Assembly: GCF_030655665.1 (NCBI RefSeq) | Contig: NZ_JAUSPQ010000004.1 | Coordinates: 98,948-130,947, forward strand | Source of the DNA: Methanocorpusculum sp. | Lineage (GTDB): Archaea > Halobacteriota > Methanomicrobia > Methanomicrobiales > Methanocorpusculaceae | Direction of reading: 5' to 3' | Length of the DNA stretch: 32,000 nt | Shown here: positions 1 through 32,000 of the stretch, in pieces | Position numbering within the stretch: the stretch's first letter is position 1 | Layout: every line of letters starts with the position of its first letter | Notes under the pieces: model-generated | What the model saw: only the letters and a program-made list of their open reading frames with translations | Database searches by the model: none | What the model was told of the DNA's origin: nothing | Position numbers and translations under genes: made by a program

Positions 1-1964
1 TCTTTGAGTTCGCGGCGGATCGCACGGCCCGAACGGGACGTCCCGGTGGTGATCTTGTCGATGTCGAGAGACCCGGTCTTCGCATCGTATGCCACCTGTC
101 TCAGACAGGTATCCACGATCTTGACCACACGCTCTGCATCCTCCCGGTCGACCTCATCGGCAAGACGCACGCGGGCACTTGCTTCTGCGAGCCGGACGAG
201 TGCTTCCAGTTGTCGTGCGGTGATCGGGACCGGTTTGTCGGAGTTTTCGTAGGCGACGCTTCTAAGACTCTGATAATACTGGACAAGAACTTCCTTCGCT
301 TCCTCTTTCAAAAGAGGGAAGCAGTTACGCTTTGCGTAGGCCAGATACTTTCGGAGCATGGACGCATCGATCTCCGGCGTGACCGGAGCGAGTTCGCGTT
401 TGAAGTACTCCTCATCCGCTCCCGGGATCGGGTACTTTTTGTGCCGCATCAGTTTTTCACCGGCCGAGTGGGCCTTGATGATGTGGCGTGCGATGTTGAG
501 ATCTCTCACAGCATCCGGCTGATCCTTCATGATGAAGATGAGATCGAAACGGGAGAGAAGGGACGGCGGCATGTTGATCTGTTCGGAGATGTTGGCATAC
601 TCGTCGAATCGTCCAAGCTTCGGGTTCGCAGCGCCGAGAAGGGAACAGCGTGTCCTGAGCGTAGCATTTATGCCGGCTTTTGCGATGGAGACCGACTGCT
701 GTTCCATCGCTTCATGCAGCGAGGAACGGTCGTCTTTTTGCATCTTGTCCATCTCATCGACTGCAGCGATACCTTTGTCTGCGAGAACGAGTGCTCCGGC
801 TTCGAGCGTCCAGCGACCGTCTCCCAAATCATCTTTGACCGCAGCGGCCGTCAGACCTGCCGAGGAAGCGGATTTTCCCGATGTGTAAATACCACGGGGA
901 GCAAGTTTGATGACGTATCGAAGCAGCTGGGACTTTGCAATACCCGGGTCACCTACGAGAAGGATATGGATATCGCCGCGAAGATTTGTGCCGTCGGGCA
1001 TTTCTTTCGGGATCCCGCCGAACATCTGGAGAGCGATCGCCTCTTTGACCTCTTCGTTTCCGTAAATAGTTGGAGCGATCGACCGGGCGATCTTGCCGTA
1101 GACACCCGGATCAGAGGCCATCTCTTTGATTGCGGTCTCATCCTCCTCCGAGATGTTGACCTCTTCGAATTCCTTGATGGAGATCTCGATCGAGTTGCAT
1201 TCGAGGTAGAGATCGAAAACAGTACTCTTCTGACCGCTGACGATCCGCTGGACACTGCGTAATATCCCATTCACAATGACGCGGTCGCCCGGCGAGACTT
1301 TCCCGCAGAGATCGTCGATCTCGTCGATGTCGATGTTCTGGGGCTGCTCGCCGCCGCGTAACCCTTCGGGCGTCTCCTGCACCCGGAGTTTCTGCGAGTC
1401 GATGAAGGTCGATTTGCTCTGGACGAGCTCGAGCTTTTTCAGCGTACACTCGGCATGTCCGCACATATCAGGCTCGGAATACGAGCCGTAATCCTGCTTT
1501 TTGAAGGTGATATGACCGTTCACACAGCGGAATGCTCCGGTGACAAGTCGGGGACGGACCTCGGTGACCCGGCGCACGATTCCGTCGATGCTGAGAAATT
1601 TATTGATATCTTCTGCACGGATGTCCCTGATCTGGGTCTTTCGCGGAAGACGGATGAACCTGATATTGACTTTGCCGATGATCGTGTCGGAGATGTCGTT
1701 TCCTTCGACATCTTTTCCGGTGATGAGGTGTGAGGTCCGGATGGCGTCTTTTACATCTTCTAAGGTCTTACCCGGATGTTCGAGCAACTCGTCCGCGAGA
1801 ACGACACCTATTTTTCCGTATTTTTCGAGGACCCCATAGTCTATCTCAAGGGAACGTTCGCTTGGGTATTCACGGGAGATCTTATTGAGTTCACTTTTGT
1901 ATTTCTTTTTCAGAAACCCGGTCCACTCCTCGACCCGGTCTACGACTTCCAGTTCAACTGCCAT
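1..1964 (-). CDS. mcm: MCM replicative helicase (archaeal minichromosome maintenance protein); N-terminus at 1964, C-terminus beyond the window
   Basis: Absent from the supplied ORF track because it has no stop inside the window. Reading the minus strand from ATG 1964 (aggagg just upstream) gives an open frame down to position 3: MAVELEVVDRVEEW... It carries Walker A GDPGIAKSQ, Walker B AAVDEMDKM, SRFDLIF (arginine-finger region), and Zn-finger-like CVNGH...CGHAEC. The + strand ORFs 210..1262, 529..888 and others are antisense shadows. Confidence 0.93.
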   Translation of the reverse strand, partial: MAVELEVVDRVEEWTGFLKKKYKSELNKISREYPSERSLEIDYGVLEKYGKIGVVLADELLEHPGKTLEDVKDAIRTSHLITGKDVEGNDISDTIIGKVNIRFIRLPRKTQIRDIRAEDINKFLSIDGIVRRVTEVRPRLVTGAFRCVNGHITFKKQDYGSYSEPDMCGHAECTLKKLELVQSKSTFIDSQKLRVQETPEGLRGGEQPQNIDIDEIDDLCGKVSPGDRVIVNGILRSVQRIVSGQKSTVFDLYLECNSIEISIKEFEEVNISEEDETAIKEMASDPGVYGKIARSIAPTIYGNEEVKEAIALQMFGGIPKEMPDGTNLRGDIHILLVGDPGIAKSQLLRYVIKLAPRGIYTSGKSASSAGLTAAAVKDDLGDGRWTLEAGALVLADKGIAAVDEMDKMQKDDRSSLHEAMEQQSVSIAKAGINATLRTRCSLLGAANPKLGRFDEYANISEQINMPPSLLSRFDLIFIMKDQPDAVRDLNIARHIIKAHSAGEKLMRHKKYPIPGADEEYFKRELAPVTPEIDASMLRKYLAYAKRNCFPLLKEEAKEVLVQYYQSLRSVAYENSDKPVPITARQLEALVRLAEASARVRLADEVDREDAERVVKIVDTCLRQVAYDAKTGSLDIDKITTGTSRSGRAIRRELK

Positions 1965-2018
1965 GTTCCTCCTTATCGTTATACTTTGGCGTCGGGAGAT
2001 ATGAATATATTATGACAT

Positions 2019-2435
2019 TCAGCATTGAGTAACCAGATACGAGGCCGTGGTTTTTGAAAGAAGATCGCCGTCGACACTGCCGCGTCTGACCTCTGCTTCG
2101 GCGAAGATGATGCGTCTCCCTTTCCGGATGATCTTTGCGACGGCGAAGATCTCGTCGTCTTTTGTTCCGCGTATGAACTCTGTCGTTTCCGAGATCGTCG
2201 TGGTGCCGGACCCGGGATCGAGTTCTGCTAAAATCGCAAGCGCGATCGCTTCGTCCGCGAGGATGACGTAAAATCCTCCCTGCAGAAACCCGACGCCGTT
2301 GTGAAGTTTATCCGAGGCGTTCATTTTGAGAACGGCCGTACCGCCGCCCCATGAGACCGGGGTGATCCCAAGGGTCATGAAGGTAGGGTTCGCGGCCGCG
2401 CCTATCGATGCGATCTTTTCTGCGTATTCGTGCAT
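2019..2435 (-). CDS. Hotdog-fold thioesterase (PaaI-like)
   Basis: 138-aa ORF. The central HNGVGFLQGGFYVILADEAIALA segment and overall size match PaaI/4HBT-type thioesterases. Called by motif recall only. Confidence 0.7.
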   Translation of the reverse strand: MHEYAEKIASIGAAANPTFMTLGITPVSWGGGTAVLKMNASDKLHNGVGFLQGGFYVILADEAIALAILAELDPGSGTTTISETTEFIRGTKDDEIFAVAKIIRKGRRIIFAEAEVRRGSVDGDLLSKTTASYLVTQC

Positions 2436-2524
2436 GTGAATAGATTCTCTTTCCGGGAAAAAGAGAGTTCCGATTTTCTGCTTCGACGGACAGGTCTAAA
2501 TAGGCTACGGAATAATACTCCAGC

Positions 2525-3892
2525 ATGCAACCATCTCTCGACGTGAGAAACCCTGCCACGAATGAAGTCATCGGCACTATACATAACGCCACGCCCGATG
2601 ATGTAGACAATTTTGTGAATGCTGCCGCGGACATCCTGCCGTCCTGGGAAAAGACGGCGGCATCGAAGCGTGCCGTGATGTTTGTGAATGCCGCGGCCCT
2701 GATTAGGGCACGGGCTGACGATCTCGCCGTTCTGCTGACGACCGAGCAGGGAAAACCTCTGCGTGAGGCCAAGGACGAGATCCTCGGATCCGCTCATGTG
2801 TTCGAGTATTATGCCTCGGTCTCTGGGAGTATCCCGGGTGATGCCCGGAATCTTCCGGGATACGGGTATCTGAATGTTGTCAGAAAACCGCTCGGCATCT
2901 GTGCCGCGATCATTCCCTGGAACATGCCGGTGATGATCTTTGCCTGGAAGGTAGGGGCCGCACTCACCTGCGGGAATACCGTTCTCGCAAAACCCTCGAA
3001 GACCGCGTCCCTCACGATCCTGAAGATCGCGGAGGCCATGCATGATGGAGGTTTTCCAAAAAAAGTTCTCCAGGTCGTGACCGGATCCGGCGAAGGGACC
3101 GGTTCTGCGCTTGTCACCCACCCGGATATCCGGCACATCTCGTTTACGGGCTCGATTATGTCGGGAAAAGCAGTTTCACTTCTCGCGGCCCCGCATCTGA
3201 AAAAACTGACGCTGGAACTTGGCGGGAACGACAGTTTCATCGTGACGAAAACGGCCGATGTCGACGCCGCGGTAAAAGCAGCGGTCAGGAACCGGTTCTA
3301 CAACTGCGGGCAGGTCTGCACATCGGCAAAGCGGATACTGGTGGATGCATCGCTTGCCGATGAATTCGTCCGCAAAGCGGAGATCATGCTTTCCGGCTAC
3401 GTTGTGGGGAACGGTCTTGACAAAGTGAACATGGGCCCAATGAACAATCCGGGTCAGCTGGCAGAGATCGAGGCTTCGGTCGAGAGTATCCTCGCAAACG
3501 GCGATGCTCAGCTGGTTTACGGCGGGAAAAAACTGGACATGCCCGGAAACTTCTATGCTCCAACACTGCTGAAGAATGTGAGTCCGCTCGCGGTCTCCGA
3601 AGAGATCTTCGGGCCGGTGATGTCGGTGATCCCATTCAAGAACGCGGATGAAGCTCTGGATATTGCAAACTCAACGGTTTACGGTCTGGGCTCTTCGGTC
3701 TGGACATCGGATATCGCGACGGCCCAAAACTTCGCCGAGTCGCTGAGATGCGGGGTCGTCTGGGTGAACAAGCATCTGACCCTTCCGCCGGAGATGCCGT
3801 TTGGAGGGGTCGCAAGCTCCGGGTTCGGACGGGAAAACGGGCGGGACTTCGTGTATGAGTACACGGAGCCGAAGAGTATTTTGTTTGGGTGA
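2525..3892 (+). CDS. NAD(P)-dependent aldehyde dehydrogenase family protein
   Basis: 455-aa ORF with IPWNMP, FTGS, LELGGND and the catalytic-Cys segment FYNCGQVCTSAKR, plus PFGG near the C-terminus. These are the classical ALDH superfamily motifs. Confidence 0.9.
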   Translation: MQPSLDVRNPATNEVIGTIHNATPDDVDNFVNAAADILPSWEKTAASKRAVMFVNAAALIRARADDLAVLLTTEQGKPLREAKDEILGSAHVFEYYASVSGSIPGDARNLPGYGYLNVVRKPLGICAAIIPWNMPVMIFAWKVGAALTCGNTVLAKPSKTASLTILKIAEAMHDGGFPKKVLQVVTGSGEGTGSALVTHPDIRHISFTGSIMSGKAVSLLAAPHLKKLTLELGGNDSFIVTKTADVDAAVKAAVRNRFYNCGQVCTSAKRILVDASLADEFVRKAEIMLSGYVVGNGLDKVNMGPMNNPGQLAEIEASVESILANGDAQLVYGGKKLDMPGNFYAPTLLKNVSPLAVSEEIFGPVMSVIPFKNADEALDIANSTVYGLGSSVWTSDIATAQNFAESLRCGVVWVNKHLTLPPEMPFGGVASSGFGRENGRDFVYEYTEPKSILFG

Positions 3893-3925
3893 AGCGGGTT
3901 GGCGACGAAGTCGACGACCTCAGCG

Positions 3926-3947
3926 GAGCAAATCTTTGATTTGCGAC
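3926..3947. repeat. Dispersed hairpin element, copy 1 (gagcaaatctttgatttgcgac)
   Basis: 7-bp inverted repeat gcaaatc/gatttgc around 3 nt. It is the reverse complement of the copy at 24539..24559. Confidence 0.8.
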
Positions 3948-3987
3948 TGCGGGGAGGAGCCGACTGGCTCGCCCTCAGTTGAGGGTT

Positions 3988-4010
3988 TCCGCTTTCAGCG
4001 TCCACCCCGC
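3988..4010. repeat. 23-nt direct repeat, copy 1 (tccgctttcagcgtccaccccgc)
   Basis: Repeated at 4219..4241 with one mismatch. Preceded by the palindrome ccctcagttgaggg. Confidence 0.8.
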
Positions 4011-4101
4011 AAATCCGCGATAAGAAGGAAATGGAAATAGATCGTTGAGATTGTAAATCCGACTGGGTTTTTCCATCTCATGTTTTTCACCGGCGGGCAT
4101 C

Positions 4102-4140
4102 ACACGAAATTCACGAAAATAATACGAAAACACGAAAAAA
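4102..4140. repeat. Cluster of ACGAAA short repeats
   Basis: acgaaa occurs at 4104, 4113, 4124 and 4132. The block acgaaattcacgaaaa recurs at 4267..4282. Confidence 0.7.
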
Positions 4141-4185
4141 GAAAATCAGCTGGGTGTTGACCCCTATCTTACCCTCCCCCGTCCC

Positions 4186-4207
4186 TCGCAAGTCTATCGA
4201 CTTGCTC
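4186..4207. repeat. Dispersed hairpin element, variant copy (tcgcaagtctatcgacttgctc)
   Basis: Same tc-gcaaNtc...gaNttgc-tc frame as the other copies. The stem has a compensatory A>G / T>C change (gcaagtc/gacttgc). Confidence 0.7.
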
Positions 4208-4218
4208 GGCTGAGGTCG

Positions 4219-4241
4219 TCCGCTTTCAGCGTCCAACCCGC
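4219..4241. repeat. 23-nt direct repeat, copy 2 (tccgctttcagcgtccaacccgc)
   Basis: Matches 3988..4010 apart from one base. Confidence 0.8.
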
Positions 4242-4437
4242 CCCCACACCAAATCCACAAAAATCAACGAAATTCACGAAAAGGGGGGACAGGGGTGGGG
4301 GAATGGCAACTCTTCTTTTTTCAAAAGGAGGTGGTGTGAGCTCTTTTCTTATTCGGGGTGCGGGGAAGTGACTGCGGGCTGCCCCATAGGGGCGGCCTCA
4401 GCTGAGGCTGGGTGAGCCGATAGGCTCGCCCTCAGCG

Positions 4438-4458
4438 GAGCAAACCGAAGGTTTGCGA
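4438..4458. repeat. Dispersed hairpin element, variant copy (gagcaaaccgaaggtttgcga)
   Basis: Stem gcaaacc/ggtttgc has a compensatory T>C / A>G change relative to copy 1. It shares the upstream context cctcagcggagcaaa with copy 1. Confidence 0.75.
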
Positions 4459-4581
4459 TCCGGCGCGGAGCGTCCCGCGGTGGAGATATCTTTTTTTTTT
4501 GATTCGGAAGAGGTTTTTTTTCTCTTTTTTGCGGGAGTGTACGTCGGTTTCGTGTACAGGATTATTATGGAATCATAAGAT

Positions 4582-4772
4582 AAAACCAACCGCGAACCGC
4601 AAATCAGAGATTTGCTCTCCGACTCGCTTCGCTCGCTTGAATCGGCACGAATCTCGCCCTTCGGGCTCTCAGAATCGGATTTGCTATTCCTCACTCTCGC
4701 AATCCAGCTACGCTGTCTTGCTCCTCCCTCATCGGGAACGTTCGGGCAAATCCTGTCTCCGCCCCAGCGGCT
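4582..4772. repeat. Left arm of a long imperfect inverted repeat flanking the AT-rich cassette
   Basis: The reverse complement of 6804..6947 aligns by eye with this arm. Shared blocks are ccaaccgcgaa, cgcccttcgggc, gaatcggatttgctattcctcact, cttgctcctccctcatcggga, cgttcgggcaaatcctgtc and gcggct. The left arm has an extra ~43 nt (about 4597..4638). Confidence 0.85.
4597..4617. repeat. Dispersed hairpin element, copy inside the left arm (ccgcaaatcagagatttgctc)
   Basis: Stem gcaaatc/gatttgc. It lies in the segment that is present in the left arm but missing from the right arm. Confidence 0.75.
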
Positions 4773-6803
4773 CCCGTAAGAATAAGTTGGTACCCTTACA
4801 AATAATGGGGTGAATATTATACTTTTTTATCATTATATTTCAGAATATAGTCTAATTTATCTCTAGCCTTACTCTTCCAATTTTGATCTCTATATATCTT
4901 TTCAGATAATACATCATACTCACCTATAACCACATCACCTCGAGAATACTTCATTTTTAATTTATTGTAATTGGCAACTTCCTTCTCAGATAATTCATCA
5001 AAAAAGAAGAAATGTCCCATTTTATTACCAACCTTTGGTTTCCAGTCTTTCATTTTATTAACCAGATTTTTCATCTCTCCATCAAGATCAGTTGTCTTTG
5101 CTGAAACCTTGCATTCCCCAAAGATTACTGTGCCATCATTACGCACATAGGTTACATCAATTTCATGTTTATTTTGAGCAATATTCCAATCTAAGTTCTT
5201 TGAAGTGTCTGGACTGCGAGATAAATCATAATATGTCAGCAATTCCATTATCAATCCCCTTGCAGAATGAAGTACATCTTGTGTTGTTTCAAGCCTTTTT
5301 TGGATTTCACGAACTTTCTGATTTGCTCGCGCTATTTCTTTATCTTGGCGTTGGATGACTGAAACTGAATGTTCATTTTGGGTTGCAACATCAATTCCCA
5401 TAACATACTTTTCAAAAGTCTCTTTTTTAACCTCAAATGAAACAACATTAAGATATTGCATATATCGTTGGATATCATTATCAATCAACTGATGATAATA
5501 ACCGCCAGTTCCTGAATAATCAGTGTCGGTATCAAAAAATACAATCCAACCAGAGTAATCCATTGCAGAGCCATATCCTTCCATCAGAATTGCATAACTA
5601 TAATCATAACCCTTAAAACAGTGATGTTTGAAAATGCGAACCTGAACTTGCTCTGGGTTTTTCATTTGATTTTTTATTGTAACTGCTCCAATCAATAATG
5701 TCCTGAAAGCGATCATTCCAGAGAAAGGACCTGCTGAAGCATCGAGAAAACCCACATGATACCAAAGAAAAACTTTGTCAAGTTCTTCTTGTAATGATTT
5801 GTTAGGTATTTTATTTAGTTTATCAAAGATAGTTGAAAGCGACTCTTTTGAAAGTTTCGTATCATTTTTGAATGAATATAGATACCAGTCCTTTTCATGG
5901 TCATTATCAAGATCGAGAAAAATGTGGCCATATAAATGATCATAAATATATTGGATTTCATACCAATTTTCTGTATTATGTAAATATTTCAAACATTCTG
6001 TATCCAGTATATTTGGAAATAATTGATCTATTAAATATTCCAGAGAATAACAGTAACCACGGATTATCGTGTCCTTCGCCCCATAATCATCTGATTTGAT
6101 ATATTCCTCCCATTCAGGAGTTCCCTCTATTATTACATCCTCCTCTTTTGAGGAGTGTAATGGAGTAAATGCCTCAGCGTATGGAATCCCACTACCTCGA
6201 ATACATGAAAAATATAGCCATATAGTTCCTTCAATCAAATGTGAATATAATTCGTTTTTAGAATTAGGAAAATCAGAATAGGCATTTTCTTTGAGATGAT
6301 TAGCAAAGATATCCAGAACATTACGCTTCAAGTCGTTGAGTGGATGCCGAGATTTTGAAAAGTTTTTTGATGACTTGATCCTTTTAACATCGTAGCTCAG
6401 GATATAGAGTAAAGATGCTTTCTCACATGTGCGATCCATTTCTTCGGGAGGAACACCAGCGAACACTGCGCGATCAAAAGCAGGATCAGATGTTAATCCA
6501 AATGTTTCATCATAGCAAATTCCTTTAGCAAACCATCCCACAATTAAACCAATGCAGTATAAATAACCGGGTAAGAGTTCGTCTATATTGATATCTGGAT
6601 ATTTTTTATCTATCCACGAAGTAAATGATTTGGCATCAGAAAGAATATCATAACAACCAATTGCCCCATATATTGCATTAACTCCACGTGGACCCAATAC
6701 TAATTTTGAATCATTTTTTGTTGTAACCATATTATGTAATGTGTTGTTTAAGCAAGAGAAATAGATTTACGTTGATTGAGATTTTTTAAAAATGAAAAGT
6801 ATG
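4773..6803. other. AT-rich, foreign-looking single-gene cassette between the inverted arms
   Basis: Composition changes abruptly by eye from the GC-rich flanks to A/T-dominated sequence. It contains one long ORF plus an A/T-rich upstream region (tttttaaaaa at 6785..6794). Confidence 0.55.
4817..6730 (-). CDS. Orphan 637-aa protein with an unrecognised N-terminal ~480 aa, a short coiled-coil-like linker, and a C-terminal PD-(D/E)xK (restriction-endonuclease-like) core
   Basis: It is the only long ORF in the cassette and is AT-rich. The C-terminal pattern is LIMELL ... HEIDVTYVRNDGTVIFGECKV (D525, E539, K541; nt 5108..5167), which fits helix-E / strand-D / strand-ExK of the PD-(D/E)xK fold. 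I recognise no motif in the N-terminal part. Confidence 0.8.
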   Translation of the reverse strand: MVTTKNDSKLVLGPRGVNAIYGAIGCYDILSDAKSFTSWIDKKYPDINIDELLPGYLYCIGLIVGWFAKGICYDETFGLTSDPAFDRAVFAGVPPEEMDRTCEKASLLYILSYDVKRIKSSKNFSKSRHPLNDLKRNVLDIFANHLKENAYSDFPNSKNELYSHLIEGTIWLYFSCIRGSGIPYAEAFTPLHSSKEEDVIIEGTPEWEEYIKSDDYGAKDTIIRGYCYSLEYLIDQLFPNILDTECLKYLHNTENWYEIQYIYDHLYGHIFLDLDNDHEKDWYLYSFKNDTKLSKESLSTIFDKLNKIPNKSLQEELDKVFLWYHVGFLDASAGPFSGMIAFRTLLIGAVTIKNQMKNPEQVQVRIFKHHCFKGYDYSYAILMEGYGSAMDYSGWIVFFDTDTDYSGTGGYYHQLIDNDIQRYMQYLNVVSFEVKKETFEKYVMGIDVATQNEHSVSVIQRQDKEIARANQKVREIQKRLETTQDVLHSARGLIMELLTYYDLSRSPDTSKNLDWNIAQNKHEIDVTYVRNDGTVIFGECKVSAKTTDLDGEMKNLVNKMKDWKPKVGNKMGHFFFFDELSEKEVANYNKLKMKYSRGDVVIGEYDVLSEKIYRDQNWKSKARDKLDYILKYNDKKV

Positions 6804-6947
6804 AGCCGCCGGGGCGGCGACAGGATTTGCCCGAACGGTCCCGATGAGGGAGGAGCAAGACTGCAAAGCAGGCTTGCGATAGTGAGGAATAGCAAATCCG
6901 ATTCGCTCGCCCGAAGGGCGGATTCGCGCCGATTCGCGGTTGGTTTT
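6804..6947. repeat. Right arm of the long imperfect inverted repeat
   Basis: See the left arm. Weaker similarity continues outward (6948..~6999 vs ~4531..4581, e.g. tgtaggtcgatttcgtgtaagg vs tgtacgtcggtttcgtgtacagg). Confidence 0.85.
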
Positions 6948-7033
6948 TTCTCTTGCGTCTACGCTAATACCTTACACGAAATCGACCTACACCCCACGAG
7001 AGGCATTTTTTGGTTATCATCGCCCCACCCCCC

Positions 7034-7828
7034 TCACTCTTCCGGATCAATCCTTTCAATATTCTGAAGAATGCTCTGGGCTACAAACACCGAGACATTG
7101 TTAACGAGACCGAAACAGAGCATTTGACCATTATTTTCAAGAATTGCGATCGTTCCCTGGCGATCATGATAGAACTGCGCGAGGACTGGCAGCCTCTGTT
7201 TTTTGGAGGAAAACGGCAATTCCATCGTCGTCATAGGGATCCCGCGCTTGACCATATAACATTTGATCGGGGAGAACTTTGCCATTTTTTTATCTTTAAC
7301 GACGATGTAAACAGGTATCCGCTTTGCGGCTTCTTTGATATCGTCGGCATATCTCTGCAGGATCCGTTCATCGAAACAGAGGAGAAGAACTTCCTTGCAG
7401 GAACGTTTTAGTTCCATCCGGATCTGCGTGTCTATCGCAAGATCTGTCTGGAATTCATGAACGCCGACTATTTTCGTTCCCAGAGGGTAGCAGACATTCT
7501 GAAGTTCGGTGAGGCAGTTGGTCATGCGTTCCAGATTATTGAGAGTTTCTTTCACCAGACGAAGCGAGACTTTTTCCACCGGTTCGGCGGTGTAATAGAC
7601 CGGCTTCTCCCACGAACGAGTAATGAAGCCTTTCTGCTCGAGGATATTTAAGACATCATACACCCGGCCGCGGGGAACACCGCTGAACTCATGGATCTCG
7701 AACGCGGTAAGAATCCCGCGGCTGAAGATGGTCACATAGATCTTGGCTTCATACTCCCGCATTCCGCAGGAGATCAATTGCTCCTGGATCGACAGAAGGG
7801 GATCTTCAGGCATTCCCGCATCCGTCAT
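7034..7828 (-). CDS. TrmB-family transcriptional regulator
   Basis: The N-terminal wHTH GMREYEAKIYVTIFSRGILTAFEIHEFSGVPRGRVYDVLNILEQKGFI is typical of TrmB-like regulators. 264 aa, with an alternative start at M6. Confidence 0.8.
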   Translation of the reverse strand: MTDAGMPEDPLLSIQEQLISCGMREYEAKIYVTIFSRGILTAFEIHEFSGVPRGRVYDVLNILEQKGFITRSWEKPVYYTAEPVEKVSLRLVKETLNNLERMTNCLTELQNVCYPLGTKIVGVHEFQTDLAIDTQIRMELKRSCKEVLLLCFDERILQRYADDIKEAAKRIPVYIVVKDKKMAKFSPIKCYMVKRGIPMTTMELPFSSKKQRLPVLAQFYHDRQGTIAILENNGQMLCFGLVNNVSVFVAQSILQNIERIDPEE

Positions 7829-8072
7829 AACTGCATATCTCTTTCATACTATCTCATAAACACATTGTTTCAAGATAAAGTTTCTGTAATCAATCAGACA
7901 CCTGGTTTTGCCGACTGGACATTACGCTTGTCCCTGACATTTATTTGGTATTTCAGACAGAATTCCGGGGAATTTCCCTGAGATTCCCCACCTGGAAAAA
8001 CACCGCTCGTTCCGGTTTTAGAGTGACATTTTCTTTATCATAACCAAGGAGTAAGTATCAGCTTGATAAAAA

Positions 8073-8849
8073 ATGATAAACTTATGTGATTTAACCGGAA
8101 AAGTCGCGGTCGTCGCAGGGGCCTCCAGCGGTCTTGGCGCCGATGCGGCTCGTGCATATGCCGAAGCAGGGGCAAAAGTTGCCATGCTCGCCCGCAGAAC
8201 GGACAAACTCGAAGCAGTCGCAAAAGAAATTACCGAAAAAGGCGGAGATGTGTTCACCTATCCGTGCGATGTAACAAACGAACAAAGCGTCAAAGAGGCG
8301 GTGGACGCGATCGTCAAACATTACGGAACGATCCACATTCTCTTCAACAACGCCGGTATCGCCCAGCGCGGAACGGTCGAGACCCTGACCGTAAAAGAGT
8401 GGGACCTTTCGATGGATACCAACGTCAAAGGCATCTATCTCATGAGCAAGTATGTCATCCCCCACATGAAAGCCCAGAACTATGGTAAGATCGTCAACAC
8501 TGCATCGATCAATGCAGTACTCGGCGACAAAGGTGAAATGTTCGTCCGCCACGTGTACAACACGTCGAAAGCTGCCGTTCTTGGTCTGACCCTTGGTATG
8601 GCAACGTCGTACGGACAGAACAACATCACGGTCAATGCAGTCGGACCCGGGCTGTTTGAATCAGAAATGACGGAAGGCACATTATTCAAATCCGATGCGT
8701 TCATGACCCAATACAGCAAAATGTGTCCGCTGAACCGCCCGGCAAAACGCGGAGAACTGAACGGAACTATCCTCTACTTCTCCAGCGATATGTCGAGTTA
8801 CGTCACCGGTCAGTTCGTGGTCGTGGCGGGCGGTACCGAGCTCGTATAA
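8073..8849 (+). CDS. Short-chain dehydrogenase/reductase (SDR) family oxidoreductase
   Basis: Carries TGKVAVVAGASSGLG (cofactor-binding Gly motif), NNAG, and YNTSK (YxxxK catalytic motif). Confidence 0.9.
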   Translation: MINLCDLTGKVAVVAGASSGLGADAARAYAEAGAKVAMLARRTDKLEAVAKEITEKGGDVFTYPCDVTNEQSVKEAVDAIVKHYGTIHILFNNAGIAQRGTVETLTVKEWDLSMDTNVKGIYLMSKYVIPHMKAQNYGKIVNTASINAVLGDKGEMFVRHVYNTSKAAVLGLTLGMATSYGQNNITVNAVGPGLFESEMTEGTLFKSDAFMTQYSKMCPLNRPAKRGELNGTILYFSSDMSSYVTGQFVVVAGGTELV

Positions 8850-8861
8850 ACTCAAAAAATA

Positions 8862-8876
8862 TTTTTTTCTTTTTTT
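8862..8876. terminator. Oligo-T tract between convergent genes (A-run 8853..8858 serves the opposite strand)
   Basis: tttttttctttttt lies directly after the SDR stop. Archaeal termination typically uses oligo-T. Confidence 0.4.
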
Positions 8877-8886
8877 CGGAACGCAG

Positions 8887-9681
8887 TCACGCGTGATGAG
8901 TTTCGCGATACAGCGCTGAAACAGCGTTCAGTGTTTTGAATCCCTTATCCGTGATCACGTAATCTCCCCGCTCATGACGCTGAAGGATCATGCCTGAGTC
9001 GGTGAGTTTTTTGATATGAAACAGCAGATTCCCGCCGCGTAATCCGGTCATGCTCGAGAGATCGGAAAAGGTCCGTGTTTGTGCCGCAAGTGACTTGAGG
9101 ATCTGAAAACGCAGGATGTTTGCTACCGGTTCGAGCAGATCTTTTACGGCCGTTTCTTCCGGGATATCCGTGATGATGTCGTCAGTGCTGCCGTTTTCTG
9201 CATAAATACCGAGAGACTGCATAAGATCGACCTGCTTTTCAAAAAGACGATAGACCTGCGAAAAACAGGTATCACACCGGTCAAACGGTCCCGCTTCCCG
9301 CATGCCTTTCAACTGTTCCCGGTATGATCGGATGATCTCCTCGGAGACCTGACCGTCTCTGATATGCTTTGATGTGTTCTGCAGAAAATCCAGAAACACG
9401 CCGTAACATTTGTCCCGCATCCCGCAGTCGGCAACCATATTCGCCGAAAGTTCCGACTTCGCTGTGTCCAGCTGATCATTGACGAAAAGCCCGGCATAAT
9501 TCTGCTTAAGATCAGTAAGAGCAGTTTGAACATGCTGCTGATTTGCATGTTCGATAAAGCGTTTCAGATCCATACGGAGACCTGTGACCTCTGACTTTAG
9601 TTCACGGATCTCCGTTAATGATGAACTCAGTGTTGTTCCCATGATGCTTCTTTTCCTATTAACCTCATTAGTAATGCACAC
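8887..9681 (-). CDS. ArsR/wHTH-type regulator with a Cys-containing N-terminal domain
   Basis: C-terminal ILRFQILKSLAAQTRTFSDLSSMTGLRGGNLLFHIKKLTDSGMI is a winged-helix segment. The N-terminal part has coiled-coil-like sequence and four Cys (DCGMRDKC ... DRCDTC). An alternative start is ATG 9642 (MGTTLSS). Confidence 0.65.
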   Translation of the reverse strand: MCITNEVNRKRSIMGTTLSSSLTEIRELKSEVTGLRMDLKRFIEHANQQHVQTALTDLKQNYAGLFVNDQLDTAKSELSANMVADCGMRDKCYGVFLDFLQNTSKHIRDGQVSEEIIRSYREQLKGMREAGPFDRCDTCFSQVYRLFEKQVDLMQSLGIYAENGSTDDIITDIPEETAVKDLLEPVANILRFQILKSLAAQTRTFSDLSSMTGLRGGNLLFHIKKLTDSGMILQRHERGDYVITDKGFKTLNAVSALYRETHHA

Positions 9682-9744
9682 TCATTAACCCGCAGGGTCA
9701 TTATTCTGTATCAGCACGCTTTGTATATTTTAATGACGCTCTTG

Positions 9745-9756
9745 TATATAAATATA
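9745..9756 (+). promoter_or_regulatory. TATA-like box upstream of 9776/9785
   Basis: tatataaatata lies about 30 nt upstream of ATG 9785, consistent with a short-leader or leaderless archaeal transcript. Position only, untested. Confidence 0.35.
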
Positions 9757-9775
9757 ACACGACTATAAGTATCTG

Positions 9776-10186
9776 GTGAAAAAGATGCCAACATGGAAAT
9801 ACACAGGCAAAACAGTGACACAGGCAAAGGCAGAAGAATCCCTCAAATCGATCAAGGGAGCATGCTTCGGGTGCGAGACCCACAGTCCGGACTGTCCGAT
9901 CGCAAAGGCCGCAGGAGAGATCGCCGGCATGCCCGGATTTGAAGCCCTTTCCGTAAAGGAGCAGATCCACGCACAGATCAGCGGGGCACTTGCGGGAGCA
10001 AACTTCCCGATCAAAACACCCGGCGATCTTATTGCAGCGTTTCCAAACGGTGCAGACACGACCTGTCAGGCCGGCGATCTGAAGATGACCGCGGGTGAAG
10101 CAGGCACACTTCTTACGGCAGCGGATTTCCCGTTCAAGAGCGCGAAGTCGGTCGCCGATATGATCGTCGAGCGGGCCGGACTTTAA
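9776..10186 (+). CDS. Small protein with an N-terminal Cys motif (CFGCETHSPDC) and a C-terminal helical domain that resembles, from memory, the MTH865-like family
   Basis: The ORF starts at GTG 9776, with ATG 9785 perhaps more likely. The C-terminal segment is FPIKTPGDLIAAFPNGADTTCQAGDLKMTAGEAGTLLTAADFPFKSAKSVADMIVERAGL. The family assignment is unverified recall. Confidence 0.45.
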   Translation: MKKMPTWKYTGKTVTQAKAEESLKSIKGACFGCETHSPDCPIAKAAGEIAGMPGFEALSVKEQIHAQISGALAGANFPIKTPGDLIAAFPNGADTTCQAGDLKMTAGEAGTLLTAADFPFKSAKSVADMIVERAGL

Positions 10187-10237
10187 GCACGGAAATTCCT
10201 TCGTTAAAGGATCTCAGCAGGGTGAAAAACCCGAACA

Positions 10238-10253
10238 TTTTTTTTCTTTTTTT
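10238..10253 (+). terminator. Oligo-T terminator candidate
   Basis: ttttttttcttttttt lies about 50 nt after the stop at 10186. Confidence 0.4.
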
Positions 10254-10333
10254 CTCAGGTATGATGAGGGCCGATACCGGAAGATTTCCCGATGAACAAA
10301 TCTTTTTTACTCATGCCGGGTATTATTATCTCA

Positions 10334-10758
10334 ATGAACACAGGCAACCTCGAAGAACTTGCCCTCATCACAGACCAAAAGATCCTCGCAGTCTGGGCTC
10401 TGGATTGTGCCGAACGTGTTCTCCCCATCTTCGAAGAAAAATATCCAAACGACCCGCGTCCCCGCGAGGCTTTGGAGGCAGGACGTGCCTGGGTCCAGGG
10501 GGAGATCCGGGTCGGCGAAGCGCAAATAGCCGCATTTTCTGCACATGCAGCTGCACGAACCGCGGCGGGCGATCCACCCGCATCCTTCGCGGCCCGTGCT
10601 GCTGGTCACGCCGCAGCAACTTCGCACACGTCCGGTCACGCGCGATCCATGCCGCAGACTACGCCGTAAAAGCTGTTTCCCCCGATCAGAAAAACGGGGA
10701 GCGTGCCTGGCAGTACAATCATCTGCTTAAACTCACGTCTGATATCCAAAGCCTTTGA
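10334..10758 (+). pseudogene. Frameshifted gene for a helical protein of a family often annotated as putative immunity protein
   Basis: Frame A reads MNTGNLEELALITDQKILAVWALDCAERVLPIFEEKYPNDPRPREALEAGRAWVQGE...AAGHAAATSHTSGHA and stops at 10669. The expected continuation AIHAADYAVKAVSPDQKNGERAWQYNHLLKLTSDIQSL is in another frame (tail of track ORF 10222..10758). The switch maps to the cgcgcg run at about 10640..10645. Confidence 0.55.
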
Positions 10759-10835
10759 ACGAAATCCATACGCAAGGTCCCGCAGAAACCATAATATCAC
10801 ACGCAGAACCTCTAATCTGATAAGGAATACCCGGC

Positions 10836-11216
10836 ATGTTTCAAAAAATACGACGTCTCTTCGCTGACCCGCCTCAACCGGCAGAAATCTGCCAGCCACA
10901 AAATACTACCCCTGAGCAGATCATCGAAAGACTGGAGAGAGAAGCGGCAGAAGGGAAGGTCGACGCGATCTACCTGCTCGGCATGGCATATTATTCCGTG
11001 GACGGTGCGGCAAAGGATCCCGGGCAGGCAAAAGCGTGGTTTGAAAAAGCAGCTGCAGAGGGAAATACTGCGGCCATGCGGAACCTTGCCGAGATGTATA
11101 CGGCCGGTAACGGAGTGGAAAAAGATCCCGTGAAAGCAAAAGAATGGGTGCGAAAAGCAGAAGAGATCGAGATAATGCTCAAAGCTCTCGGGTTGGTCTG
11201 GGGTGTCGCGGAATGA
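10836..11216 (+). CDS. Sel1-repeat (TPR-like) protein
   Basis: Two Sel1-type repeats: AIYLLGMAYYSVDGAAKDPGQAKAWFEKAAAEG and AMRNLAEMYTAGNGVEKDPVKAKEWVRKA. Confidence 0.8.
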   Translation: MFQKIRRLFADPPQPAEICQPQNTTPEQIIERLEREAAEGKVDAIYLLGMAYYSVDGAAKDPGQAKAWFEKAAAEGNTAAMRNLAEMYTAGNGVEKDPVKAKEWVRKAEEIEIMLKALGLVWGVAE

Positions 11217-11259
11217 TGCCGGAAACCGATTCCCGAAAAAGGGTCATACAGTCCAGTTG

Positions 11260-11301
11260 AAAATCATTATATGCAAATATGTGCATATAGTAATATATGT
11301 C
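11260..11301 (+). promoter_or_regulatory. Promoter/operator block, copy A (upstream of hgcA), containing the palindrome TATATGCA-N6-TGCATATA
   Basis: 42 nt aaaatcattatatgcaaatatgtgcatata[g]taatatatgtc, identical to 13026..13067 except one base. The perfect 8-bp inverted repeat is at 11268..11275 / 11282..11289. The A/T-rich part can double as a TATA box. Confidence 0.6.
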
Positions 11302-11344
11302 ATCACTGTGTCTTTACGAAGCAAAAGATCCTGACAAAATGTGA
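11297..11344 (+). pseudogene. Remnant of the arsD-like gene (15 codons)
   Basis: atgtcatcactgtgtctttacgaagcaaaagatcctgacaaaatgtga aligns with the 5' end of 13063.. (MSSLCLYEAKDPDKM* vs MSSMVIFESKTPDKTT...). Confidence 0.6.
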
Positions 11345-11463
11345 TACAAACCCCTACATTTCCCGAAACGATCTTCAAAGCATTCGGCGATGTAAGCAGA
11401 CTTTGGATACTTTCCCTCCTGCAGGATCACGTAGCCTCACGATCCTCTGAAAAATGTGATTAA
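11341..11463 (+). pseudogene. Internally deleted arsR remnant (40 codons, HTH removed)
   Basis: 11365..11392 and 11414..11431 match arsR 13400..13427 and 13449..13466. 11438..11463 matches the arsR 3' end 13710..13735. About 243 nt of arsR (13467..13709) is replaced by 6 nt and the frame is kept: ..PETIFKAFGDVSRLWILSLLQDH|VASRSSEKCD*. Confidence 0.7.
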
Positions 11464-11465
11464 TC

Positions 11466-12539
11466 ATGACCGAAGAAAATAATACCTCAATATTTGAAAC
11501 GAAGAAGAAAACGATCACCGGGACGCAGACCTGCGGATGCGCTGACAACTGTTGCGAGACCCCTGCGATCCAGACGACCACGAGCAAGATCATCTTCGCT
11601 GACAGGCTTGACCATCTCCTTGCCCGGTTGGGCTGGAACCGGTTAAACCACAGCGTCGAACCCGGCCTGTACCGGCTCGGAGATCCGGATGCAGAATCCC
11701 CGGTTTTTGCATCGGCAAACTATACCCTGAGCTTTGATGCCCTCCGTTCCTCTCTTGCAGGGATCGATGCATGGATCCTTGTCCTGGATACGAAGGGGAT
11801 CAATGTCTGGTGTGCTGCCGGAAAAGGGACGTTTGGGACAGATGAACTCGTCCACAGAATAGAATCCACAGGCCTTGCCGGTATCGTCTCGCACCGTAAG
11901 ATCATCGTGCCCCAACTTGGAGCACCGGGTGTCTTCTGGCCGGAAGTGGTGCAGAGGACGAAGTTCATTGTCGAGTACGGTCCGGTCCGGGCAAACGACC
12001 TGCCGGAGTACCTGAAAACGCACACGGCGACCCCTGACATGCGGTGTGTCAAGTTTTCCTTGCGGGACCGGCTGGTACTGACGCCTGTTGAATTCATGCA
12101 CTTTGCGCTCCCGACCGTAGCAATATCAGCGGCCCTCTGGTTCCTTGCCGGGCCTTTTGCAGCACTTGCCGCGGTATCAGCGGTCCTTTCCGGGACCGTA
12201 CTCTTTCCACTGCTGCTGCCCGTTATCCCAACACGGGACTTTTCGACCAAAGGGATGATCCTTGGCGTGATCGTATCCCTTCCCTTCGCATATGTTTTCG
12301 GGACAACGCCAGGACTACCGATGTGGGCCGGGGCCCTTTCAGCGGTTGCAGCCCTTCTCCTCATCCCGGCGGTGATCGCGTATCTTGCCCTGAATTTCAC
12401 CGGCTGCTCAACGTTCACCTCACGGATGGGGGTCAAAAAGGAGATCTTCTCGTATGTCAAGGTCATGGCGGGAATGGCGGCAGTCGGCGTGATAAGCGGC
12501 ATTATTCTTGGCGTATCAAAGATCATGGGGGTGATCTGA
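11466..12539 (+). CDS. hgcA: HgcA, corrinoid protein of the mercury-methylation pair
   Basis: Diagnostic cap-helix motif NVWCAAGK at nt 11802..11825 in the context LVLDTKGINVWCAAGKGTFGTDEL. Upstream is PGLYRLGDPDAESPVFASANYTLSFDALR. The C-terminal half is hydrophobic (several TM helices). It is followed immediately by a 2x[4Fe-4S] ferredoxin. Confidence 0.88.
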   Translation: MTEENNTSIFETKKKTITGTQTCGCADNCCETPAIQTTTSKIIFADRLDHLLARLGWNRLNHSVEPGLYRLGDPDAESPVFASANYTLSFDALRSSLAGIDAWILVLDTKGINVWCAAGKGTFGTDELVHRIESTGLAGIVSHRKIIVPQLGAPGVFWPEVVQRTKFIVEYGPVRANDLPEYLKTHTATPDMRCVKFSLRDRLVLTPVEFMHFALPTVAISAALWFLAGPFAALAAVSAVLSGTVLFPLLLPVIPTRDFSTKGMILGVIVSLPFAYVFGTTPGLPMWAGALSAVAALLLIPAVIAYLALNFTGCSTFTSRMGVKKEIFSYVKVMAGMAAVGVISGIILGVSKIMGVI

Positions 12540-12889
12540 TGTTCAATTCCTATACCGAAACCAGCCTTTCCTTTGATTCGGCGCTTTGTATAAACTGCAA
12601 ACGCTGCACGCAGGTCTGTCCCCATGCGGTCTTTACTGCAGGCCCGACATGTGTATCCCTCGATCGGCCGTCTGCCTGCATGGAATGCGGAGCCTGCGCT
12701 CTCAACTGCCCTGTCCAGGCAATAACCGTTCAGAGCGGGGTCGGCTGTGCGTGGGCGATGATCGGTGCCGCGCTCCGGGGAAAGGATATGGACACAGAAT
12801 CCTGCTGCGGTGAGAACGGTTCGTGCTGCGGGAATTCCGGATCGAAACAAAAAGCCTCGGTCTGCGATTGCGGAAAGAAGGAGCGATAA
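12539..12889 (+). CDS. hgcB: HgcB, 2x[4Fe-4S] ferredoxin partner of HgcA
   Basis: ATG 12539 overlaps the hgcA stop (tgATG). It has CINCKRCTQVCP and CMECGACALNCP cluster motifs and a Cys-rich tail (SCCGENGSCCG...CDCG). The longer track ORF 12323..12889 is an in-frame upstream extension overlapping hgcA. Confidence 0.85.
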   Translation: MFNSYTETSLSFDSALCINCKRCTQVCPHAVFTAGPTCVSLDRPSACMECGACALNCPVQAITVQSGVGCAWAMIGAALRGKDMDTESCCGENGSCCGNSGSKQKASVCDCGKKER

Positions 12890-13025
12890 CTGGTATTTTG
12901 GAGCAGAGCCCTGCATTTGGGGGTACTCTCTGAAAAACCCGGATGAACACAGGGTCTGAACCCTATTTCAAAAATCTATTTTTTACCGTGAGCACCGTTT
13001 AGGGATCAGTCATACATTCTCTTTC

Positions 13026-13067
13026 AAAATCATTATATGCAAATATGTGCATATAATAATATATGTC
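13026..13067 (+). promoter_or_regulatory. Promoter/operator block, copy B (upstream of the ars operon), with the palindrome TATATGCA-N6-TGCATATA
   Basis: Same 42-nt block as 11260..11301, with the palindrome at 13034..13041 / 13048..13055. The A/T box is about 25-30 nt upstream of ATG 13063, which suggests a leaderless or very short-leader transcript with the operator overlapping the core promoter. Confidence 0.6.
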
Positions 13068-13395
13068 GTCGATGGTTATTTTTGAATCAAAAACCCCTGA
13101 CAAAACCACGTATGAGTATCTCCAGACAACTGAACTCATAGACAAACTCAATCCCTCAGGAATTGAGATTTCCCGTGCAATCTGGGATACAAACACCAAC
13201 GTCCGCCATCTTGTAGAGAAACATGGTGAAGAAATTCTTCCGGCAGTGGTGGTAAATGATTTCATCATGATCACCGGAAGATACCCGTCAAAAGAAGAAA
13301 TCAGACAGATTCTTCATGTACCTGACAAACTTATCGCAGAAGAATGCCAGGGATGCGGGTGTTGTTGTATCCAGGGATACGAATGCGATGAGTGA
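13063..13395 (+). CDS. ArsD-like (thioredoxin-fold arsenic metallochaperone family) protein with an atypical Cys pattern
   Basis: The segment VRHLVEKHGEEILPAVVVNDFIMITGRYPSKEEIRQIL resembles the ArsD core (..LP..L.DGE.V..GRYP...EL). The usual N-terminal CC/C motif is absent, and a C-terminal CQGCGCCCIQGYEC tail is present. Confidence 0.55.
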   Translation: MSSMVIFESKTPDKTTYEYLQTTELIDKLNPSGIEISRAIWDTNTNVRHLVEKHGEEILPAVVVNDFIMITGRYPSKEEIRQILHVPDKLIAEECQGCGCCCIQGYECDE

Positions 13396-13735
13396 TCCAG
13401 AAACGATCTTCAAAGCATTCGGCGATGCGACCCGACTTCGGATCCTTGCCCTCCTGCAGGATCACGAGTTATGCGTTTGCGAGATCGAAGCAGCACTCTC
13501 CCTCTCCCAGCCCAACGCATCACGCAGCCTGACGATCCTGAAAAACGCTGGCATCATCCAGAGCAGAAAACAGGCACAATGGACCTACTACAAAATCAGC
13601 GATGATTTTTCCGCCGTCTACCCTGACCTTTCCAGAGCCCTGGAAAACATCTGTGCCGGATTGCCGTCGACAAATGCAGACAAAGACGCCTTGAAAAAAT
13701 GCAGACAAACACGATCCTGCGAAAAATGTGATTAA
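13388..13735 (+). CDS. arsR: ArsR-family metalloregulator
   Basis: The start MSDPETIFKAFGDATRLRILALLQDHELCVCEIEAAL contains the ELCVCE metal-binding motif and an HTH. ATG 13388 overlaps the arsD-like stop (ATGAGTGA). The track ORF start at 13316 is an upstream extension. Confidence 0.88.
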   Translation: MSDPETIFKAFGDATRLRILALLQDHELCVCEIEAALSLSQPNASRSLTILKNAGIIQSRKQAQWTYYKISDDFSAVYPDLSRALENICAGLPSTNADKDALKKCRQTRSCEKCD

Positions 13736-13737
13736 TC

Positions 13738-13911
13738 ATGACCGAAGAAAAAAAGACCTCAATATTTGGAAAGATGAAGAAAGCGATCACCGGAGAAAAC
13801 TGCTCCTGCTGCTGTAATATCAAAATTGTGCCGGAAAAACCCGGATGTGATGACGAAGCCGGGTCGAAAGACCAATGCGGAGAAAACTGCAGCTGCCGTA
13901 AATCTGAATGA
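13738..13911 (+). CDS. 57-aa Cys-rich small protein (not in the ORF track)
   Basis: MTEEKKTSIFGKMKKAITGENCSCCCNIKIVPEKPGCDDEAGSKDQCGENCSCRKSE has 9 Cys. It starts 2 nt after the arsR stop, and its stop overlaps the permease start (ATGA at 13908..13911). The first ~19 codons are duplicated as the N-terminus of hgcA. Confidence 0.55.
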   Translation: MTEEKKTSIFGKMKKAITGENCSCCCNIKIVPEKPGCDDEAGSKDQCGENCSCRKSE

Positions 13912-14789
13912 GTTTTGTGGATACGCTCCTCGCGGCCGGTCAGTATTTCCTGATCATAGCCCTGGAGCTTACAGCACTATTCATCGTCGTCTGTCTGATC
14001 GTCGGGGCACTGAACGTCTATGTCCCCAAAGAGAAGATGCAGAAGGTCCTCGGGCACTCCGGCTCGGTCAGGGGAAGCGTTATCGGGGCGGCGTTCGGTG
14101 CAATAACCCCATTCTGCTCCTGCTCGACGATCCCGGTCACCCTGGGATTTCTGAAGTCAGGCGTGGCATTTTCCAGTGCCATGTCCTTCCTTTTCGCGTC
14201 CCCGCTTCTGAACCCGGTCATTCTCGCGATGATGCTCGTCATATTCGGACCCGAGATCACCATCGTGTATGCGGTCCTGATGTTCACTCTAGCCGTATTG
14301 ATCGGGCTGACCCTTGACAAGCTCAGGTTCAAAAAATACGTCAAACCGGTCGCGGTCGAAGGAATGACCGAAGAGACCGGCACAAAACTACAGAGGATCG
14401 TCGGGTTTGCCTGGACCACGTTCCGACAGATGATCCCCTATCTCCTGCTCGGAGCAGCGATCGGCGCATTCATCTACGGATTTCTGCCGGCCGACTGGAT
14501 CCTGGCCGTCGCGGGACCAGAAAACCTGTTCGCGATTCCTGTCGCCGCGCTCATCGGGATCCCGCTCTATATCAGAGCAGAGACAATTCTCCCGATCAGT
14601 GCCGCCCTCTTAAGCAAAGGAATGGGGGCGGGGACCGTGGCCGCCCTTCTGATCGGCGGGGCAGGCATGAGTATCCCCGAGATCACCATGCTTTCGGCGA
14701 TCTTTAAGAAACAGTTCGTTCTGGTGTTTGTCGCAACGATCTTTATTTCGGCCGTGGTGACCGGATTAGTCGTGCAGGTGATCATATGA
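13908..14789 (+). CDS. arsP: ArsP-type permease (PF03773-like predicted permease)
   Basis: 293-aa polytopic membrane protein with the GAITPFCSCSTIPV vicinal-Cys motif characteristic of ArsP-like permeases. Sits in an ars operon context. Confidence 0.75.
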   Translation: MSFVDTLLAAGQYFLIIALELTALFIVVCLIVGALNVYVPKEKMQKVLGHSGSVRGSVIGAAFGAITPFCSCSTIPVTLGFLKSGVAFSSAMSFLFASPLLNPVILAMMLVIFGPEITIVYAVLMFTLAVLIGLTLDKLRFKKYVKPVAVEGMTEETGTKLQRIVGFAWTTFRQMIPYLLLGAAIGAFIYGFLPADWILAVAGPENLFAIPVAALIGIPLYIRAETILPISAALLSKGMGAGTVAALLIGGAGMSIPEITMLSAIFKKQFVLVFVATIFISAVVTGLVVQVII

Positions 14790-15163
14790 AACGTATCGCC
14801 TTTCTCTGCGTCAAAAACTCCTGCAGATCACAGATAGCCGAAGCTCTCTGCCAGCATCTCGGCGGCGATATCTTCATCTGTTATTCGGCAGGCAGTGATC
14901 CGGGCGAATCCGTCGACCCGACGGCGATCCGGTTCATGCAGGAACATTACGGGATCGATATGCGTGGAATGAGTCCGAAACCTATCTCCGATCTGCCGAA
15001 GATCGACATCGTTGTCACGATGGGCTGCGGGGTCGCCTGCCCCGTCATTCCCGGAACACGGCGGATCGAATGGCATATCGACGACCCGGTCGGAAAAGGA
15101 GACGAGGCGTATCGTTTGGCGATCACTGAAATAGAAGCAAATATAAAAACATTGATAGAGTGA
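14786..15163 (+). CDS. arsC: Arsenate reductase, low-molecular-weight phosphatase type
   Basis: CX5R P-loop in IAFLCVKNSCRSQIAEAL, 125 aa. The start overlaps the permease stop (ATGA). Confidence 0.88.
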   Translation: MKRIAFLCVKNSCRSQIAEALCQHLGGDIFICYSAGSDPGESVDPTAIRFMQEHYGIDMRGMSPKPISDLPKIDIVVTMGCGVACPVIPGTRRIEWHIDDPVGKGDEAYRLAITEIEANIKTLIE

Positions 15164-15167
15164 TGTT

Positions 15168-16226
15168 ATGACAGAGAACAGCAGCGCAGGAATCGGGATA
15201 TTCGGCAAATATCTTACCATCTGGGTGATCATCTGCATGATCATCGGGGTTATGATCGGCAAATTCCTACCGTTCATCCCGAAATTTCTCGGAACGTTCG
15301 AGTATGCCGGTGTTTCGATCCCCATCGCGATACTCATCTGGGTAATGATCTACCCGATGATGCTGAAAGTGGATTTTCAGAGCATCAAATATGTCGGAAA
15401 AAATCCAAAAGGACTCGTTCTCACCTGGGTCGTGAACTGGCTGATCAAACCCTTCACGATGTTTGCGATCGCCGGATTCTTCTTCTATATCGTATTCAGT
15501 GCCCTCATCCCTGCCGGCCTTGCGCAGGATTATCTTATCGGCGCCGTGCTTTTAGGTGCAGCTCCGTGTACGGCAATGGTGTTCGTCTGGAGTTATCTGA
15601 CGAAAGGAAACGCCGCCTATACGGTCGTCCAGGTCGCAACGAATGATCTGATCATTCTTGTCGCATTCGTCCCGATCGTCGCATTCCTGCTCGGGATAAG
15701 CGGCATCAGTGTTCCGTGGGCCACCCTGTTCCTTTCGGTCGTCCTGTTTGTCGTGATCCCCCTCCTGGGCGGGGTCATAACACGGATGTATCTCATCAGG
15801 AAAAAAGGAGAGGAGTATTTTACCCGGACATTCCTCCCGAAGTTCGACCATATCACCATCATCGGTCTGCTGCTCACCCTCGTGATCATTTTTTCGTTCC
15901 AGGGAACGGTTATTCTGGAAAATCCACTGCACATTCTTCTGATCGCCGTGCCGCTGATCATTCAGACCGTGCTGATATTTTTTATCACCTACGGAGCAGG
16001 CAGGCTGTTGAACCTTCCTCACAGCATCGCAGCCCCGGCAGGTATGATCGGCGCCTCGAACTTCTTTGAATTGGCCGTCGCGGTATCGATCGCGCTGTTT
16101 GGAACCAACAGTCCGGTCGCTCTCGCGACGATCGTCGGGGTCCTGGTCGAAGTTCCGGTCATGCTGATGCTCGTGAAAATCGCAAACGCCACAAAAGACC
16201 GGTTCCCGAATACGGATCTGGACTGA
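15168..16226 (+). CDS. acr3: ACR3-family arsenite efflux transporter
   Basis: 352-aa ~10-TM protein with the conserved LLGAAPCTAMVFVW segment. Confidence 0.9.
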   Translation: MTENSSAGIGIFGKYLTIWVIICMIIGVMIGKFLPFIPKFLGTFEYAGVSIPIAILIWVMIYPMMLKVDFQSIKYVGKNPKGLVLTWVVNWLIKPFTMFAIAGFFFYIVFSALIPAGLAQDYLIGAVLLGAAPCTAMVFVWSYLTKGNAAYTVVQVATNDLIILVAFVPIVAFLLGISGISVPWATLFLSVVLFVVIPLLGGVITRMYLIRKKGEEYFTRTFLPKFDHITIIGLLLTLVIIFSFQGTVILENPLHILLIAVPLIIQTVLIFFITYGAGRLLNLPHSIAAPAGMIGASNFFELAVAVSIALFGTNSPVALATIVGVLVEVPVMLMLVKIANATKDRFPNTDLD

Positions 16227-16227
16227 G

Positions 16228-16620
16228 TTACATTTTTGCAGGTTCTTCAGCGAAGATCCTGCCCTTTTCCGTTATCCTGTAGATGATCCAGTTCCCCTGC
16301 TGTTCAGATACGATCAGACCATTCTCCTTCATGATATTCAGATGATAGGAGAGTTTCGATCCTGAAATCCCGATACACTCCCGAATCACACAGACACACA
16401 GCGGCTGGATCGTGAGGAGACAGAGAATAGTAATACGAACCGTATCGGATAATGCGTGATGCGTCGAGCTTATTTCCTCAATTTGTTCCGGAGAGGGTAA
16501 ACGTTCGCGGAGTCCTTTCACGCCGCCAACTGCGTTTAGATCGCACCGGATTATCTCAGGAATCCCGGACCGTGAAATCGGCTCTATAGTGGATTTTGCT
16601 GATGGGTTTTTGATTGTCAT
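16228..16620 (-). CDS. arsR: Second ArsR-family regulator
   Basis: The segment RITILCLLTIQPLCVCVIRECIGISGSKLSYHLNIMKENGLI has a CVC motif plus an HTH. Divergent from the permease at 16729. Confidence 0.85.
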   Translation of the reverse strand: MTIKNPSAKSTIEPISRSGIPEIIRCDLNAVGGVKGLRERLPSPEQIEEISSTHHALSDTVRITILCLLTIQPLCVCVIRECIGISGSKLSYHLNIMKENGLIVSEQQGNWIIYRITEKGRIFAEEPAKM

Positions 16621-16728
16621 ATTATGTCTGAGCTATTTCAAATTATTATGAAATGCATAGATATAAATAATTTCTCAGACAATAATGAGTTCAATAAAAA
16701 TTGAAATCGTTTTGTGAGAGGTGAAAAA

Positions 16729-17799
16729 ATGCTAGATTTACTAATCGGCTCACTCCTGCTTGGATGGGAGACCCTGCTGGGGTATTTATCCCAACATGTT
16801 GTGACATGCCTTATTCCTGCGTTCTTCATCGCCGGCGCAATTGCAACATTTATCAAAAAAGATGCAATTCTCAAATACTTCAGCCCGGAGACGAATAAGC
16901 TTGTATCTTATGGTATCGCGTCAATTTCCGGCACCGTACTTGCGGTTTGCAGCTGCACGATCCTGCCGATGTTTGCCGGCATTCTCAAAAAAGGGAGCGG
17001 ACTTGGACCTGCCATTACGTTCCTCGTTGCGGGACCTGCAATCAACATTCTTGCGATCATCTACACTGCTCAGGTACTTGGACTCGATCTTGGTCTCGCA
17101 CGGGCATTAGCGGCCGTAGTTATTTCAATTTTGATCGGATTGATTATGATGAAGCTGTTTCCCGCTCACGATACTGAGACGAGAAAGACGTTCGGAGCAG
17201 CACGCAAAGCCGCGATCGCGAGCGAAGCTACCCGGCCAAAATGGGTCGTTCCGGTATTCTTTGTCTTACTGGTTGCGATTCTTCTGGTCGGAACTTCTGC
17301 ATTAGATGCTTTTATCCGACTCTTCATTGTGTTCTTAATCACGATTGTGATCGCCTATCTGCTGATTTACTATTTCACCCGTGATGAAGTAACCGACTGG
17401 GGGATGGAGATCTGGGACCTGACGAAAAAAATCTTCCCGATTCTCATTATAGGTACATTTGCTCTTGGTGTCCTTTCGTTCTTCCTTCCGGCAGAAGTGT
17501 TCAAACCATTCATTGGCGACAACTCAATTCTTGCAAATTTGTTTGCTGCCCTTGTAGGAACGATCCTCTATATGCCGACACTTCTTGAAGTTCCGGTCAT
17601 TGGAACAACACTGGGATACCTGACAGGATCCATGGCGAAAGGCCCTGCCCTCGCACTTCTCCTCACCGGCCCTACAGTCAGCCTGCCGAGTCTTCTTGTT
17701 CTCTATCGTCTCATCGGCGGAAAGAAGACGGTGGTCTATGTATGTCTGATCATAGTTTTTGCGACCATAGCAGGTTTTGTCTTCGGGAATGTATTCTAA
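16729..17799 (+). CDS. Second PF03773-type permease
   Basis: Has the SGTVLAVCSCTILPMFAG motif and is polytopic. ATG 16729 is preceded by gaggtga (SD-like). The track start GTG 16714 is less likely. Confidence 0.75.
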   Translation: MLDLLIGSLLLGWETLLGYLSQHVVTCLIPAFFIAGAIATFIKKDAILKYFSPETNKLVSYGIASISGTVLAVCSCTILPMFAGILKKGSGLGPAITFLVAGPAINILAIIYTAQVLGLDLGLARALAAVVISILIGLIMMKLFPAHDTETRKTFGAARKAAIASEATRPKWVVPVFFVLLVAILLVGTSALDAFIRLFIVFLITIVIAYLLIYYFTRDEVTDWGMEIWDLTKKIFPILIIGTFALGVLSFFLPAEVFKPFIGDNSILANLFAALVGTILYMPTLLEVPVIGTTLGYLTGSMAKGPALALLLTGPTVSLPSLLVLYRLIGGKKTVVYVCLIIVFATIAGFVFGNVF

Positions 17800-17903
17800 G
17801 GAGGCATAAAAAATCAGGAAGGATAGAAAGAAACAGCAGGGAAGAGTTGATTCCCTTCCCAAAAACCTATTACAAAAAAAATTGAATATACACTGGAACT
17901 ATT

Positions 17904-18140
17904 ATGACAAAAATTGAAATTCTCGGAACAGGATGTGCAAAATGCAAACGGCTTTTTGCCAACACCGAACAGGCTGTAAAAGAACTGAATATTACCGTCG
18001 ATCTGGTCAAGATCGAAAAGCTTGATCAGATCGCCGAACGCGGCGTGATGATGACGCCTGCCCTGATCATTAATGATGAGATCGTGGCCGAAGGCCGGGT
18101 CGCGGATGTGAAAGAGATCAAAGCATTGTTAACGGAGTGA
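17904..18140 (+). CDS. Thioredoxin-fold 'redox-active disulfide protein 2'-like protein
   Basis: 78 aa, MTKIEILGTGCAKCKRL with a GCxxC motif. Its pairing with a PF03773 permease is a recurrent gene neighbourhood. Confidence 0.75.
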   Translation: MTKIEILGTGCAKCKRLFANTEQAVKELNITVDLVKIEKLDQIAERGVMMTPALIINDEIVAEGRVADVKEIKALLTE

Positions 18141-18146
18141 AAAAGT

Positions 18147-18602
18147 ATGACAGAAAAACCAACATGTTCGTGCGGACAGAATGAACCAAAACGGCTTCTC
18201 TTCCCATGTGCCGGCCAGTCAAACACCGGACAGATCACAAACCTCGCAGCGATTCAGCTGACGGAAGAAGGCTATGGAAAAATAGTCTGTACTTCACTCC
18301 TTGCAACCGGTAGTGAAGGACTGGTAAAATCTGCAAGAGATGCGGAAGAAGTAGTTGCTCTTGACGGCTGCCCAATGTCCTGTGCAGCAAAGATCGCAGA
18401 GGGACAAGGCGTTGAGGTAGGACAAAAAATTATCGTGACTGAACTTGGAATCGCCAAAGGACCGTCAAAATCCTACACGACAGATGATATCGAGAAGGTC
18501 GTCGCTGCCTGCTGGGCCGGGAATGGGCGAAAGAACGAGCCGGTGAAAAAAGGTTCAGACAATAAAAAATCCACGTGCGGATGCGGCGGATCGTGCAAGT
18601 GA
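18147..18602 (+). CDS. DGC-domain (putative Zn-binding) protein
   Basis: Has the VVALDGCPMSCAAK motif, an N-terminal CSCG...FPCAG, and a C-terminal CGCGGSC. Confidence 0.65.
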   Translation: MTEKPTCSCGQNEPKRLLFPCAGQSNTGQITNLAAIQLTEEGYGKIVCTSLLATGSEGLVKSARDAEEVVALDGCPMSCAAKIAEGQGVEVGQKIIVTELGIAKGPSKSYTTDDIEKVVAACWAGNGRKNEPVKKGSDNKKSTCGCGGSCK

Positions 18603-18618
18603 TCAGAAGAGGTCGAAT

Positions 18619-18963
18619 GTGCCAATTACGTTGATTACCTGTTCGGGTATTTCAAACACCGGGAAACTGACTACCCAGGCCGCCCTTGCTCTCTTACAGA
18701 GGAGACCGGGCGGATATCTCTGGGTGCGTGCAGAGCAGGGAGCCGATATGCTTGCAGATGGGATCGACGATGCGGATTGTGTGATCGTGCTTGACGGCTG
18801 CACTGACTGCTGTGCAAAGAAGAAGCTTGCCGAGGCAGGATTCACCCATGACCATCATGTGATCACGACGGAGATCGGGATCACGAAGAACGGTATGGCG
18901 GACGTGCAGTTTGCCGAGATCGAGAAGGTCGTAAACACGATTCTGCAGGTGAAGCGGGAATGA
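18619..18963 (+). CDS. DGC-domain protein, paralog
   Basis: Has VIVLDGCTDCCAKKKL and ITCSGISNTGKLT. GTG start with gaggt 5 nt upstream. Confidence 0.65.
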   Translation: MPITLITCSGISNTGKLTTQAALALLQRRPGGYLWVRAEQGADMLADGIDDADCVIVLDGCTDCCAKKKLAEAGFTHDHHVITTEIGITKNGMADVQFAEIEKVVNTILQVKRE

Positions 18964-18992
18964 TCCACTTTTTTGAAAAGCAAAAAAGAAAA

Positions 18993-20102
18993 TTATTGTG
19001 TATCGTACAGTTTCACGACATCACGCATTTGAGAAGCATATTTGTAGATATCCGGCGTTGACGTAATTGGATACTTCTCCTCTTTTCCATTGACAAATAT
19101 CGTGATGTAACGCTTTGTCTGACTATTGAAATGTAACCGGCAGATGGGTTTTCGGTTATTATCATCCAAAATAATGCCGCAGTATGTTTTTACATCCCTC
19201 ATTATAACCCGTGTGGGATCCACCGTATCACTCAGAATCGCACGAACGATTAAAAATCCCTCCCTTTCCTCATCAGTGGTGATAATGTCTGACTCTTCCT
19301 CGACATTTTCTTCAATTTCTTTTGGTTGTTCGGGTATTTCGGGGGACATCGCAGATTTGAGACGGTCATTGATGATATCATTGATGAACTGATGCAAGGC
19401 ACGCTTGGTTATTTCCGTGAAGTTATTTACTACATTTTTGGTGAGAAGCCCATCGTAAATCTGATGTGCAAAATATTTCACGAAATCCTGCGACGGATTT
19501 TCCATCTCCTGAGCAAGGATAAGCTTCATCGCTTTGATATATTTCATATTCATAGCAGACGGCAGGATCTTATCCACATTGAAGCTCTCCTTTCTGAATT
19601 GTTTTAAATTCTCCGCACTTTGCTCAGTGAGATTAAGCAGATCCACATCAAGGAAAGGTTTTGTGTCCATCTTGTTTAGAGCTTCGCAATCCGAATAAAA
19701 CAGATACTTTACCCCATTTGTCAGAATACCGATTTTTGCAGGACCCACAGAGAAATAGCGGAATAGTTGTGACATGTGAACCGTTGCCAGATCAGTACCA
19801 ACGGTTTTACATTCAATAAGAATGATGGGTTTTCCATCCTGCATAATAGCATAATCTATTTTTTCTCCTTTTTTGATTCCAACATCCGCAATGCACTCCG
19901 GACAAACCTCAGTCGGATCAAATACATTATACCCCAGAATCTGGAGGAAAGGCATTACCAATCCAGTTTTTGTTGCCTCCTCAGTTTTTATACCTTCAAC
20001 GATTTTTGGAATTCTGTTTGAAAAAACGCATAATTGTTCATTAAAATCCATATTACTCACATGATAGAAATACATCTCAACAATATATAGATGTTTGCTC
20101 AT
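18993..20102 (-). CDS. Stand-alone HsdR_N-like (type I restriction enzyme R N-terminal domain) PD-(D/E)xK protein
   Basis: AT-rich ORF. TEEATKTGLVMPFLQILGYNVFDPTEV...GEKIDYAIMQDGKPIILIECK (nt 19806..19856) is the HSDR_N-type nuclease core. The likely true start is MDFNEQL at 20054. No adjacent methylase or specificity genes. Confidence 0.65.
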   Translation of the reverse strand: MSKHLYIVEMYFYHVSNMDFNEQLCVFSNRIPKIVEGIKTEEATKTGLVMPFLQILGYNVFDPTEVCPECIADVGIKKGEKIDYAIMQDGKPIILIECKTVGTDLATVHMSQLFRYFSVGPAKIGILTNGVKYLFYSDCEALNKMDTKPFLDVDLLNLTEQSAENLKQFRKESFNVDKILPSAMNMKYIKAMKLILAQEMENPSQDFVKYFAHQIYDGLLTKNVVNNFTEITKRALHQFINDIINDRLKSAMSPEIPEQPKEIEENVEEESDIITTDEEREGFLIVRAILSDTVDPTRVIMRDVKTYCGIILDDNNRKPICRLHFNSQTKRYITIFVNGKEEKYPITSTPDIYKYASQMRDVVKLYDTQ

Positions 20103-20222
20103 TTTTTCAAAAAAACATGATGTTTTATCGGCGTATCATCACTATTTTCCTCCACCACTATGCAATTTTACCTGTTGAGTACCCTCACCTATATCATGGG
20201 TAAATTACTATAATATAGGTCA

Positions 20223-21428
20223 ATGCAGAGCATTCGTGTTTTCTGGTACAAAGGCGTGTACAGAACGGCACGTTTTATTGCCAGTCCGGCAATGGGACGG
20301 AAATTACATTATACCTACGATATAGTCACCCCAAAGCATACTCCCCATATGGTCTTCTCCAACCACACCACCCTGTGGGATCACCTGATGATCGGCATGG
20401 CGGTCAAAGGGCACATGTATTATGTGGCAGGCGAACACCTGTTTCGAAAAAAATCAACGCGGTTTTGTGGAGCTTTTCTGCTCGACCCGATCATCCGAAA
20501 GAAAGGGGCGCCCGCCGGTGAAGTCATCCATGATATCAAAGAGAGACTCAGTGCAGGTCATAATGTCTGGATGTCCCCCGAAGGGGTCAGATCTATCAAC
20601 GGCGAGACCGCGTTCATCTCGCCCGGGACCGGAAAACTGGTCAAAGAATGCGGAGATCTCGGCGCCTCGCTGATCACCTACCGGATGCACGGCGGATATC
20701 TGCGCCGCCCACGGTGGGGAAAAACCCAGCGTGACGGCAAAATGCGGGGAGAGTTCGTACACGAATACTTACCTGACGAGCTGAAGAGCATGACCGTCGA
20801 TCAGATCAATGAAGCAATCAACCGCGATCTGTACGTGAATACGTTCGATGACCAGAAAAAGGACCCGCAGCCCTACACCGGCACGGATCTTGCCGAGTAT
20901 CTGGAAACCATCCTCTACATCTGCCCGGAGTGTAAACAGATGGGCAAACTGCATAGTAAAGGAGATATCCTTTCCTGCGAATGCGGCTATGCGGTGAAAT
21001 TCAACGAGTTCGGTCTGTTTGAGCCGGCGTCCGATCACCCGCTTCACTTTGACAACATCGTCTCCTGGGATCACTGGCAGCGGGATCTGATCAAGGAGAA
21101 TCTGCCGGCGTATCTCGCGACCCCGAAGGATGTCCCGATCGAGTCGGACGAGGGGCAGATCCTTGGAAAGATCGGAGCGATGAAGTCGGTCGAGGATCTC
21201 GGCACCGGAAGATTTTCGGTCTATGTGGACAGACTTGAGTTCGACGGCGACAAAGGGAAATTCGTGTTCCCGTTTGCGGATATCGAAGGGTTTGCGTTTT
21301 CTCTGCAGATGAAGATCCTCTTCTCGATGCACGACGGAACATATTACGAAGTCGAGTCGAAGATCCCGCGGTCTGCGGCAAAATATATGGTGCTTTACCG
21401 GTTTTTGATCGGTAAAGAGTATAAGTGA
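20223..21428 (+). CDS. PlsC/LPLAT-family acyltransferase-like protein with an internal Zn-ribbon
   Basis: HX4D motif NHTTLWD (nt 20364..20381), a SPEGVRS block, and a CPECKQMGKLHSKGDILSCECG ribbon. 401 aa. Confidence 0.65.
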   Translation: MQSIRVFWYKGVYRTARFIASPAMGRKLHYTYDIVTPKHTPHMVFSNHTTLWDHLMIGMAVKGHMYYVAGEHLFRKKSTRFCGAFLLDPIIRKKGAPAGEVIHDIKERLSAGHNVWMSPEGVRSINGETAFISPGTGKLVKECGDLGASLITYRMHGGYLRRPRWGKTQRDGKMRGEFVHEYLPDELKSMTVDQINEAINRDLYVNTFDDQKKDPQPYTGTDLAEYLETILYICPECKQMGKLHSKGDILSCECGYAVKFNEFGLFEPASDHPLHFDNIVSWDHWQRDLIKENLPAYLATPKDVPIESDEGQILGKIGAMKSVEDLGTGRFSVYVDRLEFDGDKGKFVFPFADIEGFAFSLQMKILFSMHDGTYYEVESKIPRSAAKYMVLYRFLIGKEYK

Positions 21429-21430
21429 GA

Positions 21431-21459
21431 CCTGCATTAGCAGGCAGTTTTCTTTTTTT
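21431..21459 (+). terminator. Hairpin plus T-run terminator
   Basis: cctgc-atta-gcagg followed by cagttttcttttttt, immediately after the stop at 21428. Confidence 0.55.
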
Positions 21460-21506
21460 CAGGCGGGCGGATGAGAGTAGTCACCCGCGAGCAGGCAAAA
21501 AACAGT

Positions 21507-22445
21507 TTACAGGATCGTTGCCTGGATCCTGTCCTCTAGTTTCTGCAACAGATCTTTTTCATCCTCCCACAGGATGAGGTTGTCGTATTGTATGTCGAAG
21601 TGGAGCCGGTTTACCTTCTTGCCGTCCTTTTCCTCCTCAAACCATTTCTTGTTACAGGTTTTGATGACTTCGCGTCCAAGCCCTTTTGCATATCCTGCTT
21701 CATAATAGACCGACAGGGGGTTGGAGGTGAAGTCTGCGATGATAAAACGGCTGGTTTTGATGCCGGCAATGACTTTGTCGGTGATGTCTCCCGGGTATTT
21801 CGTTTCATCAATGGTGAAGACGGAGAAGCCAAACTTTGCGCATGCGGGTTTGATTCCTTCTTCGTATACTGATTTGAAATCGTCGGTACATTTCATGGCG
21901 ACGAATACGGCGGTGGAGTTATTATTGCCTGATAGAAGAGATTCGGCGTATTTCATTCCTTCTACGGTGATGAAATATCCGCAGTCGTATTCACCGAACC
22001 GTGCCTGACGTTCGCAGAGATAGCCGATATCGGTCAGGATAGAGACCATGAGATTGAACTCGGCAGCATCTTCCGCGTAGCATACGGACGGGGGATATTT
22101 TGCGAGTTTGGAGATATGGTTTTTGAATCCCGACCCTATGCTGTAGATAAACAGTATGAGTTTATCCAGTTTCTGCATGGGGGTTCGTGGAATACGCGAA
22201 TCGGACAGGACGAAAGGAAGCGTCCCGGCATTGATCCGTATGGAGTGGGATCTCATGCGGGTTTCAAAGAGAAATCCGGAAAGAACTACTTTATGTTCCT
22301 GGATCAGGGGGAGATCTTCATCCGCAAGTTCATAGGCAAAGCAGAAATCACATTTGTAGGTGGGAAGATTACTCCCTGCTCTTGAGTGTATATAACAGTG
22401 CTCTCCGCATATTGGACATTTCACTTCTTCCATATTATCGTCCAC
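21507..22445 (-). CDS. Zn-ribbon protein with a C-terminal nucleoside 2-deoxyribosyltransferase-like / TIR-like Rossmannoid domain
   Basis: N-terminal CPICGEHC...CDFC (nt 22341..22421). The C-terminal ~135 aa (nt 21507..21914) follow the pattern AVFVAMKCTDDF...FIIADFTSNPLSVYYEAGYAKGLGREVI...HFDI, which matches the NDT-like pattern (strand-acidic loop, ..NxNVxxExGyA..gk.vi). The middle region is unrecognised. Confidence 0.55.
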   Translation of the reverse strand: MDDNMEEVKCPICGEHCYIHSRAGSNLPTYKCDFCFAYELADEDLPLIQEHKVVLSGFLFETRMRSHSIRINAGTLPFVLSDSRIPRTPMQKLDKLILFIYSIGSGFKNHISKLAKYPPSVCYAEDAAEFNLMVSILTDIGYLCERQARFGEYDCGYFITVEGMKYAESLLSGNNNSTAVFVAMKCTDDFKSVYEEGIKPACAKFGFSVFTIDETKYPGDITDKVIAGIKTSRFIIADFTSNPLSVYYEAGYAKGLGREVIKTCNKKWFEEEKDGKKVNRLHFDIQYDNLILWEDEKDLLQKLEDRIQATIL

Positions 22446-22769
22446 GAGAATTCTGCAGCATTAACGCCGGATAAGAAATCATCCAAAAATATGGGTAACC
22501 AAAACTAATTAAAGCATTAAGTTTGGAGGGTCTGTAATAAGGATGGAATCAGGTCCTTATTGGGGGTTCCATGCGAAAATAAAAAGAACCCCGTACGGGT
22601 AAGTCGTCATAGTACATTCTGCATGCCCATTGCTCTTTACTTCTCCCCTGTGAGAAACCCTTCCTCGGGTTTCTCATCATGCTATTTGAAAACTCGTCGA
22701 AGGGTTTCCACAGGGCAGAAGTAAGGGATGGACGGATCTTCTGCACATAGCAGACGATACCCAACTCCC

Positions 22770-22796
22770 AAAAAAAGCAGCGGGGTATGACCCCGC
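22770..22796 (-). terminator. purH terminator (hairpin plus T7 on the minus strand)
   Basis: Minus strand reads gcgggg-tcata-ccccgc tgc ttttttt, starting 13 nt after the purH stop. Confidence 0.6.
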
Positions 22797-22808
22797 AAAA
22801 ATATGTTT

Positions 22809-24302
22809 TTAATGTCTGAAGTGCCGTGTTCCGGTGAACACGACCGCGACACCGAGTTCATCCGCTTTTGCGAGCACCTCGGCGTCACGGATCGAGCCAC
22901 CCGGCTGAATAAGCGCAGTTGCCCCAGCGGCAGCCGCCACTTCCAGTGTATCCGAGAACGGCAGGAACGCATCGGACCCGATCACGGTTCCTTTCATCGT
23001 TCTGCCGAACTCCGCAGCTTTCTGGACAGCGAGCTTTGCCGAGTCCACACGGTTCATCTGACCAACACCGATACCAACCGTCTCGGTCTTGTTCGCGTAG
23101 ATGATCGCATTACTTTTAGCGTACTTGACCACCTTCCAGGCGAGTTTGAGTGCTTCGACTTCGTCCGGGGTCGGGGCACGCTTTGAGACGACCTTCCAGT
23201 CCTCGATGTATGCCGGGGTCCTCTGAACGAGAATACCGCCGTCGATTGTGCGGATCTCGTCCGCAGGTTCTGCCGGAGGAAGAAGCAGAAGACGCATGTT
23301 CTGTTTCGTCTTCATCATCTCACGTGCCTCGTCGCTGAACGACGGAGCGATCAGGACCTCAACGAACGTCGAGCAGATCTCCTTGGCGATCTCGGTATCG
23401 ACAGGTGTACTCATCGCAACGACCGAGCCGTAGGCCGAAACCGGATCGACATCCCGGGCCTTGAGATACGACTCAAGCTGATTCTTTCCGACAGCCACAC
23501 CGCACGGATTATTGTGCTTCACGATTACCGTCGCAAATCCATCTAGTTCTCTGCACAAACTGACGGCGGCGTGAACATCAAGATAATTGTTGTAGGACAT
23601 CTCTTTGCCCTGCAGAGCGACCTGACCGGCGATGCCGGACGTCCCGTAGACGGCGGCCATCTGATGCGGATTTTCTCCGTATCTGAGTTTTCTGCCGTTT
23701 CCAAACTGAACAGTGTATACATCCGGGAACTCCTTCTCGATGCCGTTGAGATAGTTGGAGATCAAAGCATCGTATGCAGCCGTGCGGGTGAATGCTTTCG
23801 TTGCAAGACGGAGTTTCTGCTCCGGGGTGAACCCTCCTGTTTTGATCGCTTCGATAGCCATCGGATAATCAGATGGATCGGTCAAAACGGCAACATCCTT
23901 GTAGTTCTTGGATGCCGCACGGATCATGGCGGGGCCGCCGATATCGACGAACTCGATGAGTTCCTCGAGCGGGAGATTCTTCTTGGACATCTCCTCGAAC
24001 GGATACAGATTGACACAGAGGATGTCGATCGGCTCAATGCCGTGTTTTGCCATGACTTCATCGTCGATGCCTCTGCGGCCAAGAAGACCGCCGTGGACCT
24101 TCGGGTGGAGGGTCTTTACACGGCCGTCCATCATCTCAGGAAAACAGGTATAGTCTGAAACGTCTTTTGCAGGAATGCCGGCTTCACGCAGAGCCTTTGC
24201 CGTTCCGCCTGAACTTAAGATTCCAATGTTTTTTGCAATCAGGGCACGGGCGAGATCAAGGATCCCGGTCTTGTCCCAGACTGACAGCAGTGCAAGAGTC
24301 AT
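22809..24302 (-). CDS. purH: Bifunctional AICAR formyltransferase / IMP cyclohydrolase
   Basis: 497 aa. ALLSVWDKTGILDLARAL...SSGGTAKAL...VKTLHPKVHGG at the N-terminus and GGSIRD near the C-terminus are classical PurH motifs. Confidence 0.93.
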   Translation of the reverse strand: MTLALLSVWDKTGILDLARALIAKNIGILSSGGTAKALREAGIPAKDVSDYTCFPEMMDGRVKTLHPKVHGGLLGRRGIDDEVMAKHGIEPIDILCVNLYPFEEMSKKNLPLEELIEFVDIGGPAMIRAASKNYKDVAVLTDPSDYPMAIEAIKTGGFTPEQKLRLATKAFTRTAAYDALISNYLNGIEKEFPDVYTVQFGNGRKLRYGENPHQMAAVYGTSGIAGQVALQGKEMSYNNYLDVHAAVSLCRELDGFATVIVKHNNPCGVAVGKNQLESYLKARDVDPVSAYGSVVAMSTPVDTEIAKEICSTFVEVLIAPSFSDEAREMMKTKQNMRLLLLPPAEPADEIRTIDGGILVQRTPAYIEDWKVVSKRAPTPDEVEALKLAWKVVKYAKSNAIIYANKTETVGIGVGQMNRVDSAKLAVQKAAEFGRTMKGTVIGSDAFLPFSDTLEVAAAAGATALIQPGGSIRDAEVLAKADELGVAVVFTGTRHFRH

Positions 24303-24538
24303 TATCTATTACTATAGACGCGAGGGTTAATTAAGGGTAGCACATCTTAACCAGAGTGCTGAGAATACAGTGAAAAATCAGGGTGGGGACCGGGGTTGAT
24401 CCGGAGTATTCGGCCCTTGCGAAGATTCCCGGTCCTGGGGTGTTTACGGATATATTGTGTGAGGGGTAAGGCCTTCACGCGGGGTTGCGTGAAGGTAAAC
24501 ACTCGCTTCGGATGTAGTGAGAATAAATCCTCACTTGG

Positions 24539-24559
24539 TCGCAAATCAAAGATTTGCTC
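24539..24559. repeat. Dispersed hairpin element, remote copy (tcgcaaatcaaagatttgctc)
   Basis: Exact reverse complement of the core of 3926..3947. Located in the dnaJ-purH spacer. Confidence 0.8.
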
Positions 24560-24567
24560 CCCGTTTC

Positions 24568-24600
24568 GGATTTGGTGACGGTTTTACCGTCACCAAATCC
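24568..24600. other. Perfect 14-bp stem hairpin directly downstream of the dnaJ stop
   Basis: ggatttggtgacgg-tttta-ccgtcaccaaatcc. No T-run follows on the dnaJ strand, so a terminator role is uncertain. Confidence 0.5.
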
Positions 24601-24604
24601 TCAC

Positions 24605-25744
24605 TTACTTAAAGATCCCTCGTTTCTTCCGGCCTTCCTTCTCATCATCCTTGGATGATGAGGGAGAACCGGCACTTCCCTCTGCCTTCAGAAGCTTTTC
24701 ATACAGCTCTTTTTCAGCCGAGGAGATCTTCTTAGGGGTCGCGATCACGATCCTGACAAGCAGGTTTCCATAATTGCCGCGTCTTCGAACACCTTCGCCG
24801 GCGATCCGGAGACGGGTCCCGTAGGCAATTCCTGCCGGCACCTTCAGCGCGACCTTCGTTCTGTCGATCGTCTCGATCTCGACCTCGCAGCCGAGGACCG
24901 CCTGTGCCGGCGAGATCTCATACTGCGTGATCAGATTGTCATCCTCGCGGTCGAACTTCGGATTCGACACGACATAGACTTCGATATACAGATCGCCGTT
25001 TCTCGCTCCGTAATCTCCTGCCTCGCCGTATCCTTCCATACGCAGACGCATGCCGCTGTCGATTCCTGCAGGTACACTGACCGTCACCTTACGGCGAACC
25101 TTGGTCCTCCCCGTCCCGTTACATTTCTTACACGGAGACTCGGGGATCTTCCCTCTTCCACCGCAATTTGGACACGGGGACTGGGTGACCATCTGGCCGA
25201 AGATCGAGTTCTTCACCTGTTTGATCTGACCAGTTCCGCCGCATTTACTGCATGTGGTGGTCTTCTTCGTTGAACTGCCTGTCCCGTCACAATCAGGACA
25301 GCTTTCCATATGCATGACCTCGATCTCTTTCTGTGCTCCGAATACCGCTTCCTCAAGCGTTATCTGGATCCGCATCAAAAGATCGTCGCCCTCTCTTGGT
25401 CCGCTCTGTTTGCGGCCCCCTCCGCCAAAGAAATCGAAGATATCTCCGAATCCCGAGAAGTCCGCATTGAATCCTGCGCCTCCTGCGCCTCCAGCACCAG
25501 AGTAGTTACCCTTCGATGCATTCGTGAAATTATCATGTCCAATCTGATCATACTGCCGGCGTTTCGTCTCGTCTGAAAGAACATCATACGCCTCGTTGAT
25601 CGACTTGAACTTCTCCTCAGCCCCGTCATCCTTGCAGACATCCGGGTGATATTTCTTGGCGAGGTTTCGGTAAGCCTTTTTAATGTCTGTCTCCGTAGCA
25701 TTACGGGGCAAACCTAAGACATCATAGTACGATTCCGAACCCAT
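24605..25744 (-). CDS. dnaJ: Chaperone DnaJ (Hsp40)
   Basis: J domain YYDVLGL...KKYHPD, a G/F-rich linker, and four CxxCxGxG repeats ([32 protein letters not shown]). Confidence 0.95.
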
Positions 25745-25771
25745 TTCTTACATTCCCAAAAAAAAGGAGGT

Positions 25772-27637
25772 TTAATCCTTTTTGACTTCGTAGTCTGCGT
25801 CTACGACATTGTCGTCGGTTTTGCAGGAGTCACAGTTTCCTTCACATCCAGAACCGGCCGCATTGCCTGCTGCCTGCTGTTCTTCCTGGATCTTCTGGTA
25901 CATCTTGGAGGTCGCAGCGAAGACTACTTCCTGAAGGGCGTCCATCTTCTCTTTGATCTCCTCGGAGGATGCATCCTCCTTTGCAAGGACGTCTTTGAGA
26001 GCAGAGGCGCCTGACGAAATCTTTTCCTTGTCTTCGGTGTCGATCTTGGCGGAAGTCTCTTTGTCGTTGACGAGTTTTTCTGCAGCGTAAACGGCGTTGT
26101 CGGCGTTGTTACGGAGTTCGATCTCATCACGGCGTTTCTTGTCCTCTTCCTCGAACTGTTTTGCGTCCTTGACCATCTTATCGATCTCGTCGTCCTTGAG
26201 ATCTTTTCTGCCGGAGATGGTCATCGACTGCTCGTGACCGGTTCCAAGATCCTTTGCTGAGACGTGGACGATACCGTTTGCATCGATATCGAAGGTAACC
26301 TCGATCTGCGGCATACCGCGGGGTGCCGACGGGATGCCGGTAAGCTGAAATCTGCCGAGACTGAAGTTGTCGCGGGCGAACTGACGTTCTCCCTGCACGA
26401 CATGGATCTCAACAGAGGTCTGATTGTCTGCAGCGGTCGAGAAGATCTGACTCTTTCTGGTTGGGATGGTGGTGTTTCTCTCGATGAGTTTGGTGGCGAT
26501 GCCGCCGAGGGTCTCAATACCGAGGGTCAGCGGGGTGACATCAAGTAAGACGACGTCTTTGGTCTCTCCGGTGAGGACTGCTCCCTGGACTGCTGCACCG
26601 AGTGCAACACACTCGTCAGGGTTGAGGGTCTTGTCGGGTTCTTTACCGAGGAGGCTTCTGACGGTCTCGATGACGACTGGGACACGGGTCGATCCGCCGA
26701 CAAGGAGAACATGGTTGATGTCGGAAGCGCTGAGGCCTGCATCCTTTAATGCCTGCTTGACGGGTTCGACGGTCTTCTGGACAAGGTCGCCGATAAGCTG
26801 CTCGAACTTTGCACGGGTCAGATCGACATCCAAGTGTTTTGGTCCGTCGGTGGTCGCAGTGATATATGGGAGGTTGATGCTTGCCTTCTGAAGTGAGGAA
26901 AGTTCGATCTTTGCCTTCTCGGCAGCATCCTTCAGCCGCTGGTGTGCGACCGGATCCTTTCTCAGGTCAACGCCTTCCTTCTTCTTGAACTCGTCGGCAA
27001 GGAAGTCAACGACGCGTGCATCGAAATCATCTCCTCCGAGACGGTTGTTTCCTGCGGTCGATTTGACTTCGAAGAGTCCGTCGTCAAGAGTAAGGATGGA
27101 GACATCGAAGGTTCCTCCACCAAGGTCGTAGACGAGGACGGTGACTTCGTTTTCTTTGTCGAGGCCGTATGCAAGTGCCGAGGCAGTAGGTTCGTTGATG
27201 ATACGAAGGACTTCAAGTCCGGCGATCTTGCCTGCATCTTTGGTTGCCTGACGCTGGGCGTCGTTGAAGTAGGCCGGGACCGTGATTACGGCTTTGTCGA
27301 CTTTTTCTCCAAGGTATGCCTCTGCATCCATCTTGAGTTTCTGCAGGATCATTGCAGAGATCTCCTGAGGAGAGTATTTTTTGCCGTCGATCTCGGTCGG
27401 ATGTTCGGTACCCATGTACCGTTTGATCGAGCTGACGGTTCTTCCGGGGTTGATGATCGCCTGACGTTTTGCAACGTTTCCAACGAGTCTCTCTCCATCT
27501 TTGGAGAATCCGACTACAGACGGGGTTGTTCTGAATCCTTCTGCGTTTGCGATGACAACAGGGCTCCCGCCTTCCATGATTGCAAGGCAGGAGTTGGTGG
27601 TCCCGAGGTCAATTCCGATTACTTTGTTTGATGCCAT
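25772..27637 (-). CDS. dnaK: Chaperone DnaK (Hsp70)
   Basis: [18 protein letters not shown] and [11 protein letters not shown] signatures. 621 aa. Confidence 0.97.
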
Positions 27638-27651
27638 TTTTAGTACCTTTA

Positions 27652-28182
27652 TTATTCTTTTTTCTTCGCTACGGCCACTTTTGCGTGACGAAGCACCTTG
27701 TCGCGGATCGTGTATCCAGGAACGGCGATGTCGATGATCGCACCTTCGGGAGCGTCTGCGGGGATGCAGGCGACGGCTTCATGGAATGCGGGATCGAACG
27801 TTGTTCCCGTGATTTTCATTGGTTCTATGCCGTTTCTCGAAAGGATGGACAGATACAGTTTGTGGATCTGCTCGAGTCCGTCACGAAGATTTTCGTCATC
27901 GCTTTTGAGAGCACGTTCGAAGTTGTCGAGGATGTCAATGATGTCGAGCGCAAACTTTTCGTTTGCATACCTGACAGCGCTTTCCTGATCGCGTTTAGCA
28001 CGCTTTCTGTAGTTTTCGAATTCTGCTGCGAGACGAAGATGTTTGTCATTGAGTTCATCGTATTTTTTTGTGAGTTCGTCAACAACAGTGGTTTCAGGAA
28101 CGGGATTCTCATCCGGGTTTGTGATTTCTGCCTGGGAAGAGTCAGTGTTTTTGACCTCCTTTGGCTCGGTGTGTTTGTCCAT
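27652..28182 (-). CDS. grpE: Nucleotide exchange factor GrpE
   Basis: [16 protein letters not shown] and the C-terminal beta domain [17 protein letters not shown]. The ORF is open to 28278, but the extension (MNTFAYQYGPQTK...) looks non-coding. ATG 28182 (MDKHTEPKE) is preferred. Confidence 0.9.
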
Positions 28183-28350
28183 GGCTTTTCCTGTTTCGCT
28201 TGTTGCACATATTTGTTGTATTGCAGTTCTATATATTAGTTTTGTTTGTGGACCATACTGATATGCAAATGTATTCACTCCATACTAGAAGGGAAGGAGT
28301 CTGAAAGAAAAAAGCGCGATGACAGGCAAAATAATGTGGAGGTGAGAGGA

Positions 28351-28710
28351 TTATCTGTTTTCTTCCAGATATTGGATCCAGAGCATATTGTTTTCTTTGC
28401 AGAGTTCATAGCCTTTTAGCATACCATAGATCCACAAAGCAAAGGGCACGAGGAACGTCCAGCAGAAGAGAATGGACAACACCAGGTGAAGAACCCCAAG
28501 TCCAACACGTCCGGCATACATGAGTCCGGCACCGATGATGAAAAATCCCAGAATAACGGCGAGAAATTCGCTTTTCTCACCGGTGACCAGATCACCATGT
28601 GCATTTCGTGGGAGATTGCTGCGGGGCTTATTATGTATTCGTGTTCCGCACACAGGACATAGCTCAGCGGTGGTAAGAATTTCAGCACCGCACCCTGGAC
28701 AAAATGGCAT
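28351..28710 (-). CDS. Zn-ribbon plus small membrane domain protein (TM2-like), paralog of 30704..30997
   Basis: MPFCPGCGAEILTTAELCPVCGTRI ribbon, then GEKSEFLAVILGFFIIGAGLMYAGRVGLG...KENNMLWIQYL. The ORF is open to 28791, but a T-rich/TATA-like stretch at about 28800..28830 and GGAG 9 nt before ATG 28710 favour the short form. Confidence 0.6.
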   Translation of the reverse strand: MPFCPGCGAEILTTAELCPVCGTRIHNKPRSNLPRNAHGDLVTGEKSEFLAVILGFFIIGAGLMYAGRVGLGVLHLVLSILFCWTFLVPFALWIYGMLKGYELCKENNMLWIQYLEENR

Positions 28711-28836
28711 AATCAGATACTCCATATCAACGGATCGTATGATCCGGCTAACTATGATTGATTTGCCTTTGCAAGAGATAAGCATTCTCAAAACGGCATC
28801 ATATAAAAAAATAAAAAATAAAAAGATTTTTTGTTC

Positions 28837-29520
28837 TTACTCGAACAGATTGGCGAGATACTTTGCTCCCCAGAAGTAGAGGAACGGCATGATGAAGATC
28901 AGAATGACCCAGCCGAGGATCGGGATCATTAAGCAGATGAGGATGATCGCACCGAAGATGATCCAGAAGAGGATGAGCGAAAGGATGTACTTGAGCCAGC
29001 CTGCTTTGCTGATCATTCTGAATATTTCACCGAAGTGGAACGCAGCACCGAATCCGTTGCGGGCAAAGTTGACCACAGCCGGTTTTGCGAACAGAGCAAA
29101 CAGGAATGTGACGATGATACAGAGCAGAATCAGACCGAACATGAGGGCAAAACCCACACCTGTCGTGACCACGGGTACGACCGGAGACATCGCCGACATC
29201 GTTGACATTGGCGTCACGGTGGTAACTGAACTGATCGTGAACATGCCGACCGAGATAACAATCGTAAGAATGATCGGAATGATCATGTAGATGATACCAA
29301 TGATCAGTGCAAGAAGACCGTCAACAAAGGATTTTCCCATATTGTCGAGATTTGGTTCATCGCCGCGAAGGATCTTCACAAATGTTCCGTAGACTATCCA
29401 GTTGACGATCGGGATAAGGTTGAGGATCGAGAGGATCAGCCATGTTCCGATGTTGCCCCCGAGTTTCTCTTTTGCAAACCCAAAGGACGCGGTTAAATTT
29501 TCTCCAATTTCAATTGACAT
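28837..29520 (-). CDS. Polytopic membrane protein, DUF4013-like (name from recall)
   Basis: 227 aa, MSIEIGENLTASFGFAKEKLGGNIGTWLILSILNLIPIVNWIVYGTFVKILRGDEP... It is a close paralog of 29648..30304. Confidence 0.7.
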   Translation of the reverse strand: MSIEIGENLTASFGFAKEKLGGNIGTWLILSILNLIPIVNWIVYGTFVKILRGDEPNLDNMGKSFVDGLLALIIGIIYMIIPIILTIVISVGMFTISSVTTVTPMSTMSAMSPVVPVVTTGVGFALMFGLILLCIIVTFLFALFAKPAVVNFARNGFGAAFHFGEIFRMISKAGWLKYILSLILFWIIFGAIILICLMIPILGWVILIFIMPFLYFWGAKYLANLFE

Positions 29521-29647
29521 AGTATAACCATCTCTTTGTATTGAGATTTATATTATAAGGACGCAGGCATATATAAAACGATTTTGCCGCAAAGAAAAGA
29601 TCTGCAGAACCTAAAATGAAAATTAAAAAAAAAATGTTTTGGTATTC

Positions 29648-30304
29648 TTACGCAAACAGGTTTGTCCAGAACTTGCTGGCCCAGACGATGAGGAAGGGTA
29701 AAATGATGATCATAACAAGCCATCCAATGAACGGGATCATGCCAAGAAGACCAATGATACCAAAGATGACTGCAAGGATGATGATGCATAAGATGTACTT
29801 AAGCCAGCCGGCCTTTGCGACCATGCCGAAGATCTCACTGAAGTTGAATGCTGCGCCAAATCCTTTGCGGGCAAAGTTGACTATTGCCGGAGTCATGATG
29901 AGGGCAAACAGAATGAATATTATGATACAGAGAAGGATCAGTCCCATACTTGCTGCAAGGGCAGCAAACATCGCGGCTCCGCCCACTGATCCGGTAGGTG
30001 ACATGAAAACGCTGCCGATCATCAGACTGCCGACGCCAAGGAGGATAGCGATGATCGTCGGGATAAGCATGTAGATGAATGCGATGATGAATAAAAGAAG
30101 ACCATCAACAAAGGATTTCCCGATGTTTTCAACTTTCGGGTCCTCTCCGCGGTAAACCTTCAGGTATGTTCCCATTGCGATGAAGTTAACGATCGGGATG
30201 ATGGTCAGGATCATCAAAATGATCCAGTTACCAATACTTCCCACGAGTTTATCTTTTGCATAACCAAAAGATTCGGTTAAATTTTCTCCAATTCCAATTG
30301 ACAT
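29648..30304 (-). CDS. Polytopic membrane protein, DUF4013-like, paralog
   Basis: 218 aa, MSIGIGENLTESFGYAKDKLVGSIGNWIILMILTIIPIVNFIAMGTYLKVYRGEDP... It shares NFAR.GFGAAF.F.EIF.M..KAGWLKYIL with the neighbour. Confidence 0.7.
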   Translation of the reverse strand: MSIGIGENLTESFGYAKDKLVGSIGNWIILMILTIIPIVNFIAMGTYLKVYRGEDPKVENIGKSFVDGLLLFIIAFIYMLIPTIIAILLGVGSLMIGSVFMSPTGSVGGAAMFAALAASMGLILLCIIIFILFALIMTPAIVNFARKGFGAAFNFSEIFGMVAKAGWLKYILCIIILAVIFGIIGLLGMIPFIGWLVMIIILPFLIVWASKFWTNLFA

Positions 30305-30703
30305 AATAATACCATCTCCTTTTTTGAGATAGTTTATAGAAGAACGTTCTAGTATATAAAGTCACTTCTGAAGTATCTATTATGTTAAACAATATATCCG
30401 GATTTATCAACGGGAAACACAGAATTGACTCGAAACACACGGCATTATCGGGAAAATGCAACCTGACCGGAAAGGATTTGATGAAGAACGCATATCACGC
30501 GCTTTGGCAGGGTCGGATGATATGGATGGATGACGGGCATAATGCACGGTTTATGCCTACGTCCGCGGGGATCATCAGAAATGAGGGACCTGGAACACCT
30601 CGGCGGATAGCCAAAACAGGTAAAAACAGACTGGGTAAAAATAATGTTGAAAGGATGCAGGAGTCTCCCGCATCTATTTTATGAAATTATAAGGGATTAT
30701 CCC

Positions 30704-30997
30704 TTAGCGGGTCAGGTGCTGGGTCCAGAGTTCGTTGTTCTCTTTAATGGCCTTGTAGGTCAGATAGAGAGCCACGATCCAGACGATAACTGCGAGGATA
30801 GCGGGAATGATCAGGACTGCGAAAAATGCACAGATGATCTCTATAATGAAGAGAGCAATACCAAGTCCGACGCGTCCCGCATAGGCAAGTCCGATCCCTC
30901 CAAGGAAGAACCAGAGGACAATTCCCAGAATCATACTTTTTTCACCGCTGACAACTTTTCCATAGGATGTTGTCGGCAGTCCGTTTCCATTAACCAT
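30704..30997 (-). CDS. Small membrane protein (TM2-like), paralog of the C-terminal half of 28351..28710
   Basis: It has GEKSMILGIVLWFFLGGIGLAYAGRVGLG...KENNELWTQHL. aaggag lies 11 nt before ATG 30997. The ORF is open to 31018. Confidence 0.6.
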   Translation of the reverse strand: MVNGNGLPTTSYGKVVSGEKSMILGIVLWFFLGGIGLAYAGRVGLGIALFIIEIICAFFAVLIIPAILAVIVWIVALYLTYKAIKENNELWTQHLTR

Positions 30998-31325
30998 AAT
31001 TATGTTACTCCTTGCCATTCAATCAAATCGAATGATTTTCAGACATCCGTATATTACGCATACTGAGATATAAATATATCCGAAATACTACCGAAGATAA
31101 AGATAAAATCAGGCTGCATTCAGGTTATTCTCAAAAGGATAGAGATCCACCGTTTTTTTGTTTCCGGGAAATACAGGGAAAAACCCGGCGCAGAGTATAA
31201 ATTACTGACAAACTTATTAATATAGATACGGGCATCATCCACGACGTATGAGTCTGTACAAAATCATGTGTGGAGATAAAGTGATAATTTATCATGAGAA
31301 ATAAGAGCAAACTCAGGGGTGAAAC

Positions 31326-31865
31326 GTGAGTAACGTTTTCCCCGCAATACTCGCAGGTGCTGCAGCATTCATCATCTATCTGATACTGTCTGCAGGTTCG
31401 GCAACACCAAACGACGGGATCCTTCTCTGGTCATCCGCAGAAATCATCATTGGACTAATTCTTTCGATTATAACCGGGTTGATATGCCGGAAACTCTGGG
31501 TCGGAAAAAGCTATAGAATGGCAAACCCGCTTCGCTGGCTCCTCCTGATCGTCTATATCATTCCGTTTCTAATCGAACTTATTATTGCAAATCTGACCGT
31601 AGCCTGGAAGATCGTCACCGGCAGAAATATCAGACCTGGGATCGTGAAACTCACGCCTGGCATGAAAACCGACGGAGGCGCACTGCTTCTTTCGGCATCC
31701 ATCACCTATCAGCCGGGAACGGCCACGGTGGACGTGAATGACGAGACCAGGGAACTTTACGTCCACTGTCTCGATGTCGGCGAAGATCCAAAAGGGATCA
31801 TACCTGCAGATAAGATCTTCACGAAGATCGATCTCGCTAAATGGATCAGGAGGATCACCGAATGA
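31326..31865 (+). CDS. mrpE: Mrp/Mnh-type cation:proton antiporter subunit E
   Basis: 179 aa, GTG start. ANLTVAWKIVTGRNIRPGIVKL...LLLSASITYQPGTATVDVNDETRELYVHCLDV matches the MnhE/MrpE pattern. It is followed by an overlapping subunit F gene. Confidence 0.75.
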   Translation: MSNVFPAILAGAAAFIIYLILSAGSATPNDGILLWSSAEIIIGLILSIITGLICRKLWVGKSYRMANPLRWLLLIVYIIPFLIELIIANLTVAWKIVTGRNIRPGIVKLTPGMKTDGGALLLSASITYQPGTATVDVNDETRELYVHCLDVGEDPKGIIPADKIFTKIDLAKWIRRITE

Positions 31866-32000
31866 ACGATATATTCATGATCGCAGCGATCATTTTCGTG
31901 CTTCTCATCTTTGCATGCGGGGTTCGAATCTGGCGCGGACCGACAAATGCCGACCGTATGCTCGCACTCGAAGTGGTCAACATCCTCGTTGTCACCATCA
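31862..32000 (+). CDS. mrpF: Mrp/Mnh-type antiporter subunit F, N-terminal fragment (runs off the window)
   Basis: ATG 31862 overlaps the mrpE stop (ATGA). MNDIFMIAAIIFVLLIFACGVRIWRGPTNADRMLALEVVNILVVTI has the RxxxGPTxxDRxxAL pattern of MrpF. Not in the ORF track. Confidence 0.7.
   Translation, partial: MNDIFMIAAIIFVLLIFACGVRIWRGPTNADRMLALEVVNILVVTI

Follow-up and report, generated by a model that had tools for sequence, protein, structure and literature searches.

In the foldback (FB) elements of Drosophila, including FB-NOF, long, modular inverted repeats of variable length make up most of the element, and the arms consist of tandem subrepeats. A minority of the copies carry a coding 'loop' between the arms, and the ORF in this loop has been proposed to encode a transposase. 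Prokaryotic MITEs are small, non-coding elements that occur in many copies between genes; they have terminal inverted repeats, are flanked by target duplications and form strong secondary structures (PMC10969869). Mobile insertion cassettes (MICs) consist of a passenger gene between transposon-type inverted repeats; they contain no transposase and are presumably mobilised in trans (PMC3913671). Here, a comparable locus is described in a 32-kb stretch of Methanocorpusculum DNA, which was analysed as a whole and is called the window below. The segment at ~4531-7026 of the window is an old, fossil copy of a foldback element that has no termini and is now immobile, and its core has probably been replaced by a foreign gene segment.

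An earlier note on this DNA had described long imperfect inverted repeats around an AT-rich interior with exactly one gene. Both parts of this description were confirmed. A repeat search found arms at 4672-4773 and 6803-6904 that are 102 nt long, 91% complementary and 2,029 nt apart, and an outer pair of 66 nt (4534-4599 / 6930-6995) that is 76% complementary. The next-best inverted repeat anywhere in the window has only 40 nt at 70%, so that the similarity of the arms is far beyond chance. In a MAFFT alignment of 4500-4800 with the reverse complement of 6780-7030, the arms are co-linear from about 4531/6999 to 4773/6803, apart from a single 45-nt insertion in the left arm only (4594-4638), which contains the hairpin gcaaatcagagatttgc and corresponds to the extra ~43 nt with a hairpin element that the note had seen there. 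Between the arms, GC drops from about 0.52 to 0.31-0.36, and the 2,029-nt core as a whole has about 33% GC. The sole long ORF within the core lies at 4817..6730 on the minus strand and encodes 637 aa. It had also been claimed that the window holds no transposase, integrase or tRNA. Indeed, the tRNA scan of the window detected none, transposase and integrase domains were absent from the 16 larger window ORFs scanned, and an Rfam search of the window gave 0 matches. The features of the locus are as follows, with L numbers denoting the loci used for comparison.

2525..3892, plus strand: aldehyde dehydrogenase, the left flanking host gene, outside the element (Pfam Aldedh, E 2.4e-148)
3893..4530, no strand: spacer made of small GC-rich hairpin modules (BLAST of cargo-free elements against the window)
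4531..4593, plus strand: left outer end, X-type, degenerate (pairs with 6930-6995 at 76%)
4594..4638, plus strand: 45-nt hairpin module, left arm only (alignment)
4639..4773, plus strand: left arm proper, ending in the 19-nt inner hairpin gtctccgccccagcggctc at 4755-4773 (repeat search, MAFFT)
4774..4788, plus strand: remnant of an older short core, ccgtaagaataagtt (alignment of L001, L076 and L019)
4817..6730, minus strand: cargo gene for a 637-aa uncharacterised protein, GC 0.337 (ORF, translation)
4841..5218, minus strand: PD-(D/E)xK nuclease-like C-terminal domain of the cargo (Foldseek, motif conservation)
6731..6802, minus strand: upstream region of the cargo gene inside the core, directly abutting the right arm (sequence)
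6803..6947, minus strand: right arm, with its inner hairpin at 6803-6821 (repeat search, MAFFT, arm motif)
6948..7026, minus strand: right outer end, X-type (alignment of the window, L003, L006, L128 and L133)
7034..7828, minus strand: TrmB-family regulator, the right flanking host gene, outside the element (Pfam TrmB, E 5.5e-17)

Orthologues of the aldehyde dehydrogenase are present in L050, L013, L128 and L133, and those of TrmB are P0021-P0033. The spacer next to the aldehyde dehydrogenase gene looks like debris of earlier repeat insertions. A module at 3885-3947 recurs inside the arms of other element copies, a 'Z' module at about 4345-4485 is seen again just inside many single arms, and the direct and inverted repeat families D10, D12, D13 and I5 occur in this region. 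The arm motif ATCGGGANCGTTCGGGCAAATCCT is located at 4731 in the left arm and at 6822, on the minus strand, in the right arm. In the relative L003, alignment places the 45-nt hairpin module in the opposite arm. The outer ends were called X-type by comparison with intact X-type ends in 214 anchored arms. The terminus TAGGAsTTACGCGGTG has no match anywhere in the window. On the right, the outer end stops 8-10 nt from the trmB stop codon, and its terminus is gone through a 19-nt deletion common to the window and L003. Since the termini of the window copy are eroded, there is no target duplication to read at this locus. The region upstream of the cargo gene contains an A/T box (tttttaaaaaa) some 45-55 nt ahead of the ATG, and every cassette copy has kept the segment ctcaatcaacgtaNatctatttc; judged from these letters, the region may act as a promoter.

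The arms are halves of a dispersed, non-autonomous, MITE-like foldback family in Methanocorpusculum genomes, and most copies of this family have no cargo. The compared loci are 8-kb tiles, so the counts given here are lower bounds, and some 'single arms' are merely cut by tile edges. A scan with the arm motif found at least 120 stretches, nearly all of which, among the matches listed, come from about 10 Methanocorpusculum genomes, and the copies occupy at least 5-22 tiles per genome. At least 87 paired arms were found in a BLAST census; convergent arm-motif pairs are mostly spaced by 120-170 nt (mode 157), and the intervals between the motifs are typically 95-146 nt and non-coding. A typical copy is 0.46-0.77 kb long and almost fully palindromic. 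Each of its two modular arms measures about 155-300 nt, with TAGGAsTTACGCGGTG at the outer end and a 19-nt GC hairpin at the inner end, and the arms are separated by a variable AT-rich core of about 60-110 nt; the complementarity of the arms spans most of their length. The 35 copies that could be delimited are 456-1,309 bp long (34 of them within 456-769 bp) and have conserved termini, forming the terminal inverted repeats TAGGAsTTACGCGGTG ... CACCGCGTAAsTCCTA. A cargo-free copy folds as a single long hairpin, with a dG of -169 kcal/mol versus -82 kcal/mol for shuffles (z = -17). A lone arm is not exceptionally stable (z = -1.4), and the idea that the arm is a structured RNA was rejected. Palindromes of this kind often break short-read assemblies, and many contigs end in an arm (L004-L007, L003).

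The family shows 6-bp, AT-rich target duplications. Of 34 elements, 10 have identical 6-mers on their two flanks and 16 have 6-mers that agree in at least 5 of the 6 positions; windows shifted along the flanks reach the latter level in 0.7%, and shuffles between elements give 4.5% identical and 16% at 5 or more positions. A duplication of this kind therefore points to placement by a transposase supplied in trans. Absence of a copy has been seen once: the L036 copy is lacking at the orthologous position L133:4481-4763, the sole empty site found. Terminal inverted repeats, target duplication, dispersed multi-copy polymorphism and the absence of an internal transposase are thus all found in the family, as in MITEs; the sole DDE ORF seen in any core, that of L067, is a fragment of an IS that inserted secondarily. 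No cognate autonomous IS with matching termini was found in the 8-kb tile loci searched. The IS5-like and IS1634-like copies in these loci have ends that differ from the element termini, those of the IS5-like copies being GAGAATTTCTAACAACC. As no cognate transposase was found, the label 'MITE' is based on the structure and copy number of the family, its target duplications and a single empty site. Viral contigs gave 0 matches to the arm motif and 1 chance-level match to the terminus, and thus no sign of a viral vector. A literature search on Methanocorpusculum repeats or MITEs, and on GxxExxY, returned nothing relevant, and the family is apparently undescribed and specific to Methanocorpusculum.

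The core is the variable slot of the element, and cargo genes are exchangeable there. The trmB-side insertion is ancient and orthologous in at least five lineages, and the cores differ between them. After the same arm, the window, L003 and L006 have the 637-aa gene, and L128/L129 have a gene for a 1,076-aa AAA NTPase. Comparison of the interval between aldehyde dehydrogenase and trmB had been proposed in the earlier note as a way to find an empty site with a target duplication. Relatives do differ in this interval, where AT-rich genes vary by strain (the 637-aa nuclease, the 1,076-aa NTPase, a DinG-like helicase with a CARF protein, and a 335-aa protein), but none offers a clean empty site with a target duplication. 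L133 was considered as a pre-insertion site and rejected, since its state results from a microhomology deletion across two direct GATTCG repeats, at 4503 and 6930 of the window. At a second site, between FMN reductase and FdhD, M. parvum (L076) has a 96-nt core, whereas L001/L002 have the 637-aa gene in a 2,028-nt core; orthology covers flank, terminus and arm, and homology continues for the first ~13 nt within the core. The outer ends of L001 and L076 are of different types (X versus Y), so that the history on the FdhD side is more complex than a simple core swap.

In the window, the remnant at 4774..4788 and the beginning (~13 nt) of the short, non-coding cores in cargo-free copies are homologous. 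The cargo gene fills the slot of a short core, of which 13-15 nt are left on one side. The 637-aa cassette has the same core boundaries at two chromosomal sites, and a metagenome scan with its conserved 5' leader recovered only two contigs, both already known. All cargo junctions coincide precisely with the 19-nt inner hairpin, and the inner-hairpin census revealed compensatory variation in it. The orientable cores have one polarity in 9 of 11 elements, and the orientation of the 637-aa gene relative to trmB is identical in the window, L003 and L006. The earlier note had left two options for a horizontally acquired cargo gene, carriage by a foldback-type element or insertion into a pre-existing palindromic repeat, and both halves hold, the first through the dispersed and mostly cargo-free family of the arms, and the second through the residue of the older core beside the gene. 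Its proposal to look for the arms elsewhere was also fruitful, as they were found both in cargo-free elements and flanking other cargo.

The cargo gene encodes an uncharacterised, rapidly evolving protein whose C-terminus is a PD-(D/E)xK nuclease domain. The protein has no sequence match in Pfam, NCBIfam, PADLOC or PDB, and its family comprises 518 clusters at 50% identity. In the AF2 model (pLDDT 82), the nuclease-like domain spans residues about 505-630, with E496, D525 and E539-C540-K541 as the motif, so that the predicted C-terminus combines the fold with the D...(D/E)xK motif of the superfamily. The best PDB matches in Foldseek are Card1, SfsA, NucS/EndoMS, R.BspD6I and Can2; they are weak (E 0.007-0.1, 117-145 aligned columns), and all are PD-(D/E)xK proteins. 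Among 17 homologues, D525 is conserved in 16, E539 in 15, K541 in 13 and E496 in 16. Some members of the family give weak Card1_endonuc, NERD and CARF_PDDEXK profile matches; no CARF domain was detected in the cargo protein itself. The ~500 N-terminal residues match nothing known and form a helical domain and a beta-rich domain, with invariant H369 and W395 and a DYSGW motif. Four diverged variants retain an intact ORF, with a dN/dS of 0.32-0.47. In the same genome pairs, the flanking host genes have a dS of 0.53-0.59, roughly twice that of the cargo (0.20-0.28); the low value of the cargo could partly be an effect of extreme AT bias. The protein is most likely a stand-alone defence-type nuclease, a role suggested by its modelled fold and by the neighbourhoods, and it is probably a passenger rather than a transposase, as its low dS and nuclease-like domain suggest.

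Sister copies of the element, not the window, contain PDDEXK_3/GxxExxY genes (PF13366, E 1e-38; TIGR04256) for proteins of ~145 aa, including one internally deleted copy, and the core ORFs of L027 and L063 score 131-133 bits against curated cut-offs of 22 and 35 for PF13366 and TIGR04256. DUF2971 is also present as a core gene. In the gene-bearing copies the cargo ranges from 0.45 to more than 4 kb. Many arms adjoin defence genes, and the genes next to inner arm ends include AbiLi/AriA-like, DinG-like plus CARF, SngA, HATPase_c_3, PLD-SNF2 and a methylase.

How a foreign gene came to lie in this slot has several possible answers. In the history that we consider probable, a transposase acting in trans would have placed the element, and its short core would later have been replaced by a 2,029-nt foreign, AT-rich segment with its own upstream region and one gene. 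The foreign DNA may have been captured at the fragile stem-loop junction of the palindrome, and the loaded core may then have moved between copies and strains by homologous recombination through the ~200-nt arms, as the distribution of the cores suggests. Capture at a broken palindrome centre alone does not explain why the cargo starts exactly after the 19-nt hairpin, nor the compensatory variation of that hairpin. It is rather unlikely that, instead, the whole 2.5-kb loaded element was mobilised in trans by the transposase of the short copies and thereby reached two sites. The window copy has the inverted repeats, the passenger gene and the lack of a transposase that such a unit would show, the family makes target duplications and is polymorphic, the core boundaries are identical at the two sites, and bacterial MICs of such design are known (PMC3913671). 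However, in M. parvum the FdhD/FMN reductase site was already taken by an orthologous copy whose junction with the flank is the same, so that a fresh transposition would need to hit the same nucleotide. Moreover, no target duplication surrounds the loaded element, and no cargo-bearing copy combines two intact termini with one; in L027 both termini are present, but they are flanked by ttccta and taaata, and the trmB-side terminus is missing in the window copy and L003.

The precise junctions at a hairpin with compensatory variation, the presence of the same cassette in two different copies, the low dS of the cargo relative to the host, and the fact that two unrelated core cargos are predicted PD-(D/E)xK nucleases could all be accommodated by homing, in which these proteins cut the apex or inner hairpins of cargo-free copies and arm-templated repair copies the gene in. 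This is doubtful, since non-nucleases (the 1,076-aa NTPase, DUF2971 and an AbiLi-like ATPase) occupy the same slot as well, and since the 637-aa family, with its 518 clusters, is found widely and the three distant members examined are without such repeats. The cassette is also rare (two contexts, no further metagenome matches) while cargo-free copies abound, unlike the output of an efficient homing element. Only a very small chance is given to the gene being a novel transposase and the short copies its internally deleted derivatives. Its position between the inverted repeats of the family is where a transposase would be, and it has a nuclease domain and no annotated function, but its GC (0.34) departs from the GC-rich arms and the window (~0.5). 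Apart from ~13 nt on one side, the short cores have nothing in common with the cassette, and hence are not deletion derivatives of it; alternative genes fill the same slot, and three distant homologues examined lack terminal repeats. The gene occurs in few genomes, whereas the repeats occur in all Methanocorpusculum genomes among the matches listed. TnsA, for example, needs TnsB, and a PD-(D/E)xK nuclease alone is not known to carry out strand transfer with 6-bp duplications. A transposase function was thus rejected, as the fold of the cargo matches only PD-(D/E)xK nucleases and other genes take its place. Equally improbable is that the arms serve inversion of the cassette, or cruciform extrusion regulating the gene or its neighbours, as the earlier note had raised. 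With ~200 nt and 91% complementarity, the arms would be capable of recombination or extrusion, and the cargo-free copy folds very stably. Against this, the constant orientation relative to trmB in the window, L003 and L006 and the constant core polarity in 9 of 11 orientable copies led us to reject inversion; the promoter-like region lies within the cassette, so that its inversion would not switch expression, and the arms are a dispersed repeat rather than a locus-specific one. A chimeric MAG contig, joining an AT-rich foreign fragment to host DNA at the repeats, might be suspected from the tendency of palindromes to break assemblies and of contigs to end in an arm. The chance of this is negligible, because the junctions on both sides recur across independent assemblies, in an NCBI MAG, a bioreactor metagenome, MAG 5L_17, JGI and Logan data, and the ORF is intact in the four variants.

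Replacement of the core within an old foldback copy has several implications. Long, modular, almost perfectly palindromic MITEs across Methanocorpusculum constitute an apparently undescribed family of archaeal transposable elements, and the palindromes are flagged as a source of assembly breaks. The loop of the element can serve as a slot for foreign, often defence-related genes that are exchanged between strains, which offers a concrete route by which genes flow in a genus of methanogens where few mobile elements are known, and places the GxxExxY nucleases and the 518-cluster uncharacterised nuclease family in a mobile context. If the precision of the inner-hairpin junctions truly reflects an active mechanism, it would be a new way of moving genes. 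A bolder proposal, which we regard as quite unlikely, is that the foldback element is a dedicated cassette platform, with the inner hairpins as single-strand sites for core exchange and the core nucleases driving homing. Each 19-nt hairpin could then keep its own stem by compensatory changes, the two inner hairpins could be deliberately kept non-complementary to each other, and the GxxExxY and 637-aa proteins could be structure-specific nucleases spreading into palindrome loops. If true, this would be a new kind of homing, with a dispersed repeat as the landing pad.

Among known systems, insertion sequences and composite transposons are set apart by their transposase, of which neither the cargo nor the 16 window ORFs scanned has a trace, and casposons by Cas1 and PolB, domains that the single gene here does not contain. 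Integron cassettes likewise are single self-contained or promoter-poor genes at an imperfect palindromic hairpin site with exchangeable cargo. In the window, however, the gene is located within the hairpin loop rather than next to an attC site, there is no IntI/attI and no array, and the scanned ORFs have no integrase domain; the arms do not resemble attC and are a transposed repeat with target duplications. An integron cassette was therefore rejected. Defence islands and hotspots also hold variable AT-rich genes per strain, as the trmB/aldehyde-dehydrogenase interval does, but the boundary here is a repeat hairpin instead of a tRNA or integrase att site, and no integrase is adjacent. The C-terminus of the cargo resembles Card1/Can2-type and restriction-type nucleases at the fold level over ~120-145 residues, with an E...D...ExK motif, and differs from the Card1/Can2 type in having no detected CARF domain and ~500 N-terminal residues without a known match. 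From Drosophila FB elements, the Methanocorpusculum elements are separated by domain of life and by the lack of any sequence relationship, and their loop genes look like passengers. With prokaryotic MITEs such as the Sulfolobus SM elements and those of the Correia/ERIC type they share presence/absence polymorphism; they differ in being almost entirely palindromic and long (about 0.5-0.8 kb), with optional hairpin modules in the arms, several short-core families and some gene-bearing copies. MICs (MIC231 of Bacillus cereus, the qnrD 'mic' of Proteeae) have, like the window copy, a bracketed passenger gene and no transposase, and their repeat family makes target duplications as well. Their repeats are short IS ends of about 24-50 bp with a known IS partner, whereas those of the archaeal element are whole modular MITE halves of 155-300 nt with no partner IS found, and the loaded copy has neither intact termini nor a target duplication. 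In the Methanocorpusculum element, unlike in MICs, the cargo slot is a precise stem-loop junction that serves many different cargos.

The cassette in the window is a MITE-like foldback copy whose core carries a gene, and of its parts the core is the one that can be exchanged. The earlier note had described long inverted repeats around an AT-rich one-gene cassette. These are real: a repeat search found arms of 102 nt that are 91% complementary, against 40 nt at 70% for the runner-up anywhere in the window. The relevant features are as follows.

4534-4599 and 6930-6995: outer arm pair, 66 nt at 76%
4594-4638: 45-nt module
4672-4773 and 6803-6904: arms, separated by 2,029 nt
4817..6730 (-): sole long ORF between the arms, 637 aa

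In a MAFFT alignment both sides are co-linear from ~4531/6999 to 4773/6803, and the extra ~43 nt that the note had assigned to the left arm appears as the 45-nt module, present on the left side only. The proposed change in composition was likewise borne out, since GC drops from ~0.52 to 0.31-0.36 between the arms. The cassette is neighboured by an aldehyde dehydrogenase gene and a TrmB-family regulator gene, and the window is ordinary chromosome carrying arsenic-resistance genes, purH and dnaJ/dnaK. As the note had stated, a tRNA scan of the window found none; an Rfam search gave 0 matches. The feature is real, and its first interpretation was right in essentials.

Downstream of the aldehyde dehydrogenase gene, a 640-nt spacer (3893-4530) consists of small GC-rich hairpin modules and looks like the layered remains of earlier elements. 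Its module 3885-3947 is also an optional component of foldback arms at other loci, and its 'Z' module (~4345-4485) is found again immediately inside many single arms that adjoin AT-rich islands. A 23-nt hairpin, GGAGCAAATCTTTGATTTGCGAC, occurs 100% identical and in inverted orientation at 3925-3947 and 24538-24560; the latter copy, upstream of dnaJ, is a free-standing version of the module also used in foldback arms. A second AT-rich gene at 18993-20102 (-), with GC of ~0.40 against a background of ~0.50, encodes a 369-aa protein with an HSDR_N domain (type I restriction R, N-terminal nuclease-like; E 4.7e-15) and has no foldback arms on its flanks. Diverged local duplications of 72-90% identity lie within the arsenic-resistance region (11243-11521 vs 13009-13793) and across two tandem ORFs of ~220 aa each (28951-29537 vs 29759-30321).

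The arms also exist as solo elements, which the earlier note had envisaged: cargo-free palindromic copies are dispersed, and at least 120 stretches with a 24-nt arm motif were found in a scan of one genome per species. Among the matches listed, nearly all are in ~10 Methanocorpusculum genomes, M. parvum XII and three closed chromosomes among them, and the few arm-bearing contigs binned to other taxa are probably mis-binned. In most loci the motif forms a convergent pair 120-170 nt apart (mode 157). With a 154-nt arm as query, a BLAST census gave 87 paired arms and 53 unpaired matches, many of the latter at contig or tile ends. When anchored on the outer conserved block, outer ends are of two kinds, X (~105 nt) and Y (~75 nt), both starting with the terminus TAGGAsTTACGCGGTG. 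Thirty-five elements were delimited, and 34 of them are 456-769 bp; the exception, of 1,309 bp at locus L027, has a GxxExxY ORF. For a cargo-free copy the fold is one long hairpin with dG of -169 kcal/mol (-82 for shuffles, z = -17), and the fold of a single arm is unremarkable (z = -1.4).

Foldback-bearing contigs occur in MAGs labelled Methanomethylophilaceae, Bacilli, Acholeplasmataceae and Bacteroidales (L025, L028, L015, L057, L071, L102, L111 and others), which are probably binning errors and not cross-phylum transfer. Contigs of 200-2,600 bp ending in an arm were also seen (L004-L007, L009, L037 and many other contig ends); short-read assemblies often break inside these palindromes. The family is a systematic source of fragmentation in Methanocorpusculum MAGs.

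The foldback family is, or was, mobile. Ten of 34 copies have the same 6 nt flanking both ends (TTAGAA, TTAAAA, TATAAA and TTTCAG are examples), and in 16 of 34 the flanks agree at five or more of six positions. In shifted windows the latter level was reached in 0.7%, and between-element shuffles gave 4.5% identical and 16% at five or more positions, a baseline elevated because the target preference is AT-rich. Moreover, the copy at L036:845-1465, with the duplication TTAGAA, is absent at the orthologous site in another genome (L133:4481-4763). At L060:~420-1231 two copies stand end to end (…caccgcgtaactccta TTAGAA taggacttacgcggtg…), one inserted at the other's edge. A transposase with ends matching the foldback termini was not found in the loci compared, where the IS5-like and IS1634-like copies have other termini. 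A literature search found no description of such an element in Methanocorpusculum.

Every arm is closed by a 19-nt hairpin, GTCG[G/C]CGCCCCAGCG[C/G]CTC, and core content starts directly after it. Of 169 arms, 81 have C-G and another 81 have G-C at pair 5-16 of this hairpin (for example at 4755-4773 and 6803-6821 in the window), leaving 7 with a mismatch. The two forms are usually divided between the arms of an element (40 of 49), which makes these arms non-complementary at this pair while each stem is intact. Rarer variants also preserve pairing by double changes.

Most copies contain one of several AT-rich non-coding cores, with an inter-motif interval of 95-146 nt that counts 19 nt of arm per side. 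The interval is 533-536 nt in three copies; a fourth copy is the partly masked 1,309-bp element of L027. Other cargo between arms, which the earlier note had proposed to look for, does occur in sister copies. ORFs in L027 and L063 encode ~145-aa PDDEXK_3/GxxExxY proteins (PF13366, E 1e-38; TIGR04256). The L063 core can be aligned to those of L085 and L099, and L064 has a version with an internal deletion. Another core holds a DUF2971 gene and a secondary IS fragment, and five loci, window included, share the ~2,029-nt core that contains the 637-aa gene. Larger islands likewise begin at inner arm ends. They encode an AbiLi/AriA-like ATPase (L057, 5e-78), a type IV DinG-like helicase with a CARF protein (L050, 1e-89 and 4e-63), a SngA/TerB_N protein (L123), HATPase_c_3 (L111), a PLD-SNF2 protein (L102) and a DNA methylase (L080); in L014 and L016, neighbouring tiles of one contig, convergent arms enclose ~4 kb. 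In L074 and L068, single arms adjoin putative type I-C cas genes (N-termini resembling Cas8c and Cas7, judged by eye).

At two orthologous sites the insertion is constant and the core changes. In L001 and L002 the cassette lies between FdhD and FMN reductase genes within 154-nt arms that are 97% complementary, and the copy at the same site in M. parvum (L076) is free of cargo, its core being 96 nt long. Flank, terminus and arm on the FMN-reductase side align over their full extent. Homology continues into the core for ~13 nt (ccaataagaatta vs ccgatagtaattt), after which the sequences diverge; therefore the gene displaced most of a short core, and the idea that short cores are deletion products of the cassette was rejected. 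At the trmB site, the window, L003, L006 and L128 share the junction on the trmB side. After the arm, the window, L003 and L006 have the 637-aa gene, and L128/L129 have a gene for a 1,076-aa AAA NTPase without a second arm; L130-L132 have a 335-aa gene without an arm. Gene content at this interval thus differs among relatives, as the note had anticipated, but L133 is not an empty site of the kind it had proposed to look for: this locus has lost 2.4 kb between direct GATTCG repeats (window 4503 and 6930). A 19-nt deletion common to the window and L003 took away the trmB-side terminus, and the left terminus of the window copy is also missing, so that this copy is no longer mobilisable by transposition. 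In L003 (7925-8014) an IS5-like element (DUF772 + DDE_Tnp_1; end GAGAATTTCTAACAACC) directly follows the cargo stop codon in place of the 3' arm; several copies of it are in L133, L103 and L070.

The cargo gene is probably a passenger, and its predicted product is most likely a stand-alone defence-type nuclease. The exact protein is attributed in a database to a Methanocorpusculum sp. MAG. In the AF2 model (pLDDT 82, pTM 0.64) an N-terminal helical domain and a beta-rich middle domain are followed by a long helix and a C-terminal alpha/beta domain. The model's best Foldseek PDB matches, weak (E 0.007-0.1, over ~120-145 residues), are all PD-(D/E)xK nucleases (Card1, SfsA, NucS/EndoMS, R.BspD6I and Can2), and the motif E496 ... 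D525 ... E539-C540-K541 is kept in 13-16 of 17 homologues. A profile search gave 518 clusters at 50% identity, of which 326 fall below 1e-30. Almost all are 600-660 aa long and have a single architecture; a few members weakly match NERD, Card1_endonuc or CARF_PDDEXK, and one matches the PADLOC candidate PDC-M36A (1.8e-20). The gene is intact in four Methanocorpusculum variants, with dN/dS of 0.32-0.47. Flanking host genes have roughly twice its dS in the same genome pairs (0.53-0.59 vs 0.20-0.28), which suggests exchange between lineages after their split, although AT bias may contribute.

The most likely course is that foreign AT-rich DNA was captured at the stem-loop junction of the palindrome. 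Mre11-Rad50/SbcCD-type nucleases are known to cleave long palindromes at their hairpin loops, and such cutting would produce breakpoints at the observed positions as well as one-armed derivatives. The loaded core would then move by homologous recombination via the ~200-nt arms to any other copy, whether within its strain or in a different one, and the identical cassette could thereby appear in two copies that already existed, with no need for a transposase. The main rival is transposition of the loaded element as a whole unit, as a true MIC; however, no loaded copy with intact termini and duplication was seen. The compensatory hairpin variation and exact cargo junctions hint that each core boundary has a recognition site for a single strand. 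Together with nuclease genes as repeated cargo, they would also fit a homing-like or cassette-exchange mechanism at the inner hairpins, which we consider improbable.

In Drosophila, the loops of foldback elements sometimes carry a coding insert, and the likeness to the Methanocorpusculum element is by analogy only. The nearest known counterparts include bacterial mobile insertion cassettes (PMC3913671) and prokaryotic MITEs (PMC10969869). In contrast to these known systems, each repeat here is an entire half of the palindrome, the host is an archaeon, no partner transposase was found in the loci compared, and the core acts as a multi-cargo slot.

Follow-up and report, generated by a model that had tools for sequence, protein, structure and literature searches.

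The stretch of DNA analyzed here (the window; 32,000 nucleotides of a Methanocorpusculum sp. contig) contains an open reading frame of 637 aa that sits exactly between two inverted arms of ~190 nt each, forming a 2.0-kb, low-GC, single-gene cassette (Table 1). The ORF was found with precisely the coordinates, strand, and length given in the preliminary description of this DNA. Its GC content is 0.34 overall, against about 0.5–0.56, and 0.33–0.38 along its length compared to 0.47–0.57 in the flanks, which bears out the foreign composition previously noted. Among the four intact Methanocorpusculum copies of the ORF, dN/dS ranges from 0.32 to 0.47; the ORF is real and intact, and purifying selection acts on it. 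From the same dN/dS comparison, evolution of the protein is relatively fast. Scans of the window for tRNAs and Rfam families gave no matches.

Table 1. Features of the 637-aa gene and of the element that carries it (positions in the window).
Feature	Position	Strand	Basis
637-aa ORF (conserved N-module, long helix, PD-(D/E)xK nuclease domain)	4817..6730	-	ATG start
All-helical N-module subdomain, aa 15-320	5771..6688	-	AlphaFold2 models, conservation
Alpha/beta N-module subdomain, aa 321-450	5381..5770	-	Conservation
52-residue connecting helix, aa 453-504	5219..5374	-	DSSP of AlphaFold2 model, motif positions
PD-(D/E)xK nuclease domain, aa 486-615	4886..5275	-	Foldseek, family profile, conservation
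Catalytic candidate E496	5243-5245	-	
Catalytic candidate D525	5156-5158	-	
Catalytic candidate E539	5114-5116	-	
Catalytic candidate K541	5108-5110	-	
ALDH-side arm of palindromic carrier element, outer to inner	4534..4773	+	Inverted repeat with 6803-6995
ALDH-side arm, outer extension	4534-4593		
ALDH-side arm, 45-nt nested insert	~4594-4638		
ALDH-side arm, core	4639-4773		
3' inner flank, 43 nt, stop codon to arm inner end	4774..4816	-	
5' inner flank, 72 nt	6731..6802	-	Kept among copies of same cargo
TrmB-side arm of carrier element, inner end 6803	6803..6995	-	Inverted repeat, arm match

The repeat-flanked context reported earlier is real and far above chance expectation, consisting of one inverted repeat of 102 nt (4672-4773/6803-6904, 91% complementarity) and another of 66 nt (4534-4599/6930-6995, 76% complementarity). 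The nature of these repeats had not been recognized; by comparison with other loci, they are a pair of arms belonging to a dispersed palindromic element whose defense-gene cargo is interchangeable. The ALDH-side arm matches our arm reference (L001:9742-9940) at 89% and shares 90% identity with its ALDH-side counterpart in locus L021, where the cargo differs. The TrmB-side arm shares 97% identity with its counterpart in L083, where this site is occupied by another cargo, and only 85% with the arm beside the same gene at its other site, in L001. When arms are compared, those of one chromosomal site fall together irrespective of cargo. Between arm and gene, the 3' inner flank is kept beside this cargo in L001 as well and is unlike the flanks of other cargos; on sequence comparison, it is part of the cargo. 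The 5' inner flank, likewise not common to other cargos, contains a TATA-like A/T-rich box (TTTTTAAAAAAT, ~6781-6792, 51-62 nt upstream of the ATG), presumed to be a cargo-borne archaeal promoter. A promoter supplied by the carrier was rejected, given that each cargo has an upstream segment of its own.

The palindromic repeat is abundant in Methanocorpusculum, with many gene-less compact copies, and the cassette system itself was seen in a small number of related Methanocorpusculum populations, chiefly on metagenome contigs. Of the 117 metagenome contigs that bear arms, just 3 (L041, L043, and L050) carry the 637-aa gene, and no fewer than 12 further cargo types are found in its place between the arms. 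These arm-enclosed cargos include Kiwa, Dsr1 (1290 bits), a dGTPase (1e-60), and an Old/GajA-like (Old/Gabija-like) gene, as well as PDC-S06, PDC-S31, Upx-like and SngA-like genes, and a CARF + DinG-like block. The cargos to which no function is assigned are the 637-aa protein, a DUF4062 protein, and a 940-aa NTPase. At the window's own site (ALDH/TrmB), four alternative cargos are found in different strains, while the FdhD/FMN_red site holds either the 637-aa gene or a compact palindrome; the unit of arms plus 637-aa gene is present at two chromosomal sites. Other candidate readings were discarded: L034 is not an empty site (its occupant is of the L083 type), a 695-aa Upx-like nuclease-tailed cargo shows no BLASTP similarity to the 637-aa protein, and matches between the compact cores and a PDDEXK_3 cargo, considered as evidence of deletion derivatives, were chance matches only.

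The C-terminal 130 aa of the protein are a predicted PD-(D/E)xK nuclease domain, with Can2/Card1 as its nearest relatives by profile and modeled fold. This fold had been proposed from three motifs, all of which are present: LIMELL (aa 493-498, nt 5237-5254), HEIDVTYV (aa 522-529, nt 5144-5167), and VIFGECKV (aa 535-542, nt 5105-5128). With the motifs mapped in this way, the interval first given for them (nt 5108..5167) covers D525 to K541. The AlphaFold2 model (pLDDT 83), together with Foldseek, supports the fold with an alpha-beta-beta-beta-alpha-beta core (H(..504), E509-519, E522-530, E535-541, H549-561, E570-576), in which D525 opens strand 2 and E539 and K541 lie in strand 3. The credible Foldseek matches in the PDB are all PD-(D/E)xK nucleases (probability up to 1.00, best E 5e-3), with Card1 (6xl1) at the top; they also include several Can2 entries, SfsA, NucS/EndoMS, EcoO109I, and Mus81. 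A family profile matches a DUF1887 protein (8bao, 4e-5) and Can2 (7bdv, 5e-4) over the nuclease region only. Weak, sub-threshold matches to Card1_endonuc occur in 5 of 75 family members (best 0.0092), and the window protein has no Pfam match.

The residues proposed as catalytic are kept in most homologs: D525 in 117 of 124 (94%), E539 in 112 (90%), and K541 in 90 (73%), to which E496 can be added (118 of 124, 95%). K541 is the least kept, and the motif is lost in some family members. A coiled-coil-like linker had also been described upstream of this domain; its sequence (DKEIARANQKVREIQKRLETTQ, aa 463-484) is present as reported, and the model places it within a single continuous helix, the first half of which is modeled at pLDDT 49-77 and which terminates in the nuclease helix bearing E496.

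On conservation, the N-terminal ~450 aa (the N-module) are the family's hallmark. The N-module is kept in all 164 proteins compared, the C-terminus being variable, and all invariant family residues fall inside it. The earlier statement that the first ~480 aa contain no placeable motif stands, with no match in Pfam, NCBIfam, or PADLOC; searches of the N-module against Pfam, PADLOC, PDB, and BFVD were likewise without match, Foldseek of aa 1-460 gave no CARF or Rossmann match, and no P-loop, SAVED, CARF, or SMC signature, nor any ligand-binding or sensor signature, was detected in it. AlphaFold2 predicts the N-module as a single compact unit (pTM 0.84). Its all-helical subdomain, in which G55, R87, A88, K104, P183, G225, and Y226 are near-invariant, has no fold match in PDB or BFVD. 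The alpha/beta subdomain holds the top-conserved residues of the family (W323, G338, G348, H369, S378, Y379, D391, S393, G394, W395, D404, and G407) and returned only faint RNase H-like echoes in fold searches (probability <=0.12). The idea that it is a decayed second copy of the C-terminal nuclease domain was rejected (hhalign probability 0.3%).

Contrary to the first impression of an orphan, homologs were found both by a word-indexed search (n = 20) and by an exhaustive search at E<=0.001, which yielded 301 representatives of 50%-identity clusters. These ~300 clusters, all without a name, are sporadically spread across archaea and bacteria, being found in methanogens, Asgard, DPANN, and Nitrososphaerota archaea and in several bacterial phyla, and family members are single-copy. 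No PADLOC model matches the 637-aa protein, and the repair families in Pfam and NCBIfam show no orthology to it. A viral origin was considered and rejected, with no relatives in IMG/VR and no BFVD fold match. In the literature, we found neither the family nor the Methanocorpusculum palindromic element described.

The preliminary description had assumed a variable N-terminus joined to a constant nuclease. This logic is inverted: it is the N-module that is constant and the C-terminal effector that varies. In a census of 162 family members, 131 (81%) had nuclease tails, 15 had other tails, and 16 were tail-less. The alternative effectors comprise TIR, Schlafen/AlbA_2, and a helical tail; for instance, the same N-module is followed by SLFN_AlbA_2 in P0088 (aa 475-610, 2e-15) and by TIR_2 in P0095 (aa 517-631, 1e-8). 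A two-gene split form accounts for ~10% of family members. The small ORF that follows stand-alone N-modules is weakly DNPH1/NDT-like (E 0.2-0.4); the reading of it as a split-off nuclease domain was rejected, since the family nuclease HMM does not match it.

The gene and its homologs lie in variable, defense-rich contexts and are not uniformly linked to housekeeping genes, although several homologs (L014 and L016) have housekeeping genes on both sides. Defense families occur among the neighbors of homologs, and a distant Pacearchaeota homolog belongs to a type I R-M operon, with hsdM and hsdS on either side of it and hsdR downstream. The evidence for an association with defense is qualitative, consisting of a docking element shared with known defense genes, of the homolog in the R-M operon, and of the defense families among neighbors. 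No cas genes were seen in the window neighborhood or in ~15 homolog loci, and no cyclase genes in the loci inspected; only two Csa3-like neighbors were observed. Given the fold, the catalytic conservation, and the defense-rich contexts, the original designation as a candidate defense nuclease was a good call. Of the outcomes it had named as speaking against it (loss of the nuclease fold in structure prediction, catalytic residues not conserved among homologs, uniformly housekeeping-linked homologs), each was examined and none was encountered.

We consider it probable that the protein is a self-contained sensor-effector nuclease acting against viruses or mobile genetic elements and carried as an exchangeable cassette, with the defense role suggested by its architecture and by guilt by association. 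The conserved ~450-aa N-module would act as the sensor or regulator, a label we use because it is the constant partner of variable effectors, and the long helix would join it to the Can2/Card1-type nuclease domain as the executioner. Once the N-module is triggered, the nuclease domain would probably degrade DNA, with activation most likely involving an altered oligomeric state; in other family members, the N-module would instead drive TIR, Schlafen, or other effectors. At the level of the chromosome, the arms would be resident at given sites and the segment between them swapped for other defense genes, most plausibly by recombination via the homologous arms.

Several other explanations were weighed against the sensor-effector cassette. 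The protein could be a second-messenger-activated ancillary nuclease, similar to Can2/Card1 with a non-CARF receptor and triggered in trans by a cyclase whose gene lies elsewhere (type III CRISPR Cas10, CBASS-like, or other). The closest relatives of its nuclease domain are indeed the cA4-activated Can2, Card1, and DUF1887 proteins, the top-conserved residues are gathered in a small alpha/beta subdomain, a possible ligand pocket, and it is typical of signaling systems that one receptor module is paired with TIR and nuclease effectors. However, given that no CARF or SAVED domain was found by Pfam, PADLOC, or Foldseek, that no cyclase or cas genes were seen in the ~15 loci inspected, and that the gene moves as a single-gene cassette, we regard this as unlikely. 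We hold a conflict or addiction module, where a nuclease toxin would keep the cassette stably maintained or would target plasmids or rival elements, to be improbable as well: while the low GC, mobility, and cassette context, the nuclease effector, and the relatively fast protein evolution would all suit such a module, no ORF for a cognate antitoxin or for immunity is present in the 2.0-kb cassette, its co-cargos are genuine anti-phage systems, and one homolog is embedded in an R-M operon.

It is very unlikely that the 637-aa protein is a transposase or homing nuclease whose terminal inverted repeats would be the arms and whose MITE-like deletion derivatives would be the compact palindromes. 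Such a view could draw on a single ORF bracketed by long inverted repeats, on the occurrence of the unit at two chromosomal sites, and on the many gene-less compact copies, but the gene is a minority occupant of the arm-bearing contigs among other cargo types, the arms track the chromosomal site rather than the gene, distant homologs are without flanking inverted repeats, and the family is single-copy with swappable TIR or Schlafen effectors, which would not be expected of a transposase. An autonomous IS or transposase is largely refuted by the site-clustered arms, the mostly gene-less repeats, and the homologs lacking inverted repeats. A housekeeping DNA repair or recombination nuclease of the NucS, EndoMS, or Mus81 kind, the least credible explanation, is at odds with the sporadic distribution, the presence/absence polymorphism at the same site, the foreign composition, and the lack of repair-family orthology in Pfam or NCBIfam, even though NucS/EndoMS and Mus81 are also among the Foldseek PD-(D/E)xK matches and some homologs have housekeeping neighbors.

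Beyond the sensor-effector cassette itself, a broader joint reading, which we put forward tentatively as somewhat short of an even chance, is that the N-module represents an unrecognized, widespread immune-sensor family with a new fold, and that Methanocorpusculum harbors resident docking elements that exchange single defense genes. In that case, the N-module would plug into nuclease, TIR, Schlafen, and helical effectors and, in the split form, possibly DNPH1/NDT-like ones, adding an uncharacterized sensor module to the prokaryotic immunity repertoire; the effector swapping would offer a direct handle for identifying what the N-module senses. The context may outweigh the protein, as the arm-enclosed centers would form a sequence-defined catalog for new archaeal defense genes, and it suggests a simple way of shuffling defense genes, both inside one archaeal strain and from strain to strain, something far less understood in archaea than in bacteria.

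Among known systems, Shedu (SduA) is a DUF4263 nuclease with variable N-termini. The 637-aa protein resembles it in being encoded by a single gene and in pairing a C-terminal PD-(D/E)xK nuclease with a large, presumably regulatory N-terminal region; the Shedu-like architecture suggested previously nonetheless fails, as neither DUF4263 nor SduA is matched at E<=10 (Pfam, PADLOC) and the pattern of variability is opposite. Membership of Shedu, CARF, or SAVED groups was rejected, with neither HMM nor fold support. The accessory defense gene prrC lies within type I R-M operons, between hsdM/hsdS and hsdR, and the placement of the Pacearchaeota homolog between hsdM and hsdS is similar, but there is no sequence relation to PrrC/RloC and the window copy has no R-M neighbors. 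One conserved module with alternative effectors is also a feature of Avs/STAND, ThsA, Cap4/Cap5-type, and Lamassu-type systems, and the two-gene split of ~10% of family members is a further resemblance to these; the family differs from them in that its module lacks a P-loop, SAVED, CARF, or SMC signature. The nearest nuclease domain by both profile and fold is that of Can2/Card1, the CARF-PD-(D/E)xK ancillary nucleases of type III CRISPR (DUF1887/Pfam Card1_endonuc). In Can2, a sensor domain controls a non-specific nuclease (PMC7969007), a logic that the 637-aa protein would share; unlike Can2/Card1, it has no CARF domain, its N-terminal 450 aa form a predicted, unrecognized fold, and no CRISPR-cas association was seen in the loci inspected.

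For the docking elements, the closest parallel is with integron cassettes encoding phage defense, which are small, mostly single-gene, and bear imperfect palindromes (bioRxiv 10.1101/2024.07.02.601719; PMC12614218). Both involve exchange at fixed points, leading to a reservoir of alternative defense genes. No attC, IntI integrase, or tandem cassette array was seen in the arm-bearing loci, however, and the differences extend to the archaeal host and to each Methanocorpusculum cassette lying between two inverted ~190-nt arms. In contrast to integron arrays, these elements are dispersed singly with arms resident at each site, and, unlike integron cassettes, their cargos each appear to bring their own promoter region. 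If the docking reading is true, the elements would constitute an archaeal functional analog of integron cassette banks that operates via a different recombination route.

The open reading frame (ORF) under study encodes a 637-aa protein exactly where the preliminary description had placed it, and its GC content (0.33–0.38, against 0.47–0.57 on both sides) bears out the foreign composition reported there. An identical protein in a Methanocorpusculum sp. MAG is annotated only as hypothetical, which makes a methanogenic archaeon the host, and tRNA and Rfam scans of the window returned no family. The four Methanocorpusculum copies of the gene (77–83% identical) are all intact, with dN/dS values of 0.32–0.47 indicating a protein that is under purifying selection and evolves fairly fast. 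The protein is no longer an orphan, as it had been called: 20 homologues emerged from a word-indexed search and, from an exhaustive search with HMMER, 301 sequences each representing a cluster at 50% identity (E ≤ 0.001; 219 at E ≤ 1e-10), mostly 580–690 aa and aligned over their full length. These are distributed sporadically, in an HGT-like manner, among archaea (Methanocorpusculum, Methanimicrococcus hongohii on a complete chromosome, Methanosarcinaceae, Pacearchaeota, the Asgard archaeon Atabeyarchaeum, and Nitrososphaerota) and bacteria (Bacillota, Dehalococcoidia, and Spirochaetota). No family member has a functional name in public sources, no relatives were found in viral contigs, and literature searches found neither the protein family nor the Methanocorpusculum repeat element described.

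The C-terminal region had been read as a PD-(D/E)xK nuclease from three motifs, LIMELL (aa 493–498), HEIDVTYV (522–529), and VIFGECKV (535–542), preceded by a linker (aa 463–484). Pfam returned only a sub-threshold match to DUF234 (aa 515–544), a member of the PD-(D/E)xK clan, and NCBIfam and PADLOC searches gave no match. In an AlphaFold2 model built from 20 homologues (pLDDT 83.3), a 52-residue helix (453–504) leads into strands 509–519, 522–530, and 535–541, helix 549–561, and strand 570–576. Foldseek against the PDB, using the whole multidomain query (probability up to 1.00; best E 5e-3), gave credible matches to PD-(D/E)xK nucleases only: Card1, SfsA, NucS/EndoMS, EcoO109I, R.BspD6I, Can2, ACE1/Cas4, and CdiA-CT. 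When a 124-member family profile was compared with solved structures, sequence matches were confined to the C-terminal domain (DUF1887 protein 8bao, E = 4e-5; Can2 7bdv, 5e-4; also AF1548 and VC1899), and the proposed catalytic residues E496, D525, E539, and K541 are kept in 95, 94, 90, and 73% of the 124 sequences. The modelled fold, profile matches, and residue conservation together support the nuclease call and these candidate catalytic residues, and the nearest known branch of the predicted domain is Can2/Card1, not Shedu.

Every position that is invariant or nearly so across the family falls within the N-terminal 450 residues (G55, R87, A88, P183, G225, Y226, W323, G338, G348, H369, S378, Y379, D391, S393, G394, W395, D404, and G407). 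Modelled alone, aa 1–460 form a single compact unit (pLDDT 86.5, pTM 0.84), hereafter the N-module, comprising an all-helical subdomain (15–320) and an alpha/beta subdomain (321–450) that holds the signature 'KHP...YSYAIL...DYSGW...D.DYSG'. Foldseek found nothing credible for it in the PDB (best E 0.41; faint RNase H-like echoes only, probability ≤0.12) or among predicted viral structures (best E 0.19).

The C-terminal part is less uniform. Scanning 75 diverse members one at a time gave only weak PD-(D/E)xK-clan matches for the nuclease (NERD, Card1_endonuc, DUF234, Mrr_cat), and in two of the 75 another domain, SLFN_AlbA_2 or TIR_2, exceeded Pfam thresholds at the position otherwise taken by the nuclease. 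HMMs derived from the family, applied to 162 proteins whose N-module is complete, counted 131 nuclease tails, 15 other tails of at least 100 aa (a helical one recurring in P0020, P0098, P0118, and P0151), and 16 proteins ending directly after the N-module. The family thus pairs a constant N-module with a variable effector, the arrangement that typifies immune sensors or regulators and the opposite of the variable N-terminus first proposed. Stand-alone N-modules (430–470 aa) make up ~10% of the family. Two such genes are followed, 19–60 nt downstream, by a conserved small ORF (135–163 aa), which has no family nuclease match and so is not a split-off nuclease domain; its weak, consistent matches are to DNPH1/Rcl-type N-hydrolases of the nucleoside 2-deoxyribosyltransferase superfamily (E 0.2–0.4), and, as a lead only, the two genes may together form a split version whose effector targets nucleotides.

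Distant homologues showed no flanking inverted repeats in the contexts examined. One adjoins ThiF, Prok-E2, and HTH/ImmA genes, the Pacearchaeota MAG copy is inserted into a type I R-M operon, where hsdM and hsdS flank it and hsdR follows downstream, and a Nitrososphaerota copy has a Type ISP enzyme nearby; two are single-gene islets amid housekeeping genes. PADLOC on 82 neighbouring ORFs recognized type I R-M, MADS, PDC-M05, PglX-like, AriA/Toprim, PDC-S09, and Csa3 families.

In the window, inverted repeats (arms) do bracket the gene, as had been noted, between ALDH and TrmB-like regulator genes. A 77%-identical copy in another assembly has the same arrangement (154-nt arms at 97% identity, spacing likewise 2,028 nt) between FdhD and FMN reductase genes. 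Scanning metagenomes for a 29-nt arm motif yielded 117 contigs, and sensitive mapping 278 arm segments; only three of the 117 contigs carry the 637-aa gene. The common form of the element is compact, with an arm, a conserved oriented core (58–61 or 91–97 nt), and an inverted arm, in 46 distinct copies, one of which folds into a near-perfect ~150-bp hairpin (−151 kcal/mol, z = −24.5). The core is non-palindromic (example CTGTGAGGGA...CCANTGG) and may act as an sRNA or as a site for protein binding or recombination. Some arms contain a 45-nt insert, itself holding a small palindrome, that others lack at the same position, apparently a mini-repeat nested inside the arms. The stretch of the window that separates the ALDH gene from its arm is a mosaic built of short palindromic modules; these are found again in many other Methanocorpusculum contigs and are a second repeat family, separate from the arms.

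The ALDH–TrmB site has four different occupants across contigs, one of them (DUF4062) replacing precisely the segment bounded by the inner arm ends. The FdhD–FMN_red site has two alternatives, the 637-aa gene and a compact palindrome. Similarity among arms follows the chromosomal site and the side rather than the cargo: on the TrmB side, the window's arm shares 97% identity with that of L083 and 92% with that of L124, both with other cargos, and just 85% with the arm that flanks the 637-aa gene in L001. Each cargo has its own upstream region (41–322 nt), which makes the whole inter-arm segment the exchanged unit. The arms are therefore more likely to be resident, with one cargo taking the place of another between them, and recombination through the homologous arms would be the simplest mechanism. 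The L083 occupant is a three-gene low-GC block from another strain (CARF3/HFX_2341_N plus winged-helix protein, 105-aa protein, and DinG-like helicase, PADLOC typeIV_DinG 1e-89), with no cas genes in view and only one arm detectable; the assembly to which L083 belongs also has a copy of the 637-aa gene, at its FdhD site.

Wide arm pairs elsewhere hold different low-GC cargos (GC 0.32–0.35): Kiwa (KwaA and KwaB, each with a PADLOC match), Dsr1 (full length, 1290 bits), a dGTPase (1e-60), an Old/GajA-like ATPase-Toprim (1e-48), PDC-S06/AAA_13 and PDC-S31/DUF2971 (PADLOC and Pfam matches), a 695-aa Upx-like and an SngA-like TerB_N protein (partial PADLOC matches), and a 585-aa DUF4062 protein (Pfam match only). 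The commonest occupant is a 150-aa PDDEXK_3 (GxxExxY-type) protein, frameshifted in some copies, which may represent a native or selfish gene of the element. Cargos displace one another, as is seen upstream of the Upx-like cargo, where a displaced PDDEXK_3 gene has left its first 43 codons. Two docking-site cargos have no PADLOC match, a 940-aa P-loop NTPase (weak NACHT/AAA_22 similarity only) and a 585–590-aa protein with an N-terminal DUF4062 domain, and guilt by association makes each a candidate for a new defence gene.

Elsewhere in the window, one set of direct repeats points to duplication of the promoters or 5′ regions of two adjacent genes, and another likely reflects tandem paralogous genes or domains. 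A second low-GC stretch, which contains no arm sequence, may also be of foreign origin, inserted there.

Coordinates of features in the window, in compared contigs or loci (L), and in family proteins (P)
Feature	Location	Detail
637-aa ORF	window 4817–6730	minus strand; ATG start
Inverted arms	window 4534–4773, 6803–6995	
Repeat-module mosaic	window 3893–4530	~640 nt, GC-rich, non-coding
Module GAGCAAATC...GATTTGC	window 3915–3946, 4427–4458	
Module CTCAG..GAGG..CCGCTTTCAGCGTCCA	window 3974–4010, 4205–4241	
Insert GAACCGCAAATCAGAGATTTGCTCTCCGACTCGCTTCGCTCGCTT	window 4594–4638; L003:~9750–9795; L083 arm	
Direct repeats, three collinear blocks	window 11243–11521 / 13009–13793	97/71/84 nt; 81–90% identity; 1.8–2.3 kb apart
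Direct repeats, two blocks	window 28951–29537 / 29759–30321	186 + 264 nt; 72–73% identity; ~800 nt spacing
Second low-GC stretch	window 19000–20500	GC 0.40 vs ~0.5 around; GC skew negative
Compact copies (examples)	L094:4437–4785; L020:3041–3312; L022:1685–1988	
ALDH–TrmB: 637-aa gene	window; L003; L041; L050	
ALDH–TrmB: DUF4062 gene	L021:1058–2815	also L072:151–1923
ALDH–TrmB: P-loop NTPase	L124:226–3048	
ALDH–TrmB: CARF-wHTH, 105-aa, DinG-like	L083:4976–8604; L034	
FdhD–FMN_red: 637-aa gene	L001; L002	
FdhD–FMN_red: compact palindrome	L094; L133	
PDDEXK_3 cargo	L067:278–730; L076:3128–3580; L113:93–545; L070; L073; L096; L045	
PDDEXK_3 remnant	L052:411–539	
SLFN_AlbA_2 tail	P0088 aa 475–610	Pfam 2e-15
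TIR_2 tail	P0095 aa 517–631	Pfam 1e-8
Tail-less genes with small ORF	L137:6001–7809; L138:1106–2923	
Pacearchaeota type I R-M operon	L013:8449–17206	hsdM 8449–9960; homologue 9974–11803; hsdS 11811–13088; hsdR 14114–17206

On balance, the 637-aa protein is probably a self-contained sensor-effector defence protein, carried in Methanocorpusculum as an exchangeable palindromic-docking cassette. The N-module, of unrecognized fold, would sense a trigger and control the Can2/Card1-type nuclease through the long helix, presumably with an antiviral outcome, and the gene would travel as a replaceable cassette inside the docking element. The fold, the conserved residues, the architecture of the family, and the polymorphism of cassettes and sites are shown here, whereas the antiviral role, the signal sensed by the N-module, the nuclease activity, and the route of exchange are inferred. 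That the protein is instead the transposase or homing nuclease of the palindromic element is very unlikely, given the clustering of arms by site, the alternative occupants of the same site, and the upstream regions borne by the cargos. We consider an addiction or inter-element conflict module improbable, and a housekeeping repair nuclease hardly credible. If the defence reading is correct, the family offers an uncharacterized sensor module, and the docking element a sequence-defined route to harvest archaeal defence genes.

Among known systems, the 637-aa protein would work like other modular single-protein defence effectors, and it has its nuclease domain type in common with Can2/Card1. It is set apart from CARF effectors in having neither a CARF domain nor a CRISPR association, and we hold it unlikely to be a messenger-activated ancillary nuclease. 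It differs from Shedu, to which it had been likened, in lacking DUF4263 and in its inverted pattern of variability. The cassette context resembles that of phage-defence cassettes in integrons (bioRxiv 10.1101/2024.07.02.601719; PMC12614218); however, the Methanocorpusculum element is archaeal, has two inverted arms at dispersed single sites and no visible integrase, and its cargos bring their own predicted promoter regions.

Follow-up and report, generated by a model that had tools for sequence, protein, structure and literature searches.

How did the mercury-methylation genes hgcA and hgcB of a Methanocorpusculum sp. come to lie behind a copy of an arsenic-resistance promoter, and does that promoter now bring them under arsenic control? 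The question arises from a 32,000-nucleotide stretch of DNA, referred to here as the window, in which all features discussed lie on the plus strand. The hgcA gene (11466..12539, 357 aa) is identified by the NCBIfam HgcA equivalog NF040863, which matches residues 35-347 at 434.9 bits (cut-off 275), and its product has the conserved-Cys cap-helix motif N(V/I)WCA(A/G)GK in the form GINVWCAAGKGTFG (NVWCAAGK). The adjoining hgcB (12539..12889, 116 aa), whose start overlaps the hgcA stop (TGATG), scores 103.4 bits on NF040864 (cut-off 99) and encodes the two CX2CX2CX3C motifs CINCKRCTQVCP and CMECGACALNCP. Upstream lies copy 1 of a Sel1-repeat gene (10836..11216, Pfam Sel1 3e-15), the left part of the duplicated unit described below, and downstream lies the ars operon. 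Its first gene (13063..13395) encodes a 110-aa thioredoxin-fold protein with a C-terminal Cys cluster that passes the Pfam ArsD threshold (44.3 bits against 27), fails the NCBIfam ArsD equivalog NF033727 (35.9 against 90) and has no Cys in its first 90 residues; because both the equivalog score and the N-terminal Cys12/Cys13/Cys18 As(III) site are lacking, we name it ArsD-like only. The intact arsR (13388..13735, 115 aa, with a C-terminal Cys cluster) matches HTH_5 (56 bits, 3.2e-15) and the metalloregulator model NF033788 (89.7 bits against 55), and its product aligns with the SmtB, CzrA, and CadC structures such that ELCVCE in helix alpha-3, which we take to resemble the ELCVCDL of the R773 ArsR, stands opposite ELCVGD of SmtB. 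This protein is the candidate trans-acting repressor of both promoter copies, P1 and P2. There follow a small Cys-rich ORF (13738..13911, 57 aa), whose stop overlaps the start of an ArsP_1-family permease gene (13908-14789), an LMW-phosphatase-type arsC (14786-15163), and acr3 (15168-16226).

Three collinear direct-repeat blocks, located with a repeat finder at 81-90% identity, tie the 5' region of hgcA to the head of the ars operon. Block A (11243-11339 versus 13009-13105; 97 nt, 81%) holds the duplicated ars promoter, P1, and the first ~14 arsD codons, block 2 (11361-11431 versus 13396-13466; 71 nt, 89%) is a part of arsR, and block 3 (11438-11521 versus 13710-13793; 84 nt, 90%) runs from the 3' end of arsR into hgcA. 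These ungapped blocks were used in place of a global MAFFT alignment of both segments, which mis-aligned over the large deletions. A second copy of the 42-nt core at 11260-11301, with 1 mismatch, lies at 13026-13067, against 0 matches expected from shuffled sequence. The 31-nt junction GAAAAATGTGATTAATCATGACCGAAGAAAA has two exact copies and no more, at 11449 and 13721, again against 0 expected; the repeat blocks are far beyond chance. The original prediction, in which hgcA sits behind a miniaturised duplicate of the ars promoter-arsD-arsR-small ORF region, collinear over 11260-11521, with an operator/TATA block identical except for one base and a junction identical in both copies, agrees with these results, and the homology begins 17 nt earlier than proposed, at 11243.

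Block 3 carries the start of one gene into another. The start codon and first 19 codons of hgcA (11466..11522, MTEENNTSIFETKKKTITG) derive from the small Cys-rich ORF, and the 84-nt block bears out the proposed homology of these codons and the borrowed start. Comparison of the DNA and of 120 HgcA N-termini places the fusion joint within one codon after G19, ahead of the HgcA sequence QTCGC; the Cys clusters into which both proteins continue had also been regarded as homologous, and this did not stand, as QTCGC...C is ancestral HgcA sequence just past the joint. No alternative in-frame hgcA start occurs before codon 54. A Shine-Dalgarno-like GTGAT (11456..11460), a predicted ribosome-binding motif that we presume to be complementary to the 16S 3' end, lies inside the 3' end of arsR, 5 nt before the hgcA ATG, and the same motif at 13728-13732 serves the small ORF. 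It is kept in the P1 remnants of relatives L085, L095, L092, L001, L086, L088, and L090, and reads GTAAT in L094. The small ORF matched no family in profile searches; its homologues fall into 13 clusters from 'Methanocorpusculum sp.' MAGs or metagenome records, with the N-terminus MTEEKKTSIFGK.KKA invariant.

Between promoter and fusion, the duplicated genes persist only as remnants. The arsD-like gene is indeed collapsed to a 15-codon ORF, arsD' (11297..11344, MSSLCLYEAKDPDKM and a stop), in which the arsD 5' end is joined to a further internal arsD fragment of 23 nt (11335-11357, matching 13178-13200), and arsD' is closer to the arsD 5' ends of L001 and L003 than to the window's own arsD. 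The 40-codon arsR' (11341..11463), which has a fortuitous GTG start and no family match, consists of arsR codons 3-26 (11361-11431), a short stretch of ~20 nt between two deletions (11432-11452), and the arsR 3' end with its stop (11453-11463). The original prediction was correct as to the 40-codon ORF and the loss of the CVC site and HTH, and needs amendment as to how they were lost: instead of one in-frame loss of about 243 nt, two deletions removed 237 nt altogether, one of 58 nt flanked by ATCACG repeats and one of 179 nt flanked by ACGATCCTG repeats, the stretch between the two deletions is read out of frame, and arsR's own ATG is also gone. The window shares these arsR' junctions with L085 and L095. 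The overlapping stop/start architecture said to be retained in the remnants is present in this window only: the arsD' ATG is absent from 6/7 P1 copies, L085 has a TGA within arsR', L092 (97% HgcA identity) has an additional frame-breaking deletion, and arsR' is wholly absent from L001, L086, L088, L090, and L094. The remnant reading frames are not conserved.

The relatives display four remnant states, namely, L085; the window with L095 and L092; L094; and L001 with L086, L088, L090, and L093. Their deletion junctions are nested and independent and lie at short direct repeats. Every state retains the promoter block, the start codon, and the borrowed codons, together with GTGAT in all but L094, and the independent deletions each spared the entire palindrome, beyond its TATA half. 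Genome and metagenome scans found neither an intact duplicated arsD-arsR upstream of hgcA nor a second hgcAB copy in any genome.

What stood upstream of hgcA before the duplication was examined across relatives. The AbrB/PrlF/MazE-like gene hgcC (NCBIfam HgcC NF040962, 128 bits against a cut-off of 70), the usual upstream regulator gene, lies directly 5' of hgcA in 41/80 species-level loci, where hgcA opens with a Cys-rich N-terminus; Zhang et al. (2023, PMC10349881) describe hgcC in the same position next to archaeal hgcAB. A literature search on 'hgcC' returned unrelated acronyms only, and none was found that combines hgcA and Methanocorpusculum with arsenic. Among the 120 homologs listed, the Methanomicrobiales HgcAs mostly have a Cys-rich M..(GS)CxC N-terminus with hgcC upstream, sister lineages included, and the closest relatives L003, L004, and L005 have the hgcC arrangement. 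The sister lineage L003 reads hgcC-hgcA-hgcB-Sel1-Pars-arsD-arsR-small ORF with an ordinary HgcA N-terminus. On this distribution, hgcC directly upstream of hgcA is the ancestral state. In the window, tblastn with HgcC gave no match anywhere in the 32 kb, and the hgcC slot is taken by Sel1 and the ars promoter remnant. L084 and L085 read Sel1-P1-remnant-hgcAB-Sel1(frameshifted)-P2-ars, so that L085 has a second Sel1 copy after hgcB; by its gene content, this order is the predicted intermediate. The N-terminal extension and upstream remnants of HgcA, whose presence in relatives the original prediction had regarded as informative, are found in some relatives, and most Methanomicrobiales HgcAs listed have the ordinary Cys-rich N-terminus with hgcC upstream.

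The unduplicated order of L003, both Sel1 copies of L085, and the in-frame fusion uphold segmental duplication as the cause, and we consider it very probable, from these comparisons, that duplication and fusion occurred. From an ancestral hgcC-hgcA-hgcB-Sel1-Pars-arsD-arsR-small ORF-arsP, a segmental duplication made an in-frame fusion in which small-ORF codon 19/20 meets hgcA at about codon 18, so that a copy of Sel1-Pars-arsD-arsR-small(codons 1-19) took the place of hgcC and about 17 hgcA codons. The simplest route would be a tandem duplication of the unit bounded by hgcA codon ~18 and small-ORF codon ~19, after which the upstream hgcC-hgcAB copy was lost, and one template-switch replacement would lead to the same outcome; no remains of a deleted hgcC-hgcAB copy occur between Imm5 and Sel1, which makes tandem duplication with loss indistinguishable from one-step duplicative replacement. 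By either route, hgcAB lost hgcC, the native promoter, and the first Cys cluster, and gained Sel1-Pars-arsD-arsR, the arsR 3' end with GTGAT, and the ATG and 19 codons of the small ORF. The redundant upstream arsD and arsR were then eroded by microhomology-mediated deletions, different in each lineage. As read from these alignments, a promoter capture with an N-terminal swap is established at hgcAB.

The captured promoter and its source were compared directly. The P1 core (11260..11301), presumed to be the hgcAB promoter and an ArsR operator, contains a GAAAAT/ATTATAT element that appears BRE/TATA-like and a 32-nt palindrome (11263-11294), and ends at the former arsD ATG (11297). The P2 core (13026..13067) is the intact ars promoter, and its palindrome (13029-13060) abuts the arsD ATG (13063), which suggests a leaderless arsD mRNA. 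The palindrome arms ATTATAT...ATATA are invariant in 15/15 P1/P2 copies compared, and ATTATAT-N-ATATA is kept in 7/7 P1 copies. The near-identity of the two 42-nt cores is real and was not preserved since the duplication: in the window, P1 and P2 each form a mosaic of the two L092 copies, and a GCATA variant found in both window copies is in neither L092 copy and recurs in the P1 of L094. This mosaicism and the common variant point to ongoing exchange between the window's two copies, and by this reading, the near-identity is due to recent gene conversion in the window's lineage. As for other signals, a T6 run (12979..12984) between hgcB and P2, read from the sequence, may be an archaeal termination signal. 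A scan for sigma-70 promoters and intrinsic terminators, which is unsuited to archaea, found sites no commoner than in shuffled sequence, an Rfam search of the hgcA leader gave no relevant match at E<=1, and the leader fold was not unusually stable (z-score -0.31).

As to the direction of transfer, the original prediction held it unresolvable, which is true within the window alone; the relatives indicate ars to hgcA. Both L003 and L004 encode the small ORF, its MTEEKKTSIFGK unchanged, and have an ordinary HgcA N-terminus, and the MTEE... N-terminus occurs in only a small set of HgcA clusters, those of the window's group, whose 19 residues diverge. Since the small-ORF N-terminus is invariant and the fused HgcA versions are divergent, transfer from ars to hgcA can be proposed with high confidence. 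The reverse, in which the small ORF took its N-terminus from hgcA, is contradicted by these data and by the prevailing Cys-rich N-terminus with hgcC upstream, and is scarcely tenable. One unrelated HgcA, P0092, begins MTEEKNT and would speak for it; this protein was considered as a second fusion and rejected, since it has hgcC upstream, making its resemblance to the small-ORF N-terminus coincidental. A chimeric join at the repeat during assembly or binning would also produce such a locus, and the source is a metagenome-assembled genome in which repeats can misassemble, but the same fusion is present in >10 independent assemblies (NCBI, JGI, ENA, Logan) that carry lineage-specific differences and different deletion states, so that an artefact is barely conceivable. 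That hgcAB is a decaying relic, silent or being lost, with a promoter copy as dead as the arsD and arsR remnants, would accord with L091, which reads Sel1-P-arsD... without hgcAB, the expected product of P1 x P2 direct-repeat recombination. This is nevertheless very improbable, because every fused lineage retains full-length HgcA and HgcB and their motifs, the amino-acid identity (83-84%) exceeds that at four-fold sites (65-70%), signifying purifying selection on HgcAB, and the fused allele persists across lineages this diverged.

Whether ArsR governs the captured promoter is the closer contest. P1 is probably a working hgcAB promoter, with ATTATAT ~25-30 nt before the old arsD ATG and a leader of ~170 nt in the window. 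The intact ArsR, of the ELCVCE type and encoded 1.9 kb downstream, would be expected to repress both P1 and P2 since they have the same palindrome, making hgcAB arsenite-inducible along with the ars operon; we give such control in trans an even chance. The alternative, that P1 drives hgcAB with ArsR control lost or weak, or that hgcAB is mostly read through from Sel1, is possible though distinctly less likely. Inner operator positions drift in the P1 copies, differing from P2 in L001 and L085, and L094 retains P1-hgcAB with a transposase, not an ars operon, after hgcB. From the Sel1 stop to P1, no T run comparable to that at 12979-12984 was seen, so that transcription starting at Sel1 could continue into hgcAB. 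Moreover, the conserved arms coincide with TATA-like, AT-rich sequence, so that their survival could reflect promoter function alone. Against this, palindromic symmetry is preserved in every P1 copy compared, the copies are being homogenised in the window's lineage, and the independent deletions spared the whole palindrome and not the TATA half alone. Conservation by itself does not show operator function, as identity of the window to L085 is 86% over P1 and does not surpass the 91% of the adjoining pseudogene remnant. A selection test that set P1 beside the four-fold degenerate sites in hgcA was dropped for the same reason and because, through recombination, the 5' region and the hgcA body have separate histories. 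On the alternative without ArsR control, all that hgcAB obtained from the capture, once hgcC and the native promoter were gone, would be a functional promoter with a ribosome site and a start codon. Overall, ars promoter capture rendering hgcAB arsenite-inducible via the intact ArsR is the best explanation and is somewhat favoured; counted against it are L094 without an ars operon after hgcB, the inner differences between P1 and P2, and the upstream hgcC-hgcAB copy that the tandem route requires and that was found in no genome.

These findings bear on the control of hgcAB expression and on the actual role of HgcAB in mercury biogeochemistry. If P1 answers to ArsR as predicted, mercury methylation would probably be under arsenic control in these archaea. 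Starting ~300 nt inside hgcA and continuing across the ars operon, L004 and L086 share 93-100% identity, and they differ at their 5' ends, so that both allele types are present in near-identical strains, an independent natural link from hgcAB to arsenic and a ready system for comparing the arsenite response of hgcA between hgcC-type and ars-type strains. It is a speculative and rather doubtful further step that the two alleles segregate and that the ars type is kept for an arsenic role of HgcAB, such as corrinoid-dependent arsenite methylation with export by the co-regulated ArsP-family permease; if true, HgcAB would be an enzyme induced by arsenic that methylates mercury as a side reaction. 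The locus is also a clean case in which duplication brought in a promoter together with a ribosome site and a start codon, and streamlining came afterwards.

Comparison with known systems underscores these features. The capture resembles the rnk-citT module of the Cit+ lineage in the E. coli long-term evolution experiment, reportedly described by Blount and colleagues in 2012 as promoter capture by tandem duplication, in that the new junction of a segmental duplication puts a gene under a neighbouring promoter; unlike rnk-citT, the window's junction lies inside two coding sequences and yields an in-frame protein fusion, and the event is an old one that several natural lineages have fixed, with the redundant copy then eroded. 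One classical ars operon is arsRDABC of E. coli R773, autoregulated by ArsR (and ArsD). As in R773-type operons, a palindromic operator overlaps the promoter, ELCVC lies in helix alpha-3, and arsD and arsR head the operon, whereas the window has an archaeal BRE/TATA-type promoter, a probably leaderless first gene, the order arsD-arsR, an ArsD-like protein without the N-terminal Cys12/13/18, and a second operator copy serving non-ars genes. Pairing of hgcAB often with an ArsR-like regulator in bacteria and with HgcC in archaea has been read as separate regulatory worlds (PMC10349881). In the window, the archaeal slot immediately 5' of hgcA is the one used, but hgcC is absent from it; here an archaeal lineage is seen in the course of exchanging the HgcC arrangement for an ars promoter, with the intermediate and decay stages surviving in relatives. 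In Pseudodesulfovibrio mercurii ND132 and other bacteria, the ArsR-like ArsR2 is encoded upstream of, and co-transcribed with, hgcAB (Goni-Urriza 2020; Gionfriddo 2023, 10.1101/2022.10.17.512643), and ND132 provides the precedent for ArsR-type control and arsenic responsiveness of hgcAB (10.1101/2022.10.17.512643); in our survey, arsR lies directly upstream of hgcA in 9/80 loci, mostly Chloroflexi. The window's hgcAB is likewise linked to an ArsR-family operator or regulator and to arsenic. It differs in that the hgcA-adjacent arsR is a dead 40-codon remnant, so that any ArsR control must come in trans from the ArsR of the ars operon, in that this ArsR is of the classical helix alpha-3 CVC type and not the four-Cys ArsR2, and in that the link arose recently, by duplication in one archaeal lineage, altering the HgcA N-terminus. 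The locus is thus a new form of the known ArsR-hgcAB link.

Comparison of the region upstream of and at the 5′ end of hgcA with the head of the ars operon, by repeat finder and directly on the sequence, reveals three collinear direct repeats: 11243-11339 versus 13009-13105 (97 nt, 81%), 11361-11431 versus 13396-13466 (71 nt, 89%), and 11438-11521 versus 13710-13793 (84 nt, 90%). The 42-nt core at 11260-11301 in P1, the duplicated ars promoter upstream of hgcA, differs by one mismatch from 13026-13067 in P2, the intact ars promoter, and there are exactly two copies of the 31-nt junction GAAAAATGTGATTAATCATGACCGAAGAAAA; shuffled sequence gives an expectation of 0 for each. These observations bear out the original prediction that hgcA lies behind a miniature duplicate of the ars head. 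HgcA (MDO9522444.1) is an NCBIfam equivalog (434.9 bits, cut-off 275) and HgcB passes its NCBIfam cut-off of 99 at 103.4 bits, while the ArsD-like protein lies above the Pfam cut-off and below the NCBIfam equivalog cut-off. ArsR carries ELCVCE in helix alpha-3, the downstream genes match the ArsP_1-family permease, LMW-phosphatase ArsC, and Acr3 families, and a family search with the 57-aa Cys-rich small ORF (13738-13911) gave no match. Within the 3′ region of arsR, a 25-nt tandem duplication (13663-13712, 80% identity) encodes a repeated NADKDALKKCRQT stretch ahead of the C-terminal Cys cluster. The window also holds a second metal-resistance-like cluster (16228-18602), in which an ArsR-family gene of 130 aa (16228-16620, minus strand) diverges from a second ArsP_1-family permease (16714-17799) across a spacer (16621-16713) with an AT-rich inverted repeat; the permease gene is followed by thioredoxin-like (17904-18140) and DGC-domain (18147-18602) genes.

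The anatomy of the remnant was then resolved. The arsD remnant (11297-11344) consists of arsD codons 1-14 plus 23 nt from the gene's interior. The arsR remnant begins at arsR codon 3 and thus lacks the ATG of arsR. Its collapse, previously described as a single in-frame loss of about 243 nt, is indeed a loss within the remnant, but it comprises two deletions totalling 237 nt, one of 58 nt bounded by ATCACG repeats (13461-13466, 13519-13524) and one of 179 nt bounded by ACGATCCTG repeats (13532, 13711), with the ~20 nt between them out of frame. Intact before hgcA are the arsR 3′ end with GTGAT (11456-11460), a TAA stop, and the ATG at 11466. No alternative in-frame ATG, GTG, or TTG lies ahead of codon 54, where a start would remove part of the conserved core, so that hgcA starts at 11466, on the duplicated start codon as predicted.

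Among 120 homologs, most Methanomicrobiales HgcAs are ~356 aa long with the N-terminus M..(GS)CxC......C.C....IRTTDS. The start MTEE(N/K/E).T... occurs in only 8 clusters of the 120 listed (P0001-5, P0008-10) and, in addition, in P0134, P0135, and P0137, members of the window's own cluster. In these proteins the first Cys cluster has been swapped out and the second (QTCGC..C) retained; the NCBIfam HgcA model begins at residue 35, which leaves the exchanged stretch outside the conserved core. The Cys clusters once read as homologous are not: QTCGC..C is HgcA's own second cluster, past the joint. The HgcA of P0092, which begins MTEEKNT, was considered as a fusion case and rejected as a coincidental likeness; hgcC, the AbrB-like ancestral neighbor of archaeal hgcAB, lies upstream of it.

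The direction of transfer, judged unresolvable from the window alone, is resolved by relatives. The small ORF family is limited to the window's group (13 clusters, every source named 'Methanocorpusculum sp.'), and its N-terminus MTEEKKTSIFGK.KKA is invariant across all 13, also in genomes with an ordinary HgcA N-terminus (loci L003, L004). The borrowed 19 residues drift among fused HgcAs (MTEENNTSIFETKKKTITG, MTEEKNTSICETTKNTIPG, MTEENTTPICGEKKTIPRA), and this difference indicates transfer from the small ORF to hgcA; constraint on the borrowed peptide relaxed afterward.

Two relatives support the reading of segmental duplication and recombination. L003 (GCA_002506085.1), whose HgcA has an ordinary N-terminus (85% identity across the 94% of the query that aligns), shows the unduplicated order Imm5-hgcC-hgcA-hgcB-Sel1-Pars-arsD-arsR-small ORF-arsP-arsC-acr3, with the ars promoter (Pars) directly after the Sel1 stop, paralleling P1 after Sel1 in the window. 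Duplication of a unit from hgcA codon ~18 to small-ORF codon ~19 predicts Sel1 copies on both sides of hgcAB, and L084/L085 (GCA_029987365.1), with a fused HgcA N-terminus, has the order Imm5-Sel1-[328-nt remnant]-hgcA-hgcB-Sel1′-P2-arsD-arsR-small-arsP, where Sel1′ is an almost full-length, frameshifted second copy with ~70% identity to the first. The fusion joint consists of small-ORF codons 1-19, one variable codon (T, M, or A), and HgcA QTCGC, with GGA microhomology (small ORF ACCGGA/GAAAAC, hgcA AAAGGA/CAGACA; slash at the joint). Two routes would give this structure: tandem duplication with later loss of the hgcC-hgcAB copy on the upstream side, or duplicative replacement in one step; the Imm5-Sel1 interval holds no trace of a deleted hgcC-hgcAB copy.

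Alignment of the upstream copies yields a decay series. L085 keeps the promoter, an arsD remnant whose ATG has become ATA, ~110 nt from the interior of arsD, and an arsR remnant with the window's two deletions; the window, L095, and L092 add a further deletion (TTTCCCGA^AACGAT), and L092, whose HgcA is 97% identical to the window's, an extra 11-nt deletion in the arsR remnant. L094 has lost everything between two AAAATGTRAT repeats, leaving GTAAT as its SD-like motif, while L001, L086, L088, L090, and L093 lost arsD between CCCGGATAYGAA repeats and arsR at GATCC^TG. The deletion junctions lie at short direct repeats, several of them mutually independent. The promoter/palindrome block survives in every lineage together with ~40 nt from the 5′ end of the former arsD, the ATG, and the borrowed codons; GTGAT persists in all except L094. 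The arsD ATG is lost in 6 of 7 P1 copies and L085 has TGA where the window has TCA; since the remnant ORFs are not conserved, the overlapping stop/start architecture thought to be retained is incidental. In the L094 lineage, P1-hgcAB is split from the ars operon, with a Transposase_mut fragment (3986-4270) immediately 3′ of hgcB and unrelated genes in place of the operon.

The single mismatch in the 42-nt core stands, with a changed meaning. P1 and P2 of the window are each a mosaic of L092's P1 and P2, and both share a GCATA variant found in neither L092 copy and also in L094 P1, which indicates gene conversion between P1 and P2 in the window lineage; within L001 and within L085 the copies differ at at least 5 positions. 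The near-identity is thus recent. L004 (hgcC type, without Sel1) and L086/L001 (fused type) share the hgcB-P2 junction and 93-100% identity from ~300 nt into hgcA through arsR, but only ~50% over the first 100 nt; the two kinds of 5′ region are thus alleles that very close strains have exchanged. L091 (4050-6760, versus window 10779-15175) carries Sel1-P-arsD (window type, 97%)-arsR-small-arsP without hgcAB in otherwise window-like flanks, and looks like a product of P1 × P2 direct-repeat recombination, in which case the duplication makes hgcAB easily lost; an ancestral state free of hgcAB is a possible alternative. The window arsD-like gene (13063-13395) has only ~60% aa identity to its L001, L003, and L004 counterparts, against 81-83% for the flanking ArsR and 91-93% for the flanking ArsP; the arsD remnant (11297-11339) resembles the relatives' type, and the divergent type is also that of L091 and L092 (96-97%), which suggests allelic replacement of arsD later than the duplication. 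In three contigs (L088 3345-3455; L093; L091 4410-4515), Sel1 is split by a ~105-nt insertion (GCAGTCGCAAATCAAAGATTTGCTCGCAAGGCAAAGCCTTGCTCGGCTAAGGGACCTAAAGGTCCCCGCC...) that looks like a small MITE-like mobile repeat, with a tyrosine integrase gene upstream in L088 and L091.

Control of hgcAB by arsenic through ArsR is, from these sequences, plausible but unproven. The succession GAAAAT, ATTATAT is consistent with an archaeal BRE/TATA element ~25-30 nt before the arsD ATG, so that P2 would give a leaderless arsD mRNA and P1 an hgcAB mRNA with a predicted leader of ~170 nt in the window, shortened to 65-80 nt in those relatives whose remnants are the most reduced; the hgcA leader gave no match in an Rfam search and its fold is not unusual. 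The palindrome would extend from the TATA element as far as the start site, where archaeal repressors usually bind. The candidate repressor is the ELCVCE-type ArsR (13388-13735), the only intact one nearby, and arsenite would lift repression of hgcAB and the ars operon alike. In those relatives whose hgcB-P2 spacer is short, transcripts from P1 may also continue into the ars genes; a T6 run lies at 12979-12984 in the window. Alternatively, hgcAB may not be under ArsR, the P1 palindrome arms being kept for TATA function alone or transcription reading through from Sel1. Among the 15 P1 and P2 copies, the arms ATTATAT...ATATA are invariant and inner positions vary. Several points speak against control by ArsR: TATA function alone could explain the arms, P1 copies drift at the inner positions of the operator, P1 is no more conserved than the adjoining dead sequence, L094 lacks an adjacent ars operon, and Sel1 read-through is possible.

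Mapping of 80 species-level loci by tblastn placed an AbrB-like gene, the NCBIfam 'HgcAB-associated protein HgcC' noted for archaea (Zhang et al. 2023, PMC10349881), immediately 5′ of hgcA in 41, ArsR immediately 5′ of hgcA in 9 (for the most part Chloroflexi), and an ars gene shortly 3′ of hgcB in 16; tblastn found no hgcC in the window. An arsC- or acr3-like gene directly 3′ of hgcB on the same strand recurs in many genomes of Methanomicrobiales, Methanoregula among them (L009, L011-L013, L017, L018, L021, L022, L027, L029, L035, L039, L040), so that the hgcAB-arsenic neighborhood is widespread in the order, independent of promoter capture. The hgcC promoter region contains a conserved palindrome TTCAGAAAATTCTGA-TTTTTCAGAA adjoining ATATATAAATA (L003 5610-5660; L004 4560-4610; L005 ~4565-4615), which may be an HgcC autoregulatory operator, and HgcC proteins of these loci have a Cys-rich N-terminus (DCGCSCEPGC). 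An insertion just 5′ of hgcC in L004 (1624-4404) consists of hsdS- and hsdM-like type I restriction-modification genes on the minus strand and has taken the place of the Imm5-like gene apart from its 3′ end.

In P. mercurii ND132, hgcAB is known to have ArsR-like regulators upstream and to respond to arsenic (10.1101/2022.10.17.512643), and archaeal hgcAB with upstream HgcC has been described (PMC10349881). Literature searches found no published description of the duplicated ars promoter, the HgcA N-terminal swap, or the hgcC replacement. Unlike the bacterial arsR-hgcAB arrangement, the window has no intact arsR directly 5′ of hgcA, and unlike the archaeal hgcC-hgcAB arrangement it has no hgcC; it may nonetheless function like the bacterial one via a trans-acting regulator. 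Promoter capture through tandem duplication is reportedly also the basis of the citT case in the E. coli long-term evolution experiment; the mechanism is alike, whereas the window differs by its in-frame fusion and long natural history.
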